Assembly (NCBI GenBank): GCA_964553875.1
Contig: CAZKNH010000003.1
Coordinates: forward strand, 5,850-69,849
Direction of reading: 5' to 3'
DNA from: an uncultured Gammaproteobacteria bacterium
GTDB lineage: Bacteria; Pseudomonadota; Gammaproteobacteria; Steroidobacterales; Rariloculaceae
DNA: 64,000 nucleotides
In this document: positions 1-64,000 of the stretch, piece by piece
Layout: every line of letters starts with the position of its first letter
How positions within the stretch are numbered: position 1 is the first letter of the stretch
Made by a program: the position numbers and the translations under genes
The notes under the pieces: generated by a model
Seen by the model: only the letters and a program-made list of their open reading frames with translations
Told to the model about the DNA's origin: nothing
Databases searched by the model: none

Positions 1-578
1 TGCGTCAGGCGCGTCGCGCGCTCGACGAGGAGAAGCGTGCGGTCGGCGAGCGTGCGATATGCCGGCGGATCGTCAGCCTCGGCGCCTATCGTCAGGCGCG
101 GACGCTCGCGATCTATTACGCGTTCGACGGCGAACCGTCCGTCGCGCGCGTCGCCGAAGACGCTGCCCGGCACGGCAAGCGCGTCTATGCGCCGGTCATC
201 GTCCGTCAGCAGATGTTCTTCGCGCCGGTCACGCCCGGCGCGCGACTCAAGTCGAACGTGTTCGGCATCGCGGAGCCCGCGCTCGAGCAGCTGATCGACG
301 CGCGGCATCTCGACCTCGTGCTCGCGCCGCTCGTCGGCTTCGACGAGCGGGGCGTGCGGATGGGTATGGGCCGCGGCTATTACGACCGGGCATTCCGGTT
401 CCTCCGCCATCGCAGGTCGTGGCCCCGACCCAAGCTCCTCGGCGTCGCCTGGTCGTTCCAGCAAGTCCCCGTGCTGCCGAAGCAGCCATGGGACGTTCCG
501 CTCTGGGGCGCCGTGACCGAGAACGCCTTCCATCGCTTCGCGGAGAGGACGAGTGAGGCATTGGCTCCTGAAGTCTGA
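1..578 (+). CDS. 5-formyltetrahydrofolate cyclo-ligase (MTHFS/YgfA family), 5' end outside window
   Basis: Frame 3 is open from the window edge (RQARRALDEEKRAVGERAICRRIVSLGAYRQARTLAIYYAFDGEPSV...). It runs into the track ORF 213..578 (...LVGFDERGVRMGMGRGYYDRAF...WDVPL), which is typical of the MTHFS family. Confidence 0.8.
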   Translation, partial: RQARRALDEEKRAVGERAICRRIVSLGAYRQARTLAIYYAFDGEPSVARVAEDAARHGKRVYAPVIVRQQMFFAPVTPGARLKSNVFGIAEPALEQLIDARHLDLVLAPLVGFDERGVRMGMGRGYYDRAFRFLRHRRSWPRPKLLGVAWSFQQVPVLPKQPWDVPLWGAVTENAFHRFAERTSEALAPEV

Positions 579-1014
579 GCCGGACGTCTTCGGGATCGAC
601 GATCTCGCCCGCGCGCCGCGCAAGACGACCTGCTGGGACGGCGTGCGCAACTATCAGGCGCGTAACTTCATGCGCGAGATGAAGCGCGGCGACCTCGCGT
701 TCTTCTACCACTCGAACTGCGCGGAGCCGGCGATCGTCGGAATCGTCAGGGTCGTCAAGGAAGCCTATCCCGACCATACCGCATTCGATCCGCGCGACCC
801 TCACTACGACCCCGGCAGCACCCCCGATGCGCCGCGGTGGTACATGGTCGACGTGAAGCTCGAAAGGAAACTGAAGCGGCCGATCACGCTCGCCGAGATG
901 AGGGCGCATGCGGATCGAGACCTTGCCGGGTTCTTACTGCTGCGTCGCGGCAATCGCTTGTCCGTGTTGCCGGTGAGCGACGAGCACTGGCGCTTCATCC
1001 TCGCAATGGAGTGA
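553..1014 (+). CDS. EVE (PUA-like, DUF55) domain protein
   Basis: Track ORF of 153 aa. WLLKSEPDVF...WDGVRNYQARNFMREMKRGDLAFFYHS...IVGIVRVVKEAYPD matches the EVE-domain pattern. Confidence 0.8.
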   Translation: MRHWLLKSEPDVFGIDDLARAPRKTTCWDGVRNYQARNFMREMKRGDLAFFYHSNCAEPAIVGIVRVVKEAYPDHTAFDPRDPHYDPGSTPDAPRWYMVDVKLERKLKRPITLAEMRAHADRDLAGFLLLRRGNRLSVLPVSDEHWRFILAME

Positions 1015-1192
1015 AGGCGATCGAAGCGCTGCTCATCCGTTTTCGTGCCCTCGTCCGCATCGATAGTGTGCTTCGAATCACATTCCTCGCGCATCGCATT
1101 GCGATCGTGATGCGCAAAAACGTATAACAGTCTGGAAATTTGGATGCTTTTATATATACTCAACGCCGTTTATCCCGACACGGAGACTACCC

Positions 1193-1477
1193 ATGGCATC
1201 TACGAAGAAGACATCTGCGAAGAAGAAGACGAGCAAGCGTAAGACGACTCGTCGCAAGGTAGCGAAGAAGCCGGCCACGAAGAAGCGCGTGACGAAGAAG
1301 AAGGCCGGTAAGAAGAAGGCCAAGAAGAAGGCTGCCAAGAAGAAGGCCACCAAGAAGAAGAGCAAGAAGAAGGCCACCAAGAAGAAGGCGTCGAAGAAGA
1401 AGGCCAGCAAGAAGAAGGCGACGAGGAAGAAGGCGACCCGGAAGAAAACCCCGGCGACACCCGCGGCGGGCGCCTGA
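1193..1477 (+). CDS. Lys/Ala-rich histone H1-like / AlgP-like basic protein
   Basis: 94-aa ORF made almost entirely of KKKA/KKAT repeats. GGAG lies about 10 nt upstream of the ATG, and a strong terminator follows directly. Confidence 0.7.
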   Translation: MASTKKTSAKKKTSKRKTTRRKVAKKPATKKRVTKKKAGKKKAKKKAAKKKATKKKSKKKATKKKASKKKASKKKATRKKATRKKTPATPAAGA

Positions 1478-1530
1478 GACGTCCTTTCTTCGCCGACGAA
1501 CAACGAGCCGCAAGGCTCACGTCGAACAAA

Positions 1531-1557
1531 GTGCCCGCGAATGCGGGCACTTTTTTT
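1531..1557 (+). terminator. Rho-independent terminator after the H1-like gene
   Basis: The stem is GTGCCCGC, the loop GAAT, and the return arm GCGGGCAC, followed by a run of seven T (1551-1557). Confidence 0.85.
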
Positions 1558-1594
1558 GCCCAGACGATATAGACCTCGGTGCACGGAGCAAACG

Positions 1595-2266
1595 GTGAGG
1601 CAGAACGAGGTGCGACAGAACGAACAGAAGCGCCGGGCCGCCGAAGCGGCACTCGGTTACATCACGGACGGGATCACACTCGGTGTCGGCACGGGCAGCA
1701 CGGTCGACCACTTCATCGAGGCGCTGCCGCAGCACGCCCATCGCCTGAACGCGATCGTGTCGAGCTCCGAGCGGACGACCGCCAAGCTCGAAAGCGTCGG
1801 CTTGACGGTCGTCCCGTTCGCGGACGTCGCGGAGATCGACCTCTATGTCGACGGCGCGGACGAGGCGACGAAGCATCTGCACCTGCTGAAGGGCGGCGGC
1901 GGCGCGCTCACTCGCGAGAAGGTGCTCGCGGCGGCGGCGCGGAAGTTCGTCTGCATCATCGACTCGTCGAAGCTCGTCGGGACGCTCGGCACGTTTCCGT
2001 TACCGATCGAAGTGATCCCTATGGCACGGTCGTACGTGTCACGGCAGATGGTCAAGGCCAAGGGGCAACCGATACTGCGAGCGGGCTTCGTCACCGACAA
2101 CGGGAACGAGATCATCGACGTGCACAATCTCAAGATTGCGAATCCCGTCGAGCTCGAGACGCGCTTCAACCAGATACCCGGCATCGTCACAGTCGGCTTG
2201 TTCGCGAACCGCGGCGCGGACGTGCTGCTGATCGGGCACGACGACGGCGTGCGCGTGATCGAGTAG
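1595..2266 (+). CDS. rpiA: Ribose-5-phosphate isomerase A
   Basis: GVGTGSTVDHFIEAL, YVDGADE, LLKGGGGALTREK, FPLPIEVIPMA and GIVTVGLFANRGADVLLIG align along the whole of E. coli RpiA. The track start at 1541 overlaps the upstream terminator. The in-frame GTG at 1595 (GGAG 6 nt upstream) or at 1610 is more likely. Confidence 0.9.
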   Translation: MRQNEVRQNEQKRRAAEAALGYITDGITLGVGTGSTVDHFIEALPQHAHRLNAIVSSSERTTAKLESVGLTVVPFADVAEIDLYVDGADEATKHLHLLKGGGGALTREKVLAAAARKFVCIIDSSKLVGTLGTFPLPIEVIPMARSYVSRQMVKAKGQPILRAGFVTDNGNEIIDVHNLKIANPVELETRFNQIPGIVTVGLFANRGADVLLIGHDDGVRVIE

Positions 2267-2572
2267 CCCGGCCGCTTACGGATTCGAGCGGCGGTCGAGA
2301 ACCGAAGTCGCATCGGGCCGTGGACTTGTCGAAGTCGCTTCGGGTCGCGGAGCGCCGAAGTCACGCGAGGCCCGACGATCGCGGTCGAGCCGCCGACACC
2401 CGCGGCGCGTCCCTGCATGACCTGCCCGAGGGCCGAGATGCCCCCGTCATGTACCCCGCTTCGTCGCCAGAGCGTGCCGCGCACGACGGCAGCCGCCCCC
2501 CATGCCGACCGGGCGCGTTAGAGGCGCGGAGTGAACGGGGCGGAAGCGGAAACAGAGTAGAGAGAAGAGAAG

Positions 2573-2646
2573 TGGCTGGGGGACCAGGATTCGAACCTGG
2601 GTTCTCGGAGTCAGAGTCCGATGTCCTACCGCTAGACGATCCCCCA
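2573..2646 (-). tRNA. tRNA-Gln (anticodon CTG), CCA encoded
   Basis: The reverse complement folds as TGGGGGA TC GTC TAGCGGTA GGAC A TCGGA CTCTGAC TCCGA GAAC CCAGG TTCGAAT CCTGG TCCCCCA G CCA. This is a cloverleaf with anticodon CUG and is close to E. coli tRNA-Gln. Confidence 0.9.
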
Positions 2647-2797
2647 GCGGCGTTACGAGCTTACCCCGTCTCGGCCGCCGGTTGCCACCGTATCGGATCC
2701 GAGACGGCCGGCGCGCGGCGCACGAGGACGTCGGGCCGCGCGAACCGGAAACACGACGCACGCCGCGGCGGCCCCGCCGCCCGCGGCGCGCACCGGA

Positions 2798-3190
2798 TCA
2801 GCGCTTCGAGAACTGCGTGGCCCTGCGCGCCTTGCGGAGGCCGACCTTCTTGCGCTCGACTTCGCGCGCGTCGCGCGTCACGAAGCCTGCACGGCGCAGA
2901 GGCTGACGCAGCGTCTCGTCGTACGCGATCAACGCGCGCGTGATCCCGTGACGAATCGCGCCGGCTTGTCCGGTCGTGCCGCCGCCGCGGACCGTCGCCC
3001 GAACGTCGAACTTGCCCTCGAGCTCGGTCGTGACGAGCGGCTGTCGCACGATCATCCTCGCCGTCTCGCGGCCGAAGAACTGGTCGAGCGGACGGCCGTT
3101 CACGGTGATCTCGCCGGTGCCGGGCCGCAGGAACACGCGTGCTGCGGAGGTCTTGCGCCGGCCCGTGCCGTAATACATCTCTGCTGCCAT
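2798..3190 (-). CDS. rpsI: 30S ribosomal protein S9
   Basis: 130 aa. [19 protein letters not shown]...[19 protein letters not shown]...[25 protein letters not shown]. Confidence 0.97.
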
Positions 3191-3196
3191 AAGTGA

Positions 3197-3625
3197 TTAC
3201 AGCTCCAACGGAATCGGCTGCTGCGCGTGGTGCGGATGCTCGGCGCCGCGCACGACCTTGAGCTTGCGCAGCATCCGGCGTCCCAGCGGATTGCGGGGCA
3301 GCATGCCCTTCACGGCAAGCTCGAGCGCCCGCTCCGGCGCCCGCGCGAGCAGCTTCTCGAGCGATTCGGACTTCATGTGCCCGACGTAGCCGGTGTGGTG
3401 ATAGTACACCTTGTCCTTCATCTTCCGGCCGGTCACGCGGATCTTCTCCGCGTTGACCACGATGATGTAATCACCGGTATCCACGTGCGGCGTATAGACG
3501 GGCTTGTGCTTGCCGCGGAGCCGCCGAGCGATCTCCGAGGCGAGCCGCCCGAGCGTCTTGCCGTCGGCGTCGACGACGTACCAGTCGCGGCGGACGCTCT
3601 CCGGCTTGGCCGAAAATGTCTTCAT
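3197..3625 (-). CDS. rplM: 50S ribosomal protein L13
   Basis: 142 aa. [20 protein letters not shown]...[19 protein letters not shown]...[12 protein letters not shown]. It lies directly upstream of rpsI, as in most bacteria. Confidence 0.97.
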
Positions 3626-3725
3626 GTTCGGAATCTGGCTCTGAAAATGGCGGCCGGGGACCCGACCAAAGATGCGGAATGGTACTGGGCGGGGCGCGCG
3701 GGTGCAAGCGCCCCCGCCCGGCCGG

Positions 3726-4445
3726 TCAGAACGCGTACTCGAGCGCGATCGTCGTGAAGCGGTCCGTGCTCTCCGAATCGGCCGGAACCGCGCTGTTCAT
3801 TTTGATCCGGTAGGACAGAACGAGCGCGACGTTGCCGACGATCCGGGCCCGCAGCGACGAGCGGGCCTCGGTCATCGTGTTCGTCGAGCCGCTCTCGATC
3901 ACGAGCGCCTGCTCGAACTCGGTCGTGTCCGACAGCGTCCACAGATAATCGACCGAGCCTCGGACGATCGCGTCGTCCTCTTCGGTCCCGTCCCGGAGCT
4001 CCGACTGCCGCGCACCGAAGCCGATGCCGGTGTCGAGCGTATGCCGGTCGCGGTCCACGATGCGGCGGCCGTAGCCGATGGTCTCGGAAACCTGCTCCGC
4101 GTAGCCCGAGAAGCGGTCCCGCTTGTAGTCGAGCGTGGTGAACAGAAAGTTGTGCTCGCCGAACGAGCGGCGTGCCTCGTATTTGAAGAGGTACGCCTCG
4201 GCCGTGGTTTCCTCGTCGGTCGACGCGCCGACCCCGGACAGGTCGATACCGTGCCGCCAGCCGGCGCGGCCGTAGCGAAGCGACAGCGAGGCGTTCGCGC
4301 TCGTGCTGTCCGTGTTGCCGCTCGTCGCGATATAGCCGAGCGCCGCCTTACCGGAGAACGACGGATCGGAGCCTCCGGCATCCTGGGCGGCGGCGTTGAC
4401 GGAGAGCAGCGCGAGCAGCGATACGACAGCGGGATACGTTCTCAC
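3726..4445 (-). CDS. DUF481 (YdiY-like) outer-membrane beta-barrel protein
   Basis: Signal peptide [27 protein letters not shown] motif, alternating beta-strand pattern and C-terminal ...IALEYAF. The start was moved to the in-frame GTG at 4445 that begins the signal peptide (track start 4559). Confidence 0.7.
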
Positions 4446-4573
4446 GAGGGCGCCTCGGCGGCTCGGTAGGGGCCGCAACGGACGCGGATGATACACGGGC
4501 CTCGCGGTCGTCGCACCGACCTCCGTCGTCCCTATAATGCGGTCGTCATTCGGGGACACACTCGGCTCGACTC

Positions 4574-5212
4574 ATGTCACGACGTCTCGGCTGGTCCGAC
4601 GGCCTCATCGCTGCAGTCGACGAAACGCTGCGCACGCTCGGCGGCGCAGTCGCGGCCTCGCGCCCGAGCCCCGGCGACGGGCTCGACGAGCCGCGGCTGT
4701 CGACGTGGGACCGGCGCACCAGCGGCGCGCTGATGCGCGTCAATCACGCCGGCGAGATCGCGGCGCAGGCACTTTACGTCGGGCAGGCCATCGGGGCACG
4801 CAGGCCCGAGACGCGCGCGCATCTGCTCGACGCGGCGCGCGAGGAGCGCGATCACCTCGACTGGTGCCGCACGCGGCTCGACGAGCTCGGAGCGAGACCG
4901 AGCCTGCTCGGGCCGTTCTGGTATGCGGGCAGCTTCTGCATCGGCCTCGCGGCCGGCGCGCTCGGCGATGCCGTGAGCCTCGGTTTCGTCTCCGAGACGG
5001 AGCGGCAGGTCGAGGCGCATCTCAAGGATCACCTCGAGCGATTGCCGCCCCGCGACGTGAAGAGCCGCGCCATTCTCGAGCGAATGGCCGAGGACGAGGT
5101 TCATCACGGGACGACGGCCCGGCTCGCAGGCGGCATCCCGCTGCCCGCGCCCGTTCGCAGTCTGATGTCGATCGGCGGCGAGATTCTGCGCCGCACGGCG
5201 TACATCTTGTGA
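4574..5212 (+). CDS. coq7: Demethoxyubiquinone hydroxylase (Coq7 family di-iron monooxygenase)
   Basis: RVNHAGEIAAQALYVGQ...EERDHLDWC...SETERQVEAHL...MAEDEVHHG are the di-iron carboxylate motifs of bacterial Coq7. Confidence 0.85.
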   Translation: MSRRLGWSDGLIAAVDETLRTLGGAVAASRPSPGDGLDEPRLSTWDRRTSGALMRVNHAGEIAAQALYVGQAIGARRPETRAHLLDAAREERDHLDWCRTRLDELGARPSLLGPFWYAGSFCIGLAAGALGDAVSLGFVSETERQVEAHLKDHLERLPPRDVKSRAILERMAEDEVHHGTTARLAGGIPLPAPVRSLMSIGGEILRRTAYIL

Positions 5213-5223
5213 CGCACATCACA
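5208..5223. promoter_or_regulatory. CRP/Clp-type binding site (perfect TGTGA-N6-TCACA)
   Basis: TGTGACGCACATCACA overlaps the coq7 stop codon, about 110 nt upstream of the crp-family gene. Confidence 0.55.
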
Positions 5224-5230
5224 AGCACCG

Positions 5231-5246
5231 AGTGATGTACATCACA
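5231..5246. promoter_or_regulatory. Second CRP/Clp-type binding site
   Basis: AGTGATGTACATCACA has one mismatch to TGTGA-N6-TCACA. Its centre is 23 bp from the first site. Confidence 0.5.
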
Positions 5247-5324
5247 AGAACTGATTTCAAACTTGCGAACTTACGTTGATTTGATTAAATACGGGATTAA
5301 GTCAAACCCCGGAGTCCCGTTGAA

Positions 5325-6005
5325 ATGGAAGAAGCACTTCGTCCGTTGAGTGATGTCCCTGCGATCAATCGTTTCTTGAGCTACTGCCGGGTCCGCACGG
5401 TTCCGGCGAAGACGGTCATGATCCACGCGGGCGACCTGCCCGATGTGCTCTACTACATCGTCGACGGCTCCGTCGAAGTGATGATCGAGGACGAGGACGG
5501 CAACGAGATGGTCCTCGCGTACCTGAACAAGGGCCAGTTCTTCGGCGAGATGGGCCTTTTCTACGAGCAGCCGCAACGCAGCGCTTGGGTCAGAACCCGC
5601 ACGGAAAGCGAAATCGCGGAGATGACGTATCCGCGCTTCCGGCAGCTCGCCTCGGAGAGCCCGGGGCTGATCTTCGAGGTCGCGACCCAGCTCGCCACCC
5701 GTCTCGATCGCACGAACCGCAAGCTCGGCGACCTGGCATTCGTCGACGTCACCGGCCGCGTCGCGCACGCGATCATGGATCTTTGCCGCGAGCCGGACGC
5801 GATGACCCATCCGGAAGGCATGCAGATCAAGGTCTCGCGGCAGGAGCTGTCGCGTCTCGTCGGCTGCTCGCGCGAGATGGCCGGGCGCGTGCTGAAGGTG
5901 CTCGAGGACCAGGGCCTCGTGCGCGCGAACGGCAAGACGATCGTCGTGTTCAACGCGCGGCGCGAGCCGCCGAAGGCGCGCCGCCCGCAACTGCAGCGCG
6001 TCTGA
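5325..6005 (+). CDS. crp: cAMP-receptor-protein family global regulator (CRP/Vfr/Clp-like)
   Basis: It has a cyclic-nucleotide-binding domain (GQFFGEMGLF...RSAWVRTRTESEIAEM). The C-terminal HTH RQELSRLVGCSREMAGRVLKVLEDQGLV is near-identical in pattern to CRP/Clp. Confidence 0.9.
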   Translation: MEEALRPLSDVPAINRFLSYCRVRTVPAKTVMIHAGDLPDVLYYIVDGSVEVMIEDEDGNEMVLAYLNKGQFFGEMGLFYEQPQRSAWVRTRTESEIAEMTYPRFRQLASESPGLIFEVATQLATRLDRTNRKLGDLAFVDVTGRVAHAIMDLCREPDAMTHPEGMQIKVSRQELSRLVGCSREMAGRVLKVLEDQGLVRANGKTIVVFNARREPPKARRPQLQRV

Positions 6006-6033
6006 GGGCGGCGCCTCCTCGTTCCGGGGTCAC

Positions 6034-6065
6034 GAGGGGTCGGAGCCGGTCGGCTCCGACCCCTC
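6034..6065. terminator. Perfect 14-bp hairpin between convergent crp and djlA
   Basis: The stem is GAGGGGTCGGAGCC, the loop GGTC, and the return arm GGCTCCGACCCCTC, followed by TCGTCTTTCC. The stem carries the GGGGTCGGAGCC core of the intergenic repeat family seen elsewhere in the window. Confidence 0.55.
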
Positions 6066-6097
6066 TCGTCTTTCCGCGGAGCGCGACGGACGCACCG

Positions 6098-6877
6098 CTA
6101 CTTGATTGCGCGATGCGCCTTGATGCGGTCGTACGCCGCTCTGATCTCGTGCGTCTTCTGCTCCGCGAGCGCGACCATCGCCGCCGGCATGCCGCGCGAC
6201 AACAGCTTGTCCGGGTGGTGCTGGTTCATTAGTCGGCGATAGGCCCGCTTGACCTCGCTGTCGCTCGCCGTCGCACTGACGCCGAGCACCTTGTACGCGC
6301 CCTCGAGATCGGGCGCCTCGCCGTGATCGGACCGGAAGCGCTGATGCGCACGAATCAGCGCCTCGATCTGCGCGAGCTCGACGCGGCCGATCCCGAGCCC
6401 GCTCGCGATGCGCCACAAGAGGCGCCGCTTCGCGAGGTCGATCGGCCCCGCGGCGATCGCGGCCTGCATCTGGATCTCGACGAAGGCGCGGCGGAGATCG
6501 GGCCGGTCCTCGAGCTGGCGCTTGAGCTCGGCGAGCCGCTCGGCGACGGGGAAATCCGGGCTCTTGCCGGCCGTGAAGCACTCGATCGCGGCCGTCACCT
6601 GCTCCGGCCCGAGCTGCATCGTGTGCATGATCCGGCGCGCGGCGCGGATTTCCTCCTCCGACACCCGACCGTCGACCTTCGCGACCCGGCCCATCAGCTC
6701 GAACGTCGCTCGGAAAAAGAGACTGCTCAGTTCGTGCGGGACGGGGCCGCCGTTCTTGCCGACGAAGCCGAAGCCCTCGTCGAACCGGTGGCCTAGCACC
6801 AGCCCGAGCAGCGAGCCGATCGGCCCCGCCGCGGCGAAGCCGAGCAGGCTGCCGACGGCCTTGCCGATCCATTGCAT
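6098..6877 (-). CDS. djlA: Co-chaperone DjlA (membrane-anchored J-domain protein)
   Basis: The N-terminal TM segment is [30 protein letters not shown], followed by a TerB-like middle region. The C-terminal J domain is [32 protein letters not shown]. The start was set at ATG 6877 (MQW...) by analogy with E. coli DjlA. Confidence 0.8.
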
Positions 6878-7042
6878 ACGGGTGCCGGGCGTCGTGATGC
6901 GCTTCCCTGTCATTTGAGGAATGGGATCCCCTACGGAGGCGACGCGGTTGCCTCACCGCTGGTCGACGGGTCATTATCTGGCGTTTTCCACGCAACGCAA
7001 TTCCGCCGTATCCTGCCGCAGGACATTGCGTCCGGTTCAACG

Positions 7043-7954
7043 ATGAACGTACCGCTCAAGCCTCTGTACGAGTCGCGCCTCCACGGCCTCCCGCCGCTCA
7101 CCCGGGGCAAGGTCCGCGACATCTATCGCGTCGACGACAAGCATCTCCTGATCGTCGCGACCGATCGGATCTCTGCGTTCGACGTCGTGCTGCCGGATCC
7201 GATTCCGGGCAAGGGCGTGCTGCTGACCACGCTGTCGAACTTCTGGTTCGACAAATTGAAGCACGTCGTCCCGAATCACCTGACCGGAATCGACCCCGTC
7301 GCGGTGCTCGCCGACCCGCGCGATCACGCGATCGTCGCCGGTCGAGCCGTCGTCGTCGACTACCTGAAGCCGCTGCCGATCGAGGCCGTCGTGCGCGGCT
7401 ATCTGATCGGCTCCGGGTGGAAAGACTATTGCCTCACGGGCCGCGTGTCGGGCGTGCGGCTTCCGCCGGGTCTCGAGCTCGCGGAACAGCTCCGCGATCC
7501 GATCTTCACGCCGAGCACGAAGGCGGCGCCCGGCAAGCACGACGAGAACATCACGATGGCCGAGACGCGCGACCTGATCGGCGCCGAGCTCGCGGCGCGG
7601 GTCGAGCAGATCTCGCTCGAGCTCTACGCGCAGGCGACCGAGTACGCGCGCGAGCGCGGCATCATCATCGCGGACACCAAGTTCGAGTTCGGCCTCACCG
7701 AGGACGGCGAGCTGCGCCTGATCGACGAGCTTCTGACGCCCGACTCGTCACGGTTCTGGGCGGCCGACAGCTATCGCCCGGGCTCCTCGCCGCGGAGCTT
7801 CGACAAGCAATACGTCCGCGACTATCTCGAGACGCTCGACTGGGACAAGCAACCGCCGGGACCACACCTTCCGGCGGTCGTGATCGAGCGCACGCGCGAG
7901 AAGTACATCGAAGCCGTGCAGCGTTTGACGGGCCTCACGCTGCAGGACATTTAG
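7043..7954 (+). CDS. purC: Phosphoribosylaminoimidazole-succinocarboxamide (SAICAR) synthase
   Basis: GKVRDIY...[17 protein letters not shown]...GKG...ADTKFEFG...[14 protein letters not shown]. The start was set at ATG 7043 (MNVPLKPLY). The track ORF begins upstream, inside djlA. Confidence 0.9.
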
Positions 7955-8008
7955 CAGCAACCGCGAAGCTCCGACGCCCCCGCTGCGCGCGGCGCGTGCC
8001 GGGCCGAA

Positions 8009-9340
8009 TCAGCCGCCCGCGACGGTCAGCCGATCGACGAGCACCGAGCCGGTGCGGACCGAGCCGCGGACGTCGACGTCCGAGCCGATCGCGACGATCG
8101 ACTTGAACATCTCCTTGAGGTTTCCCGCGACCGTGACCTCGTTCACCGGATAGACGATCTCGCCGCGCTCGACCCAGAAGCCCGCCGCGCCGCGCGAATA
8201 ATCGCCGGTCACCGGATTCACGCCCTGGCCGAGCAACTCGCCGACGACGAACGCCTCGTTGCAGCCGGCGATGATCTCCTCGAGCGAGCCGGCGTTCGGC
8301 TTCACGAGCACGTTGTGCGCGCCGCCCGCGTTGCCCGTCGTCTGCATGCCGAGCCTGCGCGCCGAGTAGCTCGACAGCAGGTACCCCTTAAGCACACCGC
8401 GCTCGACGAGCATCCTGCGGCGCGTCGCGACGCCTTCCGCGTCGAACGGCGCGCTGCCCATTGCGCGCGGGATGAACGGATCCTCCTCGATGTCGACGAA
8501 GTCCGGGAAGACCGTGTCGCCGAGCGCGTCGAGCAGGAACGTCGACTTGCGGTACTGCGCGGAGCCGCGAATCGCGCCAAGGAAGTGACCGAAGAGCCCG
8601 CGCGCGAGCTCCGCAGGGTAGATCACCGGCACGACCTTCGTCTTGACCTGACGCGCACCGAGCCGGCGCAGCGCGCGCGTCGCCGCGACGCGGCCGACCT
8701 CCTCCGGATCGTCGAGATCCTCGAACGCGCGGGCCGACGTATACCAGTAGTCGCGCTCGAGGGAATCGCCGCTTTTCGCGATCACGGTGCAGCTCACCGA
8801 ATGGCTGCTCGACGGGTAGCCGCCGACGAAGCCGTGGCTGTTCGCGTAGACGCGGACGCCCTCTCCCGTGCCGACGCTCGCCCCTTCCGAGTTCTCGATC
8901 CGCGGATCGAGCGCGCGCGCCGTGTTCTCCGCCCGCAGCGCGATCTCCGTTGCCGCATCGACGTCGAGCCCGCTCGGGAAGTGCAGATCGAGATCCGGGA
9001 TATCCCGCGCCATCAGCTCCGCGTCCGCGAGCCCCGCGAATTCGTCCTCGGCCGTGAAGCTCGCGATACTGAGCGCCTTCCGAACCGCGTCCTCGATGCC
9101 CTGGGGCGAGAAGTCGTTCGAGCTCGTCGTGCCCTTGCGGCGGTTCTTGTAGACCGTGACGGCGAGGCCGCGATCGCGCTGGCGCTCGACGGACTCGAGC
9201 TCTCCCATGCGCACGGTCACGTTCAACCCCTCGTCATGGCTCGCCGACGCCTCGGCCTGGTCGGCACCGAGCCTGAGCGCGATCTCGACCGCGGCGGCCG
9301 CGGCCTGCTTCAACGTTTCCGTGACGGCGTTCGGGTCCAT
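8009..9340 (-). CDS. pmbA: Metalloprotease PmbA (TldE)
   Basis: 443 aa, collinear with PmbA (...GLNVTVRMGELESVE...ANSHGF...FDAEGVATRR...VNPVTGDYSRGAAGFWVERGEI). Confidence 0.9.
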   Translation of the reverse strand: MDPNAVTETLKQAAAAAVEIALRLGADQAEASASHDEGLNVTVRMGELESVERQRDRGLAVTVYKNRRKGTTSSNDFSPQGIEDAVRKALSIASFTAEDEFAGLADAELMARDIPDLDLHFPSGLDVDAATEIALRAENTARALDPRIENSEGASVGTGEGVRVYANSHGFVGGYPSSSHSVSCTVIAKSGDSLERDYWYTSARAFEDLDDPEEVGRVAATRALRRLGARQVKTKVVPVIYPAELARGLFGHFLGAIRGSAQYRKSTFLLDALGDTVFPDFVDIEEDPFIPRAMGSAPFDAEGVATRRRMLVERGVLKGYLLSSYSARRLGMQTTGNAGGAHNVLVKPNAGSLEEIIAGCNEAFVVGELLGQGVNPVTGDYSRGAAGFWVERGEIVYPVNEVTVAGNLKEMFKSIVAIGSDVDVRGSVRTGSVLVDRLTVAGG

Positions 9341-9371
9341 TCGGCCATTCTAACTGCTGTACAATGCCGCG

Positions 9372-9866
9372 ATGAAACCGCTGGTCGGAATCATCATGGG
9401 ATCGGTCTCGGACTGGTCCACGATGCGTCACGCAGCCGAGACGCTCGAGTCGCTCGGCGTGCCCCACGAGGTGCGCGTCGTCTCCGCTCATCGCACACCG
9501 GACCTGCTCTACGAGTACGCGTCGAGCGCGGCGTCACGTGGCCTCGAAGTCATCATCGCAGGCGCCGGCGGGGCCGCGCATTTGCCGGGCATGACCGCGG
9601 CGAAAACCCGTCTGCCGGTGCTCGGCGTCCCGATCCGCTCGCAAGCGTTGAACGGCATCGACTCGCTGCTGTCGATCGCGCAGATGCCGGCCGGCATCCC
9701 CGTCGGCACGCTCGCGATCGGCCGCGCCGGCGCCGTCAACGCGGCCCTCCTCGCGTGCGCGATCCTCGGAAACAAGCACGAGGCAATCGCCTCCGCGCTC
9801 GAGCGTTATCGCGAAGCACAGACCGCCGCGGTGCTCGAGCGCCCCGACCCGCGCGACCAGGAATGA
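9372..9866 (+). CDS. purE: N5-carboxyaminoimidazole ribonucleotide mutase
   Basis: [14 protein letters not shown]...VSAHRTPD...[27 protein letters not shown]. Confidence 0.95.
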
Positions 9867-10960
9867 GACTCGCCAAGGTCGGCATCGTCGGCGGAGGTCA
9901 GCTCGGCCGCATGCTCGCGCTCGCGGGCTATCCGCTCGGGATCGAATGCGTGCTGCTCGACCCGAGCCCCGATTCGCCGGGCGGACAGGTCGCACGCGCG
10001 AAGACCGCCGCGCTCGACGATCACGGAGCGATCGACGCGCTCGCGCGGGAGGTCGACGTCGTGACCGTCGAGATCGAGAACGTTCCGGCCGCCGCGCTCG
10101 CGGCGGCCGCGCGGCACGCGCCGGTCTTTCCGCCGCCAGCCGCGATCGAGGCGGCACAGGACCGTCTCGTCGAGAAACAGCTGTTCGGCTCGCTCGGGAT
10201 TCCGACCGCCGCCTACGTTCCGGTCGAGCGTCCTCCGGATCTCGAGCGGGCGGCCGCCGAGCTCGGCCTGCCGATCGTGCTGAAGGCGCGGCGGCTCGGC
10301 TACGACGGCAGGGGGCAGCGCGTCGTCCGGCGCGCCGAGGATCTCGCGAGCGCATGGAGGGAGCTCGGCGAGGCGCCGTCGGTCGCCGAGGCGTGGGTGG
10401 AGTTCGAACGCGAGCTGTCCCTCGTGGCGGTCCGCGGCGCGGACGGCGAGCGGGCGTACTACCCGCTCGCCGAGAACGTGCACCGCGACGGCATCCTGCA
10501 CACGTCCGTCGCGCCGTTCGAGGATCGAGCCCTGCAAAAGCTCGCCGAAGGCTGGCTCGATGCGCTGTTCGACCGCCTCGACTACCGAGGCGTGCTCACC
10601 GTCGAGTTCTTTCACGCCGGCGGTTCGTTGCTCGCCAACGAGATGGCGCCGCGCGTGCACAACTCGGGGCACTGGACGATCGAGGGTGCGGTAACGAGTC
10701 AGTTCGAGAATCACCTGCGCGCCGTGCTCGGCTGGCCGCTCGGCGAGACGGCCGCGCGCGGCCACGCGGCGATGCTGAACCTGCTCGGACGGCTTCCGTC
10801 CGTCGAGCAGCTGCTCCGCGTGACGGGTGCCCGGGTACACATCTATGGCAAAGCACCGCGGCCCGCGCGCAAAATCGGTCACGTGACGCTCGTCGATTCG
10901 AACCGCGAGCGGCTGCTTCAGCGCCTCGAAGCGTTGCAGTCCGTGATACAGGTCGCGTAG
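9863..10960 (+). CDS. purK: N5-carboxyaminoimidazole ribonucleotide synthase
   Basis: [18 protein letters not shown]...ATP-grasp...[16 protein letters not shown]...[18 protein letters not shown]. The ATG at 9863 overlaps the purE stop (ATGA). This is the C-terminal 365 aa of track ORF 8315..10960. Confidence 0.9.
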
Positions 10961-11093
10961 TCGGGCGATACCGGTCGAATCCCGTAGGGGTTTGTATTAG
11001 GCTTCGGCCGTTGGCGATCGGAAGGCGCCTTCGGCCGCCGGCGATCGGATAGCGTCGGATCGCTCCTCCGCTGACGCCGTTATCGACGAGGAC

Positions 11094-12605
11094 GTGGCGG
11101 ATTTCAGGACGATGTACTGCGAGCTGTTCAAACTCAAGGAACCGCCTTTTCGGCTCACGCCGGATCCGCAATTCCTGTTCGCGAGCAAGCAGCACGCACG
11201 CGCCAAGGCGTACATGGAGTCCACGATCTGGCTCGCGGACGGATTCGTCGTCATCACGGGCGAAATCGGTTCCGGCAAGACGACGCTGATCGAGAGCTTC
11301 CTGAGCGAGCTTCCTAAGGACGTCGTCCTCGCGCACGTGAACCAGACGCAGCTTTCGCCGGTCGAGTTCCTGCAGGCGCTGCTCGTCGAGTTCGGCTTTC
11401 AGCCGTTCCGCATGCGCAAGGTCGAGCTGATGACGATGCTGCGCGATTACATGATCGAGCAGTATGCAGCCGGCAAGAAGATTCTGCTGGTCGTCGACGA
11501 AGCACAGAATCTCCCGCGCGCCGTGCTCGAGGAGATCCGCATGCTGTCGGGCATCGAGGCGCAGAAGGAGAAGCTGCTCAGGATCATCCTCGTCGGCCAG
11601 CCCGAGCTCTCGGCGAAGCTCGATTCGCCGCGGCTCGAGCAGCTCACGCAACGAGTCCGGCTACGATTCCACCTCACGCCGCTCTCCAAGCGGGAGACGC
11701 GCGAATACGTGCTGCATCGGCTCGAAGTCGCAGGCGCCGAGGGGCGGCGCATCTTCACCGACGACGCGCTCGACGTCGTGTTCCGCTACTCGGGCGGCGT
11801 TCCGCGGCTGACGAACATCATCTGCGACACGGCGATGCTCTGCGCCTTCGCCGAGGAAACCCCGATCGTCGATGCACGACTCGTGAAGGCCGCGGCGGAG
11901 GAGCTGCAGTGGGTCGAGTACAGCGTGCGCGCGCGCGACCGGATCTCGAGCACCGGCAAATACTCGGCCGCGATTCCTGCCTCGTTCGCGTCGGTCGACC
12001 TGATGCTGCACGACGAGCTCGTCGCGCACGTGACTCTGACGCCGGGCCGCCTGATCATCGGCCGCACATCGGACAACGATCTGCAAATCCGCAGCAAGTT
12101 CATCTCCCGTCATCATGCGCAGATCATCACGGATCGTCATCAGACGGTCATCGAGGACTTGAACAGCACGAACGGGCTCTATATCGGCTCGCGGCGCGTG
12201 AAGCGTCACGTGCTGCGTGACGGCGACGTCGTGCAACTCGGCGAGCACAGGCTCGTCTATCGTGAACGTCGCTCTGGCGTCGAGGGAGCCGATCGACTGT
12301 CGGACACGGGCTCGTTCCGCGTCGAAAGCGAAGACGAGTGGCTCGAAGACGACGCGGCCTATGCCGACGAAGCCGACGACGCGCCGGCCCCCGACGTTAC
12401 CGACGATGTCGCGGACAGGGACGCCGAGCTTGCGGCGACGGAGCCGCACGACGCAGCATCGGGGAACGGCGCGGCGCCTGAAGAGCGCTCCGACGGCGAG
12501 CATTCGGATGCTCGGGCCGTCGACGATCGTGAACCCGAGCCGATCGACCGGGCGGGCCAGGATCTGCCGCCGCACGGCGAGGCCGTAACGGCCGTCGAGC
12601 GCTGA
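11094..12605 (+). CDS. ExeA/GspA/MshM-like AAA ATPase fused to an FHA domain with an acidic C-terminal tail
   Basis: The N-terminal part reads FKLKEPPFRLTPDPQFLF, Walker A GEIGSGKT (aa 56-63), Walker B LLVVDEAQNL, and LRIILVGQPEL...GGVPRLTNIICD. This is the ExeA-type AAA_22 pattern. Residues ~303-389 carry FHA hallmarks (IIGR, SRHH, NSTNG, GD.V.LG). The last ~110 aa are Asp/Glu-rich. Confidence 0.75.
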   Translation: MADFRTMYCELFKLKEPPFRLTPDPQFLFASKQHARAKAYMESTIWLADGFVVITGEIGSGKTTLIESFLSELPKDVVLAHVNQTQLSPVEFLQALLVEFGFQPFRMRKVELMTMLRDYMIEQYAAGKKILLVVDEAQNLPRAVLEEIRMLSGIEAQKEKLLRIILVGQPELSAKLDSPRLEQLTQRVRLRFHLTPLSKRETREYVLHRLEVAGAEGRRIFTDDALDVVFRYSGGVPRLTNIICDTAMLCAFAEETPIVDARLVKAAAEELQWVEYSVRARDRISSTGKYSAAIPASFASVDLMLHDELVAHVTLTPGRLIIGRTSDNDLQIRSKFISRHHAQIITDRHQTVIEDLNSTNGLYIGSRRVKRHVLRDGDVVQLGEHRLVYRERRSGVEGADRLSDTGSFRVESEDEWLEDDAAYADEADDAPAPDVTDDVADRDAELAATEPHDAASGNGAAPEERSDGEHSDARAVDDREPEPIDRAGQDLPPHGEAVTAVER

Positions 12606-12628
12606 CGCTCGGAAGGCTTTTCGCCGCT

Positions 12629-12856
12629 TCAGTTCCGGTCGTCGAACGCTTCCCGGCTGCGGCTCGTTCGATACCCCCAGCGCCTCAACAGCACGACGAG
12701 CCCTCCCGTCAGGCACGACAGGCCGGCGAGCGTGAGGATCAACGACATCGGACCTTTGCCGATGTAAAAGCCTGCCGCAAGCCCTGCCGCGCCGATGCCC
12801 ATGTACGTGAACGGCAAGGCCTCGTACACGCGCTTGTCGAGCCAGACGCCTCTCAT
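12629..12856 (-). CDS. Small two-TM membrane protein (75 aa), hypothetical
   Basis: MRGVWLDKRVYEALPFTYMGIGAAGLAAGFYIGKGPMSLILTLAGLSCLTGGLVVLLRRW has two hydrophobic helices. The ATG overlaps the stop of the upstream small ORF (ATGA). It is the C-terminal part of track ORF 12629..13243. Confidence 0.45.
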   Translation of the reverse strand: MRGVWLDKRVYEALPFTYMGIGAAGLAAGFYIGKGPMSLILTLAGLSCLTGGLVVLLRRWGYRTSRSREAFDDRN

Positions 12857-13125
12857 CGGTCGCCCCCGTGCCGTCGGCCGCGCTGCGGCCGATCGTCGTG
12901 AACGTCTCCCGGCCGGACGCGGGCCGCGCGTGCACGACCGGTGAGCGCTCGCAGCTTGTCGTGTGCCTCGAGCATGTGCCTGAGCAGCGAAGGCTCCCAC
13001 GAATCGATCGAGAGCCGCCTCACCTCGTCCTTCGACAGGCTTCTGAGCACGGTGTCGTCGAGCCCGTCGCCGCGGGAAGCGGCTTTCGCCGCAGGCTTCG
13101 TAAGCGTCCTTCGCTCCTTCGCCAT
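12853..13125 (-). CDS. Hypothetical protein (90 aa)
   Basis: AGGAAG lies 6 nt upstream of the ATG. Third-codon positions are about 85% G/C, like the neighbouring real genes. I recognise no family. Confidence 0.4.
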   Translation of the reverse strand: MAKERRTLTKPAAKAASRGDGLDDTVLRSLSKDEVRRLSIDSWEPSLLRHMLEAHDKLRALTGRARAARVRPGDVHDDRPQRGRRHGGDR

Positions 13126-13154
13126 CGTCCGCTTCCTGCCGACAGCCGCTTCGG

Positions 13155-13349
13155 CTAAGCGCCACCGCGCTTCGCGCCGAAAAGACCGAGCAGTCTCGAC
13201 AACAGCGAGTGCTCGAGGCCGTCGACCGCGAGGTCGGCCTCACTCCGCAGCATCGCGAGCAGGCGTTCCTCGCCGGGCTCGAGAATCGGCCGAACGAAGT
13301 CGGCCTCGGTCAGCGTATCGTCGAATTCCATGACACGCGTTCGAGTCAT
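13155..13349 (-). CDS. Hypothetical acidic protein (64 aa)
   Basis: The ORF is on the same strand as tldD and immediately downstream of it, with GC-rich third positions. I recognise no family, and the RBS is weak. Confidence 0.3.
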   Translation of the reverse strand: MTRTRVMEFDDTLTEADFVRPILEPGEERLLAMLRSEADLAVDGLEHSLLSRLLGLFGAKRGGA

Positions 13350-13458
13350 CGTCGCACCGACGATACCCGCGAGGGGGAAGCCTCGCAGTGACTCGAATCA
13401 CAGGAAACATAGCCGCCGCTAGACATAACGAGCGGCGGCGACGAGCGCGCGGTGCGCG

Positions 13459-14949
13459 TCAGGCTTCCGTGCCCCCGACGGTCAACGAATCGATCTTCAG
13501 GGTCGGCTGGCCGACGCCGACCGGCACGGACTGCCCGTCCTTGCCGCAGACGCCGATTCCAGGATCGAGCTCGAGGTCGTTGCCGACCATCGACACCCGC
13601 GTCAGCACCTCGGGACCGCTGCCGATCAGCATTGCGCCCTTGATCGGCCGAGTCTTCTTGCCCTTCTCGATCAGGTACGCCTCGCTCGCCGAGAACACGA
13701 ACTTGCCGGACGTGATATCGACCTGACCGCCGCCGAAGTTCGGTGCATAGATCCCGCGCTCGACGGACGCGATGATCTCGTCGGGGTCGTGATTGCCGGC
13801 GAGCATGTACGTGTTCGTCATGCGCGGCATCGGCGCATAGGCATACGACTCGCGGCGCCCGTTGCCCGTCGGCGCCTGCTTCATCAACCGCGCGTTCAGC
13901 TTGTCCTGCATGTAGCCGACGAGCACACCCTTCTCGATCAGCGTCGTGCACGAAGTCGGCGTGCCCTCGTCGTCGATGCTCAACGAGCCGCGTCGGCCGG
14001 GCAGCGTGCCGTCGTCGACGACCGTGCAGGCTTCCGTCGCGACCCGCTCGCCGATCCGGCCGCTGAACGCGGACGTGCGCTTCCGGTTGAAATCCCCTTC
14101 GAGCCCGTGGCCGATCGCTTCGTGCAGCAGCACGCCGGGCCAGCCCGGGCCGAGCACGACCGGCATGTTGCCGGCAGGCGCCTGCACCGCTTCGAGGTTC
14201 ACGTTCGCCTGACGGACGGCCTCGCGCGCGAGCCGCTCCGCGAGGTTGTTGTCGACGATGAGGCTGTAGTCCCCGCGCCCGCCGCCGCCGGCATAGCCCT
14301 GCTCGCGACGGCCGTTCTGCTCGACGATCACCGAGACGTTCAACCGGACGAGCGGGCGGACGTCGGCCGCGAGCACACCGTCCGACGTGCGGATCAGCAC
14401 GAGCTCGTAGACGCCGGCGAGACTGCCGACGACCTGGATCACGCGCGGGTCGAGCTTGCGGACATAGCGATCGAGATGCGCGAGCAGCTCGACCTTACGC
14501 TTGTCGTCGAGGGTCGGCAGCGGATCGACTGCCGGATAGAGCCCGCGCCCGCGGACCGGCGATGCGACCTTCACGCGGCCTTCACCGCCGCTCTTCGCGA
14601 TGCCGCGCGCCGCCTCCGCGGCGTCGAGCAGCGATTCGGCATCGATCTGGTCCGCATACGCGAAGCCGGTCTTCTCGCCGACGATCGCGCGCACGCCGAC
14701 GCCCTGGTCGATGCTGAACACGCCTTCCTTGACCTTGCCGTCCTCGACGGACCAGCTTTCGTAGCGCGTGCTCTGGAAGTAGAGATCGGCGTAATCGAGC
14801 TTACGCGCCATGAGCTCGCTCATCGCGCGGTCGAGCACGGCGAGGTCGAGCCCGGCGGGCTCGAGCAGCCCCCGCTGCACGATCGTGAGCGGATCCGCGT
14901 CGGGCGCGGCGACGAGCGGTGCGGTCAATTCTCGAAGCTGGATCATCAC
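13459..14949 (-). CDS. tldD: Metalloprotease TldD
   Basis: 496 aa. DYADLYFQ...VGVRAI...[19 protein letters not shown] (HExxxH)...[13 protein letters not shown]. Confidence 0.95.
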
Positions 14950-15759
14950 TCAAAGCTCTCGCCGGTGCGTGAGCACCGGAAACTGTTTGCGGAGGCGTTC
15001 CTGCCCGATCATATCGAGATCGGCGAACACGACGCCAGCGCCCTCCTCGCGGCACGCGAGCACGTCGCCCCACGGCCCAATGATCATCGAGTGACCGTAG
15101 GTCTTGCGGCCGCCGGCGTGCTCGCCCCATTGACCGGCCGCGACGATGAACGCGAGCGATTCGATCGCGCGCGCCTGCAGCAGCGGCTGCCAATGCACGC
15201 GCCCCGTCGGCACGGTGAACGCCGCCGGCACGACGATGATCTCGGCGCCGAGCACGCCGAGCCGATGGAACAGCGCCGGGAAGCGCACGTCGTAGCAGAT
15301 CGTCATGCCGATGCGGCCCACGGCCGTCTCGGCGATCACGACCCGCTCGCCGGGGACGGTCGTCGCCGACTCCCGATAGCTTTCGGCCTCCTGGCCGGGA
15401 ATCGCGACGTCGAACAAGTGAATCTTGTCGTACGACGCGGCAACGGTGCCGTCGGGCGACAAAAGGTAGGACCTGGACGACGCTCGTTCGTTCCGGTCGC
15501 GGATCGGCACGGTCCCGCCGACGAGCCAGATGCCGTGTGTGCGCGCCTGCTCTGCGAGAAAGGCCTGCGCACGCCCGTCGCCGTGCGCTTCGGCCGCGGC
15601 GAGCCGCTCCGCGTCGTCGGCACCGAGAAACGCGAAATTCTCGGGCAGAACCACGAGCCTCGCTCCGCCTTCCGCCGCTTGCGCGATCAGGCGCTCCGCC
15701 TCCGCGAGGTTGCGGTCGACGTCGCGCCCACTCGTCATTTGAATCGCTGCCGCTCTCAT
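14950..15759 (-). CDS. Carbon-nitrogen hydrolase (nitrilase superfamily, omega-amidase-like)
   Basis: MRAAAIQM...LVVLPENF...YDKIHLF...GMTICYDVRFPALF contains the Glu/Lys/Cys triad context. The start was set at ATG 15759. It occupies the same position between yhdP and tldD as in Pseudomonas. Confidence 0.85.
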   Translation of the reverse strand: MRAAAIQMTSGRDVDRNLAEAERLIAQAAEGGARLVVLPENFAFLGADDAERLAAAEAHGDGRAQAFLAEQARTHGIWLVGGTVPIRDRNERASSRSYLLSPDGTVAASYDKIHLFDVAIPGQEAESYRESATTVPGERVVIAETAVGRIGMTICYDVRFPALFHRLGVLGAEIIVVPAAFTVPTGRVHWQPLLQARAIESLAFIVAAGQWGEHAGGRKTYGHSMIIGPWGDVLACREEGAGVVFADLDMIGQERLRKQFPVLTHRREL

Positions 15760-15771
15760 CGATCGATCCTG

Positions 15772-15892
15772 AATGGGGTCAGAGCCCAACTCCTGCAATG
15801 GGTGTCGGCCGCCGTTCTCGCCTTCGGCTCCGACGTTGCGCGGGAAACGGCGGCCGACGCCATTTTCGCCGAAATCGGGTCGGAGCCCATTT
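15772..15892. repeat. Composite REP-like cluster in the yhdP / CN-hydrolase spacer
   Basis: It contains AATGGGGTCAGAGCCC (15772-15787), GGCTCCGAC in reverse orientation (15827-15835) and AAATCGGGTCGGAGCCCATTT (15872-15892). There is also a perfect 13-bp inverted repeat, GTCGGCCGCCGTT (15804-15816) with AACGGCGGCCGAC (15846-15858). Confidence 0.6.
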
Positions 15893-18800
15893 CACCCGCC
15901 CGCCGCAGCCTCGGGCAAATCGGCGCATAACCGCCCCTGCGCCAGCTGCTCGGCCGAGAGGCGCTCGACGGCGGGCGCATCCCACGATCCGGTCACGCAA
16001 TACGACGCGCGCCCGATGCCTTTCAACGGCTCCTTGAAGATCCGCGTGAAGATCAAGAGCGCCGCGCCGACGCCTGGACCGCCGAGCAGACCGCCGACGG
16101 TCGGCAGCACTTTGCCGGGCTCCGTCGTGACGACGGCCTGCTGGCGGTAGTCCCGGTCGCGCAAGCCGATCCGCCCGGCGACGCCGATCTCGGCGACGGG
16201 ACCCGTCACCTTGAAATTATCGGTATACGCGTTGCCGTCGATGATCGTGAAGTCGCCGGCCAGCGTGTCGAAGCCGAAGCCTCGGTTGAACACGTCACGG
16301 AAGTCGAGCAGGAGACGCCGCGGCAGCGCGGTGATGCTCATCAGCCCGACGACGCGGCCCGCGCCCGGGTCGATGTCGAGCAGGCTGCCGGTCTCGAGCC
16401 TGAGCGACAGGTCGCCGCCCAGGTGCGCCATCCAGTCGTCGGTCGGCGCACCCGGCCACCAGACGCTCGCGGTGATGTCCGCGCTCTCACCGGACGCGAT
16501 CGGCTCGAGCGACAGCTCCGCGAGCGCGGCGGCGACGTCGGTCGCGTGCAGGTTGAACGCGAGGCGCGTCGTCTGGCCGTCCGGCCCCGAGAACCAGCCG
16601 CCGCTGCCGGTGACCGCGAACGCCGCGCTCCGGCTCTCGAACGACTCGAGACGCAAGCCGAGCGGATCGGAACGAATGTCCGCGCGGAGCGAGCCGAAGC
16701 GCCGCGCGCCGAACCCGAACTCGGCGGCCGTCAGATCGAGCCCGAGCAGCCGCCGCGGATCCGTGCGGCCGGGTGCCGTGCCGGGGCCGTCCTCGTCGGC
16801 TGCCGGGCCGCCGCTCCGGCGCGGCATCAGATAGAGGCGGTCGAGGTCGGCGATGATCGAGGGGCGTCCACGCAGATCGCGCGGAACGCGGATCGAGCCC
16901 GCGACCGGTTTGCTCGAGATGTCGATGAGCCACTCCGCATCCGTTCGTTTGACGTCGAGGCGCGCGGCGCCGATCTGCTGACCGAAAGCAGTGAAGTCAC
17001 CGATCTCGAGCTCGGCCTCCGCGAAAATCTCGCCGAGCCCGGACTCGGCGAGGCTCGCGCGAGAGGTTGCGCTGCCCGCCGGACGCACGAGCGCGGCCCA
17101 TGCGTCGAAATCGAGCTTCGGCACCGTGCCGTAGACGCCGAGCCCGCCCTCCGCGCGCGCGACCGGCAACGCGCCTCCGAGCGCGAGCGCGGCCGCCTCG
17201 AGCTCGAAGCCGTCGTCGCCCGGCACCATCGACAGCACGAAGCGCCGCGTCGCGCCCACGTAGCCCTCGACGTCGATCCCGCTCGCGTGAAGCGCGAGCT
17301 CGAGCTCGAGGCTCGTCGGCTCGCGGGCCGCCTTGTTGAACGGCTCGGGCAGATAGAGCGCGAGCCCCGAAAGGTTCGACGTGACATTGATTCGAAGCGG
17401 CGGTGCCTCGGCGCCGTCCGCCGTCGACGGCAGCAGCACGCTGCCGCGCCAACGCGTCTGCCCGCCGGCGAGCCCGTCGAGCGGCACGCCGAATGCGCCG
17501 ACGACCGCACCGGCCGTGACCTCCCCGTCGACGTCGATCCGCGAGCGATAGCCTGGTAAACCGGGCGGCGATACGCGCGCGGTGATCGGGCCGTCGAGGA
17601 AGATCCCGTCGATGTGCTCGGCCGTGACGACGCCGTCGCGAAACTCGATCGTGCCGGCGATCTCGCTGACCGCGGGGCTCACGCCCTCGATCGCGAGCGT
17701 GCCGTCCGCGATCGCGAGCGAAGCGTCGAGCGAGTACGCGCTCATCTCGTTGAGCGGCAACGCGAGCGAGAACGCAACGCGGCCCTCGCCCGACGAGGCA
17801 TAAACGCGGTCGTAGCCGGGACCGAGCTGCCGTGCGATCGGCGGCGTAGTCTTCAGGAACGCGAGCACGTCGGCGAGCGGACCGAGCGTCTCGCTCTCGA
17901 GCGTCAGCACCGGTCGGCGCAGATCCGCGATGCCGACGCGGACGTCGTCGCCGACGTTGCCGAGCACGCGCCCCGCGCCCCGCGCCGAGAACGACGCGTT
18001 GACGAACTCGATCACGCCGTCGAGGTTCTCGGCGCGCGGCCACTCGCGCGCGTACCGGAGCACCGCGTCCTCGATGTTCGCCGCGACGCGAAACCTGCCC
18101 TCGCCGCCGTCGAACGGAAAGGCGCCGAGCGGGCCGACGAACGTGAGCTCCGCGGACGTCACTCTGCCGCCCTGGATCGAGTCGTCGAGCCATTCGACGA
18201 CTTTCCGCGGCATCTTGTGGACCGGGAAGTAACGCTTCGCCGCGACCGCGTCGAACGCACCGACGTGGCTCACGAGGTCGAGCGTCGCGCCGCCGTCGTG
18301 CGGCAGCGTGAGCTCGAGACTCGAGCGGACCGTGGCATCCGCGTTCGTCATCACGAGGTCGTCGCTGACGACCGTCACGCCGTCCGCGCCCGTGCGCCAC
18401 ACGATGAGGCCCGTCAGCTCGCCGACGTCGATCGGCGCGCGGAACAGCGCGGGCCAGTCGAGGCGTGCGCCGTGCGTGTCGAACGCGACTCGGCCGCTCG
18501 TCGAATCCGCGCGAAGCTCGCCCGAGAGCCCGACGAATCCCGGCGCGCGGCCCGACGCTGCGATCCCGAGACCGTCGAAGCGCGTGCTGAGCGCGTACGC
18601 GAAACCGTCATTGGCACGAGTCGCGGTGAGCTCGAGCATCGAGAGGTCGCCGCGCGGCGCGAGCTCGGCGAAACGCCTCGCCCATTCCGCGTCGGCATCG
18701 ATCGCCGTGAGCGGCGCCAGGTCCTCGAGGCGCACGAACGTGCTGTCGACCCGGACGGCTCGGATCCCGCCGTCGTCGAGCTCGAGCTCGATCACCGTGT

Positions 18801-19770
18801 CGGCGTTCGACGGCCATGCTCGGCCGTCGCGCGTGATCTCGACGTCGTTCAGCGCGATGCGCCAGCCGGACGCGATGCGCCGCCATTCGGCGGCCGCGCC
18901 GAGCCGCTCGTAGTGCCGCGCGATGCCGTCATGCCATGCGACGTCCGCGAACGACGCATCGACCATCCCGCGCACGAAGCGCCCGTCGCCCCATTCGAGC
19001 CAGACGGTCGTGTCGCCCCGGCCGCTGTCCGGGCGGATCGGCAGCTCGGGCAGCGCGGCCGCGAGCGCCGCGAGATCCGCATCGGTCACGCTGCCGAACA
19101 CGCGCCACCCGCCGCCCGGCCCGAAGTCGCCCTGGACGGCGACATCGGCGCGTGCGCCGAGCCCGTCCGGCGGGCGCGCGCGGGCTTCGAGCTCGAGCGT
19201 GCCGCCGCCGCGTTCGAGGTCGAGCGCGACGTCGCGGAACGGCCAGCGCACGCCGCGCTCCGCATCGACGTAGGTCACCCGGCTGTCACGCACCGCGACC
19301 TCGAGCTCGGGCGGCAAGAGGAGCGCAAGACCGCGCCCGCCGCCCCGCTGCGGTGCCCGCTCGAGCTCGAGGCTCCCGTCCCCGCGGCGAAGCAGCGTGA
19401 ACTCCGTGCCCTCGAACGTCACGCGTTTCGCGCGGAGCGCCCGGCTGGTGACGAGCGTCCACGCGTCGAGCACGACGGACGCGCGCCGCGCGACGAAGAA
19501 CGGTTCGGCCTCGTCCGGGGCGCGCACGCTCGCGCCGTGAAACGTGATCTCCGGGCCACGCAGCCCGAGCCGCGCATCGAGCCGCTCGAAATCGAGACCG
19601 ATGCCGAGCGACCTCGAGGCCCACCGCTCGAGCTCGGCCTGATAGCTCGGCAAGCGCGTCATTGCGATCCTGAGCGCACCGATCGCGAGCGCGACGACGA
19701 TGACGACGACCGCCGCCGACGCGAGCAGCGTGCGCACGAGACGTCGGAGGAGTGTCGGCCGCGCGCTCAC
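15892..19770 (-). CDS. yhdP: YhdP-family AsmA-like envelope protein (DUF3971 / AsmA_2)
   Basis: 1292 aa with a single N-terminal TM (LLASAAVVVIVVALAIGAL) and a long beta-rich body. The C-terminal motif is ...YRVTGSWDAP-like (ASYCVTGSWDAPAVERL). It lies downstream of rng, as yhdP does in E. coli. The GTG start overlaps the rng stop (GTGA). Confidence 0.85.
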   Translation of the reverse strand: MSARPTLLRRLVRTLLASAAVVVIVVALAIGALRIAMTRLPSYQAELERWASRSLGIGLDFERLDARLGLRGPEITFHGASVRAPDEAEPFFVARRASVVLDAWTLVTSRALRAKRVTFEGTEFTLLRRGDGSLELERAPQRGGGRGLALLLPPELEVAVRDSRVTYVDAERGVRWPFRDVALDLERGGGTLELEARARPPDGLGARADVAVQGDFGPGGGWRVFGSVTDADLAALAAALPELPIRPDSGRGDTTVWLEWGDGRFVRGMVDASFADVAWHDGIARHYERLGAAAEWRRIASGWRIALNDVEITRDGRAWPSNADTVIELELDDGGIRAVRVDSTFVRLEDLAPLTAIDADAEWARRFAELAPRGDLSMLELTATRANDGFAYALSTRFDGLGIAASGRAPGFVGLSGELRADSTSGRVAFDTHGARLDWPALFRAPIDVGELTGLIVWRTGADGVTVVSDDLVMTNADATVRSSLELTLPHDGGATLDLVSHVGAFDAVAAKRYFPVHKMPRKVVEWLDDSIQGGRVTSAELTFVGPLGAFPFDGGEGRFRVAANIEDAVLRYAREWPRAENLDGVIEFVNASFSARGAGRVLGNVGDDVRVGIADLRRPVLTLESETLGPLADVLAFLKTTPPIARQLGPGYDRVYASSGEGRVAFSLALPLNEMSAYSLDASLAIADGTLAIEGVSPAVSEIAGTIEFRDGVVTAEHIDGIFLDGPITARVSPPGLPGYRSRIDVDGEVTAGAVVGAFGVPLDGLAGGQTRWRGSVLLPSTADGAEAPPLRINVTSNLSGLALYLPEPFNKAAREPTSLELELALHASGIDVEGYVGATRRFVLSMVPGDDGFELEAAALALGGALPVARAEGGLGVYGTVPKLDFDAWAALVRPAGSATSRASLAESGLGEIFAEAELEIGDFTAFGQQIGAARLDVKRTDAEWLIDISSKPVAGSIRVPRDLRGRPSIIADLDRLYLMPRRSGGPAADEDGPGTAPGRTDPRRLLGLDLTAAEFGFGARRFGSLRADIRSDPLGLRLESFESRSAAFAVTGSGGWFSGPDGQTTRLAFNLHATDVAAALAELSLEPIASGESADITASVWWPGAPTDDWMAHLGGDLSLRLETGSLLDIDPGAGRVVGLMSITALPRRLLLDFRDVFNRGFGFDTLAGDFTIIDGNAYTDNFKVTGPVAEIGVAGRIGLRDRDYRQQAVVTTEPGKVLPTVGGLLGGPGVGAALLIFTRIFKEPLKGIGRASYCVTGSWDAPAVERLSAEQLAQGRLCADLPEAAAGG

Positions 19771-21233
19771 ATCAGCACGACGTCGAACTGGTCGGGCGCA
19801 TACATCGCTTCGCTCTGCAGCCTGATCGGCTTGCCGGTCAGTGCCTCGAGCTCGGCCACGCTCGCGGATTCCTCGTCGAGCAGCCGCTCGATCACGTCGG
19901 GTCTCGCGAGCACGAGGAGCTCCTGGAAATCGAACTGCCGGTGCTGACGCAGGATCTCGCGGAAGATCTCGTAGCAGACCGTCTCCGGCGACTTGACGAA
20001 GCCCCTGCCTTCACAGCTCGGGCACGGCTGGCAGAGCACGTGCTCCAGGCTCTCGCGGTTCCGCTTACGGGTCATCTCGACGAGGCCGAGCGGCGAGATG
20101 CTCATGATCTGCGTCTTCGCGTGGTCGTGCGCGAGCCGCGCGGTCAGCGTCTGCAGGACCTGATGCCGGTGCTCCTCCTCGGCCATGTCGATGAAGTCGA
20201 TGATGATGATTCCGCCCAAGTTCCTGAGGCGCAGCTGCCGCGCGATCACGACCGCCGCTTCGAGGTTCGTGCGGAAGATCGTTTCCTCGAGGTTGCGGTG
20301 ACCGACGTACGCGCCGGTGTTCACGTCGATCGTCGTCATCGCCTCGGTCTGATCGAAGATCACGTAGCCGCCGGACTTGAGCGGGACCTTGCGATTCAGC
20401 GCCCGGTCGATCTCGTCCTCGATGTTGTAGAGGTCGAACAGCGGCCTGTCCTCGGAGTAGAGCTCGATCTTCGGCGCGAGGTGCGGCATGAAGCGCTCGG
20501 CGAATTCCTTCATGCGCGTGAATTCCTCGGCCGAGTCGACGCGCACGCGCTCGACCTCGGGGCCGAAAAGATCGCGCAGCACTCTGAGCGGCAGCGCGAG
20601 GTCCTCGTAGACGAGCTCGCCCGGCCCCGCCTTTGCCGCCGCCTCCTCGATCGCCTCCCACAGCTTCTGCAGGAACAGCATGTCGGCGCGAAGCGCCTCG
20701 AGCGACGCACCCTCCGCCGCGGTGCGGACGATGTAGCCGGCCCTGGTCGGCGTCGTGATGATCGCGTCCATCAGGAAGCGCAGCCGCTCCCGCTCGGCTT
20801 CGTCCTCGATCCTCGCCGAGATGCCGATGCCGCTGCCCTTCGGCAGCATCACGAGGTAACGCGACGGAATCGTGATGTGCGTCGTGAGCCGCGCGCCCTT
20901 CGTGCCGAGCGGATCCTTCAGCACCTGCACGAGCAGCTGCCCGCCCTCCGTCACGAGGTCGCGGATGTTCAACTCGCCGTTGCGTGCGCCGAGCGCGGTC
21001 GCGGATTCGTTCACGATGTCGGAGGCGTGCAGGAACGCCGTGCGCTCGAGCCCGATGTCGATGAACGCGGCCTGCATGCCGGGCAGCACGCGTGACACCC
21101 GGCCTTTGTAGATGTTGCTGATCAGCCCGCGACGGCTTGCGCGCTCGATGACGATCTCCTGCAGCATGCCGTTCTCGACGAGCGCCGCCCGGACTTCGCG
21201 CGGCGTGACGTTGACGAGAATCTCCTGCTTCAC
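19767..21233 (-). CDS. rng: Ribonuclease G
   Basis: EILVNVTPREVRAALVENG...NIYKGRVSRVLPGMQAAFIDIG...DQTEAMTTIDVNTG...LRNLGGIIIIDFIDM is collinear with E. coli RNase G. The start was set at GTG 21233, which overlaps the maf stop (GTGA). The track start at 21302 adds 23 non-homologous residues. Confidence 0.9.
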   Translation of the reverse strand: MKQEILVNVTPREVRAALVENGMLQEIVIERASRRGLISNIYKGRVSRVLPGMQAAFIDIGLERTAFLHASDIVNESATALGARNGELNIRDLVTEGGQLLVQVLKDPLGTKGARLTTHITIPSRYLVMLPKGSGIGISARIEDEAERERLRFLMDAIITTPTRAGYIVRTAAEGASLEALRADMLFLQKLWEAIEEAAAKAGPGELVYEDLALPLRVLRDLFGPEVERVRVDSAEEFTRMKEFAERFMPHLAPKIELYSEDRPLFDLYNIEDEIDRALNRKVPLKSGGYVIFDQTEAMTTIDVNTGAYVGHRNLEETIFRTNLEAAVVIARQLRLRNLGGIIIIDFIDMAEEEHRHQVLQTLTARLAHDHAKTQIMSISPLGLVEMTRKRNRESLEHVLCQPCPSCEGRGFVKSPETVCYEIFREILRQHRQFDFQELLVLARPDVIERLLDEESASVAELEALTGKPIRLQSEAMYAPDQFDVVLM

Positions 21234-21835
21234 GTTCGCGCCTGGCCCTTCGACCACCAGACGGGCACTCCGGCCCGCGCGAGGAGGAGCGCCGTCTCGC
21301 AAAGCGGCAGACCCATCACGCCCGAGTAGCTCCCCGAAAGATGCTCGACGAAGATCGCGCCGAACCCCTGGATGCCGTAGCCGCCGGCCTTGTCGAACGG
21401 CTCGCCCGTCGCACAGTACGCCCGCCGCTCGGCGTCGGTCGTCGTCCGAAATCTCACTTCGCTCACGCTGACGACGCTCGAGATGCCGGCCTCGACGCGC
21501 AGCGCGACCGCGGTCAGCACGCGGTGCGTGCGGCCGGACAGCGCCTCGAGCATCGCGAGCGCTTCGTCCGGGGCCTGCGGCTTACCGAGGACCCGCCCGT
21601 CGAGCACGACCGTCGTGTCGGCGGCGAGAACCGGCCGGCGCGCTCCCGACGTCTCGGCCCAGACTGCCTCCGCCTTCGCCTCGGCGATGCGACGCACGTA
21701 CGCGTCGGGCGGCTCGCCTTCTTCCGGCGTCTCGTCCACGTCGGGCACGCGCACGTCGAACTCGACGCCGATCTGCGTAAGCAGCGCCCGCCGCCGCGGG
21801 GAGGCCGAGGCAAGGTAGAGGAAATCGTCGCGCAT
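21230..21835 (-). CDS. maf: Maf-like nucleoside triphosphate pyrophosphatase (YhdE type)
   Basis: LYLASASPRRRALLTQIG...ADTTVVLDGRVLGKP...AGGYGIQG. Confidence 0.9.
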   Translation of the reverse strand: MRDDFLYLASASPRRRALLTQIGVEFDVRVPDVDETPEEGEPPDAYVRRIAEAKAEAVWAETSGARRPVLAADTTVVLDGRVLGKPQAPDEALAMLEALSGRTHRVLTAVALRVEAGISSVVSVSEVRFRTTTDAERRAYCATGEPFDKAGGYGIQGFGAIFVEHLSGSYSGVMGLPLCETALLLARAGVPVWWSKGQART

Positions 21836-21927
21836 TCAAGCCACTATACGAATTGACCGGCGCCCGGCATAGTCCGGTCCAAAGAAAAGTGCGCGTGCGG
21901 CAACGCAACCGTTGCCGAACTCGCGCC

Positions 21928-22398
21928 TCACGCGCGGTGATACGGGTGCCCTTCGAGAACCGTGACCGCCCGATAGAGCGCTTCGGCGACGACGATCCGG
22001 ACGAGCCCGTGCGGCAGCGTCAGCCGCGAAAGCGCCCACGACGCTTCGGCCCGCTCGATGCAGCGGCGCGCGAGCCCGTCCGGGCCGCCGACGAGGAAGC
22101 ATACCGGGGCGCCGGTTTCCCGATAGCGGCGCAGCCTCTCCGCGAGCTCGACGGTGCTCCAGAGCTCCCCGCGCTCGTCGAGCGCGACGACGCGCGCGTC
22201 ACGGGGAACGGCCGCGAGCAGCCGATCGCCTTCCTGCTCGATGGCCTTCTCGACCGGGACGGACGGCGTCCGCCGCGCGAGCGGCAGCTCGACGAGCTCG
22301 AGCTTGAGCGGCGCGCGGAACCGTTTTGCGTACTCGAGCCAGCCGTCGTCGACCCAGCGCGGCTGGCGGCTCGAGACGGTCAGAACGACGAGCCTCAT
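21928..22398 (-). CDS. rlmH: 23S rRNA (pseudouridine1915-N3)-methyltransferase
   Basis: 156 aa. MRLVVLTVS...YAKR...VALDERG...FLVGGPDGL...LSRLTLPHGLVRIVVAEALYRA. Confidence 0.9.
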   Translation of the reverse strand: MRLVVLTVSSRQPRWVDDGWLEYAKRFRAPLKLELVELPLARRTPSVPVEKAIEQEGDRLLAAVPRDARVVALDERGELWSTVELAERLRRYRETGAPVCFLVGGPDGLARRCIERAEASWALSRLTLPHGLVRIVVAEALYRAVTVLEGHPYHRA

Positions 22399-22487
22399 CG
22401 GAGCCTGCTCGAGCGCCCACGCATACGCGCCCGCCGCGGTGAGCGAGCCGCGTTCACGTGCTGCGCTTGCGCGTCAGCCGGCGCCGC

Positions 22488-22862
22488 TCACGCGAGCCCG
22501 GCGCTTTCGTCGCGGGCCGAGATGTCCCACAGATTCTCGATGTTGTAGAACTCGCGGACGCGCGGCAGCATCACGTGAACGATCGCATCCGCGAGGTCGA
22601 CGAGCACCCACTCGCCGGCCTCCTGCCCCTCCACACCGAGCGGCTCGATGCCGGCCTCCTCGCAACGCTCGAGCAGGGCGTCGGCGATCGCGCGCACGTG
22701 CCGGTCCGAGCGGCCGCTCGCGATGATCATGTGGTCCGTCACGGTCGTGAGGTGCCTGACGTCCAGGTCCGTGACGCGCTCGGCCTTCATGTCGTCGAGC
22801 GTGTCGAGGATCAACCGGACGAGCCTGTCATCCCTCTCCGTCTTCCGTTTCCTTTTCGGCAT
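22488..22862 (-). CDS. rsfS: Ribosome silencing factor RsfS (iojap)
   Basis: LDDMKAERVTDLDV...TDHMIIASGRSDRHVRAIAD...GVEGQEAGEWVLVDLADAIVHVM...YNIENLW. The annotated start overlaps the nadD 3' end by 35 nt, so the exact start is uncertain. Confidence 0.88.
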   Translation of the reverse strand: MPKRKRKTERDDRLVRLILDTLDDMKAERVTDLDVRHLTTVTDHMIIASGRSDRHVRAIADALLERCEEAGIEPLGVEGQEAGEWVLVDLADAIVHVMLPRVREFYNIENLWDISARDESAGLA

Positions 22863-23517
22863 AGCACTCCGTATCGAAGATGATGCGTCTCACCGCATCG
22901 GGGACCAGGTAGCGCGGGTCTCTGCCCGCACGAATCGCGGCCCGCAGGCCGCTCGCGGAGATGTCGAGCTGCGTCACGGGCTCGACGTGGATCCGTCCCG
23001 TGCGCGCGGCCGCGAGATCCCCCGCATCCGTCGTCCGGCGCTCGCGCACGAGCCGGCCGAGCTCGCCGTCGTCCGGCAGCCGCGCACCCGGCCGCTCCGC
23101 GACGACGACGTGCGCGAGCTCGAGAACGTCTTGCCAACGGTGCCACCCAGGCAGGCCCGCGAACGCGTCCATGCCGAGCAGCAGGCAAAGCGTCGCGTCC
23201 GGGAAGTCGAGACGGAGGCTTTCGAGCGTGTCGACGGTGTACGACGGGCCGGAGCGGTCGAGCTCGCGCCGGTCGACGACGAACCGCGGCTCGTCCGCCA
23301 CCGCGGCCTCGAGCATCGCAAGACGCAGGCCCGCCGGCGTCCGCGGGGCCGCACGATGCGGCGGACGCGCGGCAGGGATGAACCGGACCTCGCTCAAGCC
23401 CGTTCGCTCGAGCAGCTCGAGCGCGATCCGCAGGTGACCGAAGTGGACCGGATCGAACGTGCCGCCGAACACTCCGACGAGGCCGCTCGCGACCCGGTTT
23501 CGATTCTCGTGGGTCAC
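22828..23517 (-). CDS. nadD: Nicotinate-nucleotide adenylyltransferase
   Basis: VGVFGGTFDPVHFGHL...SYTVDTL...ISASGLR. Only the last 229 codons of track ORF 22828..24174 are NadD-like. The GTG at 23517 overlaps the holA stop (GTGA). Confidence 0.85.
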   Translation of the reverse strand: MTHENRNRVASGLVGVFGGTFDPVHFGHLRIALELLERTGLSEVRFIPAARPPHRAAPRTPAGLRLAMLEAAVADEPRFVVDRRELDRSGPSYTVDTLESLRLDFPDATLCLLLGMDAFAGLPGWHRWQDVLELAHVVVAERPGARLPDDGELGRLVRERRTTDAGDLAAARTGRIHVEPVTQLDISASGLRAAIRAGRDPRYLVPDAVRRIIFDTECYAEKETEDGEG

Positions 23518-24548
23518 GCGGCGCGCGGACGTGGGACGCGGTCGGGACGGAGCATGCCGAGCACGAGCCGGATCACGGCGTCCCACGGGGGGAGACCCGG
23601 CGCGCCCTTCACGACGGCGTCGAGCTCGACGGCCTCGCGGAGCAGCGCCGCGAGGCGCTCCCCGTCGTAGCGCCTGAGCGCGCGCTCGAGCAGCGCGCGA
23701 CGCTTCGGCCAGACGCGATGGCGTGCGAAGACGCCGTCGAGCCGCTGCCCGCTCGTCGCGGCGAAATTCAGGGCCGTCAGCAAGGCGAGCTCCCGTCCAA
23801 GCGCCCAGGATACCAGAACCGGTTCTACGCCCTCCGCGCGGAGCCCGTAGAGCACGCGGATCGCACGCGGCGCGTCGCCCGCGAGCACCGCGTCGGTCAG
23901 CCGGAACACGTCGAAGCGGGCGCTGTCCGCGACGGACTCGAGCACTTCGGCCTCGTCGACGGTGCCGCCCCGCGCGAGGAGCGCAAGTTTCAGGAGCTCC
24001 TGATCCGCCGCAAGCAGATGACCCTCGACGCGGTCGGCGAGGAGCTCCGCGGCGGCCGGCGTCAGCTGCACGCGGTAGCGCGCCGCGCGCTCGCGAATCC
24101 ACTGCGGGAGCTCCGCGCGCTCGATCGGACGGATCTCGACGACGACGCCGGCGTCGTCGAGCGCCTTGACCCATTGCGAGCTCGCCGCGGCGGAATCGAG
24201 CCGTGCGGCGATCGCGACGATCAAAAGCCGATCGGGATCCGGCCGCGCCGCAAGCTCGCGGAGCACGCGTGCGCCGGCATCGCCCGGGCGCGGCGTCGGC
24301 AGTCGGAGCTCGAGGATCCGGCGCGGCGAGAATAGCGACAGGTTGTCTGCACCGGTCAGCAGCTCGTCCCAGTGGAAGCTCCTGTCCGTCACGTGGAGCT
24401 CGCGCGTCTCGAAGCCGTCGCGGCGCGCCGCAGCGCGGATCGCGTCGAGCGCATCCGCGACGAGGAGCGGCTCATCGCCGGCCACGAGATAGACCGGCGC
24501 AAGCCGGCCCTCGAGATGACGCGGGAGCGAGCGAAGCTGGACCTTCAA
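23514..24548 (-). CDS. holA: DNA polymerase III delta subunit
   Basis: APVYLVAGDEPLL...LFSPRRILELRLP...ARFDVFRLTDAVLAGD...GVEPVLVSWALGRELALL is collinear with E. coli HolA. The start was tentatively placed at TTG 24548 (LKVQLRSL...). The track start at 24677 would overlap the upstream gene by ~100 nt. Confidence 0.8.
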   Translation of the reverse strand: MKVQLRSLPRHLEGRLAPVYLVAGDEPLLVADALDAIRAAARRDGFETRELHVTDRSFHWDELLTGADNLSLFSPRRILELRLPTPRPGDAGARVLRELAARPDPDRLLIVAIAARLDSAAASSQWVKALDDAGVVVEIRPIERAELPQWIRERAARYRVQLTPAAAELLADRVEGHLLAADQELLKLALLARGGTVDEAEVLESVADSARFDVFRLTDAVLAGDAPRAIRVLYGLRAEGVEPVLVSWALGRELALLTALNFAATSGQRLDGVFARHRVWPKRRALLERALRRYDGERLAALLREAVELDAVVKGAPGLPPWDAVIRLVLGMLRPDRVPRPRAA

Positions 24549-24574
24549 ATCGGAATCACCGGCGCGGGTACGCG

Positions 24575-24838
24575 CTACTCCGAAAGCTGCGACAGCTCGA
24601 TGCCCTCCTCCTCGAGGAGCACCGGGATGCCGTCGCGAACCGGATAGGCGAGCTTGCCATCGCGCGTCATCAGCCACTGCGGTGCGGGCTCGGTCACGGG
24701 ATGACCGCCGCGGTTACGGAGCTTGCGCGCCTCGATCGACGCGTTCACGCGCTCGGTGCGGTTCGCCGGCATCACTTGCAGCGGCAGCCGCGTGACCGGG
24801 CAGCAAATGATGTCGAGCAACGCGGGATCAAAGCTCAC
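24575..24838 (-). CDS. Trm112/YcaR (UPF0434) family small protein
   Basis: [15 protein letters not shown]...[23 protein letters not shown]. It is the last 87 codons of track ORF 24575..25657. The GTG at 24838 overlaps the yidD stop (GTGA). Confidence 0.7.
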
Positions 24839-25206
24839 GTCAGGGGCCTCCTCGAAGAATCGATCCGCTCGACGGGCTCCGGCACGGGATCGTACCCCGA
24901 GCCGGCCCACGGGTGACAGCGGCCGATGCGCGCGGCAGCGAGCCACCCGCCGCGCAACGGTCCGAAGCGCTCGATGGCCTCGAGCGCATAGGCGCTGCAA
25001 GTCGGGATGTAGCGGCATCGCGTCCCGAGCCACGGCGACAGCGCGACGCGGTACACGCGGATCGCGCCGATCAGAACGCGAGCGGCGAGCCGCGACGCGC
25101 CGGCCGCAGCGCGCGCGGCGACGCGCGGCGGGCCCAAGCCGGAGTGCGGTGCCGCACGTGCCACGAGGTCTTCGGTCCGCGGCGTGCTCACCGGATCCTC
25201 CGCCAA
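24835..25206 (-). CDS. yidD: Membrane protein insertion efficiency factor YidD
   Basis: [65 protein letters not shown] is the DUF37/YidD signature. The N-terminus is probably shorter than drawn, because the track start overlaps cysS by 19 nt. Confidence 0.75.
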
Positions 25207-26582
25207 CGCGAGCCGCCGGCGACGTCCTCGATGACGATGCCGGCACGCGCGAGCTCGTCGCGAATCGCGTCGGCCTCGGCGAACTGCCGCGCCTTGCGCA
25301 GCGCATCCCGGCGTGCGACGAGCGCCTCGATCTCGGCCTCATCGGGGCCCGCGGCCCCGCGCGCCGCGCTGCCCTCGAACCAGGCCCTCGGCGCGCGCTC
25401 GAGGAGCCCGAGGAGCGCCGCGCCCGCACGAAGCGAGCCCGCGAGCGCGCGCTTCTCGGACGCGCTCTCGGTGCGGTTCGCCGCGCGCGCGACCGCGAGC
25501 AGCTCCGCGATCGCGAGCGGCGTGTTGAGGTCGTCCTCGAGGGCGGCGACGACCGCGGCCGGCAGCTCGTCCGATGGAGCGTCGGTTGCATCCTCGTCGA
25601 AGCCGGCGTCGCGCAGCACGCCGTACATTCGATCGAGCTTCTGCGCGGATTCGGCAACGAGCTGAGGTGTCCACTCGAGCGGCTGTCGGTAGTGCGCGGA
25701 GAGGAGCGCGAGGCGCAGCACTTCGCCGTCGTGCTCGGCGAGCAGGTCGCGGACGCGCAGGATGTTGCCCGTCGACTTCGCCATCTTCTCGCTGCCCATG
25801 TTCACGAGCCCGTTGTGCAGCCAGTAACGGGCGAAGCGCGCGCCGTCGTGGACGCACGTGCTTTGGGCGATCTCGTTCTCGTGATGCGGGAACACGAGAT
25901 CCTGCCCGCCGCCGTGGATGTCGATCGTCTCGCCGAGGTGCGTCTCGGCCATCGTCGAGCACTCGATGTGCCACCCGGGGCGCCCACGGCCCCACGGGCT
26001 GTCCCAGCCGACGGTCGACGCATCCGACGGCTTCCACAGCACGAAGTCGACCGGGTCGCGCTTGTACGGCGCGACCTCGACGCGGGCGCCCGCGATCATG
26101 TCCTCGAGCGACCGCCTCGAGAGCTTCCCGTAGTCGGGGAACGTCGCGACCGAGAACAGCACGTGCCCTTCCGCCTCGTACGCATGCCCGCGCTCGATCA
26201 GGCGCTCGATGAAGCCGATGATCTCGGGGATGTGATCCGTGACCCGCGGCTCGACGTCCGGCGCGCGGACCCCGAGCGCCGCCATGTCGTCGTGGAACGC
26301 GGCGATGTAGCGCGCGGTCAGCACGCCGATCTCGACGCCTTCCTGCCGCGCGGCGGCATTGATCTTGTCGTCGACGTCCGTGAGATTCCGGGCGTACACG
26401 AGGCCGTACGAGCGGCGCAAGAGCCGCGCGAGGACGTCGAAGACGACCGCCGGGCGCGCATTGCCGATGTGCACGTAGCTGTACACCGTCGGGCCGCAGA
26501 CGTACATCGTCGTCCGGGCGGGATCGCCGGGCTCGAAGCGTTCCTTGCTGCGGGTCAACGTGTTGTGCACATGGAGCGCCAT
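25188..26582 (-). CDS. cysS: Cysteine--tRNA ligase
   Basis: 464 aa. [18 protein letters not shown] (HIGH-type), [24 protein letters not shown] (KMSKS). Confidence 0.97.
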
Positions 26583-26732
26583 GACGGTCTTCCGCTGCTC
26601 GTTGGATGATCCTCAAGGCCGGTCGGAGCACGGTCCTGACCGCACCGGGAAGCCGTCTATGATACCAAGCGGTGCCGATGCCCGGCCGCTACGGGCTATA
26701 ATTCCTGTCTTCCCCTGAAGCATCCGGACCCA

Positions 26733-27209
26733 ATGCCCATGTCGAAGAAGTTCGCCGCCCGCGTCACCGTCGAGCAGGTCGAGGAAGGCGTCGAGCTCGC
26801 GCCGAAGTTCGACGAGCGCGGCCTGATCCCGGCCGTCACGACCGATTACAAGACCGGCGAGCTGCTGATGCACGGCTACATGAACGCCGAAGCGCTCGAG
26901 CGCACGATCGAGACCGGCGAGGCGCACTACTGGAGCCGCAGCCGCCAGGCACTGTGGCACAAGGGGGCGACGAGCGGGCTCATCCAGCGCGTCCGCGAGC
27001 TTCTGATCGACGACGATCAGGATTGCGTGTGGCTGCGCGTCGAAGTCGAGGGCGGCGCGAGCTGCCACGTCGGTTACCGCTCGTGCTTCTATCGACGCGT
27101 GCCGATCGGTCCGGCCGACGGACCCATCCGGCTCGAGTTCACGGAGCGCGAGAAGGTCTTCGACCCGAAAGAGGTCTACGGCGACGCGCCGAACCCGACC
27201 CAGCTGTAA
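26733..27209 (+). CDS. hisI: Phosphoribosyl-AMP cyclohydrolase (stand-alone HisI)
   Basis: [26 protein letters not shown]...[17 protein letters not shown]...[24 protein letters not shown]. Confidence 0.85.
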
Positions 27210-27211
27210 AG

Positions 27212-27443
27212 GAAATCGGGGTCAGAGCCCGTTTTCCGCGGAATCCCGGGCGGAAAATCCGGGCGAGCCGCCGGAACCCGTCTCAGCAATTTGGGGCAGA
27301 GCCTTCTTCGCTGCCCTGGGTTCTCGAGAGCAAAGGCGGCCACGATATCTCTGGCGCCAGCGTCGGCTCCGCCCCCGGCTCCAACGCCGGAAAAAACGAC
27401 TCTGAGCTCCGATCCTGTGAAAAAGGGCTCTGACCCCGATTTC
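27212..27443. repeat. 232-bp MITE/REP-like unit with perfect 19-bp terminal inverted repeats
   Basis: GAAATCGGGGTCAGAGCCC at 27212-27230 has its exact reverse complement at 27425-27443. A degenerate inner pair is present (AATTTGGGGCAGAGCC 27288-27303 and AACGACTCTGAGCTCCGAT 27395-27413). It fills the spacer between convergent hisI and the HExxH gene. I saw no target-site duplication. Confidence 0.65.
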
Positions 27444-27459
27444 ACTGCCCCTGATTTCG

Positions 27460-27954
27460 TCACTGCCGCAGGCGCCACGTGACGCGGTCGGCCGCATCGA
27501 TCAGCCCGTGCTCGAGGAGCCACGCGCGCGCAAAGCGTGCGTCGCCGCGCCACCACGCACCCGCCGAGCCTTCCCGGAAGCTGTAACCCCACGCGTCCAT
27601 ATCGGCGAGCGCCTTGTCCCGCCCGAAACCGGGCAGCCAATCGGCCAACAGGACCTGCAGGTAGCAGACCGCGCATTCCTCGAGCGCCGTGCCGCCCGCG
27701 TCCTTCACGAGCCCGCGGCGCCGGTCCGGGCTCATGCAGACGTAGTGGCCGAGCTCGTGCAGCAGCGAATGGGCCGGGGTGTCGCCGCGCACGTAGACGC
27801 GGTTGCCCTCGAGCCCGGCCTCCGGCGCGCCCCAGTACGAGTACGGGATCGGCTCGCCGTCCGGCACGAGCACGAGACGCGCACCGTACCTCGACACGCA
27901 GTCGAGGACCGCCTCGCGCGGCAGCGCTCTCAGCTCCGTGACTTCGGGCGTCAC
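27460..27954 (-). CDS. Hypothetical protein with HExxH motif (putative small metallopeptidase-like)
   Basis: It contains ...TPAHSLLHELGHYVCM... . The start was set at GTG 27954, since the track ORF extends into lptE. I recognise no family. Confidence 0.5.
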   Translation of the reverse strand: MTPEVTELRALPREAVLDCVSRYGARLVLVPDGEPIPYSYWGAPEAGLEGNRVYVRGDTPAHSLLHELGHYVCMSPDRRRGLVKDAGGTALEECAVCYLQVLLADWLPGFGRDKALADMDAWGYSFREGSAGAWWRGDARFARAWLLEHGLIDAADRVTWRLRQ

Positions 27955-27992
27955 GTCAGGTCGACTGGGAGCAACGCACGGCGGACCCGATA

Positions 27993-28511
27993 TCAGGACG
28001 CCGGCAACGGGCCGTGCCGACGTCTCGCCTCGATCCGGCGCAGCACCCGGCGCGCGAGATCCTCGGCGAGCGCCTGGCGCAGGATCCGCTCCTCGGCGGT
28101 CTTGCCGAGCAGCTCGTTCTCGTTCCACGCATAGACGCGCGTCGCCACGATCGACTCGGGCTGAATCAGCTCTTCCCCGCCCGCTTCGAGCGAGAACGTG
28201 ACCGCGTAGTAGATCTCGTACTCGCGCGGCACGTTCCGGGCAGTCACGGACATCACGCGCTCGTCCGTGCTGTCCTCGAGGATCCTCAGGATCGATGTCG
28301 CGTCCTCGGGCCGTTCGACGATCTCCGCGCCCCGGCGCCGCAGCGCCTCGCGGAGGCTCGCATAGAACTCGGACCTCGGCTCATCGGTCTCGAGATATGT
28401 GCGGGCCATCGCGCTCGGCAAGGGCTCGGCGCCCTGCAGCGCGAAACCGCAGCCTTCGACGAGCGCCGCACAGAGCACGGCGGACAGCACGGATCTGATC
28501 TTCGGGTACAT
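27993..28511 (-). CDS. lptE: LPS-assembly lipoprotein LptE
   Basis: The lipoprotein signal is [27 protein letters not shown] (Cys followed by GF.L.G, as in LptE/RlpB). It is ~170 aa. The start was set at ATG 28511. Confidence 0.7.
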
Positions 28512-28693
28512 CGGCTGAATGGAGTCGGACGCGTCCCCGACGCGACCGCCGGCCGGCGAACGCATCGGCTTACGCCTGCGGGACGACGGCTGCCCGGTTT
28601 GCTTCCGCAGGCAATCCCGTTAGCATCGAGCATCCGCACCGCTTTGACAACCGCCGCCGGCCGGACGCCGGCGGACGGGCTCACAGGGACGAC

Positions 28694-31303
<2,610 letters not shown>

Positions 31304-31431
31304 GCCGGCGGCCTCGTGCCGACGGCGTGAAGCTCGCGTCGGCGGTCGAGCCGACGGCGCGGCACTTCTGATCGAGGGCTCAAGCGCAGGCGTTCGGCCG
31401 TCCACGTCGGCCGGCGCCCGGTGAGGCGAGC

Positions 31432-33276
31432 ATGCACGGCTCTCGCGTCCGCACCGGACTCGTCGCCGCCGCCGCGGCCCTCGCCGCTTTCTGCCCCGCC
31501 GCCTTTCCGCAGCCGCGCGCGCACCTCCCGCCGGCCGAGCGCGTCGTCGTCGTCGCGGACGTGCACGGCGCGTATGCCGAGCTCGCGGCGCTCCTGCGCG
31601 CGACGGGGCTCGTCGACGACGGGCTCCGCTGGAGCGGCGGCGCCGCCCGTCTCGTGAGCCTCGGCGACCTGGTCGACCGAGGCGCCGAGTCGCGCCGCGT
31701 GCTCGATCTCCTGATGCGCCTCGAGGCGGACGCAGCACGAAGCGGCGGCGGCGTCCATGTTGTGCTCGGCAACCACGAGGTCATGAACCTCGTCGGCGAC
31801 CTAAGGTACGTCGCGCCGGGCGAGCTCGCCGCGTTCGCCGCGGAGGAGTCCGATGCGGACCGCGCGGCCGCGCTCGAGCGCTTCCGCGCGCGCATCGACT
31901 CGGGCGAACAGGACACCGTCGCCGCGTTCGAGCGGCTCTATCCGCGAGGCTACTTTGCGCATCGGCGTGCGTTCGCGCCGGACGGCCGGTACGGCCGGTG
32001 GCTGCTGTCGCTGCCGTCGCTCGTCGTCGTCGGCGACACGGCCTTCGTGCACGGCGGATTGTCGGAGCCGATCATCGCCGAGCTCGCGGGAGAGCGGCCC
32101 GCGGACACCCTGAACCGCCGAGTCGAAGCGCGCCTCCGCCGCTATCTCGAGCTTCGTGCGCGGCTCGCCGACGCAGGGCTCCTGCCCGCCGACGATGCGC
32201 GTCGCGACCTCGAGCTCGTCGAAGCGGCGGCCGCGCGCGGAGCGGCGAGCACGGGCAGTCCCGACGACGGTTCGATCGCAGACCTGCTCGAAGCCTTCCT
32301 CGAGGAGGCCGCGTCGCCCGAGCTCGGGCTCGACGGCCCGCACTGGTATCGCGGCGCGATCTATTGCCCGCCGCTGCTCGAGCGGCCGGTGCTCGAGCTC
32401 GCGCTCGAGCGCCTCGGCGCGGCGCGAATCGTCGTCGGTCATACACCGACGCCGGACCGCCGCGCGCGGGCGCTGCACGACGGACGCCTGATCACCCTCG
32501 ACACCGGAATGCTCGTCGAAGCCTATTCGGGACGCCCCGCCGCGCTCGTCATCGAGAACGACACGACGTACGTGCAATACATCGATCCCGACGAGCGGCG
32601 ACCGCTCGAAACCGATGTAATTGAAGCCTATGGCCTCACCGAGGCGGAGCTCCTCGATACGCTCCGCGACGGGGACATCGTGCCGAGCACGAGCACGGAC
32701 GAGGTCATCGACGTCGTCGTCCGTCACGACGGCAAGACGATCGACGCGCGTCACTTCCGGGACGCGAAAACGGCGTCGCGCGAGCTCGCGGCGCATCGGC
32801 TCGATCGCCTGCTCGGGCTCGGCCTCGTGCCGCCGACCGTCGCCCGCGACGGCCGCGCGCTTCAGCTTCGCTATCCCGACGCTGTCTCGGAGGCCGACCG
32901 GATCGAGCGCGGCATCCCGCTCGGCGAGTGGTGCGCGCTCGATCCGCAGGTCGCGATGCTGCGAGCGTTCGATGCGCTGATCGCGAACCCCGCACGGCGG
33001 GCCGACACCGTGCTGTTTCGCGTCGAGCAGCCGCTCGTGAAATCGATCGGCCACGAGCGCGCCTTCGGCACCGGACGCCGGCTCGGCAGCGACGCGCCCG
33101 ACGAGCTGCCCGCTCCGCTCGTCGCCGCGCTCGCGACGCTCGACACGGGAACCCTCGCGGCGGAGCTCGGCGACTGGCTCGACCCGCGGCAGATCCGCTC
33201 GTTCGTCGCCCGCCGCGACGTGCTGCTCGACCGCGCCCGAGAGCGAGCCGGGAGCGCGCCCGACGCTCGCCGCTGA
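31432..33276 (+). CDS. Exported PPP-type metallophosphoesterase with a C-terminal kinase-like (probably degenerate) domain
   Basis: The signal-like N-terminus is MHGSRVRTGLVAAAAALAAFCPAAF. The phosphoesterase motifs are VVVADVHG, SLGDLVDRG, VLGNHE, FVHGG and VVGHTP. The C-terminal ~220 aa (RELAAHRLDRLLGLGLVPPTV...FDALIANPARRADTVLF...GHERAFG) parallel the core of the next gene. Confidence 0.75.
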   Translation: MHGSRVRTGLVAAAAALAAFCPAAFPQPRAHLPPAERVVVVADVHGAYAELAALLRATGLVDDGLRWSGGAARLVSLGDLVDRGAESRRVLDLLMRLEADAARSGGGVHVVLGNHEVMNLVGDLRYVAPGELAAFAAEESDADRAAALERFRARIDSGEQDTVAAFERLYPRGYFAHRRAFAPDGRYGRWLLSLPSLVVVGDTAFVHGGLSEPIIAELAGERPADTLNRRVEARLRRYLELRARLADAGLLPADDARRDLELVEAAAARGAASTGSPDDGSIADLLEAFLEEAASPELGLDGPHWYRGAIYCPPLLERPVLELALERLGAARIVVGHTPTPDRRARALHDGRLITLDTGMLVEAYSGRPAALVIENDTTYVQYIDPDERRPLETDVIEAYGLTEAELLDTLRDGDIVPSTSTDEVIDVVVRHDGKTIDARHFRDAKTASRELAAHRLDRLLGLGLVPPTVARDGRALQLRYPDAVSEADRIERGIPLGEWCALDPQVAMLRAFDALIANPARRADTVLFRVEQPLVKSIGHERAFGTGRRLGSDAPDELPAPLVAALATLDTGTLAAELGDWLDPRQIRSFVARRDVLLDRARERAGSAPDARR

Positions 33277-33292
33277 GACGGGCGGGCGCATC

Positions 33293-33320
33293 GCGACACT
33301 CTTGCTCTCGAGAGTGTCGC
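33293..33320 (+). other. Intercistronic hairpin (10-bp perfect stem)
   Basis: The stem is GCGACACTCT, the loop TGCTCTCG, and the return arm AGAGTGTCGC. It lies between the phosphoesterase stop and the GGAGGGG RBS of the next gene. Confidence 0.5.
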
Positions 33321-33339
33321 CATTTCGGAGGGGAACGCC

Positions 33340-34641
33340 ATGAGCCCCGAGTCGCCCGCAGAGCTCACGCGCCGACCGAGACGTCGGCGTCTCTCGGCCG
33401 CCGCGCTCGTCCTCGTCCTCGCGCACGCCGGCGCCGCCGACGGAGAAGGAGACGCCGTGCCCGAGCTTTTCGCGGATCGTGCACCGCTCGCATTCGAGCT
33501 CGTGCTCGATCGCCGCGCATTGTGCCGCCCGCGGCCGAGCAGGCCATGCGCATCGACGCCCGCGTCACTAACTTATCGCACCGCGGCGGGGCCGGCACAC
33601 CGGCTCGACGTCCTCGTGCGTGCAAGGGGCGGCTGGCGTGACGCCCACTGCGACGTTCCGCCGCTTCTCATCGAGATCGCGGCGCCGCCGGAAAGCGGCC
33701 CCTTCTCGGGGCAGACCCTGCTGCCGCTCACGACTCATTGCCGAACGGCGTCGTCGCGTTACGAGCAATACGTGCTCAAGGAGTATCTCGCGTACCGCCT
33801 CTACGAGCTTTTCACGCACAAGAGCTTACGCGTGCGCCTCGCGCGCATCACGTATCGGGACGTCGGTAAGCGGGGCCGGGCCGTCGAGCGCTTCGGTTTC
33901 GTCGTCGAGCACTTCGATCACCTCGCCGGCCGGCATGGCACGACGCTCCAGAACGCCGGCACGCTCCGGCTGTCCGACGCCGACGCATTCGAGCTCGCGA
34001 CCCTCGAGCTCTTTCAGTACCTGCTCGGCAATACGGACTGGTCGATCGTCGCCGGGCACAACGTCGTTCGCATGCGCGACGGTCAAGGCGTGGTGAGCGC
34101 GGTGCCGTACGACTTCGACTTCGCAGGGCTCGTCGGCGCGCCCTACGCATCGCCGCCGCCGAACCTTCCTCTGCGCAGTGTCCGCGAGCGGCTCTTCCGC
34201 GGCTTCTGTCATTCGCGGCTCGACTGGGAGCGGCTGTTCACCCGATTCGTCGAGCAGCGTGCCGGGGTGCTCGCGCTGATCGACGACGTGCCCGGGCTCG
34301 AGCGCGCGCAGCGCGACGACGTGCGCGACTATGTGCTCGACTTCTTCGATGTCATCGCGTCTCCGGAGAAGCGACGGCGAGAGATCGTCGGCGCGTGCCG
34401 TCCGATCGCCGAAACGTCATCCGCACAACCGCGTCCCGCGGAAGCCGCGCGCGGCCGGTCCGAGCGACGCTTCGCCGTGAACGCCGCAGCTTGCGTGCGG
34501 CACGATGTCGAGGCATATATGGGGCACGCTCCTAGCACGACACCTCCGCCGGCCCGAATACGACGGAGGGTCGCCCTCGAAGCGCTTGCGGCCGCGCCTG
34601 CGGCAATCCTCGTGCCGCATCCGACGACCGTCCGGTCTTGA
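33340..34641 (+). CDS. Exported hypothetical protein with HipA/PI3-4-kinase-like motifs
   Basis: The Arg-rich signal-like N-terminus is RRPRRRRLSAAALVLVLAHAGAADG, with GGAGGGG as RBS. Conserved-looking blocks are EYLAYRLYELF, LFQYLLGNTDWSIVAGHNVV and VPYDFDFAGLVGAPYASP. I cannot name the family. Confidence 0.6.
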   Translation: MSPESPAELTRRPRRRRLSAAALVLVLAHAGAADGEGDAVPELFADRAPLAFELVLDRRALCRPRPSRPCASTPASLTYRTAAGPAHRLDVLVRARGGWRDAHCDVPPLLIEIAAPPESGPFSGQTLLPLTTHCRTASSRYEQYVLKEYLAYRLYELFTHKSLRVRLARITYRDVGKRGRAVERFGFVVEHFDHLAGRHGTTLQNAGTLRLSDADAFELATLELFQYLLGNTDWSIVAGHNVVRMRDGQGVVSAVPYDFDFAGLVGAPYASPPPNLPLRSVRERLFRGFCHSRLDWERLFTRFVEQRAGVLALIDDVPGLERAQRDDVRDYVLDFFDVIASPEKRRREIVGACRPIAETSSAQPRPAEAARGRSERRFAVNAAACVRHDVEAYMGHAPSTTPPPARIRRRVALEALAAAPAAILVPHPTTVRS

Positions 34642-34676
34642 CCGTCATTTCCGTGCGTATCCGCGCGAGGTCGAGC

Positions 34677-37600
34677 ATGGGAGGCGAGGCGGCGACGGTG
34701 CGATTCATCGGCCCGAAGGGCGCCGGATGGATCGCTCTATGCCTGTCCGCGCCGTGCTGGGCTCAGGTCGATGCTGTCGATGACGTAACGGAGCTTCGCG
34801 CGGGCAGCGTGTCGAGCGCTCGGCAGGACGCGAGGCAGCGCGTCGACTACGCGTTCGAGGCGACGGCGGGCCGAACCTACCTGATCGAGCTCGATCAACA
34901 GGGACTCGACTTCGTACTGAGCATCGAGGATCCGCGTGGCGACGCACGCACGTACGGCTCGCCGTTGCTGCGCGACGAACGCGAGATCGTGCTGCTCGAG
35001 GATGCGCAGTCGGGGATCTATCGCGTCTCGGTCTTTTCCGAGGAGTTCTCGGCGGCTTCCGGCCGGCACGCGATCCGACTCTCCGCTCCGACACCCGGCG
35101 AAGATACGCGCGTGTGGGCCGCGATGAGCGCGGGCGCCGCCGCCTATCGACGCGGCGGCGAGCAAGGCTGGGCGGATGCGATCTCTGCGTACGAGACCGC
35201 GGCCGGGCTTGCGAGAGAGAGCGGTAGACACCGCGAGGTCGCGCACGCCCTCTTCGGCATCGCGGCGATCGAATACTGGTATCGCTACGCATGGACGCGC
35301 GCGGCGGAGCTCGCGAAGGAAGCGGCGCAACTCTATGCCGACCTCGACCAGCCTCTCCTCGAAGCGAGCGCGTTGCATCTCCGCGCGGCCGCGCTGATCG
35401 AGGAGGCGACTACCGTGCCGCGAACGTCGAGCGCCGGTCTCGCACCCCGGGCCCGGGCGCTGTTCGACGAAGCGCTCGACCTCTTCGACCGCGTGCGCCG
35501 CACTTTCGAGCGGCGCGGCCGATCGTACGAGGCGGGCCTCGCGATCAACAACGTCGGTCTTACGTACTACTACATGGGAGAGTACGCCGCCGCGCGCGCG
35601 TCGTGGGACGAGGCGGCTCGGCTCTTCCGGCGCCTCGGCGAGTGGGACAAAGAATTGACGGCCCTCGGCAATCAAGCCGTGATCGCTGCCGAGCAGGGCC
35701 GCCTCGCCGATGCGATCGCGATCTTCGAACGCAGCCTCGATCTCCTTTCGGCCGATCACCCGGACCGGGCGCTCACGCTCGACAATCTCGCCGCGACGCA
35801 CTACGCGCGCGGCGACTTCGACGACGCGCTGCGCACCTTCTCCGCGGCGCTCGACCTGCACAGGCGGAACGACGACGGCAAGGGCGAGGCGCACGCTTTG
35901 CGCGGGATCGGCTCGACCTACTTCGCACTGGGCCACCTCGAGCTCGCGACAGCGTTCCTCGAGCGAGCCTTGCCGCTCGCCCGGGAGAGCGGCGATGGAC
36001 GCAACGAGAAGAGCATCCGCGGCCTCTTGGGCAACGTCGCGTTCCTCGAAGGCGAGCACGAGGAGGCGCTCAATCATCATCGCGCGGCGCTCGCGCTCGC
36101 GACGGCGCCGACCGACGCTGCCGTCGTGCAGGTGCTGCTCGCGAAAGACCTCGTCGCGCTCGGTCGCCACGCCGCGGCAGGTGCGCTCGCCGCGGAGGCG
36201 CGGGCGACGGCAGAGGCCGCCGGCGCGAAGCTTCTCGTCGCCGATGCGCTTCAGCAGAGCGGACAGGCGCGGCTCGGGCTCGGCCGGACCTTGGAGGCGG
36301 CCGCCGACTTCCGACGCGCGCTCGCGGTCTATCGCGAGCTCGGTGTGTCGACGAAGGAGTCCGAGGCTCTGCACGGCATCGCGGAGAGCGCCGCGGCCGA
36401 CGGCCGGCTCGACGACGCCGTTCGCTACGGCAACGCGTCGCTCGTGGCGCTCGAAGCGGAACGCATTCGGATCGCGGCTCCGGAGCTGCGCGCGCACTAC
36501 GCTGCGATCCGCCGCGGCTACTACGAGGCGCAGATCGAGAGGCTGATGACCCTCCATCGTGCGGCGCGCGGCGGGGAAACGGATGCGCATCTCCTCGCCG
36601 CGTTCGAGACGAGCGAACGATCGCGTGCGCGTGTGCTGCTCGATCTGATGCACGAGACCGCGGACGACGACACGGCGACGGCGGACGATCGCTCGGCTCG
36701 CGAACGCGCGCGCCTGATCGAACGGCTCGCCGGGCTTCGCCACCGCCGCGATTCCTTGCTCGCCGCGCCTCCGACGGCGCAGACGGAAACCGAAGTCGCG
36801 GAGGCCGTCGCCGAGATGACGGTCGTCGACAACGAGCTCAAGGTGCTCGAGACGGCGCTTCGCTCGAAAGACGAGCGCTCGGCGCTCGCGCCCGCGAGTC
36901 CGCTGTCGCTCGACGAGATCCAGGCCGGGCTCGACGAACATTCGTTTCTCGTGCAGTACGCGCTCGGCGAGCGGCGGAGCCACGCGTGGATCGTCACGAA
37001 GTCGGCCGTGCACGCGGTCGAGCTCGCGCCGCGAGAGGCGCTCGAGTCGGCGGCGCGACGCGCCCATGATGCGCTCGCGCGCTACGACGCGAGCGCATCC
37101 AGAACGGAGCAGCTCGAAGAGCGCCTCGACTCGCTCGCGGAAGCGGTGCTCGCGCCGGTCCGTCCGTATCTAGGCGACGGGGGACGCATCGTCTTCTCGG
37201 CCGACGGCGCATTGCAGTACGTGCCGTTCGGCGTGCTGCGCGATACCGCGAGCGACGGTCGTCGGCTGATCGAGCAGTACGAGATCGCGGCCGTGCCGTC
37301 GGTGTCTGCCGTGCTGTCGTCGCGTGCCGCAACGCGCCCTGAGATCGCCGCGAACCGCGTCGCCGTGATCGCGGACCCCGTGTTCGAGCCCGACGATGCA
37401 AGGCTCGCAGGCATCCGCACGAGCCGCGAGCCGTCGCCGCGCAACCCGCCCGCGGAGCTCGAGCCCCGCTCCGCGCTCCTCGCCGAGCCCCTCGCACGGC
37501 TGCCGTTCGCAGGACGCGAAGCATCGGCGATCGCCGCCCTCGTCCCTCCTGACGACCGCCTCGTGCTCACCGGCGTCGCTGCGAGCCGCGACGCGGTATT

Positions 37601-38069
37601 GAACGCCGATCTCGGCCTCTATCGATTCGTGCACTTCGCTACGCACGGCTTCGTCGATTCGCGCTATCCGTCGCTCTCGGGCCTCGCGCTGTCCGGCATC
37701 GACGAGCACGGCGCGCCGCGCGACGGCTTTCTCCGTCTCGACGACATCCGCGTGCTGCGCCTCGATGCCGACGTCGTCGTGCTGAGCGCATGCGAGACCG
37801 CGCTCGGCCGCGAGATTCGCGGCGAGGGTTTGCTGGGGCTCACGCATGCGTTCATGCAGGCCGGGGCGCGCAGCACGGTCGCGAGCCTATGGCAGGTTCC
37901 CGACCGGGCAACCGCGGAGCTGATGAGCCGCTTCTACGCCGGAATGCTCGAGCGAGGCCTCCGGCCCACGGAGGCGTTGCGCGCGGCGCAGCTCGAGATC
38001 GCGGCGGAGCGGCGCTGGCGGGATCCGTATTTCTGGGGCGCTTTCGTGCTGATGGGCGACTGGCGCTAG
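34677..38069 (+). CDS. Exported PPC-like / TPR / CHAT-domain protein (caspase-like protease, 1130 aa)
   Basis: The signal-like N-terminus is MGGEAATVRFIGPKGAGWIALCLSAPCWAQV. The N-terminal beta-sandwich-like block is YAFEATAGRTYLIELDQQGLDFVLSIEDPRG...GIYRVSV. About 600 aa of TPR_10/12-type repeats follow (e.g. NNVGLTYYYMGEYAAARASWDEA, LDNLAATHYARGDFDDALRTF). The C-terminal CHAT domain has FVHFATHG (His codon 37644-37646) and VVVLSACETALG (Cys codon 37791-37793). The start was set at ATG 34677 (GAGG upstream); the track start is TTG 34638. Confidence 0.85.
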   Translation: MGGEAATVRFIGPKGAGWIALCLSAPCWAQVDAVDDVTELRAGSVSSARQDARQRVDYAFEATAGRTYLIELDQQGLDFVLSIEDPRGDARTYGSPLLRDEREIVLLEDAQSGIYRVSVFSEEFSAASGRHAIRLSAPTPGEDTRVWAAMSAGAAAYRRGGEQGWADAISAYETAAGLARESGRHREVAHALFGIAAIEYWYRYAWTRAAELAKEAAQLYADLDQPLLEASALHLRAAALIEEATTVPRTSSAGLAPRARALFDEALDLFDRVRRTFERRGRSYEAGLAINNVGLTYYYMGEYAAARASWDEAARLFRRLGEWDKELTALGNQAVIAAEQGRLADAIAIFERSLDLLSADHPDRALTLDNLAATHYARGDFDDALRTFSAALDLHRRNDDGKGEAHALRGIGSTYFALGHLELATAFLERALPLARESGDGRNEKSIRGLLGNVAFLEGEHEEALNHHRAALALATAPTDAAVVQVLLAKDLVALGRHAAAGALAAEARATAEAAGAKLLVADALQQSGQARLGLGRTLEAAADFRRALAVYRELGVSTKESEALHGIAESAAADGRLDDAVRYGNASLVALEAERIRIAAPELRAHYAAIRRGYYEAQIERLMTLHRAARGGETDAHLLAAFETSERSRARVLLDLMHETADDDTATADDRSARERARLIERLAGLRHRRDSLLAAPPTAQTETEVAEAVAEMTVVDNELKVLETALRSKDERSALAPASPLSLDEIQAGLDEHSFLVQYALGERRSHAWIVTKSAVHAVELAPREALESAARRAHDALARYDASASRTEQLEERLDSLAEAVLAPVRPYLGDGGRIVFSADGALQYVPFGVLRDTASDGRRLIEQYEIAAVPSVSAVLSSRAATRPEIAANRVAVIADPVFEPDDARLAGIRTSREPSPRNPPAELEPRSALLAEPLARLPFAGREASAIAALVPPDDRLVLTGVAASRDAVLNADLGLYRFVHFATHGFVDSRYPSLSGLALSGIDEHGAPRDGFLRLDDIRVLRLDADVVVLSACETALGREIRGEGLLGLTHAFMQAGARSTVASLWQVPDRATAELMSRFYAGMLERGLRPTEALRAAQLEIAAERRWRDPYFWGAFVLMGDWR

Positions 38070-38073
38070 CCGC

Positions 38074-38098
38074 GCCGTGACGCGAATCGCGTTACGGC
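38074..38098 (+). other. Hairpin just after the CHAT gene
   Basis: The stem is GCCGTGACGCG, the loop AAT, and the return arm CGCGTTACGGC (11-bp stem with one G-T pair). No T-run follows, so it is probably an intercistronic stabiliser or attenuator rather than a full terminator. Confidence 0.4.
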
Positions 38099-38142
38099 GT
38101 CGCGATCACTCGACGCCGATACCGATAACAAGGAGAGCCACG

Positions 38143-38670
38143 ATGAGATTCAGGCACTATCGCGCGATGCTCGCCGCATCGGTTCTTGCGGCTCCGATCT
38201 GCGACGTGCCCGCACAGCAGCCCGTGCAGGCACCGATCGAGGAGCTCGAGGAGGCGATCGCGCAAGAAGCGTTGCCGCTCGGCCCGCAGCCGCGCCCGGC
38301 TCATACGGTGCTGCGCGTGGAGGCTGCCGGCGCGCACCTCGAAGTCGGGCAACGGTTCAGCTTCATAGGACCGCTCGAGCCGAACGGGGACTACATCGTG
38401 ATTCCGCACGGCGCTCTGCAGAACGCGCGCACCCGTTGGATATCCGGGCCCTACATCGCGCGGCGAGTCCCGAGCACGCGAAGCCTCTGGCGCCTGATGA
38501 ACGTGAGAGTGCGCGATTCGTACGAGCATCCGACGGAGAGCGTTCATGCGATCACGATGAACATCCTGGAGTCGACCGACGACGGCATCGTCCGGCTCGA
38601 GCTCTCCACGGAAAGGCATCGAGGAAGCCTCGGCGTGCATGGCGGTCACGCCCACCTGACGTCTTATTGA
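38143..38670 (+). CDS. Small exported hypothetical protein (175 aa)
   Basis: A strong RBS (AAGGAGA) lies 6 nt upstream of ATG 38143. The signal peptide is MRFRHYRAMLAASVLAAPICDVPAQQ. I recognise no family. Confidence 0.6.
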   Translation: MRFRHYRAMLAASVLAAPICDVPAQQPVQAPIEELEEAIAQEALPLGPQPRPAHTVLRVEAAGAHLEVGQRFSFIGPLEPNGDYIVIPHGALQNARTRWISGPYIARRVPSTRSLWRLMNVRVRDSYEHPTESVHAITMNILESTDDGIVRLELSTERHRGSLGVHGGHAHLTSY

Positions 38671-38734
38671 TCGGTTCGAGGGTCTTTGCGCGGCGGACAC
38701 GTGGGACGTGCTCGCCGCCGCCGGGAGAAGGCTC

Positions 38735-40522
38735 ATGGCACGCACACTGTCCGTAGTCGTCCTCGCCGCAGCCGTTGCTTCCATGCTCGAGGTTTATGCC
38801 CAGGAGGATGCTTTCTACATCGCCGACGGAAGAAGAATCTCGCTGCCCGCCGCGCAACGATCGAGCGCCGTGCGTATCGTCGAAGGACGATTGGACGAGT
38901 TTCAGGCGGCCGTCGAGAAGGAGCCCGCGGTCACGCTCGTGCCGCTGCCCCTGCTGCAGCAGCGCTATGGGATTGCCTTCCTGGGCGCTGCCGAGGGCGT
39001 CGAAGACGAGGTCTTTCGCAGGGCTGTCGCCGTCCTCGAGGAGCACCCCGCCGTGGAGTCGGCCGTCCCCGTGTATCGGTCAGGCGACGTGGAGCTGGTG
39101 CTCGTCAACGAGTTCACCGTCCGCTTCGAGCCCGATGTGCCGCTCGAGACCGGCCGCGAGCTGCTCGAGCGGCTCGGCGCCGACGTGCTCGAGATCGACG
39201 AGCGCCGGTCCCGGTTCACCGTCACGTTCCCGCGCGAGGAGCCGGATGCCGCGCTCCGCTATATCAACGAGCTCGCGGTCGACCCGAGGACGAGGTATGC
39301 ACAGCCCTCGCTCGTAAGGGTTCTGCCCCCGCGCATCGGGTTCCTCGAAATCCCGCCGCCGCCAACGGGGTCACGGGGCACGCCGACAGCGGAGCCTCCG
39401 CCGGAAACGGCTTCCAGCTCGTTTCCGCGTTGTCCGTCCCCGGCGCCGGACGCGGTCTGGACCGGATCGCCGAATGACGTGCTTTTCGCCCGGCAATGGT
39501 CGCTGCGACACACTACTGCGGGCCGGGTCGGCGGCGCACCGGGAGCAGACATCCGCGCGCTTGCCGGATGGCAGGTTTCCCAAGGCTCGGCTGACGTGAC
39601 CATCGCCGTCCTCGACCTCGGCGTGTCCTCCGAGCACCCGGACTTGAAGAGCAAGATCGTTCCGGGGGCCGACGTCACGGGAGCCGGAACGACCGAGCCC
39701 CTTCTCGACGACCATCACGGCACCTCGATTGCGGGAGTCGCGGCCGCGGCATCGAACAACGCGGTTGGAATCGCCGGAGTCGATTGGCATGCGCGCGTCG
39801 CGCCGGTCCGAGTCAGCTACTCGGGCTGTGCCACCGGCGATTGCCGCTGGGAGTGGGCGCCGACACTTTTCGTCGACGGTATCTACGCGGCCATCGACCT
39901 CGGCGCGCGTGTTCTGATCGGCGCATGGGGATGGCACGGCGATCCGGACGACGGCCTGAGCGACGCCATCCGCGAAGCGGTCGAAGCGAACGCCGTCGTC
40001 GTCCTCGCGGCCGGTCAGCACCAGGCGGTCTTCGATGCCGACACCCCTGCGTGCGCAACCGGCGAAGACCGCTCGGTCTTCTATCCCGCCAACCTCGCCG
40101 GCAGCTCCGATCCGATCCTCGCGGGCGGCGTCATCGCCGTCAGCGCAACGGATCAGTGGGACGACTTTCAGGTCCACCAGTGCGAGGACCTGCAAGCCTA
40201 CGCCATCTGGGGCAGTAACCGGGGACCCGAGGTCTCGTTGTCCGCGCCCGGGACCGACATCCTGTCCCTGACCAACTACGGCGGCTACGCGTGCTACTTC
40301 GGAACGTCGATGTCGGCGCCGCTCGTCGCCGGCGCGGCGGCTCTGCTCCTTGCGAGGTATCCGGACGCGACACCCGCCGAGATCAAGCGCTGGCTCCAGG
40401 AGGGCGCCGACTATCTCGGCAGCGATCCGACGGGTCGGGACGACCGCTACGGGCACGGGCGCCTGAACCTCGCAGGTGCGTTCGAAGCCGCGGCGGCCGA
40501 TCGGGGATCGTCGCAGGAATGA
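38735..40522 (+). CDS. Exported subtilisin-like serine protease (peptidase S8), 595 aa
   Basis: The signal peptide is MARTLSVVVLAAAVASMLEVYAQE, with GGGAGAAG as RBS. The catalytic motifs are IAVLDLGV (Asp codon 39614-39616), DDHHGTSIAG (His codon 39716-39718) and GTSMSAPLVAG (Ser codon 40307-40309). A ~200-aa N-terminal pro-like region and a Pro-rich linker precede the catalytic domain. Confidence 0.85.
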   Translation: MARTLSVVVLAAAVASMLEVYAQEDAFYIADGRRISLPAAQRSSAVRIVEGRLDEFQAAVEKEPAVTLVPLPLLQQRYGIAFLGAAEGVEDEVFRRAVAVLEEHPAVESAVPVYRSGDVELVLVNEFTVRFEPDVPLETGRELLERLGADVLEIDERRSRFTVTFPREEPDAALRYINELAVDPRTRYAQPSLVRVLPPRIGFLEIPPPPTGSRGTPTAEPPPETASSSFPRCPSPAPDAVWTGSPNDVLFARQWSLRHTTAGRVGGAPGADIRALAGWQVSQGSADVTIAVLDLGVSSEHPDLKSKIVPGADVTGAGTTEPLLDDHHGTSIAGVAAAASNNAVGIAGVDWHARVAPVRVSYSGCATGDCRWEWAPTLFVDGIYAAIDLGARVLIGAWGWHGDPDDGLSDAIREAVEANAVVVLAAGQHQAVFDADTPACATGEDRSVFYPANLAGSSDPILAGGVIAVSATDQWDDFQVHQCEDLQAYAIWGSNRGPEVSLSAPGTDILSLTNYGGYACYFGTSMSAPLVAGAAALLLARYPDATPAEIKRWLQEGADYLGSDPTGRDDRYGHGRLNLAGAFEAAAADRGSSQE

Positions 40523-41865
40523 ATCGCGGACGGCCGCTTACGCCGCGGGTAGCCGCGCGAGAGCCGCGCGGCGACGAGGAGCCACAGCAGCGCGAGGCCC
40601 AAGTTCACGCACGCGAATTCGCGCGCCCCGAAACCGAGCGCGTGCACGCCTGTGTAGACGATGCCGGCTTGAAGCACGTCGCCGAAGCGCCAGAAGAAGG
40701 CGTCGATCGCCGTCTTGCCTTCGTATTTCGCCCCCGGCGCGAGCGGCAGATAGAGCGAGTGCCGCACGGTATTCGTCAGCGAATAGTTCACGCCGTTCTC
40801 GACGGTCTTCACGATCTTCAGGATCGCGAAGACCGGCACGAACGCAGCGAGCGCATAGCCGACGACCGCGAGGAGCGGCCCGACGAGCACGGCTCCCGCG
40901 ACGCCGACCCAGCGGAAGATGCGCCCGACGAGCAAGAGCTGCGTCGCGACCGCAAGGGTATTCACCGCGAAATAGAAGCTCGCGTAGAACGCGCCGATGA
41001 CGGCGCCGCGGTCGAGCCCGGAGTCGAGCGCGACCGCCCGGTCGGCATACGCTACGACGTGCTTCGAAAGCAGGTACTCGCCGGTCGTATTCACGCAATT
41101 GAGCAGCACGACGAGGACCGCGAGCCCGCGCAGATAGCGATCGTTCAGCACGAGCGAGAGGCCCGCGCGAACGGACGCGACGGATTCGGCGTCCCTCGCT
41201 CGGAAGGTCTCGGGCACCGCACGCCGGCTCCACTCCATCAGCGGCAGCGTCAAGGCGAGCAGCCCCGCGCAGACCAGCATCAGCGGCCAGACGCCGAGGA
41301 CCGGATAGAGGACGCGAAAGAGGAGCGGCCCTGCAAAGCCGCCGAGCACCGCTCCGCCTGCGATGACCGGAAATACCCGCTCGCCGCTCTCGACGTCGAA
41401 GGCGTCTGCGGCATGCGCCCAGAACTGAGCGACGATCACGACGCCGAACACGCCGACCCATACGTAATAGGCGACGGCAACGTCGGCACCGGCTCGACCC
41501 AGCAGGCAGAACAGGACCAGATTCGCGGCGAAGAAGGCAGTGATCGCACGCACGAGCTTGCGGCGGCCCACGTGCTTTGCGACGGCTCCGTACAGGGGGA
41601 CCGCCACCAGCAGCACCAGCGCAACGACGGCCTGCGCGATGCTCTTGATCTCCGGCGAGCCTTCGGTCAAGAGCAGGGGTTCGCGCAGCGTCTTCAGCAC
41701 GTAGTAGCAGACGAGCAGAACGAGCGCGTGCACGAAGAAGAGCGCGACGCTCGCCGCCTCCGTCGCCCGCGTCGATTCGACGCCGCGCAGGAACGAGGCC
41801 GCCCGGAGCCGACTGATGCTTCGCTCCGGCGCGGCCGCTCCGAATGGTGCCGCCTCACGTCCCAC
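40447..41865 (-). CDS. Npt1/Npt2 (TLC, ATP:ADP-antiporter-like) / MFS-type transporter
   Basis: The protein is polytopic (about 11-12 hydrophobic segments). YYVLKTLREPLLL...PLYGAVAKHVGRRKLV...VAQFWAHAAD resembles the Npt/TLC family N-terminal pattern. The 3' end overlaps the convergent S8 gene by 76 nt. The GTG start is uncertain. Confidence 0.6.
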   Translation of the reverse strand: MGREAAPFGAAAPERSISRLRAASFLRGVESTRATEAASVALFFVHALVLLVCYYVLKTLREPLLLTEGSPEIKSIAQAVVALVLLVAVPLYGAVAKHVGRRKLVRAITAFFAANLVLFCLLGRAGADVAVAYYVWVGVFGVVIVAQFWAHAADAFDVESGERVFPVIAGGAVLGGFAGPLLFRVLYPVLGVWPLMLVCAGLLALTLPLMEWSRRAVPETFRARDAESVASVRAGLSLVLNDRYLRGLAVLVVLLNCVNTTGEYLLSKHVVAYADRAVALDSGLDRGAVIGAFYASFYFAVNTLAVATQLLLVGRIFRWVGVAGAVLVGPLLAVVGYALAAFVPVFAILKIVKTVENGVNYSLTNTVRHSLYLPLAPGAKYEGKTAIDAFFWRFGDVLQAGIVYTGVHALGFGAREFACVNLGLALLWLLVAARLSRGYPRRKRPSAIHSCDDPRSAAAASNAPARFRRPCP

Positions 41866-41874
41866 GTGCGCCGC

Positions 41875-42009
41875 TCACACGACCGGCAGGTCTCGCAGAG
41901 CCAAGACGCTGTGCACGAGCGCGGGCGTGATCGTGACGAAGATCAGCACTTCGACGACCCAGAAGTAATCGCGTTCGCCCTTGCCGAGCTTCTTTCTGAT
42001 GATGTTCAT
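41875..42009 (-). CDS. Unlisted 44-codon ORF encoding a small hydrophobic protein
   Basis: It is not in the ORF track because it is under 60 aa. The product is MNIIRKKLGKGERDYFWVVEVLIFVTITPALVHSVLALRDLPVV. AGAGGA lies 7 nt upstream of the ATG. About 88% of third positions are G/C. The stop is 9 nt before the transporter start. Confidence 0.45.
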   Translation of the reverse strand: MNIIRKKLGKGERDYFWVVEVLIFVTITPALVHSVLALRDLPVV

Positions 42010-42143
42010 CGTCGTTTCCTCTGTGGCGTTTCCCGGAGACTCGACGAGGTCTTTGCACCGCCGTCAGTCGATATAGTGTCGCCATCGGTGCTACCGTCTC
42101 ACTTTCGAGATCGAGAAAGAGGCGTGGCAGAGAAGGCGGAGTC

Positions 42144-42755
42144 GTGAAGGCGCCGAGCGAACGCGACGCCGTCGAGGCGCAGACGTCGATCGATCTCGTG
42201 CGCAGGATCGGCCGCGGCGACCGCGCCGCGGAACGCGAGATGGTCGAGCGATACGGCCGGGGGCTGCTGTATCTGCTGCGGCGTCGGACGTCGGATCCGG
42301 AGCTCGCGAAGGATCTGCGGCAGGAAGCCTACGTGATCGCCATCGAGAAGCTGCGCGCCTCTCCGATCGACGAGCCGGAGCGGCTCGGCGCTTATCTCCG
42401 CGGCATCGCGATCAATCTGGTCTCTGCGGCGCAGCGCAAGACGAGACGCCGCGCCACGTCGACCGACCTCGAGTCGATCGACGCGGCGTCCGACGCCCGC
42501 CCGGGGCCGGGAGACACGCTGTCGCGCGAGCAGATCGCGGCGAGCGTCCGTGCCCTGCTCGACGAGCTTCCGGTCGACCGCGACCGCGAGGTGCTCATTC
42601 GTCTTTACCTGATGGATCAGGATCGTGACCGGATCTGCGACGCGCTCGGCATCGATGCGTCGCATTTCAACCGCGTGCTGTTTCGTGCGAAGCAGCGCTT
42701 CAAGGCATTGCTGATGCAGGCGGCGAGGCGTCGAAAACTCGACGTCGTGAGCTGA
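42144..42755 (+). CDS. ECF-type RNA polymerase sigma factor
   Basis: Region 2 reads LVRRIGRGDRAAEREMVERYGRGLLYLLRRR...DLRQEAYVIAIEKL. Region 4 reads LDELPVDRDREVLIRLYLMDQDRDRICDALGIDASHFNRVLFRAKQRFK. GTG start with AAGGCGGAG upstream. Confidence 0.85.
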   Translation: MKAPSERDAVEAQTSIDLVRRIGRGDRAAEREMVERYGRGLLYLLRRRTSDPELAKDLRQEAYVIAIEKLRASPIDEPERLGAYLRGIAINLVSAAQRKTRRRATSTDLESIDAASDARPGPGDTLSREQIAASVRALLDELPVDRDREVLIRLYLMDQDRDRICDALGIDASHFNRVLFRAKQRFKALLMQAARRRKLDVVS

Positions 42756-42788
42756 GAGTTCCCTGGCCCCGAGGACACTAGGTCGTAT

Positions 42789-43478
42789 ATGAGCATGACG
42801 CGACAGGACATCGAACGGCGGCTCGTCGTCGAGCGCTATCTGCAGGGGAAGCTGACTCCGAGCGAGGAGGCGGCGTTCGAGGAGACGTACCTCGGCGATC
42901 CGGACCTCGTGGATCAGATCGAGCTCGCCGAGCGGCTCCGCGAAGGGCTCGGGGAGCTCGCGCTCGCGGGCGAGCTGCCGAGGTCACGGCCCCGCCGTCG
43001 GCTCGCGTTTCTGGCCTCGGCGCCCTACGCGGCCGCCGCGTCCGTGCTCCTTGCCGCGTCGCTGCTCCTTTCCACCGTGCTTTACGTGCAGAACGCCGAG
43101 CTCAGAGCCCGCGCGAGCGGGGAGATCCCCGCGTTTCGCATCGAGCCGCTCTTCGCGACGCGCGGCGACGGGCACGTGATCGCCCGTCCCGACGAGGGCG
43201 AGTGGATCATGCTGATGGTCGATCCCGGAGCATCCGACTACGAAACGTACCGCGTGACGGTGCGTCCTTCGCAGCCGGCCGCGGCACCGCTCGTGCAGAC
43301 GAGCGGGATCGAGCCGGGCTACGAAGAGACGCTCGCGGTCGGCGTGCCGGGCGCGCGGCTCGTTCCCGGCGACTACGAGGTGATCGTCGAGGGCGACGCG
43401 GACGGCGAGTGGCGGCCCGTCACCCGTTTGCCGTTGCACGTCGAGGCCGCGCCGCAGTCGTCCGCGCCGGCTCGGTAA
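42789..43478 (+). CDS. Putative single-pass anti-sigma factor
   Basis: It lies directly downstream of the ECF sigma gene. The N-terminus is IERRLVVERYLQGKLTPSEEAAFEETYLGDPDLVDQIELAERL. One TM is present (LAFLASAPYAAAASVLLAASLLLSTVLYV), followed by a ~120-aa extracytoplasmic domain. There is no HxxxCxxC zinc motif. Confidence 0.6.
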   Translation: MSMTRQDIERRLVVERYLQGKLTPSEEAAFEETYLGDPDLVDQIELAERLREGLGELALAGELPRSRPRRRLAFLASAPYAAAASVLLAASLLLSTVLYVQNAELRARASGEIPAFRIEPLFATRGDGHVIARPDEGEWIMLMVDPGASDYETYRVTVRPSQPAAAPLVQTSGIEPGYEETLAVGVPGARLVPGDYEVIVEGDADGEWRPVTRLPLHVEAAPQSSAPAR

Positions 43479-43510
43479 ACACGATTCGTCTGCGGCTGCG
43501 GAATGCTCGG

Positions 43511-45043
43511 CTAGGCCGCGTCCGAGCGTGCGACCCGCGTGTAGAACGATCGAGCATGCGAGAGCAGTAGCACGAGAAGCGCGCCGAGCACCACGGGATA
43601 GTTGCCGACGACGGCATAGGGTGTCGCGCCGGTGAACCCTTCCACGACGTCCGTCAGCACGCCCGGCTCGAATTGCGGGATCCGCGAAACCACGCGTCCC
43701 CGCGGGTCGATCACCGCGGTGATGCCGGTATTCGCGGCGCGCAGCATGTACCTTCCCGCTTCGGCGGCGCGGACCCGCGCGATCTGCAGATGCTGATGCG
43801 GACCGATCGAATCGCCGAACCATGCATCGTTGCTGACGTTCACGAGCAACGTCGCGTCAGGCAGATAGTGAAGCTGCTCCGCGCCGAAGACGGCCTCGTA
43901 GCAGATCGTGATCGCGAGACGCTCGCCGGCGACGTCGAGCGGCGGCTGCTCGTCCGCGCCGGGTTCCGCATCGATGTACGGAAGGTTCATCAGCCGCAGC
44001 CAGTCGCGGACGAAATCCGGCACCGGGAAATACTCGCCGAACGGCACGAGGTGCCGCTTCACGTAGAACTGGCGTGGATCGGTCAGCGCGACGACGGCGT
44101 TCTGGAAGTTCTCGATCGAGCCCGTCAGCACGCCGAGGACGACCGAGCCGCCCCGCTCGGCGGCGATGTTCTCGATCCCCGCGAGATAGCCGACGATGTC
44201 GTTGTAGAACGTCGGAATCGCCGCCTCGGGCCAGACGATCAGCTCGGCGCCCGCGCTCTGCTCCGTCAGGTTCCGGTAGAGCCGCAGCGTCTCGTTGAAA
44301 TGCTCCGCAAGCCACTTGAGGTCCTGCGGCACGGCTCCCTGAACGAGCGCGACGGATACCGAGTCGCCCTTCGGCCGCGTGAAGCGCATGCCGTCGACCG
44401 CGTACGCGCTCCCCCATAACACCGCGAGCGTGCCGACGGCGATCATCCGCTCGCGCCGTGCGCCGAGCACGATCGCCGCGAGCGCGCCGGACGTGAGCAG
44501 CACGGCCCAGCTCATCGCGTGCAATCCGCCGACCGGTGCGAGCGCGAAAAGCCACGATTCGGTCTGGCTGTAGCCCGCGGACAACCAGCCGAAGCCCGTG
44601 AAGATCCAGCCCCGCAGCCATTCGGTCAGGACGAAAAGCGCGGGCAGCGCGACGAGCCACGCGGCCGCGCCCGACGTGCGCTCGAGCCACGCGGCGAGAA
44701 ACCCCGTGATCGCCGGAAAGAGTGCGAGCACCGCGACGAAGAGCCCGGTCATCGTCCACGCGATCACGGGATGCAGCCCACCGTAGACGTGCAGGCTCAC
44801 GTACACCCAGTGCACGCCGGCGAAGAAGCTCGCGAGCCCGAACAGGAAGCCGAGCCCGAACGCGCGCACCGGCGGCTCACCGCGCCAGACGACGAAGAGC
44901 GCCCCATAGCAGAGCGGCGCGACGAAGAAGAGATCGAACGGCGCGAACGCGAGCGGCAAAAGGGCCCCGGCCGCCGCCGCGAGCCCGGCCTTCGCCGCGC
45001 GCGGGCCGATCGGCCGCGCTCGATACCGCGTACGCTCGTTCAT
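43511..45043 (-). CDS. lnt: Apolipoprotein N-acyltransferase
   Basis: 510 aa with an N-terminal polytopic region and a CN-hydrolase domain (VALVQGAVPQDLKW...IVWPEAA...ITICYEAVF...NDAWFG). Confidence 0.9.
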   Translation of the reverse strand: MNERTRYRARPIGPRAAKAGLAAAAGALLPLAFAPFDLFFVAPLCYGALFVVWRGEPPVRAFGLGFLFGLASFFAGVHWVYVSLHVYGGLHPVIAWTMTGLFVAVLALFPAITGFLAAWLERTSGAAAWLVALPALFVLTEWLRGWIFTGFGWLSAGYSQTESWLFALAPVGGLHAMSWAVLLTSGALAAIVLGARRERMIAVGTLAVLWGSAYAVDGMRFTRPKGDSVSVALVQGAVPQDLKWLAEHFNETLRLYRNLTEQSAGAELIVWPEAAIPTFYNDIVGYLAGIENIAAERGGSVVLGVLTGSIENFQNAVVALTDPRQFYVKRHLVPFGEYFPVPDFVRDWLRLMNLPYIDAEPGADEQPPLDVAGERLAITICYEAVFGAEQLHYLPDATLLVNVSNDAWFGDSIGPHQHLQIARVRAAEAGRYMLRAANTGITAVIDPRGRVVSRIPQFEPGVLTDVVEGFTGATPYAVVGNYPVVLGALLVLLLSHARSFYTRVARSDAA

Positions 45044-45106
45044 GAGACGGTTTCGTGCCTGAGCCGGAGGGCGGCCTCGAAGCGCCGCCGTCCTCGGACG
45101 GACGCG

Positions 45107-45967
45107 TCAGCCCGCTTCGCCGTCCTTGAGCCGTGTGACCTCGACGGTCTGAATGCGCCGCCGGTCACCCCTCAGGACGCGGAAGCGGAAGCCGCCGAAG
45201 TCGAGATGCTCGCCGCGGCGGGGCAGCCTCCCGAGCTCGTGCATGATCAGCCCGCCGATCGTGTCGTATTCCTCGTCGCTCAGGTTCGACGAGAAGTATT
45301 CGTTGAAGTCCTCGATCCGCGTCAGGCCGAGCACATGGAAGCGTCCTTCGCCCTGATCCTGAATCGACTCCGCTTCCTCGGGATCGTGCTCATCGTCGAT
45401 GTCGCCGACGATCTGCTCGAGCACGTCCTCGATCGTGGCGAGCCCGGACACGCCGCCATACTCGTCGACGACGATCGCCATGTGGTTGTGGCTCTGCCGG
45501 AACTCCGTCAGCAGCGTGTTAAGGCGCTTGCTTTCCGGGATGAACACGGCAGGCCTCAAGAGGCTCTCGAGATCGAACGAGCTCGGATCCTTGCCGAAAT
45601 GCTTCAGCAGATCCTTCGCGAGCAGAATCCCCACGACCTCGTCACGATCCTCGCCGATGACCGGGAACCGCGAGTGCCCCGATTCGACGATCGTCTTCAG
45701 CAGCACGTCGATCGGCGCGTCCTTCTCGAGCACGACCATGTGCGAACGAGGCACCATGATGTCGCGCACGTGGGTCTGGGAGACCTCGAGCACCCCCTGC
45801 AACATCGCGTACTCGTCCGCCGCCAGCAAACCGCGTTCACGGCTCTCGGCCAGGAACGCCGCGATCTCCTCTCGGCCTTTGAGGTCGTCGCTGCGGTTCT
45901 GGAACAGCCGCGACCACCAGCCGGTCAGGCCCGGGGCGTCGTGTGTAGAGGGCAAGTCGTCGGACAT
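45107..45967 (-). CDS. corC: CorC/YbeX magnesium-cobalt efflux-associated protein (CBS pair + CorC_HlyC)
   Basis: VRDIMVPRSHMVVL...HSRFPVIGEDRDEVVGILLAKDLL...HMAIVVDEYGGVSGLATIEDVLEQIVGDIDDEHD. The start was set at ATG 45967 (MSDDLPS). Confidence 0.9.
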   Translation of the reverse strand: MSDDLPSTHDAPGLTGWWSRLFQNRSDDLKGREEIAAFLAESRERGLLAADEYAMLQGVLEVSQTHVRDIMVPRSHMVVLEKDAPIDVLLKTIVESGHSRFPVIGEDRDEVVGILLAKDLLKHFGKDPSSFDLESLLRPAVFIPESKRLNTLLTEFRQSHNHMAIVVDEYGGVSGLATIEDVLEQIVGDIDDEHDPEEAESIQDQGEGRFHVLGLTRIEDFNEYFSSNLSDEEYDTIGGLIMHELGRLPRRGEHLDFGGFRFRVLRGDRRRIQTVEVTRLKDGEAG

Positions 45968-45985
45968 CGAACTGATCCGTATATT

Positions 45986-45999
45986 GGGGTCAGGACCCC
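45986..45999. repeat. Short palindromic copy of the GGGGTCAG repeat core
   Basis: GGGGTCAGGACCCC, preceded by ATATT, lies in the ybeY-corC spacer. Confidence 0.4.
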
Positions 46000-46080
46000 G
46001 AGCGTTCAAGGGACGCGGCGGCAAATTTTCCGCGCCGAAACGCCGGACTTCCTTCGAAAAACATGCAAAACCCTGCGGCC

Positions 46081-46554
46081 TCAGGCACCTCGCTCGCTCC
46101 GATACGGGTCCTCGAAACCGAAGGCCGCGAGAATCTCCCGTTCCCGATCCTCCATCACACGTGCTGCGGCTTCCTCCTCATGGTCGTATCCCAAGAGGTG
46201 CAGCGTGCCGTGCACGACGAGGTGCGCGAGGTGCGCGATGACGGTCTTGCCCTGCTCGGCCGCTTCGCGCTCGACCACGGGCACACAGATCACGAGATCG
46301 CCGAGCGGCGTCGGCTCATCGGGCAGCGGCGGGACGTCGTCGACGGGGAAGGCCAGCACGTTCGTGGGGCCGCTCTTCCGGCGATACGTTTCGTTGAGCG
46401 CCGCGGATTCGGCCTCGTCGACGAACCGCACGGTGAGCTCGCCGCCGGCGGGCCCGGCCGCGGCCGCGGCCCAGCGGCGGATCGACGCGGTGTCGGGCAG
46501 CCACGGGCACGCGACGGCTCGCTGCACCGTGACCGAAAGCCGCGCGCGGCTCAT
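46081..46554 (-). CDS. ybeY: Endoribonuclease YbeY
   Basis: NVLAFP...[16 protein letters not shown] is the zinc-binding H..HG..H..G.DH motif. The ATG overlaps the ybeZ stop. Confidence 0.92.
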
Positions 46555-47576
46555 CGCTCGCGGCGGGCCCGGCTACGCGCCTCCGGGGCGCGGGCGGCCT
46601 GCTCCTCGCGCATCCGCGCTTCCTCGCGCGCATAGGCCGTGACGATCTTTTGCACGAGCGGATGCCGGACGACGTCGGTCGAGTCGAAATAGATGAACGC
46701 GATGCCGGGCACGTCGCGCAGCACGCGTGACGCCTGCTCGAGGCCCGACTCGCGCCCCGGAGGCAGGTCCGTCTGCGTGATGTCGCCGGTCACGACGGCG
46801 CGCGAGCCGAAGCCGATCCGCGTCAGGAACATCTTCATCTGCTCGGGCGTCGTGTTCTGCGCCTCGTCGAGGATCACGAACGCCTCGTTCAGCGTGCGGC
46901 CGCGCATGAACGCGAGCGGTGCGATCTCGATGACCTGCCGCTCGACGAGGCGGGCGACTCGGTCGAAGCCGAGCATCTCGTAGAGCGCGTCGTACATCGG
47001 CCGTAGGTACGGATCGACCTTCTGCGACATGTCGCCGGGCAGAAAACCGAGCCGCTCGCCGGCCTCGACGGCCGGGCGCACGAGCACCATGCGGCGAACC
47101 GCGTCGGCGAGCAGCGCCTCGACGCCGGCCGCTACGGCCATGTAGGTCTTGCCGGTCCCCGCCGGTCCGATGCCGAACGTGAGGTCCCGCTCGCGCATCG
47201 CCTTCGCGTACTCGGCCTGATGCGCGCCGCGCGCCCGCACGTCGCGCCGCCGCGTATGGATCACGGACTCGTCGCGCGGAGCGCGCCCGCCGGGCCGGTC
47301 GTGCTCGACGATCGCGAGGTGCACGCGCTCGGGGTCGAGCTGATCGCGCTCCGTCGCGGCGAACAGGTCCTCGAGCACCGAGCGCGCCTTCTCGACGGCG
47401 ACCTCGGGGCCCGTGATCTCGAAGCGGTTACCGCGGTTCTTGATCCGCACGCCGAGCCGCTGCTCGATCAGCCGGAGGTGCTCGTCGAGCTGCCCCGCGA
47501 GGTTCGCCAACCGGCGGTGATCGTCCGGGACGAGCAGAAGCTCGACGCGGTGCTCGGTTGTCTGCGCGTCAGGCAA
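46551..47576 (-). CDS. ybeZ: PhoH-like ATPase YbeZ
   Basis: [15 protein letters not shown] (Walker A)...LGFLPGD...[10 protein letters not shown]...[12 protein letters not shown]. Confidence 0.92.
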
Positions 47577-48918
47577 TGGATCTCAGCGCCGTCCCGGGTT
47601 CGAGGCGGCCCCTCAGGGAGTTCGGCAAAGCCTCGGTGATGCGCACGTCGACGAACGTGCCGACGAGCGCAGGGTCGCCCGCAAAGTTGACCCAGCGGTT
47701 GTTCTCGGTCCGCCCGGCGATTTCTCGGGCGGATTTCTTCGATGCGCGCTCGACGAGCACGCGCTGCACGGTGCCGACCATCGAGCGGCTGATGGCGGCC
47801 GCCTGCGAGTTGATCAGGGCCTGCAACCGTTCGAGGCGGGCTTGCGCGACGTCGCGCGGGACCGGATCCGGCATCGCGGCGGCCGGCGTGCCGGGTCTCG
47901 CGCTGAAAATGAAGCTGAACGACTGATCGAAGCCGACGCGGCGGATCAGCTCGAGCGTCTCCTCGAAATCCTGCTCGGTCTCGCCCGGGAAGCCCACGAT
48001 GAAGTCCGACGAGATCGAGATCCCGGGCCGGGCGCGCTTCAGCTTGTCGATTTTCTCCACGTACTCCGCGGCCGTATGTCCCCGCTTCATCAGCGCGAGC
48101 ACGCGATCAGAGCCGCTCTGCACCGGAAGATGCAGAAAGCTTGCCAGCTTGTCCACCTCGGCGTACGCGTCGATCAGCGCATCCGTGAACTCGACCGGGT
48201 GCGACGTCGTGAAGCGGATCCGCTCGATCCCGTCGATCGCCGCGATGTAGTGGATCAGCGTCGCGAGATCGGCCGTGCGGCCGTCGTGCGTCGGGCCGCG
48301 ATACGCGTTGACGTTCTGCCCGAGCAGGTTGATCTCCTTGACGCCGAGCTCGGCGAGCCGATAGGCCTCGGCGATCACGTCGTCGAGCGGCCGGCTGATC
48401 TCCTCGCCGCGCGTATACGGCACGACGCAGTACGTGCAGTACTTGCTGCAGCCCTCCATGACCGACAGGAACGCGGTGCACGGCGAGCTCTTGGGCTCCG
48501 GAATCCGGTCGAACTTCTCGATCTCCGGGAAGCTCACGTCGACGACGTGCGGTCGGCCGGCGCGCACCTGCGTGATCATCTCGGGCAGCCGGTGCAGCGT
48601 CTGCGGGCCGAAGACGACGTCCACGAACGGCGCGCGCGCGAGGAGCGCTTCGCCCTCCTGGCTCGCGACGCAGCCGCCGACGCCGATGATCGCGTGCGGG
48701 CGGGCGGCCTTGAGCTGCCGCCATCGGCCGAGCAGCGAGAACACCTTCTCCTGTGCCTTCTCGCGGATCGAGCACGTGTTGAGGAGCAGGATATCCGCGT
48801 CGTCCGGACGCTCGGCCGGGACGGCGCCGAAATGCTCGGCGAGCACGTCGGCCATCTTGGCCGAGTCGTACTCGTTCATCTGGCACCCGAAGGTTTGAAT
48901 GAAAAAGCGTTGCGCCAA
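47569..48918 (-). CDS. miaB: tRNA-2-methylthio-N6-dimethylallyladenosine synthase
   Basis: [15 protein letters not shown]...[17 protein letters not shown] (radical SAM CxxxCxxC)...TSHP...TUF-like TRAM C-terminus. Confidence 0.95.
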
Positions 48919-49000
48919 AGGGCGTCGTCCTTGAATGCGTTGCGTCCGAGAGCGTTAGAGCCTAGCGCGGTGCCGCCGGCAGAAAAAGGTGTTCGGCCAG

Positions 49001-49135
49001 AAATTGGGGTCAGAGCCCGTTTTTTCCTTCGGAATCCGGGTCACATCGGCCGGCGCCCGAAAGGGCGCTACACCGGGGTTAGCATTTAGTGCCGGCGAAA
49101 AACGGGCTCTAACCCCGATTTTCTGACCCCAATTT
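49001..49135. repeat. 135-bp REP/MITE-like unit of the GGGGTCAGAGCCC family
   Basis: AAATTGGGGTCAGAGCCCGTTTTT is at 49001-49025. An inverted copy, AAAAACGGGCTCTAACCCCGATTTT, is at 49098-49122. A terminal CTGACCCCAATTT at 49123-49135 is the exact reverse complement of 49001-49013. The interior shares CGGAATCC(C)GGG with the 27212-27443 unit. Confidence 0.6.
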
Positions 49136-49149
49136 CGCCGCTCGTGCCG

Positions 49150-49578
49150 TCAGAACGGGATATCGTCGTCGAAATCCTCGACCGGAGGGCCGGCGGGCGC
49201 GGCCGCCGGCTCCTGGGACCTCGCCGGCGCCCCGGCGCCGGGACGGCTGCCGAGCATCTGCATGTCGTTGGCGATGATCTCCGTCGTCCAGCGGTCGTTA
49301 CCGTCACGATCCTGCCACTTGCGCGTCCGCAGGCGCCCTTCGATGTACACCTGCGAGCCCTTGCGCAGGTACTCGGCAGCGATCTCGGCCAGCCGGCCGA
49401 ACATCGCGACGTTGTGCCACTCGGTGCGCTCCTGCTGCTCGCCGGTCTCCCGGTCCTTCCAGGACTCGGAGGTCGCGAGGCGAATGTTCGTGACGGCGCT
49501 CCCGCTCGGCATGTAGCGCGTCTCGGGATCGGCGCCCAAGTGGCCGATCAGAATGACTTTGTTGACGCCTCTGGCCAT
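49150..49578 (-). CDS. ssb: Single-stranded DNA-binding protein
   Basis: [26 protein letters not shown]...[14 protein letters not shown]...C-terminal DFDDDIPF. It is the last 142 codons of track ORF 49150..49998. Confidence 0.96.
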
Positions 49579-49728
49579 CGAAGCTCCTGCCTGGCAACGG
49601 GTGGACGGTGGATTCGCGGGGCACGGGGCCCGGACGGCCGCATTGTACGATGTTTTCGGCGAGCGGTTCTCAGCGTCGTTTCCGGCGGGGTCGGGCCGAA
49701 ATCGGGCCGCCGCAAGAAGTGCCGCCGA

Positions 49729-49869
49729 GAATCGTGTCAGACACGGTTTTCGGTTTGGCGCGGCCACCGCGGCCCGCGCGGGAGAACAAATCGTGTCAGA
49801 CACCATCTTCCGGACGGAGCGCTCGGCCGAGGGTTCTCGACGCGAGGGAAATGGTGTCTGACACGATTC
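49729..49869. repeat. 141-bp unit of the GTGTCAGACAC repeat family (three copies, two forward and one inverted)
   Basis: GAATCGTGTCAGACAC at 49729-49744 has its exact reverse complement at 49854-49869. The middle copy AATCGTGTCAGACACCAT (49789-49806) forms an 18-bp perfect inverted repeat with 49852-49869. Confidence 0.6.
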
Positions 49870-49987
49870 TTCTCGATGCAACTTCCGACCGTTCGCCCCG
49901 TCGAACCACGCGCCCCCTCCGACGTTTTGCGCCGCCGTTTTGCGGCGTCGTATAGTTTTCGATTCGCCGAAAAGGCGCCAACCACAC

Positions 49988-52891
<2,904 letters not shown>

Positions 52892-52917
52892 CGAAAAAAG
52901 CACTCGGAGGGGAAGTC

Positions 52918-53697
52918 ATGGCAAAGAACGCGTGGCAGGGACTCGCGCTGTCGATGCTTTGGCTGGCGCTGCCGTTCGCGGCGAACGCACAGGGCGCCGC
53001 GGCGGTGCTCGGGCCTACGGCGGACGCGCTCAAGATCGCCGACGTCACGACGGTGAGGGTCGTCGCGGCGGGCTCGGGTTACGAGAAGGGGAACCCGCAG
53101 CCGATCGTACCGGACCGGGAGGCCCTCGCCGCGGCGGGCCGCGCAACCGCCGATCCCTCTTCGCCGATGTACGTGCCGCCGCCGGCCGACAGGCGCCGCA
53201 GCTACTACCGGATCGTGAGCCACGTGGAGGAGATCGACCTCGCCGCCGAGTCGCTCGAGATCGAGGAGGTCCGCGCCGAATCGTCGGCGCCGAACGCGGC
53301 GCGCACACCCGCGAGCACGACGACGGTCGACGCGAGCGCCGACTGGTCGGAGCGTCACCGCTACTGGCTCACGCCGCACGGGTTCGTCAGAGGCGCCCTC
53401 GCGCGTAACGCATCGGTCGGCACGGAGACGGTGGCCGGCACCGAATATCGCGTCGTCAGCTTCACCGTCGACGGCCACGAGGTGCGCGGCTACGTCGACC
53501 CGGAGGACAAGCTCGTCCGCGTCAGGACGACCGTTGCGAGCGAAGACGGCGAGGCGACCGACGTGATCGAAAGCTTCTTCGACTGGAAGGATCAGGGCGG
53601 ACTCGCGTTCCCGTCGATCCTGATCCGCAAGGAGAATGACGAGCTCGCCGAGGTGCTCGTCGTGCAGTCCGTCGACACCGGGACGACGGCCGGCTGA
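52918..53697 (+). CDS. Exported hypothetical protein (259 aa)
   Basis: GGAGGGG is the RBS. The signal peptide is MAKNAWQGLALSMLWLALPFAANAQG. It is in frame with the tail of track ORF 51199..53697. I recognise no family. Confidence 0.55.
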   Translation: MAKNAWQGLALSMLWLALPFAANAQGAAAVLGPTADALKIADVTTVRVVAAGSGYEKGNPQPIVPDREALAAAGRATADPSSPMYVPPPADRRRSYYRIVSHVEEIDLAAESLEIEEVRAESSAPNAARTPASTTTVDASADWSERHRYWLTPHGFVRGALARNASVGTETVAGTEYRVVSFTVDGHEVRGYVDPEDKLVRVRTTVASEDGEATDVIESFFDWKDQGGLAFPSILIRKENDELAEVLVVQSVDTGTTAG

Positions 53698-53703
53698 GCT
53701 CGC

Positions 53704-53739
53704 CCGGTCGGAGCGGCGGCCGAGCCGCGCTCCGACCGG
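53704..53739. other. 12-bp hairpin between convergent genes
   Basis: CCGGTCGGAGCG (53704-53715) pairs with CGCTCCGACCGG (53728-53739). There is no T-run. The stem again resembles the GGTCGGAGC repeat core. Confidence 0.4.
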
Positions 53740-53746
53740 AGCGCCG

Positions 53747-54769
53747 TCACGGCGCGATGCGAACCCCGCTCAACGGACGGATCCCGACCCGATGGCGGAT
53801 CTCGTCCAGGAACGGCCGGCTGACCTCACGCGCCTTCTCCGCACCCTCGCGCAGGATCCGCTCGACGTGCTCGGGCGATGCGATCAGCCGCTCGTACTCG
53901 GCGCGGGCGTCGGCGAGGTGCCCGTCGATGTACTCGAACAGGATCTGCTTCATCTCGCCCCAGCCGATCCCTTCGGCGTAGCGCTGCCGGATCGCGGCCG
54001 TCTCCGCAGGCGTCGCGAACGCGCGGTAGATCGCGAAGAGGGAGCTCTCGTCCGGGTTCTTCGGCTCGCCCGGCGCCTGCGAGTTGGTCTTGATCCGCAT
54101 GATGAGCTTCCGTAGCTGCTCGCGCGGCGCGAAGAGCGGGATCGTGTTGCCATAGCTCTTCGACATCTTGCGGCCGTCGAGGCCCGGCAGGATCGCCGTA
54201 TGCTCCGCGACGACGGCCTCGGGGAGCACGAACGTCTCCCCGTAGTGATGGTTGAAGCGGCCCGCGATGTCCCGCGCCATCTCGACGTGCTGAATCTGAT
54301 CGCTGCCGACCGGCACCTTGTTCGTCTTGAACATCAGGATGTCCGCGGCCATCAGGATCGGATAGCAGAAGAGCCCCATCGTGACGCCCTTGTCGGGATC
54401 ACGGTCCCCGCTCGCCTCGTTCTCGGCCACGGCCGCCTTGTACGCGTGGGCGCGGTTCATCAGGCCCTTCGCCGTCAGGCACGTCAGGATCCAGTTGAGC
54501 TCGAGGATCTCCGGAATGTCGGACTGCCGGTAGAACACGACCTTGTCCGGGTTCAGGCCGCACGCGAGCCAGGCCGCCGCAATCTCGAGCGTCGACGGTG
54601 CGACCCGCTCGGGATCCCTGCCTTTGACGAGCGAGTGGTAATCGGCAAGGAACAGGAACGAGCGCGTGTTCGGGTTCTCGCTCGCCGCGATCGCCGGCCG
54701 AATCGCGCCGACGTAATTACCGATATGCGGGGCGCCGGTCGTCGTGATGCCCGTCAGTACCGTTTCCAT
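53747..54769 (-). CDS. trpS: Tryptophan--tRNA ligase
   Basis: The sequence runs [17 protein letters not shown] (HIGH-type)...[15 protein letters not shown]...KMSKSYGN (KMSKS). The start was set at ATG 54769 (METVLTG). Confidence 0.92.
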
Positions 54770-55011
54770 CCTCGAGATCCTCTTCGTCTCCGCCGGCCGA
54801 ACGGGTTGCAAACGCCGACTGCGTAAAGGGCCGGCCGGGGTCGCTGCCGCCGGGCGCCGTGAGACCCGCCGACGCACCGCAGAACGACGGCGGCCCGTGC
54901 CCGCGGCCGCGGGACCGGCATAGTGACGAGCACGCGCGGCGAAGGCAAGCCGCGCCACCGCCGCGGCAGCGGGCGCTATCATGTGTATTCCCCCTCGAGG
55001 AGCGCGGCCCG

Positions 55012-56346
55012 ATGCCCATCGCGACGGACGACGACCTGCGATTGCCGTATAGGGACCACCTCGACACGTGGTCGCGGCGCGTCGAGCAGGCACTCGGCGC
55101 CGCCGGGCTCGACGCGCTCTGCGTGTTCGCGGGCCCCGAGCGCTTCCCCGCGCGCGACGACGTGCCGTACCCGTTCCGGATCGAGCCGTACTTCAAGGCG
55201 TTCGTGCCGCTCGTCGACGCCGCGGGCTCGGTCCTCGCGCTCGCGCCCGGGCAGCGTCCGCGGCTGATCTACCTTCAGCCCGACGACTACTGGTACGCGC
55301 CGCCGAAGGACCCGGAAGGCTTCTGGACCGACTTCGTCGACGTGCGGATCGCGCGCGACGCCGCCCAGGTCCTCCAAATCCTTCGCGACCTGCCGCGGCG
55401 CACCGGCGCGATCGGCGAGCCGGGCGCGGCCGCGGATCGCTTCGCGTCGGTCGACGATCCGGCCGTGCTCCGCGCGCTCGATTTCCATCGCGCGTACAAG
55501 ACGCCGTACGAGGTGACGTGCCTCGAGCGCGCGTCCGCGCTCGCGGTCAGGGGGCATCGCGCGGCGGCAGAGGCGTTCGCCGCGGACACGTCCGAGTTCG
55601 ACCTGCACCAGCGCTACTGCGACGCCGCCGGGCAGCGCGAGAGCGAGCTGCCGTACAACGCGATCGTGGCGGTCGATCGGCACGCGGCCGTGCTGCACTA
55701 CCAGCGCCTCGATCGCACGCCGCCCGAGCGCGGCGCAACGTTGCTGATCGACGCAGGCGCGTCGTTCCTGGGCTACGGCTCCGATATCACTCGGACGACG
55801 GTCCGGCATGCCGCAGAGTTCGCCGCGCTCCGCGACTCGATCGACGCGATGCAGCAGACGCTGTGCCGGGAGCTCCGAGCCGGAGTCGACTTCGTCGCGC
55901 TCAACGAGCGGGCGCACGAGCTCCTCGCGGGCGTGCTCGTCGACCACGGCATCGTGCGCTGCAGCGCCGCCGAGGCGCTCGAGCACGGCGTCACGCGGAC
56001 GTTCCTGCCCCACGGCCTCGGCCACCTCGTCGGCCTCCAGGTGCACGATGCCGGCGGCCGGCAGGTCTCGCCGGACGGCGAGGAGCGTCCGCCGCCCGGC
56101 GAGCATCCGTACTTGAGGCTCACGCGCACCGTCGAGCCCGGCTTCGTCGTCACGATCGAGCCCGGCGTCTACTTTATTCCGGCGCTTTTGCGCACAATGG
56201 CGGCGCCGAACCGGGCGCGCGTCGACTGGGACGCGGTCGAGCGGCTCCTGCCCTACGGCGGGATCCGCATCGAGGACGACGTGCTCGTCGAGCCCGACGG
56301 AATCAGGAATCTGACGCGCGAGGCGTTCGCGGCCGCCGAGCCGTGA
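55012..56346 (+). CDS. pepQ: Xaa-Pro dipeptidase (prolidase, M24B)
   Basis: It is collinear with E. coli PepQ: [93 protein letters not shown]. The start was set at ATG 55012. Confidence 0.88.
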
Positions 56347-56350
56347 GAAG

Positions 56351-56437
56351 AAAAATCGGGTCAGACACCATTTTTCCCGCGACGGCGTCGAATACCCTCG
56401 GGCACGGTCATCGGAAAAATGGTGTCTGACACAATTG
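56351..56437. repeat. 87-bp hairpin unit of the GTCAGACACC repeat family
   Basis: GTCAGACACCATTTTT at 56360-56375 has its exact reverse complement at 56415-56430. The flanks are AAAAATCGG and ACAATTG. It starts 5 nt after the pepQ stop and is a likely terminator-like structure. Confidence 0.6.
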
Positions 56438-56468
56438 TTTCCGCGCGAATACGAGAAGGGATCACGGA

Positions 56469-57059
56469 ATGTCGCATCGAACGAGGGATCTGCCGCCGCT
56501 CACGGGCATCAGCCACACGATCCGGGAGCTGCGCTACCACGAGATCGCACGCCAGGCGCTCGGCATCGTCCTGATCCTCGTGTTCGCGCTCGCGGCCGAG
56601 CCGACGACGTGGTCGGCCGCGGTCGGCTTGAGCCTGGCGGTCGTCGGCACCGCGGTCCGACTCTACGCGAGCGGCTTCATCGTGAAGAACCACGAGCTCG
56701 CGCGGCACGGGCCGTACGCGCTCGTCCGCCATCCGCTCTACACCGGCAATATCCTCGTGCTCGCCGGGTTCGCGATCGCGAGCTGGCAATGGTGGGCGCC
56801 GCTCGTCGCGCTCGCGTTCTTCTGGTTCTACTATCCGACGGCGATCGAGTACGAGGACCGGAAGCTCAAGCGGATCTTCGGCGCGGAGTGGGAGGAGTGG
56901 GCGCGCGTGACGCCCGCGCTCGTGCCGACGTTCAAGAACGTGAGCCGGATGTCCGGGGGCGAGTGGTCGCTGCAGAAAAGCTTCGGCAAGAACGGCGAAG
57001 CGGCCATCGCCGTGTACATCCTGATTTGCATGTATCTCGCCGCACGCCCCGTGCTGTGA
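56469..57059 (+). CDS. Isoprenylcysteine carboxyl / phospholipid methyltransferase family membrane protein
   Basis: It has four to five TM segments, and HGPYALVRHPLYTGNILVLAGFAI is the ICMT/PEMT signature. Confidence 0.75.
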   Translation: MSHRTRDLPPLTGISHTIRELRYHEIARQALGIVLILVFALAAEPTTWSAAVGLSLAVVGTAVRLYASGFIVKNHELARHGPYALVRHPLYTGNILVLAGFAIASWQWWAPLVALAFFWFYYPTAIEYEDRKLKRIFGAEWEEWARVTPALVPTFKNVSRMSGGEWSLQKSFGKNGEAAIAVYILICMYLAARPVL

Positions 57060-57820
57060 CGGGGCCCGAAAGCGGCAGCCGCCCGACAGGGGCCCCACTC
57101 GCCGCGCCGGACACAGCGCAAGGCGCGGAGCTCGAAGCGTTCGTCGAGCAGGCGCTCGCGCGCGGCACGGGCCGTCTCCTCGGCCGCGGCTATCAGGCGA
57201 GCGTCTACCTGCTCGAAGCCCCGATCGGCCGCGTCGTCGTGAAGAAGGCGCACGAGTCGCCGCTCGTTCGCCGTATTGCGCTCGGCGCTTTGCGGCGCGA
57301 GGCCGCCGTGTACGAGCGGCTGCGCGGCGTGCCGGGCGTGCCGCGATCGTACGGGCTGGTTGGCGGTCACCTCGTGCTCGAGCACATCGACGGACCGTCG
57401 CTGCGCCGGCACGACAAGCAGCTCGAGGACCGCGAACGCTTCTTCGCGCGGCTCCTCGAAACGCTCGACGCGATGCACGCGGCCGGCGTCGCGCATGGCG
57501 ACCTGAAGCGCAAGGACAACGTGCTCGTCGGCCCCGGTGAGCGGCCGTATGTGATCGACTTCGGCATCGCGTGGTGCGTCGGCCCGGACTCGCCGCGCTG
57601 GCGCCGGCGCGTGTTCGACGTGCTGTGCCAGATGGACTACAACTCGTGGCTGAAGCTCAAGTATCGGCGCCGGTTCGAGGACGCGGAGAACGTTTCCCCC
57701 GAGGACGCGGCACGCTATCGGCCGCTGCTGCTCGAGCGCGCGGCGAGGGCCGTGCGTATCCCGTGGCAGAAAATCACGCTGCGGCGGCTCCGCAAGCGCC
57801 GCAGAGCGCGCCGCGCGTGA
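57056..57820 (+). CDS. RIO/Bud32/Kdo-kinase-like small protein kinase
   Basis: The motifs are LGRGYQASVYLL...VVVKK (Gly-loop/Lys), HAAGVAHGDLKRKDNVLV (catalytic loop) and VIDFGIAW (DFG). The GTG at 57056 overlaps the stop of the methyltransferase gene (GTGA). It is the C-terminal part of track ORF 56435..57820. Confidence 0.65.
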   Translation: MTGPESGSRPTGAPLAAPDTAQGAELEAFVEQALARGTGRLLGRGYQASVYLLEAPIGRVVVKKAHESPLVRRIALGALRREAAVYERLRGVPGVPRSYGLVGGHLVLEHIDGPSLRRHDKQLEDRERFFARLLETLDAMHAAGVAHGDLKRKDNVLVGPGERPYVIDFGIAWCVGPDSPRWRRRVFDVLCQMDYNSWLKLKYRRRFEDAENVSPEDAARYRPLLLERAARAVRIPWQKITLRRLRKRRRARRA

Positions 57821-57839
57821 GCACTCGAACGCGAAGACA

Positions 57840-58520
57840 ATGAACGTATTGCTCGATCTCGACGGGACGTTGACGAACCCCGAGCAGGGGATCGTCGCGT
57901 GCATCCGGCATGCGCTCGACGTTCTCGAGCGAACGGTGTCGGCGGACGTCGACCTCACACGCTACATCGGGCCTCCGCTCGCCGATGCGTTCCGCGAAAT
58001 TCTCGCGACGAACGATCGCGCGGAGATCGAAGCGGCCGTCGCGGCCTACCGCGCACGGTTCGGAACGATCGGGCTCTTCGAGAACGAGCTCTACGCAGGC
58101 ATTCCGGAAGCCCTCGAGGCGCTGACCGCTCGCAACGCGCGCCTCTTCCTCGCGACGTCGAAGCCGCGCGTGTACGCCGTGCGGATCGTCGAGCATTTCG
58201 GGCTCGCAAAGTTCTTTACCGGCCTTTATGGCAGCGAGCTCGACGGGACACGCACGGACAAGGGGGAGCTGATCGCGCACATCCTCGCCACCGAGCGCCT
58301 CGAGCCAGCGGACACCGTGATGATCGGCGATCGAAAACACGACGTGATCGGCGCGCTCCGGAACCGCGTTCGCCCGCTCGGGGCGCTGTGGGGATTCGGC
58401 ACGCTCGAGGAGCTGCGAGCCGCGGGCGCGGCGGGCTTTCTCGAGAAGCCGACGGACCTCGGCCGGATCGGGCTCGACACGGAATCGGCCGCAGACGTCA
58501 CACGGACGCGTGACGCGTGA
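57840..58520 (+). CDS. HAD-superfamily hydrolase (phosphoglycolate phosphatase-like)
   Basis: MNVLLDLDGTLTNP (motif I DxDGT), LATSKP (motif II) and IGDRKHDVIGA (motif III/IV). Confidence 0.8.
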   Translation: MNVLLDLDGTLTNPEQGIVACIRHALDVLERTVSADVDLTRYIGPPLADAFREILATNDRAEIEAAVAAYRARFGTIGLFENELYAGIPEALEALTARNARLFLATSKPRVYAVRIVEHFGLAKFFTGLYGSELDGTRTDKGELIAHILATERLEPADTVMIGDRKHDVIGALRNRVRPLGALWGFGTLEELRAAGAAGFLEKPTDLGRIGLDTESAADVTRTRDA

Positions 58521-58556
58521 ATCCGGCGTGAGGCCGGCACGGATCGGGGCAGCTCA

Positions 58557-58811
58557 ATGATCAAGACGCCGTCTCACGAAACCTGCCCTTTCTGCGAGTA
58601 CCTCTCGGGCGCCGCCCGCTGCGTATTCGTGACGCGCGGCCCGCTCCTGTCGTCATTCCTGAACCGCACGCAGTTCGAGCGCGGCGCGTTGCTGCTCGTG
58701 CCGCGCTACGAGACGAGCGTGCCGTGGCAGCGTTTTCACTCGAGCGACTTCCCGCATACGCCGATCGACGAGCTCGAGGCGCTCGCGGTCCGGATTCGAA
58801 GCGCGTTGTGA
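58557..58811 (+). pseudogene. HIT-family-like N-terminal fragment (possible gene remnant)
   Basis: CPFCEYLSG...FLN...RGALLLVPRYE resembles the first half of HIT hydrolases. The ORF stops after 84 aa, before any HxHxH motif, and the next gene starts 37 nt later. Confidence 0.35.
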
Positions 58812-58848
58812 GCACGTCGGGGCGACAGGAACGGGATTCGGCAACACG

Positions 58849-60372
58849 ATGACTCCGGTCGATCAGAATTTCTTCGCGTATCTCCACCACCGTCTCGTCG
58901 AGCGCGCCGACGACGAGCTGCTCGCGACGAGCGACGGCACTTCGTTCACGTACGGCGACATCGATCGAATGTCGGCGCGGATCGCGGCGTGCCTTCGGGA
59001 TGCCGGTGTCGACGTCGGCGACCGCGTCTCGGTTCAGGCCGAGAAATCGCCGCAAAGCCTCTGCCTCTATCTCGCGTGCCTCCGCGCGGGTTTCGTCTTC
59101 CACCCGATCAATCCTGCGTACAAGTCGAACGAGCTCGAGACGCTGCTCAGGCATGCCGAGCCGAGCGCCGTCGTCTGCGACCCGTGCAACGAGCGCGCCG
59201 TCGCTGCGCTCGCGGCGGCGGCCGGAGCGCGCGTCGTGCTGACGCTCGGCGCCGACGGCTGCGGCTCTCTGATCGACCGCGCCGCGGGCGCGAGCGAGCG
59301 CTTCGCGACGGTCCGCCGCTCGAGCGACGATCCCGCCGCGCTCCTTTACACGTCGGGCACGACCGGATCGCCGAAGGGCATCTTGCTCTCGCACGGGAAT
59401 CTTCAGAGCAACGCCGAGGCGCTGACGTCGGCATGGGGATTCACGGCCCGTGATCGCCTGCTGCACGCGCTGCCGATCCACCACGTGCACGGGCTCTTCA
59501 TCTCGCTCGGATGCGTGCTCTCGAGCGGCGCGAGCATGACGTGGCTGCCGCGCTTCACGGTCGACGACGTGCTGGGTCATCTCCCCGGCTGCACCGTGAT
59601 GATGGGCGTGCCGACCTACTACACGCGCCTCCTCGCCGCGTCCGAGTTCTCGGCCGACCTCGTCCGCGGCGTCCGGCTCTTCGTGTCGGGCTCGGCGCCG
59701 CTCCTCCCCGAGACGTTCGCCGAGTTCGAGCGGCGCACGGGACAGCGCATCCTCGAGCGCTACGGCATGACCGAGACGAACGTGATCGCGTCGAATCCGC
59801 TCCACGGAAATCGCAAGCCCGGGACAGTCGGCTTGCCGCTGCCCGGCGTCGACGTGCGGATCGTCGACGATCACGGCACGGCGCTCGCGGTCGGCGAGGT
59901 CGGGCACATCGAGGTCCGCGGCCCGAACGTCTTCAAGGGCTACTGGAGGCGCGACGCCGCGGGCGACTTCACCGCCGACGGCTTTTTCAAGACCGGCGAT
60001 CTCGGCGTGATCGACGACGACGGCTATCTCTCGATCGTCGGCCGCGGCAAGGATCTCGTGATCACCGGCGGCCTCAACGTTTATCCGCGTGACGTCGAGA
60101 CCGTGATCGACGAACTGCCCGGCGTCGTCGAATCCGCCGTGATCGGCGTGCCGCATCCCGACTTCGGCGAAGGCGTCGTCGCGGTCGTCGTCCGCGAGCG
60201 CGGATCGGTCTCGTCGGAAGCCGAGATCATCGCAGCGTGCAAGGCGCGGCTCGCCGACTACAAGGTCCCGAAGCGGATCGTGTTCGCCGACGAGTTGCCG
60301 CGGAACGTCATGGGCAAGGTCCAGAAGAACGTGCTGCGTGAAGCGCACGCGCGCCTCTTCGTCGAGGCGTGA
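58849..60372 (+). CDS. matB: Malonyl-CoA synthetase-like AMP-forming acyl-CoA ligase
   Basis: It is collinear with rhizobial MatB: LLYTSGTTGSPKGILLSHGNL, HALPIHHVHGLF, MMGVPTYYTRLL, ERYGMTETN, FKTGDLG, GRGKDLVITGGLNVYP, GVPHPDFGEGV, and YKVPKRIVFADELPRNVMGKVQKNVLR. Confidence 0.8.
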   Translation: MTPVDQNFFAYLHHRLVERADDELLATSDGTSFTYGDIDRMSARIAACLRDAGVDVGDRVSVQAEKSPQSLCLYLACLRAGFVFHPINPAYKSNELETLLRHAEPSAVVCDPCNERAVAALAAAAGARVVLTLGADGCGSLIDRAAGASERFATVRRSSDDPAALLYTSGTTGSPKGILLSHGNLQSNAEALTSAWGFTARDRLLHALPIHHVHGLFISLGCVLSSGASMTWLPRFTVDDVLGHLPGCTVMMGVPTYYTRLLAASEFSADLVRGVRLFVSGSAPLLPETFAEFERRTGQRILERYGMTETNVIASNPLHGNRKPGTVGLPLPGVDVRIVDDHGTALAVGEVGHIEVRGPNVFKGYWRRDAAGDFTADGFFKTGDLGVIDDDGYLSIVGRGKDLVITGGLNVYPRDVETVIDELPGVVESAVIGVPHPDFGEGVVAVVVRERGSVSSEAEIIAACKARLADYKVPKRIVFADELPRNVMGKVQKNVLREAHARLFVEA

Positions 60373-60393
60373 CGGACCGTCCTCGAGCAGAAA

Positions 60394-60423
60394 AGGCGAC
60401 GCGGCTCGAATGCCGCGTCGCCT
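60394..60423. terminator. 12-bp perfect hairpin between convergent matB-like gene and rplQ
   Basis: The stem is AGGCGACGCGGC, the loop TCGAAT, and the return arm GCCGCGTCGCCT. On the minus strand it is followed by TTTC, so it most plausibly terminates the rpoA-rplQ transcript. Confidence 0.7.
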
Positions 60424-60500
60424 ACGCTATCGGAGCCGAGTCAAACGGTGTGGCCGCGTTTTCTCAGGGAAGGGCTCGGCCCCTCCCCGAGGCGGAGGGC

Positions 60501-60881
60501 TTACGCCGACTCCCCGCTCCGCGCCGGCTGATCGAGCAGCTGCACGATCGCCATCGGCGCCGAGTCACCGGGCCTGAAGCCCATCTTGAGGATCCTGAGA
60601 TAGCCGCCCGGGCGGTCCTTGAAGCGCGGGCCAAGCTCGTTGAAGAGCTTCCCGACCGCGGCCTCGTCACGCAGCCGACTGAACGCGAGACGGCGACGGC
60701 TCACGCCGTCCTCCTTCGCGAGCGTGATGAGCGGCTCGACGACGCGCCGCAACTCCTTCGCCTTCGGCAGCGTCGTCCTGATCGTCTCGTGCGTCAGCAG
60801 GGACGCCGCCATGTTGCGGTACATCGCCTTGCGATGCGCCGAGTTCCGGCCGAGCTTGCGGCCCGACTTACGATGACGCAT
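60501..60881 (-). CDS. rplQ: 50S ribosomal protein L17
   Basis: [56 protein letters not shown]. Confidence 0.97.
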
Positions 60882-60892
60882 GGCTCAAACCC

Positions 60893-61903
60893 TCAATACG
60901 TCAGCGACGAGGACTGCTCCTCGTTCCTGAGCTGCGGAGGCGGCCAGTTCTCGATGCGCATGCCGAGCGTGAGCCCGTGGGCCTCGAGCACCTCCTTGAT
61001 CTCGGTCAGCGACTTCTTGCCGAGGTTCGGCGTCCGCAGCAGCTCGACCTCGGTCCTCTGGACCAGGTCGCCGATGTAGTTGATGTTCTCGGCCTTCAGG
61101 CAGTTCGCCGAGCGCACCGTGAGCTCGAGCTCGTCGACCGGACGGAGCAGGATCGGATCGATCTGGGCCTCCATCCTGCCGTAGCCGGTCTCCTCCTCGC
61201 CCTGCAGATCGACGAAGACGTCGAGCTGATTCTTGAGAATCGTGCCGGCGCGGCGAATCGCCTCCTCGGCGTCGATCGTGCCGTTCGTCTCGATGTCGAT
61301 GATCAGCTTGTCGAGGTCCGTGCGCTGCTCGACGCGGGCGCGCTCGACGGTGTACGTGACGCGGCGAACCGGGCTGAAGGACGCATCGAGCTGCAGGCGC
61401 CCGATCGGGCGCGACTGCTCCTCGAACGATGCGACCTGCGACGCCGGCCTGTAACCCCGGCCGCGCACAACCTTGAGATAAGCGCGAAGCTCGCCCGACT
61501 GCGTCAGGTTCGCGATCACGAGATCCGGATTCACGATCTCGATGTCGTGGTCGGCCTGGATGTCGCCGGCGGTGACGGGGCCCGGGCCCTTCTTCGCGAG
61601 CGTGAGCTCCGCCTCGTCACGCGCATGCATCTTGATCGCGACCTGCTTCAGGTTCAGCAGGATGTCGACGACGTCCTCCTGGACGCCTTCGATGCTCGTG
61701 TACTCGTGCAGCACGCCGTCGATCTCGGCCTCGACGATCGCGCAGCCCGGCATCGACGAGAGGAGCACGCGCCTCAACGCGTTGCCGAGCGTGTGGCCGA
61801 AGCCGCGCTCGAAAGGCTCGACCGTCACACGGGCCCGATTCGGCCCGAGCGGCTGCACCTTGACCGCGCGAGGCTTCAAGAACTCCGTGGCTGATTCCTG
61901 CAT
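60893..61903 (-). CDS. rpoA: DNA-directed RNA polymerase alpha subunit
   Basis: [12 protein letters not shown]...[25 protein letters not shown]...C-terminal domain [22 protein letters not shown]. The start was set at ATG 61903. Confidence 0.97.
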
Positions 61904-61917
61904 TCGTAATTCCTCGC

Positions 61918-62538
<621 letters not shown>

Positions 62539-62542
62539 ATCG

Positions 62543-62941
62543 CTATACTCGACGTCGCTTCGGCGGCCGGCAGCCGTTGTGCGGAATCGGCGTGACGTCC
62601 TCGATCTGAGTGATTCTGAAACCGACCGCGTTCAGTGCGCGAACCGCGGATTCCCTGCCCGGTCCCGGCCCCTTCACGCGCACCTCGAGGTTCTTCACGC
62701 CGAAGTCCTTGGCGGCGTTGCCTGCCCGTTCGGCGGCCACCTGCGCCGCGAACGGCGTGCTCTTACGCGAGCCCTTGAAGCCGCACCCGCCGGCCGTCGC
62801 CCAGGTGAGCGCGTTCCCCTGACGATCCGTGATCGTCACGATCGTGTTGTTGAACGACGCATGGATGTGCGCGACGGCATCGAGAATCTGACGCTTGACC
62901 TTCTTTCTGACGCGCGAGGTCGAGGTCGGCTGTTTCGCCAT
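62543..62941 (-). CDS. rpsK: 30S ribosomal protein S11
   Basis: [43 protein letters not shown]...[15 protein letters not shown]. Confidence 0.97.
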
Positions 62942-62956
62942 ACTTGCTCCTGAAAA

Positions 62957-63313
62957 CTACTTCTTGATCGGCCGGCGCGGTCCCTTGCGAGTGCGGGCAT
63001 TCGTTCGCGTGCGCTGACCGCGCACGGGCAGCCCACGCCGATGACGGATGCCGCGGTAGCAGCCGAGGTCCATCAGCCGCTTGATGTTCATCGCCGTCTC
63101 GCGGCGCAGATCGCCCTCGACCGGGAACTTCGCGATCATGTCGCGCAGCTTCGCGATCTCCGGCTCCGTCAAATCCTTGACCTTCGTCGACGGATCGATT
63201 CCCGCCGCCTGGCACGCGAGCAGCGCGCGGCTGCGGCCGATGCCGTGGATGTGCGTGAGCGCGATCGAGATGTGCTTGTTGATCGGGATATTGATTCCCG
63301 CGATACGTGCCAT
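62957..63313 (-). CDS. rpsM: 30S ribosomal protein S13
   Basis: [30 protein letters not shown]...[25 protein letters not shown]. Confidence 0.97.
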
Positions 63314-63323
63314 CGTTCGACCC

Positions 63324-63437
63324 TCAACCCTGACGCTGCTTGTGGCGAGGATCCGAGCAGATCACCCGCACGACGCCCTTGCGTCGAATGATCTTGCAGT
63401 TTCGGCAGATCCGCCGCACCGAAGCTCTTACTTTCAT
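63324..63437 (-). CDS. rpmJ: 50S ribosomal protein L36
   Basis: It is not in the track (37 aa). The reverse-strand translation is [37 protein letters not shown], located between secY and rpsM. Confidence 0.92.
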
Positions 63438-63477
63438 CGCTCCAAACTCCCGGCCCACTTTCCGGCCGCACTGAGGC

Positions 63478-64000
63478 TCATCCCGCCTTCGGCCCGTAGC
63501 CCCTCAGGTTCGCTTTCTTCAACAGCCCCTCGTACTGGTGCGTCATCATGTGCGCCTGAAGCTGCGCCATGAAGTCCATCGTGACGACCACGATGATCAG
63601 GAGCGAGGTGCCGCCGAAGTAGAACTGCACGCCAAACTCGAGGATCAGGAACTCCGGCAGGAGACACACCGCCGTGATGTAGATCGCACCCCAGAAAGTC
63701 AGCCGTGTCAGTACCTTGTCGATGTACTCGGCCGTTTGCTGCCCCGGCCGAATGCCCGGGATGAACGCTCCCGAGCGCTTCAGATTGTCCGCCGTCTCGC
63801 GCGCGTTGAACACGAGCGCGGTGTAGAAGAAGCAGAAAAAGATGATCAGCGTGCCGTACAGCAGAATGTAGATCGGCTGTCCGGGCGACATGCTGGCCGC
63901 GAGCCGCTGCAGCCACGGCTGACTCGTGCCGAACCAGGTCGCGATCGTCGCCGGGAACAGGATCAGGCTCGACGCGAAGATCGGCGGGATCACGCCCGAC
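63478..64000 (-). CDS. secY: Preprotein translocase SecY (C-terminal part; 5' end outside window)
   Basis: ...[37 protein letters not shown]...[24 protein letters not shown]. The ORF is open to the window edge. Confidence 0.95.

Follow-up and report, generated by a model that had tools for sequence, protein, structure and literature searches.

ExeA carries a single transmembrane segment and a periplasmic peptidoglycan-binding domain, and together with ExeB it assembles the ExeD secretin (PMC4098917). ExeA-like ATPases and those of the curated family TIGR03015 are widespread, and outside the Aeromonas work on ExeAB and its secretin almost nothing is known of their mechanism. Genuine TIGR03015 members are found in exosortase/exopolysaccharide (EPS) operons, for instance in Roseateles. 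We found no experimentally defined function for TIGR03015 in the literature, and Haft 2006 does not discuss the ATPase. Literature searches on PEP-CTERM or exosortase with ATPase or GspA, or on Steroidobacter or Woeseia with exosortase, returned nothing relevant.

Other described systems resemble the second half of the protein reported here. In Actinobacteria, the small single-domain proteins GarA and OdhI inhibit enzymes of the TCA cycle, and GarA is switched off when its own FHA domain binds the phosphothreonine (pThr) of an ETTS motif in an unstructured extension (PMC5448819). The mycobacterial ABC exporter Rv1747 contains two FHA domains, and the kinase gene pknF lies next to its gene. Phosphothreonines in the disordered linker of Rv1747 drive FHA binding within and between molecules as well as clustering (PMC8339232). 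The AAA+ proteins MuB, TnsC and Orc1/Cdc6 bind DNA and have partners in transposition or replication. Switch/loader AAA+ proteins function by ATP-dependent self-assembly on a target, not by substrate threading.

The window, the whole 64,000-nucleotide stretch of gammaproteobacterial DNA that was analysed, contains a genuine ORF of 503 aa at 11094..12605 (+). An ATG six codons into this ORF is the start (MYCELF...) of all homologues and of the public gene call (P0001). Thus, the likely coding sequence is 11112..12605 (+; 497 aa), and the upstream GTG at 11094 is an alternative start that gives the 503-aa form; the sequence of the longer ORF has no exact database match because the public start is at 11112. 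In the 497-aa protein (AAA-FHA), a disordered linker joins an AAA_22/ExeA-like ATPase to a canonical FHA domain, which is followed by an acidic tail of 109 aa. The AlphaFold2 (AF2) model (pLDDT 92) has two folded domains connected by a linker that is disordered at residues 278-289. We identified no transmembrane segment (Kyte-Doolittle maximum of 1.11 in a 19-residue window). The base composition of the gene is typical of the window, an Rfam search of 10800-13600 gave no match, and a scan for promoters and terminators around the gene returned none above chance.

The ATPase module spans residues 1-268 (11112..11915, +) and is composed of an alpha/beta core and a helical lid, as supported by Pfam, by a TIGR03015 alignment over 266 residues, by AF2 (pLDDT >90 across the module) and by Foldseek. 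Pfam AAA_22 matches residues 49-175 (E 8e-26; 91 bits against a cutoff of 27). To describe conservation we used an alignment of 35 divergent members, which share only 34-59% identity. The N-terminal signature F-x-L-x-x-x-P-F-x-L-x-P-D-x-x-F-L-F (11127..11180, +), which is common to TIGR03015 and ExeA-like ATPases, was confirmed in the sequence as FKLKEPPFRLTPDPQFLF; P12 and F13 are invariant, and Y2, F6 and D18 nearly so. Both nucleotide-binding motifs can be read directly from the sequence: Walker A, GEIGSGKT (11259..11282, +), has invariant G50, G53, G55 and K56, and Walker B, VVDEAQNL (11490..11513, +), has nearly invariant D129, E130 and A131. The lid contains GGVPR (11793..11807, +), in which G229 is invariant and P231 and R232 are nearly invariant, and by analogy with Cdc6/Orc1 we consider R232 a candidate sensor-2 arginine. 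Since Walker A, Walker B and the lid arginine are all conserved, the AAA-FHA protein probably has NTPase activity.

The nearest curated family is TIGR03015, whose profile (positions 1-267 of 269) aligns end to end with the ATPase module, including the N-terminal F-x-L-x-x-x-P-F, Walker A, the DEAQ Walker B and the lid. The match covers residues 7-272 of the longer ORF, beginning at residue 1 when counted from the 11112 start, with E 9e-89. Its score of 297.5 bits falls slightly short of the curated cutoff of 324.5 bits, and other AAA-FHA proteins, at 200-263 bits, were also below the cutoff in every case tested. In contrast, relatives that lack the FHA domain (about 41% identity) are genuine TIGR03015 members, scoring 392-404 bits, and one of these, from Roseateles, lies within a complete XrtA/PEP-CTERM EPS operon beside a tyrosine autokinase. 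Unlike genuine members, which have a C-terminal region of about 100 residues of their own, the AAA-FHA protein has the linker, FHA domain and acidic tail in that place. The AAA-FHA gene also lies outside such an operon, and in a neighbour-joining (NJ) tree the FHA-fused proteins form a separate clade outside the exosortase-linked TIGR03015 clade.

Homologues are publicly annotated as 'general secretion pathway protein A' or 'ExeA', and the initial annotation likewise called the protein ExeA/GspA-type. This holds at the broad level of an N-terminal cytoplasmic AAA_22-type ATPase and fails for the family itself, since TIGR03015 is nearer and a BLASTP comparison with E. coli K-12 GspA was not significant (best E 0.57). 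Unlike ExeA, the AAA-FHA protein has no transmembrane segment and no peptidoglycan-binding domain in Pfam. No exeB/gspB or other type II secretion genes were found in the window inventory or at related loci, whereas in E. coli gspAB adjoins gspC-O.

Structurally, the ATPase module belongs to the MuB/Orc1/Cdc6/TnsC branch of switch/loader AAA+ proteins. Foldseek matched it to MuB (as a filament), Orc1/Cdc6 and TnsC (E ~1e-11; target TM-scores of up to 0.74-0.77), and a profile search of the PDB with the AAA part returned MuB as the best match (5e-14), with Cdc6 and TnsC also matched. Identity to these structures is only 14-20%.

The FHA domain is a beta-sandwich at residues ~293-385 (11988..12266, +), for which AF2 predicts about 11 strands (pLDDT >90). 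Pfam FHA (PF00498) matches residues 321-383 (nt ~12054-12242; E 4e-18; 65.9 bits against a cutoff of 20.7). The pThr-contacting residues of the Gly-Arg, Ser-x-x-His and Asn-Gly loops are all present (GR, SRHH and NG in the sequence), and G317, R318, S332, H335, S352, N354 and G355, numbered from the 11112 start, are invariant or conserved in at least 90% of the 35 members. PDB profile matches include GarA, OdhI, EmbR and Rv1747 (E ~1e-21), and Foldseek gave a TM-score of 0.87 to FhaA, Rv0020c (3po8), with FhaA, GarA and OdhI in the range 0.8-0.9. Based on these residues, the domain is canonical and predicted to bind pThr. GarA and OdhI are among its closest solved relatives; unlike them, it is the C-terminal module of a 497-aa gammaproteobacterial protein, fused to a 268-residue AAA+ module. 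Rv1747 is similar in combining an NTPase with FHA domains and linker threonines, and its FHA-1 is similar in sequence (E 1.6e-20), but the AAA-FHA protein is soluble and has one FHA domain and no adjacent kinase.

Downstream of the FHA domain is a C-terminal tail of 109 aa (12276..12602, +) that, judging by its composition, is probably disordered: 32% of its residues are Asp/Glu (35, compared with 8 Lys/Arg). The protein core is charge-neutral (50 acidic and 53 basic residues). The tails of 110 close relatives are 46% acidic, with a median length of 53 aa, and lack sequence conservation. The initial annotation, made from the letters of the DNA, had described an AAA_22 ATPase joined to an FHA domain that has the diagnostic GR, SRHH and NG residues, followed by an Asp/Glu-rich tail of ~110 aa. 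Pfam recovers both domains above their cutoffs, the motifs are present and the tail is of that length; this description is correct.

The linker between the two modules (11916..11987, +) varies in length and sequence across the 35 members, and AF2 gives its disordered part a pLDDT below 50. Within it is the motif T281-G-K-Y284 (11952..11963, +; translation checked), a candidate phospho-acceptor and FHA ligand with the consensus T-G-x-[F/Y]. Of 114 close relatives, 106 have this motif, set in 87 different contexts whose flanks vary; shuffling the linkers gave a mean of 4.3 and a maximum of 11. When one genome per species was considered, 14 of 37 carried it (1.4 expected; maximum 7). The motif is clade-specific: many orthologues from Steroidobacteraceae lack it, and in distant subfamilies it has not become fixed, so it cannot represent a universal mechanism of the AAA-FHA family. 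A second TGx-hydrophobic motif, TGSF (12306-12317), lies in the acidic tail; it is shared by only the 7 nearest relatives and its count does not exceed the shuffle maximum, so we regard it as a curiosity.

The conservation of T-G-x-[F/Y] within a disordered linker is what is new here, and it appears to parallel the self-binding phospho-site of GarA. In both proteins a threonine motif lies in a disordered segment flanking the FHA domain and has an aromatic residue at +3; we verified this in the GarA sequence (T22-S-V-F25). In contrast to GarA, the AAA-FHA motif is C-terminal to an ATPase, ~12 residues before the FHA domain, and is a candidate phospho-site only. This conserved threonine motif suggests self-regulation by phosphorylation. 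The distance from T281 to the first FHA strand may be short for binding in cis, and the AF2 model did not dock the unphosphorylated linker onto the FHA domain.

The AAA-FHA architecture is common, with thousands of homologues that fall into about 50 divergent clusters at 50% identity. All named members are Gammaproteobacteria, and the divergent cluster representatives carry only the names of Gammaproteobacteria or Pseudomonadota MAGs. Together these proteins form a large, conserved and unstudied family of soil and sediment Gammaproteobacteria. The initial annotation had allowed that the architecture might turn out to be a common, already characterised family with a partner system elsewhere; common it is, whereas neither a characterisation nor a known partner system was found in the literature. 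Literature searches on ExeA with an FHA domain, and on TIGR03015, found no publications, and those for AAA_22 with FHA gave irrelevant matches only. The AAA-FHA proteins make up a well-defined family that is uncharacterised; they do not amount to a new type of system.

The gene order in the window is purE-purK-[AAA-FHA], followed by a convergent small ORF with two predicted transmembrane segments and by tldD. The gene had been read as an insertion between purK and the tldD side, but its position is conserved across an order: we scanned genomes for orthologues with a profile built from an 8-sequence alignment, and the arrangement represents ancestral synteny across the Steroidobacterales and Woeseiaceae, in which the AAA-FHA gene is a syntenic core gene. 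Eleven related loci were Pfam-annotated or HMM-scanned, and the other orthologous loci were probed just for the window's own neighbour genes. In every subfamily examined the gene is a stand-alone unit, and eight contexts of distant subfamilies showed no recurrent partner gene. Single-case neighbours of distant paralogues are a bactofilin gene (locus L044) and genes for VanY and a Csd4-like peptidase (locus L088).

The convergent ORF encodes a 75-aa membrane protein with two transmembrane segments (s75; 12629..12856, -) and lies 23 nt from the AAA-FHA stop. Being convergent, it is not co-transcribed with the AAA-FHA gene. It has no Pfam match. An iterative HMM search found s75 in 37 loci, always directly after the AAA-FHA gene, and neighbourhood conservation of this kind, within one order, fits functional linkage and inherited synteny equally. 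It still adjoins the AAA-FHA gene in L090, where tldD has been split off, and is missing in three orthologous loci (L010, L029 and L041). The C-terminal 'YRTSRSR' of s75 was discarded as a pThr site, its threonine not being conserved. The next small ORF, s90 (12853..13125, -), is poorly conserved; it was called as a gene in L001-L004, and by HMM it was found on same-species contigs only. Its C-terminal W-x-P-S-L-L, seen by eye in L005 and L006 as well, is shared with s58, a 58-aa ORF (13155..13331, -) downstream of tldD that was found in 22 loci. The s58 protein has a C-terminal amphipathic motif and no Pfam match. Its N-terminal 'DDTxTEAD' was considered as a pTxxD ligand of the FHA domain and rejected, as s58 homologues vary at the +3 position.

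No gsp, msh, pil, XrtA/PEP-CTERM or kinase genes were found in the scanned ORFs of the window (all except three short or doubtful ones, 22648-23670, 23718-24335 and 24372-24647), in agreement with the initial annotation, which had reported no gsp, msh or PEP-CTERM neighbours. It had also noted the lack of an adjacent kinase, and here Pfam and motif scans gave the same result. The genes it had named as kinase-like, at 57056 and 31432-34641, are something else: 56469-57056 encodes a PEMT/ICMT methyltransferase, 31432-33273 a calcineurin-like metallophosphoesterase with a signal-peptide-like N-terminus, and 33340-34638 is an ORF without a Pfam match, next to a TPR+CHAT protein (34638-38066). A strict motif scan of the window and 94 loci identified no Hanks-type kinase, and neither a kinase nor a PP2C phosphatase was found in the window (strict motif scan and Pfam) or in 1.6 Mb of related loci (strict motif scan). 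Thus, the phosphorylation step considered below has no genomic support in these regions. From the FHA fusion itself, it is reasonable to propose, as the initial annotation did, that phosphothreonine signalling is involved.

Most likely, the AAA-FHA protein is a phospho-gated AAA+ switch, that is, a stand-alone, soluble, cytoplasmic signalling ATPase, and we give this explanation, taken as a whole, about an even chance of being right. Linker T281 would be phosphorylated by a Hanks-type Ser/Thr kinase whose gene lies elsewhere, and the FHA domain could then bind pT281 in cis, as a self-inhibition switch resembling that of GarA/OdhI, or in trans between protomers, as a phospho-driven clustering resembling that of Rv1747. 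Either mode of binding would gate assembly of the ATPase or its binding to a partner, and the acidic tail would be an accessory disordered element. By descent from an exosortase-locus ATPase, the output would most likely be a step in cell-envelope or EPS assembly, with s75 as a possible membrane partner.

The FHA domain could instead serve as a classical adaptor that brings the ATPase to a pThr on another protein, such as a membrane kinase, a component of polysaccharide or secretin assembly, or a cell-shape protein; the linker motif would then not be an FHA ligand, and could instead dock a kinase, be cut by a protease or have a structural role. Conservation of the FHA residues in all subfamilies, which the linker motif does not share, agrees with such a role, as do the bactofilin and peptidase genes beside distant paralogues; many bacterial FHA proteins bind foreign phospho-partners, and FhaA, EmbR and Rv1747 are among the PDB matches of this domain. 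We regard it as possible but doubtful, because a partner gene recurring across subfamilies was not found, and because selection on the threonine, the glycine and the +3 aromatic in an otherwise freely varying linker would make little sense if the motif were neither a ligand nor a modification site. A trans-acting member of the XrtA/PEP-CTERM or another EPS/secretin assembly system, in effect an ExeA/TIGR03015 orthologue relocated from its operon, is unlikely. TIGR03015 is indeed the best curated match and full length at 297.5 bits, and its relatives with 41% identity are true ATPases of exosortase operons. However, all AAA-FHA proteins tested score 200-298 bits, short of the cutoff, the NJ tree separates them from the exosortase-linked clade, and neither the scanned window ORFs nor the eleven related loci showed an exosortase or EPS gene. 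The ExeA/GspA version of this idea meets the further difficulties of the absent transmembrane segment, peptidoglycan-binding domain and gspB, and of the dissimilar E. coli GspA.

The resemblance to DNA-bound MuB filaments, Orc1/Cdc6 and TnsC, the closest solved ATPase structures, raises the question of a DNA-acting filament or loader, in which the acidic tail, whose composition is kept among close relatives, would be a DNA-mimicking auto-inhibitor and the FHA domain would connect to a DNA-damage or cell-cycle phospho-signal. This is very unlikely given the low identity to those structures, the much closer sequence relationship to ATPases of envelope/EPS loci and the charge-neutral core. Pfam finds no winged helix or other DNA-binding domain in the protein, and the gene context is housekeeping, with no transposon, replication or repair genes. 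Defence islands often contain P-loop NTPases with sensor domains, and weak PADLOC matches were obtained (best E 9e-6 over 28 residues in the Walker A region), which might point to anti-phage defence or another mobile accessory component. These matches are confined to the P-loop, the base composition is typical of the window, and there are no mobile-element genes nearby; as a gene kept between purK and tldD across an order, with its housekeeping synteny conserved, it is effectively excluded from this class.

Returning to the phospho-gated switch, its furthest extension is that the AAA-FHA protein is an unrecognised phospho-switch of environmental Gammaproteobacteria, in which an ATPase of the ExeA/exosortase type has become self-regulating. 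Its own FHA domain would read its own phospho-T-G-x-[F/Y], in cis as an off-switch or in trans to polymerise, s75 and possibly s58 would be the membrane receptor, and the switch would control an envelope or EPS step in the Woeseiales and Steroidobacterales. In this complete form we consider the proposal somewhat unlikely. The AAA-FHA gene belongs to the syntenic core of the Steroidobacterales and Woeseiales, both globally abundant groups of soil and marine sediment. The protein is soluble and should therefore be tractable in vitro, and since a canonical FHA domain and a conserved candidate phospho-site share one polypeptide, it is a convenient entry point to Ser/Thr phospho-signalling in environmental Gram-negative bacteria. 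Should the self-recognition switch prove real, the principle known from GarA and Rv1747 would extend from Actinobacteria to Proteobacteria and to AAA+ machines, and it could indirectly reveal the role of the exosortase-locus ATPases.

The AAA-FHA gene lies in an open reading frame at 11094..12605 (+; 503 aa). The public call for an identical protein (P0001, 497 aa) and all homologues begin at MYCELF, six codons further down, and we therefore took 11112-12605 as the coding sequence. Residues are numbered from this start, except for Pfam ranges, which refer to the 503-aa ORF. Pfam confirmed both domains, AAA_22 (residues 49-175, E 8e-26) and FHA (residues 321-383, E 4e-18), each far over its gathering score. 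All motifs quoted in the initial annotation are present and the anatomy it proposed, an AAA_22 ATPase followed by FHA and an acidic tail, was borne out; the tail comprises 109 aa, with 35 Asp/Glu vs 8 Lys/Arg. A confident AlphaFold2 model (mean pLDDT 92), computed from 35 divergent family members, has an alpha/beta ATPase core with a helical lid (residues 1-268), followed by a disordered segment (278-289) and then by a beta-sandwich (293-385). The closest matches of the FHA domain are mycobacterial/corynebacterial FhaA, GarA, OdhI, EmbR and Rv1747 (E ~1e-21, TM 0.8-0.9), and throughout the family each of its phosphothreonine-contacting residues is invariant or almost invariant.

A word-indexed search yielded at least 8000 candidates, the best 120 of which are all AAA_22+FHA proteins with 64-83% identity over their ATPase and FHA portions. 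When 50%-identity representatives were searched exhaustively, 10,007 proteins matched at E ≤ 1e-30; the 150 strongest of these include some 50 clusters that are collinear over both domains at identities of only 35-60%. Thus, the fusion is old and diversified. In GTDB (one genome per species), full-length orthologues, 50-74% identical, were recovered from Steroidobacteraceae, Woeseiaceae and unclassified Gammaproteobacteria, and a member with 37% identity from Thioalkalispiraceae. Named members of more distant subfamilies are all Gammaproteobacteria or Pseudomonadota. One genome bin, MNBD_GAMMA24, which includes locus L088, encodes two paralogues, P0334 (418 aa) and P0350 (407 aa), that belong to different subfamilies; the family has therefore diversified by within-genome duplication. 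The initial annotation had allowed that the architecture might prove common and already characterised; it is common, but our literature search found no paper on AAA_22+FHA or on TIGR03015, the NCBIfam XrtA/PEP-CTERM system-associated ATPase family.

Although the gene had been described as inserted, tblastn of the window neighbours indicates that purE-purK-[AAA-FHA], followed by opposite-strand genes ending in tldD, CN-hydrolase and yhdP, is kept in most orthologous loci, including complete chromosomes. Thus, AAA-FHA is a core syntenic gene of its order. The distant subfamilies likewise stand alone, preceded by long intergenic regions and surrounded by unrelated housekeeping genes, and no recurrent partner gene was found across these contexts. 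In two single cases, the neighbours are cell-shape or peptidoglycan-remodelling genes: a distant paralogue in a Thioalkalispiraceae MAG lies directly downstream of genes for a bactofilin and an unknown 201-aa ORF (L044, 8702-11221), and one in a hydrothermal-vent gammaproteobacterium lies downstream of VanY, Peptidase_M99 (Csd4-like) and FliB_C genes (L088, 2313-7488). In the purK-to-AAA-FHA intergenic region, a tandem 26-nt direct repeat (11002-11027 / 11029-11054; CTTCGGCCGyyGGCGATCGGAdrGCG) may represent an operator or have arisen by recent duplication. It is unique within the window, is otherwise found only in same-species contigs (L001-L004) and is absent from related genomes.

Three unannotated ORFs, all without a Pfam family, lie on the minus strand in the interval from AAA-FHA to tldD, downstream of tldD and convergent with AAA-FHA: a conserved 75-aa two-TM protein (s75, 12629-12856), the poorly conserved s90 (12853-13125) and the 58-aa s58 (13155-13331). 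Iterative HMM searches identified s75 (MW..RP.YE.LP..Y..G...G..L..G.V..L.RRDYR) in 37 loci, always convergent and directly after the AAA-FHA gene, and s58 in 22; s58 and s90 share a C-terminal amphipathic motif, W-x-P-S-L-L-x-R-L. In one locus (L090) s75 adjoins AAA-FHA, yet other genes separate it from tldD, an arrangement that tentatively suggests that s75 is linked to AAA-FHA and not to tldD. Both s75 and s58 are missing from three orthologous loci. Because of these absences, the convergent orientation and the restriction of the evidence to a single order, the small ORFs are no more than possible partners of AAA-FHA, and any role of s75 is putative.

All substantial window ORFs were assigned through Pfam or the annotation of identical or related contigs, three short or doubtful ones (22648-23670, 23718-24335, 24372-24647) excepted, and the content is essentially housekeeping. 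Besides AAA-FHA, it includes rpiA, rpsI/rplM, COQ7, crp, djlA, purC, pmbA, purE and purK; tldD, CN-hydrolase, yhdP, rng, maf, rlmH, rsfS, holA, lptE, leuS, cysS and hisI; and lnt, corC, ybeY, phoH, miaB, uvrA, trpS, pepQ, rplQ, rpoA and secY. As the initial annotation had noted for gsp, msh and PEP-CTERM neighbours, the scanned ORFs include no gsp, msh, pil, exosortase or kinase genes, and neither the window nor 1.6 Mb of related loci gave any match in a strict Hanks-kinase motif scan. The genes at 57056 and 31432-34641 that had been called kinase-like instead encode a PEMT/ICMT methyltransferase (56469-57056), a calcineurin-like metallophosphoesterase (31432-33273), an ORF without Pfam match (33340-34638) and a TPR+CHAT protein (34638-38066). 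The last three begin the window's single small accessory-gene island (31432-43478, between leuS and lnt), which may be a CHAT-protease signalling cluster. Its metallophosphoesterase (614 aa) has a signal-peptide-like N-terminus and is covered by Pfam over the first ~210 aa only; alongside the 433-aa ORF without a family and the 1143-aa TPR+CHAT (caspase-like) protein, the island encodes an S8 subtilase, an MFS/TLC-like transporter and an ECF sigma factor (Sigma70_r2), whose downstream neighbour, without Pfam match, could be an anti-sigma factor. Elsewhere, a 94-aa ORF (1193-1477, +) consists almost entirely of Lys/Ala/Thr/Ser repeats (KKKATKKK...), resembling histone H1 or an AlgP-type basic protein.

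The best NCBIfam match is TIGR03015, end to end, at 297.5 bits vs a curated cutoff of 324.5; other AAA-FHA proteins score 200-263 bits and FHA-less relatives (~41% identity) 392-404. One of the latter, from Roseateles, is encoded within a canonical exosortase A operon (export protein, chain-length determinant, tyrosine autokinase, outer-membrane protein, ATPase, FemAB, glycosyltransferases, XrtA, amidotransferase). A crude NJ tree groups the exosortase-linked proteins in a single clade and leaves the FHA-fused proteins outside it, one case being borderline. Thus, AAA-FHA is a sister of TIGR03015 rather than a member, and a trans-acting exosortase or EPS ATPase is an unlikely reading. Of the ExeA/GspA type proposed initially, the AAA_22 ATPase stands. 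ExeA, which acts with ExeB on the secretin, combines a TM segment with a periplasmic peptidoglycan-binding domain (PMC4098917), whereas we found none of these features for our protein, which lacks any TM-like segment. BLASTP detected no similarity to E. coli GspA, and we rejected a true ExeA/GspA identity. The product of E. coli K-12 gspA (L094, 3930-5399) has no NCBIfam match at E ≤ 1e-10; 'GspA'-annotated proteins are thus heterogeneous, and the name 'general secretion pathway protein A', where assigned automatically to AAA-FHA homologues, is unreliable. Other database names are equally generic ('AAA family ATPase', 'FHA domain-containing protein'). Both sequence profile and fold place the ATPase module closest to MuB filaments, Orc1/Cdc6 and TnsC (14-20% identity), with no ExeA-type ATPase structure among the matches. 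MuB, Orc1/Cdc6 and TnsC are switch or loader AAA+ proteins, a branch whose members work through nucleotide-dependent assembly. A DNA-acting MuB/Orc-like protein is nevertheless very improbable, and a defence gene hardly credible.

The linker between the two domains carries a conserved threonine motif, T281-G-K-Y284 (nt 11952-11963, +), within the disordered segment, and this is a new feature. T-G-x-[F/Y] occurs in the linkers of 106/114 close relatives in 87 distinct local contexts, vs a mean of 4.3 and a maximum of 11 for shuffled linkers; linker length and sequence are variable, and residues before, within the gaps of and after the motif vary freely. Among one-per-species orthologues it is enriched, not universal (14/37 vs 1.4 expected, maximum 7): fixed in the window's clade, sporadic in Steroidobacteraceae, present in 3/5 Woeseiaceae (with SG in a fourth) and not fixed in distant subfamilies. 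A second T-G-x-hydrophobic motif, TGSF (12306-12317), lies ~15 residues past FHA, near the N-terminal end of the acidic tail, and our protein shares it only with its seven nearest relatives, which have long tails; in this sub-clade two candidate phospho-sites thus flank the FHA domain.

GarA is switched off when its own FHA domain binds its phosphorylated ETTS motif (PMC5448819), at a site that we verified as T22-S-V-F25, and the disordered linker of Rv1747 carries phospho-threonines that cause FHA binding within and between molecules, as well as clustering (PMC8339232). Like these, our protein has a threonine, conserved among its close relatives, with an aromatic at +3, in a disordered segment beside a canonical FHA domain. 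On this parallel, we propose that the protein is an AAA+ switch gated by phosphorylation. The linker threonine would be phosphorylated by a Ser/Thr kinase whose gene lies elsewhere, the FHA domain would capture it in cis or between protomers, and capture would govern either ATP-dependent assembly or the binding of a partner. A less favoured but appreciable alternative is a plain FHA adaptor, binding a foreign phosphoprotein. An envelope output of the proposed switch is faintly suggested by descent from an exosortase-locus ATPase and by the small membrane protein encoded next to it. The protein, an ATPase of the ExeA/TIGR03015 type refitted with a phosphothreonine reader, is common, conserved and uncharacterised. 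Its kind will not surprise a specialist, but the family is well defined and experimentally tractable, and it offers a specific, testable switch hypothesis.

Follow-up and report, generated by a model that had tools for sequence, protein, structure and literature searches.

A predicted exported CotH-like kinase linked to a phosphatase–pseudokinase fusion protein in a gammaproteobacterial genome

Described relatives and layout of the locus

The Fam20 secretory kinases of animals include the pseudokinase FAM20A, which partners FAM20C, and the xylose kinase FAM20B, and they are reportedly distant relatives of CotH, the spore-coat kinase of Bacillus. The SCO1664 proteins (NCBIfam TIGR03843), which are PI3/PI4-kinase-like, are known as stand-alone proteins of actinobacteria. 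The Shewanella cold-active protein-tyrosine phosphatase (CAPTPase, psychrophilic phosphatase I; PDB 1V73 and 2Z72) is a single-domain protein of ~340 amino acids without a kinase-like domain, and has no reported kinase partner. Transporters of the AAA/TLC type (Pfam PF03219, NCBIfam TIGR00769) include Tlc of Rickettsia, Npt1/2 of Chlamydia and NTT of plastids, and to our knowledge every characterised member mediates nucleotide uptake by intracellular bacteria or plastids. In CotH of Bacillus subtilis the catalytic D228 and the metal-binding D251 are 23 residues apart (PMC7821199), and canonical CotH genes occur in clusters with Pel polysaccharide, polyphosphate polymerase and DUF4956 genes (10.1101/768473).

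Here we describe two adjacent genes located in the window, namely the whole stretch of 64,000 nucleotides that was analysed. Gene A (31432–33276, + strand) encodes 614 amino acids, with a putative signal peptide, a PPP phosphatase domain and a Fam20-like pseudokinase domain. Gene B (33340–34641, + strand) encodes 433 amino acids, with a putative signal peptide, a CotH-like kinase and a lineage-specific disordered tail (residues ~361–433). The two ORFs, which an initial annotation had drawn at these positions, are separated by 64 bp, and GGAGG lies upstream of the ATG of gene B. The sequence blocks listed in that annotation were all found again: DVHG, GDLVDRG, GNHE, ELAAHRLDRLLGLGLVPPTV, FDALIANPARRADTVLF and IGHERAFG in gene A, and EYLAYRLYELF, LFQYLLGNTDWSIVAGHNVV and VPYDFDFAG in gene B. 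Both N-termini resemble Sec signal peptides. The AxA-Q site is conserved across the A family, which also has two invariant cysteines; in the B family C62, C70, C104 and C134 are invariant, and C290 and C353 are ≥90% conserved. These signal peptides and cysteines are consistent with the export of both proteins that had been predicted earlier. Databases name the A family merely 'metallophosphoesterase' and the B family 'hypothetical protein'.

Two further genes follow B in the same orientation. The first (34638–38069, + strand) encodes a TPR-CHAT protein (Pfam CHAT, 4e-69, plus TPR repeats), which probably starts at the ATG at 34677 and then carries a signal peptide. As a neighbour of B it is lineage-specific, being syntenic in L088, a close relative of the window, and absent from the surveyed loci L001–L087. 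The second (38708–40522, + strand) is an S8 subtilase (Pfam Peptidase_S8, 1e-38; a mycosin-like NCBIfam match, 4e-42) lying between the CHAT gene and a transporter gene; it too is a lineage-specific neighbour that is syntenic in L088.

Domains of the two proteins

Gene B, to which neither Pfam nor NCBIfam assigns a family, has 1062 homologues and occurs in 577 or more species genomes. Its AF2 model has a pLDDT of 81, with most of the core above 90. The core (33457–34419, + strand; residues ~40–360), which contains the six conserved cysteines, has as its top two Foldseek matches the CotH structures 5jd9 and 5jda (B. cereus; E 1.2e-7 and 1.7e-7, probability 1.0, TM 0.46/0.55), and the next-best match has an E of 0.04. 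Identity to CotH is 11%. At E≤10 Pfam CotH (PF08757) has no match in the window protein; of 38 relatives, nine match it, all below threshold, the best at 0.0039. In one of them (P0036; 12.5 bits against a gathering score of 23.8) the segment that the Pfam model matches, residues 503–546, is exactly the one homologous to the catalytic stretch of B.

This stretch holds the putative catalytic loop GNTDWSIVAGHN (34027–34062, + strand; residues 230–241, including D233 and N241), in which all 38 sequences compared share G230, N231, T232, D233, S235 and N241; the motif is found in 119 of 120 homologues. The putative metal-binding loop DFD (34111–34119, + strand; residues 258–260) has invariant D258 and D260, and its DxD motif recurs in 117/120. 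The putative catalytic-loop Asp and DxD loop, whose blocks the initial annotation had picked out by eye, are kept in B. The 25–27 residues from D233 to D258/D260 recall CotH, in which an acidic metal loop likewise follows the catalytic-loop Asp at a distance of ~25 residues. Other invariant residues include E148, R166 and E190, while the gene B family has no invariant lysine, and use of ATP is therefore not guaranteed; R96 and R100, or K147, might stand in for it. Taken on predicted structure and conserved motifs, B is an exported, divergent CotH-like kinase with inferred catalytic activity. It differs from CotH in its Sec export in Gram-negatives, its six conserved cysteines, its frequent fusion to an MFS/TLC transporter and its lack of a sporulation link.

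Gene A has 1870 homologues, nearly all of ~600 amino acids and sharing its architecture, and its AF2 model is of high quality (pLDDT 91, pTM 0.89). The N-terminal domain (31534–32586, + strand; residues ~35–385) is a calcineurin-like, PPP-family phosphatase domain that passes the Pfam threshold for Metallophos (1.4e-11). Its closest relative, and a clear homologue, is CAPTPase (2z72/1v73; phmmer E 4e-26; Foldseek E 8.5e-19 to 1v73, TM 0.70 on the target), with which it has GDxHG, GDxxDRG, GNHE and WYRG in common. Besides DVHG, GDLVDRG and GNHE it carries the downstream His ligands H207 and H337, and D43, H45, D79, R83, N114, H115, H207 and H337, the metal ligands among them, are kept in 119–120 of 120 homologues, in agreement with the earlier view that the phosphoesterase half is intact.

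The C-terminal domain of A (32587–33255, + strand; residues ~386–608) is related to Fam20, SCO1664 and PI4KII. Searched against PDB sequences with hmmsearch, its profile (A3) matched FAM20B at 1.1e-6, in two stretches, and FAM20A at 8.7e-5, and more weakly FAM20C (0.049) and C. elegans Fam20 (0.29). The conserved blocks align with the alpha-C helix (EIAAFHLDRLLG...PP.V.R), the catalytic loop (FDFLIGNxDRH; FDFLIGNADRHH in FAM20B) and the metal-binding loop (LDNA..FG) of FAM20B/FAM20A (5XOM, 5WRR). Among bacterial families the best match is TIGR03843, found in 19 of 20 members at up to 3e-13, but the match is partial and the window domain is far below the family cutoff (33.7 against 172.4 bits). 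With Foldseek, matches of the predicted structure to bilobal folds of the protein-kinase or PI3/PI4K type fell in a range of E about 1e-5 to 6e-5, among them PI3K-delta (8.9e-6), PI4KII-beta (2.8e-5) and PRPK (3.9e-5), all at probability 1.0. The kinase-like folds that the initial annotation suspected in both proteins are therefore borne out, and two of its candidate families were accurate, CotH for B (Foldseek) and Fam20 for the domain in A (profile). By these profiles and models, the kinase-like blocks are not chance look-alikes.

The catalytic loop of this domain, FDALIANPARRADTV (32968–33012, + strand; residues 513–527), aligned to that of FAM20B, has A521 at the position of the Fam20 catalytic Asp, and none of 120 homologues has Asp there (G in 84, A in 14, S in 11). 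An ATP-binding Lys at the aligned position is likewise found in 0/120, the window protein having F442. In the loop equivalent to DFG, IGHERAFG (33046–33069, + strand; residues 539–546), which aligns to LDNAKSFG and LDNARGFG of FAM20B/A, G540 takes the place of the metal-binding Asp; this Asp is kept in 75/120 homologues, and Gly is found in the window protein and 23 others. The degeneracy noticed earlier in the window protein thus extends to the whole family, and because Asp and Lys are missing throughout, the sequences point to an ancient, family-wide pseudokinase state with invariant residues of its own. Decay of a copy within this genome is ruled out by that state. In FAM20A only a Glu is missing, whereas the domain in A has neither the catalytic Asp nor the ATP Lys; it is moreover bacterial, ~220 amino acids long and fused to a phosphatase. 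The extracytoplasmic, oxidising compartment of Fam20 is also the one predicted for A.

Linkage, transporter and a proposed writer/eraser pair

In 7 of 7 A-anchored loci, which have only 45–55% identity and show tandem, divergent and convergent orientations, gene B is no more than 5 kb away from A, and the same is true of L088. Because B stays this close at all of these loci in any orientation, A and B are functionally linked. Of 80 species loci, 12, from Gammaproteobacteria, Alphaproteobacteria and Bacteroidota, have a PPP phosphatase gene flanking B, and 48 have no partner gene within 6 kb.

The initial annotation had rightly asked how a kinase fold could work where ATP is not normally available, outside the cytoplasm. 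A transporter gene (40447–41865, − strand), ~6 kb downstream of B and on the opposite strand, scores above the gathering threshold of two Pfam models, MFS_1 (6.4e-10) and TLC (7.3e-7). The TLC match (28.8 bits against 21) covers just model positions 400–490, in the C-terminal part of the transporter, and TIGR00769, whose cutoff is 387 bits, is matched at just 30 bits (1.8e-7). The protein has 54% identity to the N-terminal part of a transporter–B fusion in another genome (L005), and is an orthologue of a transporter that is fused to B elsewhere. Such fusions account for seven of the top 120 B matches, and among the 120 closest transporter cluster representatives 21 have a B domain at the C-terminus. 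The start of B in L003 is overlapped by a separate transporter gene, and at least at one transporter locus (L089) B is not nearby. The fusions have a loop rich in K/R, an additional TM segment (the 13th) and an acidic linker, which would place B outside the membrane. Databases name these transporters ATP:ADP antiporter or Npt1/Npt2 family transporter.

A linked or B-fused transporter resembling ATP:ADP antiporters suggests a possible answer to the question of ATP supply. Like AAA/TLC transporters it passes the Pfam TLC gathering score and has ~12 TM segments, but its match is weak and partial, its host is free-living, and members of its family have a presumed periplasmic kinase or an Ig domain fused to their C-terminus. 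To judge from its sequence, the window transporter is related only remotely to the characterised nucleotide transporters.

Our preferred reading, to which we give a probability of roughly 0.55, is that A and B form an exported writer/eraser pair of the periplasm or cell envelope, with nucleotide supplied by the linked transporter. The folds, motifs, export signals, conserved linkage and gene fusions form its basis, and from them we infer the enzymatic activities, the role of the pseudokinase and the substrate and direction of transport. B would be a catalytically competent, divergent CotH-like kinase acting on an envelope or secreted substrate, either protein or glycan, and A the matching eraser, a CAPTPase-like PPP phosphatase reversing that modification. 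The Fam20-like domain of A would transfer no phosphate and would act in recognition, docking or allostery; it may bind the substrate, a nucleotide or kinase B itself, as FAM20A partners FAM20C. Such a pairing of a pseudokinase with a presumably active kinase would be common to both systems, although the partner kinase of A is CotH-like rather than a paralogue. The transporter would carry the phosphate donor over the inner membrane as an ATP-out/ADP-in exchanger, opposite to the known physiological direction of AAA/TLC transporters, and would be a bacterial counterpart of the luminal ATP import that serves eukaryotic secretory-pathway kinases. In other lineages, where PPK1 or DUF4956 genes stand beside B, donor supply may fall to polyphosphate enzymes.

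More tentatively, many Gram-negatives may run ATP-dependent phosphorylation in the periplasm, with a carrier, often fused to the kinase, exporting ATP in exchange for ADP and a PPP-pseudokinase protein reversing or steering the reaction. The whole would then be the prokaryotic equivalent of the eukaryotic secretory-pathway system, Fam20C/Fam20A with luminal ATP import, and the two might even be related by descent.

Alternative readings and significance

Rather than being a signalling pair, the locus might serve phosphate or polyphosphate metabolism. B would then be a small-molecule, glycan or polyphosphate-dependent kinase, as FAM20B is a xylose kinase, that acts on exopolysaccharide or LPS or processes polyphosphate outside the cell, and A a scavenging phosphoesterase. 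PPK1 neighbours B in 8–9 loci and abuts it in Gemmatimonadota, DUF4956 adjoins it in 12 loci, and a phytase-like/SdiA-regulated beta-propeller is found among its neighbours; the presence of PPK1 and DUF4956 resembles the published clusters of canonical CotH genes with polyphosphate polymerase and DUF4956 (10.1101/768473), a neighbourhood that relatives of CotH and B have in common. The best PDB sequence match of the C-terminal domain of A is, moreover, a sugar kinase, FAM20B. However, of the characterised proteins the nearest to B and A are a protein kinase (CotH) and a protein-tyrosine phosphatase, a scavenger would need neither a strictly conserved pseudokinase domain nor strict linkage to B, and no polyphosphate or polysaccharide genes are found in the examined part of the window (~28–45 kb). 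We regard this reading as less likely than the writer/eraser pair.

It is still less probable that the pseudokinase domain is not inert and that its remodelled pocket carries out another nucleotide-dependent reaction, making A bifunctional. It would then resemble SelO, which performs AMPylation, or SidJ, which performs glutamylation. Active 'pseudokinases' have precedents (references cited in PMC7948968), and non-canonical residues of A are strongly conserved: E451, D514, R522 and F545 are invariant in 120 homologues, C501 is invariant as well, N519 is kept in 116/120, 38 aligned sequences agree on R472, E487 and Q506, and the metal-binding Asp persists in most homologues, as given above. Nevertheless, no alternative catalytic constellation was found in the domain, and in the window protein this Asp and the loop Asn are replaced (by G540 and T526), so that the domain would here have outlived any metal-dependent chemistry.

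The initial annotation had taken the kinase-like region of A for a degenerate, pseudo-enzyme copy of its neighbour B, and this claim was not supported. The order of motifs is the same, the single hhalign match falls on the catalytic loop, and CotH and Fam20 are said to be distantly related. However, BLASTP between the domain and B gave no match, the hhalign probability is 0.4–0.6% with just 15–17 columns aligned, the nearest relatives differ, and the A-type domain is a large family of its own (3290 representative clusters matched). The two have in common only the superfamily fold and belong to different families, Fam20/SCO1664-like and CotH-like, and duplication is very improbable. Equally hard to credit is an adjacency of independent genes without functional meaning: B is found without A in most phyla and the A–B intergenic arrangement differs among genomes, but seven independent, divergent A-anchored loci keep the pair together in three orientations and PPP–B adjacency recurs in three bacterial groups.

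Among the papers covered by a full-text search we found no description of this kinase/phosphatase-pseudokinase/transporter system. The A and B families are large and essentially unannotated, and through A, exported bacterial proteins are tied by sequence to the Fam20 secretory kinases and pseudokinases of animals. The conserved association of kinase, phosphatase-pseudokinase and transporter offers a testable model of how energy for phosphotransfer could be provided outside the bacterial cytoplasm. If many Gram-negatives do run ATP-dependent phosphorylation in the periplasm, the current working assumption that the periplasm is without ATP-driven kinase signalling would be overturned. Confirmation of the model would add a new level at which the envelope is regulated, and would give pseudokinase-guided phosphatases a tractable system in bacteria.

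Two probably exported proteins with kinase-like folds

The first of two co-oriented genes (31432–33276) encodes a 614-aa protein, A, whose N-terminal part matches Pfam Metallophos (1.4e-11). A Shewanella cold-active protein-tyrosine phosphatase (CAPTPase; 2z72/1v73) is a clear sequence homologue of this part (E 4e-26), and Foldseek of the AF2 model of A (pLDDT 91, pTM 0.89) ranks it first among structural matches (E 8.5e-19; TM 0.70 on target). The PPP ligands D43, H45, D79, R83, N114, H115, H207 and H337 are kept in 119–120 of 120 homologues aligned with MAFFT. The phosphoesterase is therefore intact, as the initial annotation had claimed, and we infer phosphatase activity for A.

A 20-sequence profile of the C-terminal domain of A (A3; residues ~386–608), run against PDB sequences, retrieved the FAM20B xylosylkinase (E 1.1e-6), the FAM20A pseudokinase (8.7e-5), FAM20C (0.049) and C. 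elegans Fam20 (0.29). When A3 is aligned to Fam20 kinases, ELAAxxLDrLLGxxLVPPTVxR pairs with EIAAFHLDRLLGFYRAPPVVGR, FDLLIaNrGRt with FDFLIGNADRHH and LTDHxxAFG with LDNAKSFG; these segments coincide with the blocks singled out in the initial annotation. NCBIfam TIGR03843 (SCO1664 family, PI3/4K-like) is matched below cutoff by 19 of 20 members, and Foldseek of the whole model gave PI3K-delta, PI4KII-beta and PRPK at 9e-6 to 4e-5, ranked after phosphatases. HipA was rejected as the closest family, since HipA_2 is matched by only three of 38 members at E 0.1, more weakly than Fam20 or SCO1664.

This domain had been described as degenerate, and at the Fam20 catalytic-Asp and ATP-Lys positions none of the 120 homologues has Asp (G 84, A 14, S 11) or Lys (Y 80, V 15, I 8, F 7, R 4), respectively. 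The metal Asp is present in 75 of 120 and is Gly in A itself. Recent decay is not the explanation, since the lack of the catalytic Asp and ATP Lys is family-wide; E451, C501, D514, R522 and F545 are invariant and N519 occurs in 116 of 120. Judged by this conservation, the domain is a selected pseudokinase domain and no recent wreck. It is found in 3290 clusters among 1.84 billion representatives searched, the closest being nearly all phosphatase fusions of ~600 aa. The high pTM of the model indicates a fixed arrangement of the two predicted domains. C312 in the phosphatase domain and C501 in the pseudokinase domain are the sole cysteines invariant in the 120 homologues, which suggests an inter-domain disulfide.

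The second gene (33340–34641) encodes B, a 433-aa protein with no Pfam or NCBIfam match. We found 1062 homologues, and B is encoded in at least 577 loci of GTDB species genomes, in Gammaproteobacteria, Gemmatimonadota, Bacteroidota, Alphaproteobacteria and Acidobacteriota. Rubrivirga sp. IMCC43871 and Fibrella rubiginis HMF5335 are cultured bacteria with a B gene. The AF2 model (pLDDT 81, >90 over most of the core) has as its sole strong PDB matches the Bacillus cereus CotH kinase structures 5jd9 and 5jda (E 1.2e-7 and 1.7e-7, probability 1.0), followed by PI4KII-beta at 0.04 and then by many protein kinases. The B-family profile retrieved nothing from PDB sequences at E<=10. Pfam CotH is matched below threshold by nine of 38 relatives; in one, P0036, the matched segment (LFQYLIGNADWS...HN...PYDFDFSG) is the counterpart of the blocks that the initial annotation had quoted from B. 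By the Pfam criterion, B is too divergent for membership of the CotH family. In 38 sequences there is no variation at G230, N231, T232, D233, S235, N241, D258 or D260; of 120 homologues, 119 have the catalytic-loop motif and 117 the DxD motif. The spacing of D233 and D258/D260 is comparable to that of the catalytic D228 and metal-binding D251 of CotH (PMC7821199). The fold match and the conserved motifs together mark B as a CotH-like kinase whose active site looks complete.

The last ~75 residues of B (34420–34641, residues ~361–433) are modelled with low confidence, are rich in Ala, Pro and Arg, and have a counterpart only in P0002, a homologue of 75% identity, being absent elsewhere in the family. 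B domains also occur with an N-terminal extension of ~250 aa (a 567-aa protein, L091 8296–9999), and five loci (L019, L047, L056, L074 and L080) have two B paralogues in tandem.

All peptide blocks quoted from A and B in the initial annotation are present as written. Its claim that the two proteins share a kinase-like core is true of the fold, since the two regions are related at superfamily level only. The further reading of one region as a copy of the other is rejected, because BLASTP found no similarity and hhalign of the C-terminal domain of A against B gave 0.4–0.6% probability; the single hhalign match covers 15–17 columns on the catalytic loop (FDALIANP against FQYLLGNT).

Both proteins are probably exported. 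The N-terminus of the A family is hydrophobic and ends in a conserved AxA-Q, and that of B combines an Arg-rich n-region with a hydrophobic core and AHA-G. Six cysteines are conserved in B, and the two invariant ones of A lie one in each domain.

Gene order and linkage of A and B

A lies downstream of leuS (28694–31303) and is separated by 64 bp, in which there is no terminator-like site, from B, whose ATG is preceded by GGAGG. A promoter and terminator scan of 31.2–42.3 kb gave counts close to the shuffled expectation and was uninformative. B is followed by a TPR-CHAT gene (34638/34677–38069; probable start ATG 34677), an S8 subtilase gene (38708–40522), an MFS/TLC-type transporter gene on the minus strand (40447–41865) and an ECF sigma factor gene (42144–42755), with lnt beyond. 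The order leuS, A, B, TPR, S8, transporter, sigma, lnt is the same in a contig of 80–85% identity (L088).

The TPR-CHAT (caspase-like protease) protein, directly 3' of B, has an apparent signal peptide (GWIALCLSAPCWAQ); the TTG start of its ORF overlaps the stop of B, and its counterpart in L088 is called as a 559-aa TPR protein. It was rejected as a conserved partner of B, being absent from L001–L087 and present only in the close relative L088. The S8 subtilase is secreted and has a mycosin-like NCBIfam match (4e-42). These two exported proteases beside the kinase/phosphatase pair could be substrates or regulated targets.

In all seven loci retrieved via A homologues (45–63% identity), a B homologue lies <5 kb away. 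B is downstream of A in the same direction in L090 and immediately upstream in L091 and L092; the two genes are divergent in L007 and convergent in L005, and in L005, L006 and L093 B is fused to a transporter, the fusion gene lying a few kilobases from A. Conversely, a CAPTPase-like PPP phosphatase lies <6 kb from B in 12 of 80 species loci retrieved via B. Five of these 12, all from Gammaproteobacteria, carry the pseudokinase domain, which is absent from the other seven (Kordiimonas, Sphingomonadaceae, Dokdonella and Bacteroidales). Thus, the pairing of kinase and phosphatase is ancient and recurs; A seems to be dependent on B, and B is not dependent on A.

Between A and B in L090 (11801–13355) are genes for a guanylate-cyclase-FHA protein and a PycTM-domain protein, of cyclic-nucleotide signalling or defence type. 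A ~535-aa regulator containing a winged helix of OmpR type (Trans_reg_C) is encoded next to the transporter-B fusion in three loci (L006 10578–12179; L093 12455–14077; L005 12759–14378); in L006 and L093, where its gene sits between A and the fusion, it has TPR repeats. It is a candidate dedicated regulator.

Phosphate donor and proposed mechanism

Several long B homologues (P0006, P0010, P0021, P0034, P0036, P0038 and P0061) are fused at their N-terminal side to a membrane domain, which exceeds the Pfam TLC (ATP/ADP transporter) threshold in the three scanned (P0006, P0034 and P0036). After the last transporter helix, the fusions have a K/R-rich loop (7 K+R, 0 D+E), then one more hydrophobic helix and then an acidic linker (5 K+R, 14 D+E), charges that by the positive-inside rule would place B outside. 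In L003 and L004 the transporter has a gene of its own, which overlaps the B start. The window transporter (Pfam MFS_1 6e-10, TLC 7e-7) is the orthologue of the transporter that is fused to B in L005 (fusion at 9979–12492), with 54% identity. Among its 120 closest cluster representatives, 21 have a C-terminal B domain and ~50 a C-terminal He_PIG Ig domain, and the remainder stand alone. The He_PIG-bearing transporter (L003 6385–8004; homologues ~540 aa) has no extra transmembrane helix, and the positive-inside rule would put its Ig domain, unusually, in the cytoplasm.

Homologues of the transporter are named 'AAA family ATP:ADP antiporter' (JGI) and in some cases 'Npt1/Npt2 family nucleotide transporter' (NCBI). 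On the simplest reading for the window, ATP-out/ADP-in exchange would feed a periplasmic kinase. However, the transporter scores 30 bits against a TIGR00769 cutoff of 387 and is only a distant relative of characterised nucleotide carriers, which weakens the ATP-supply reading; a transporter locus without B (L089) also counts against it.

In other lineages, the polyphosphate kinase PPK1 adjoins B in eight or nine loci, four of them directly (L020, L021, L038 and L045). The Gemmatimonadota PPK1 near B has an unannotated N-terminal extension of ~460 aa (L016 13391–16831; also in those four loci). A DUF4956 membrane protein neighbours B in 12 loci, and a SdiA-regulated/phytase-like beta-propeller lies between the two genes in L039 (9295–10155) and L083 (4138–4950). 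As to a VTC domain near DUF4956, the ORFs of 324–349 aa there (L065 3814–4788; L039 8325–9374) have no Pfam match. Canonical CotH genes are known neighbours of genes for polyphosphate polymerase and DUF4956 (10.1101/768473; PMC2879425). Common to all these arrangements is the coupling of B to machinery that makes or moves high-energy phosphate. A glycan- or polyphosphate-directed system is a rival to the scheme that follows.

In the proposed mechanism, B would phosphorylate some envelope or secreted substrate, with the phosphate donor supplied by the transporter, and A would remove the phosphate put on by B. The pseudokinase domain of A would give recognition or allostery, and here Fam20A is the obvious analogy: this pseudokinase binds ATP in a non-productive way and is an activator of Fam20C (PMC7948968). 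The rival for this domain is a non-canonical catalytic activity.

The individual folds of A, B and the transporter are already known. In the literature searched, we found no description of the phosphatase–Fam20-like pseudokinase architecture, the divergent CotH-like family of exported proteins, the strict A–B linkage or the Rosetta-stone fusion of B to an ATP:ADP-antiporter-like carrier. The system of A, B and the transporter has a potentially important physiological implication.
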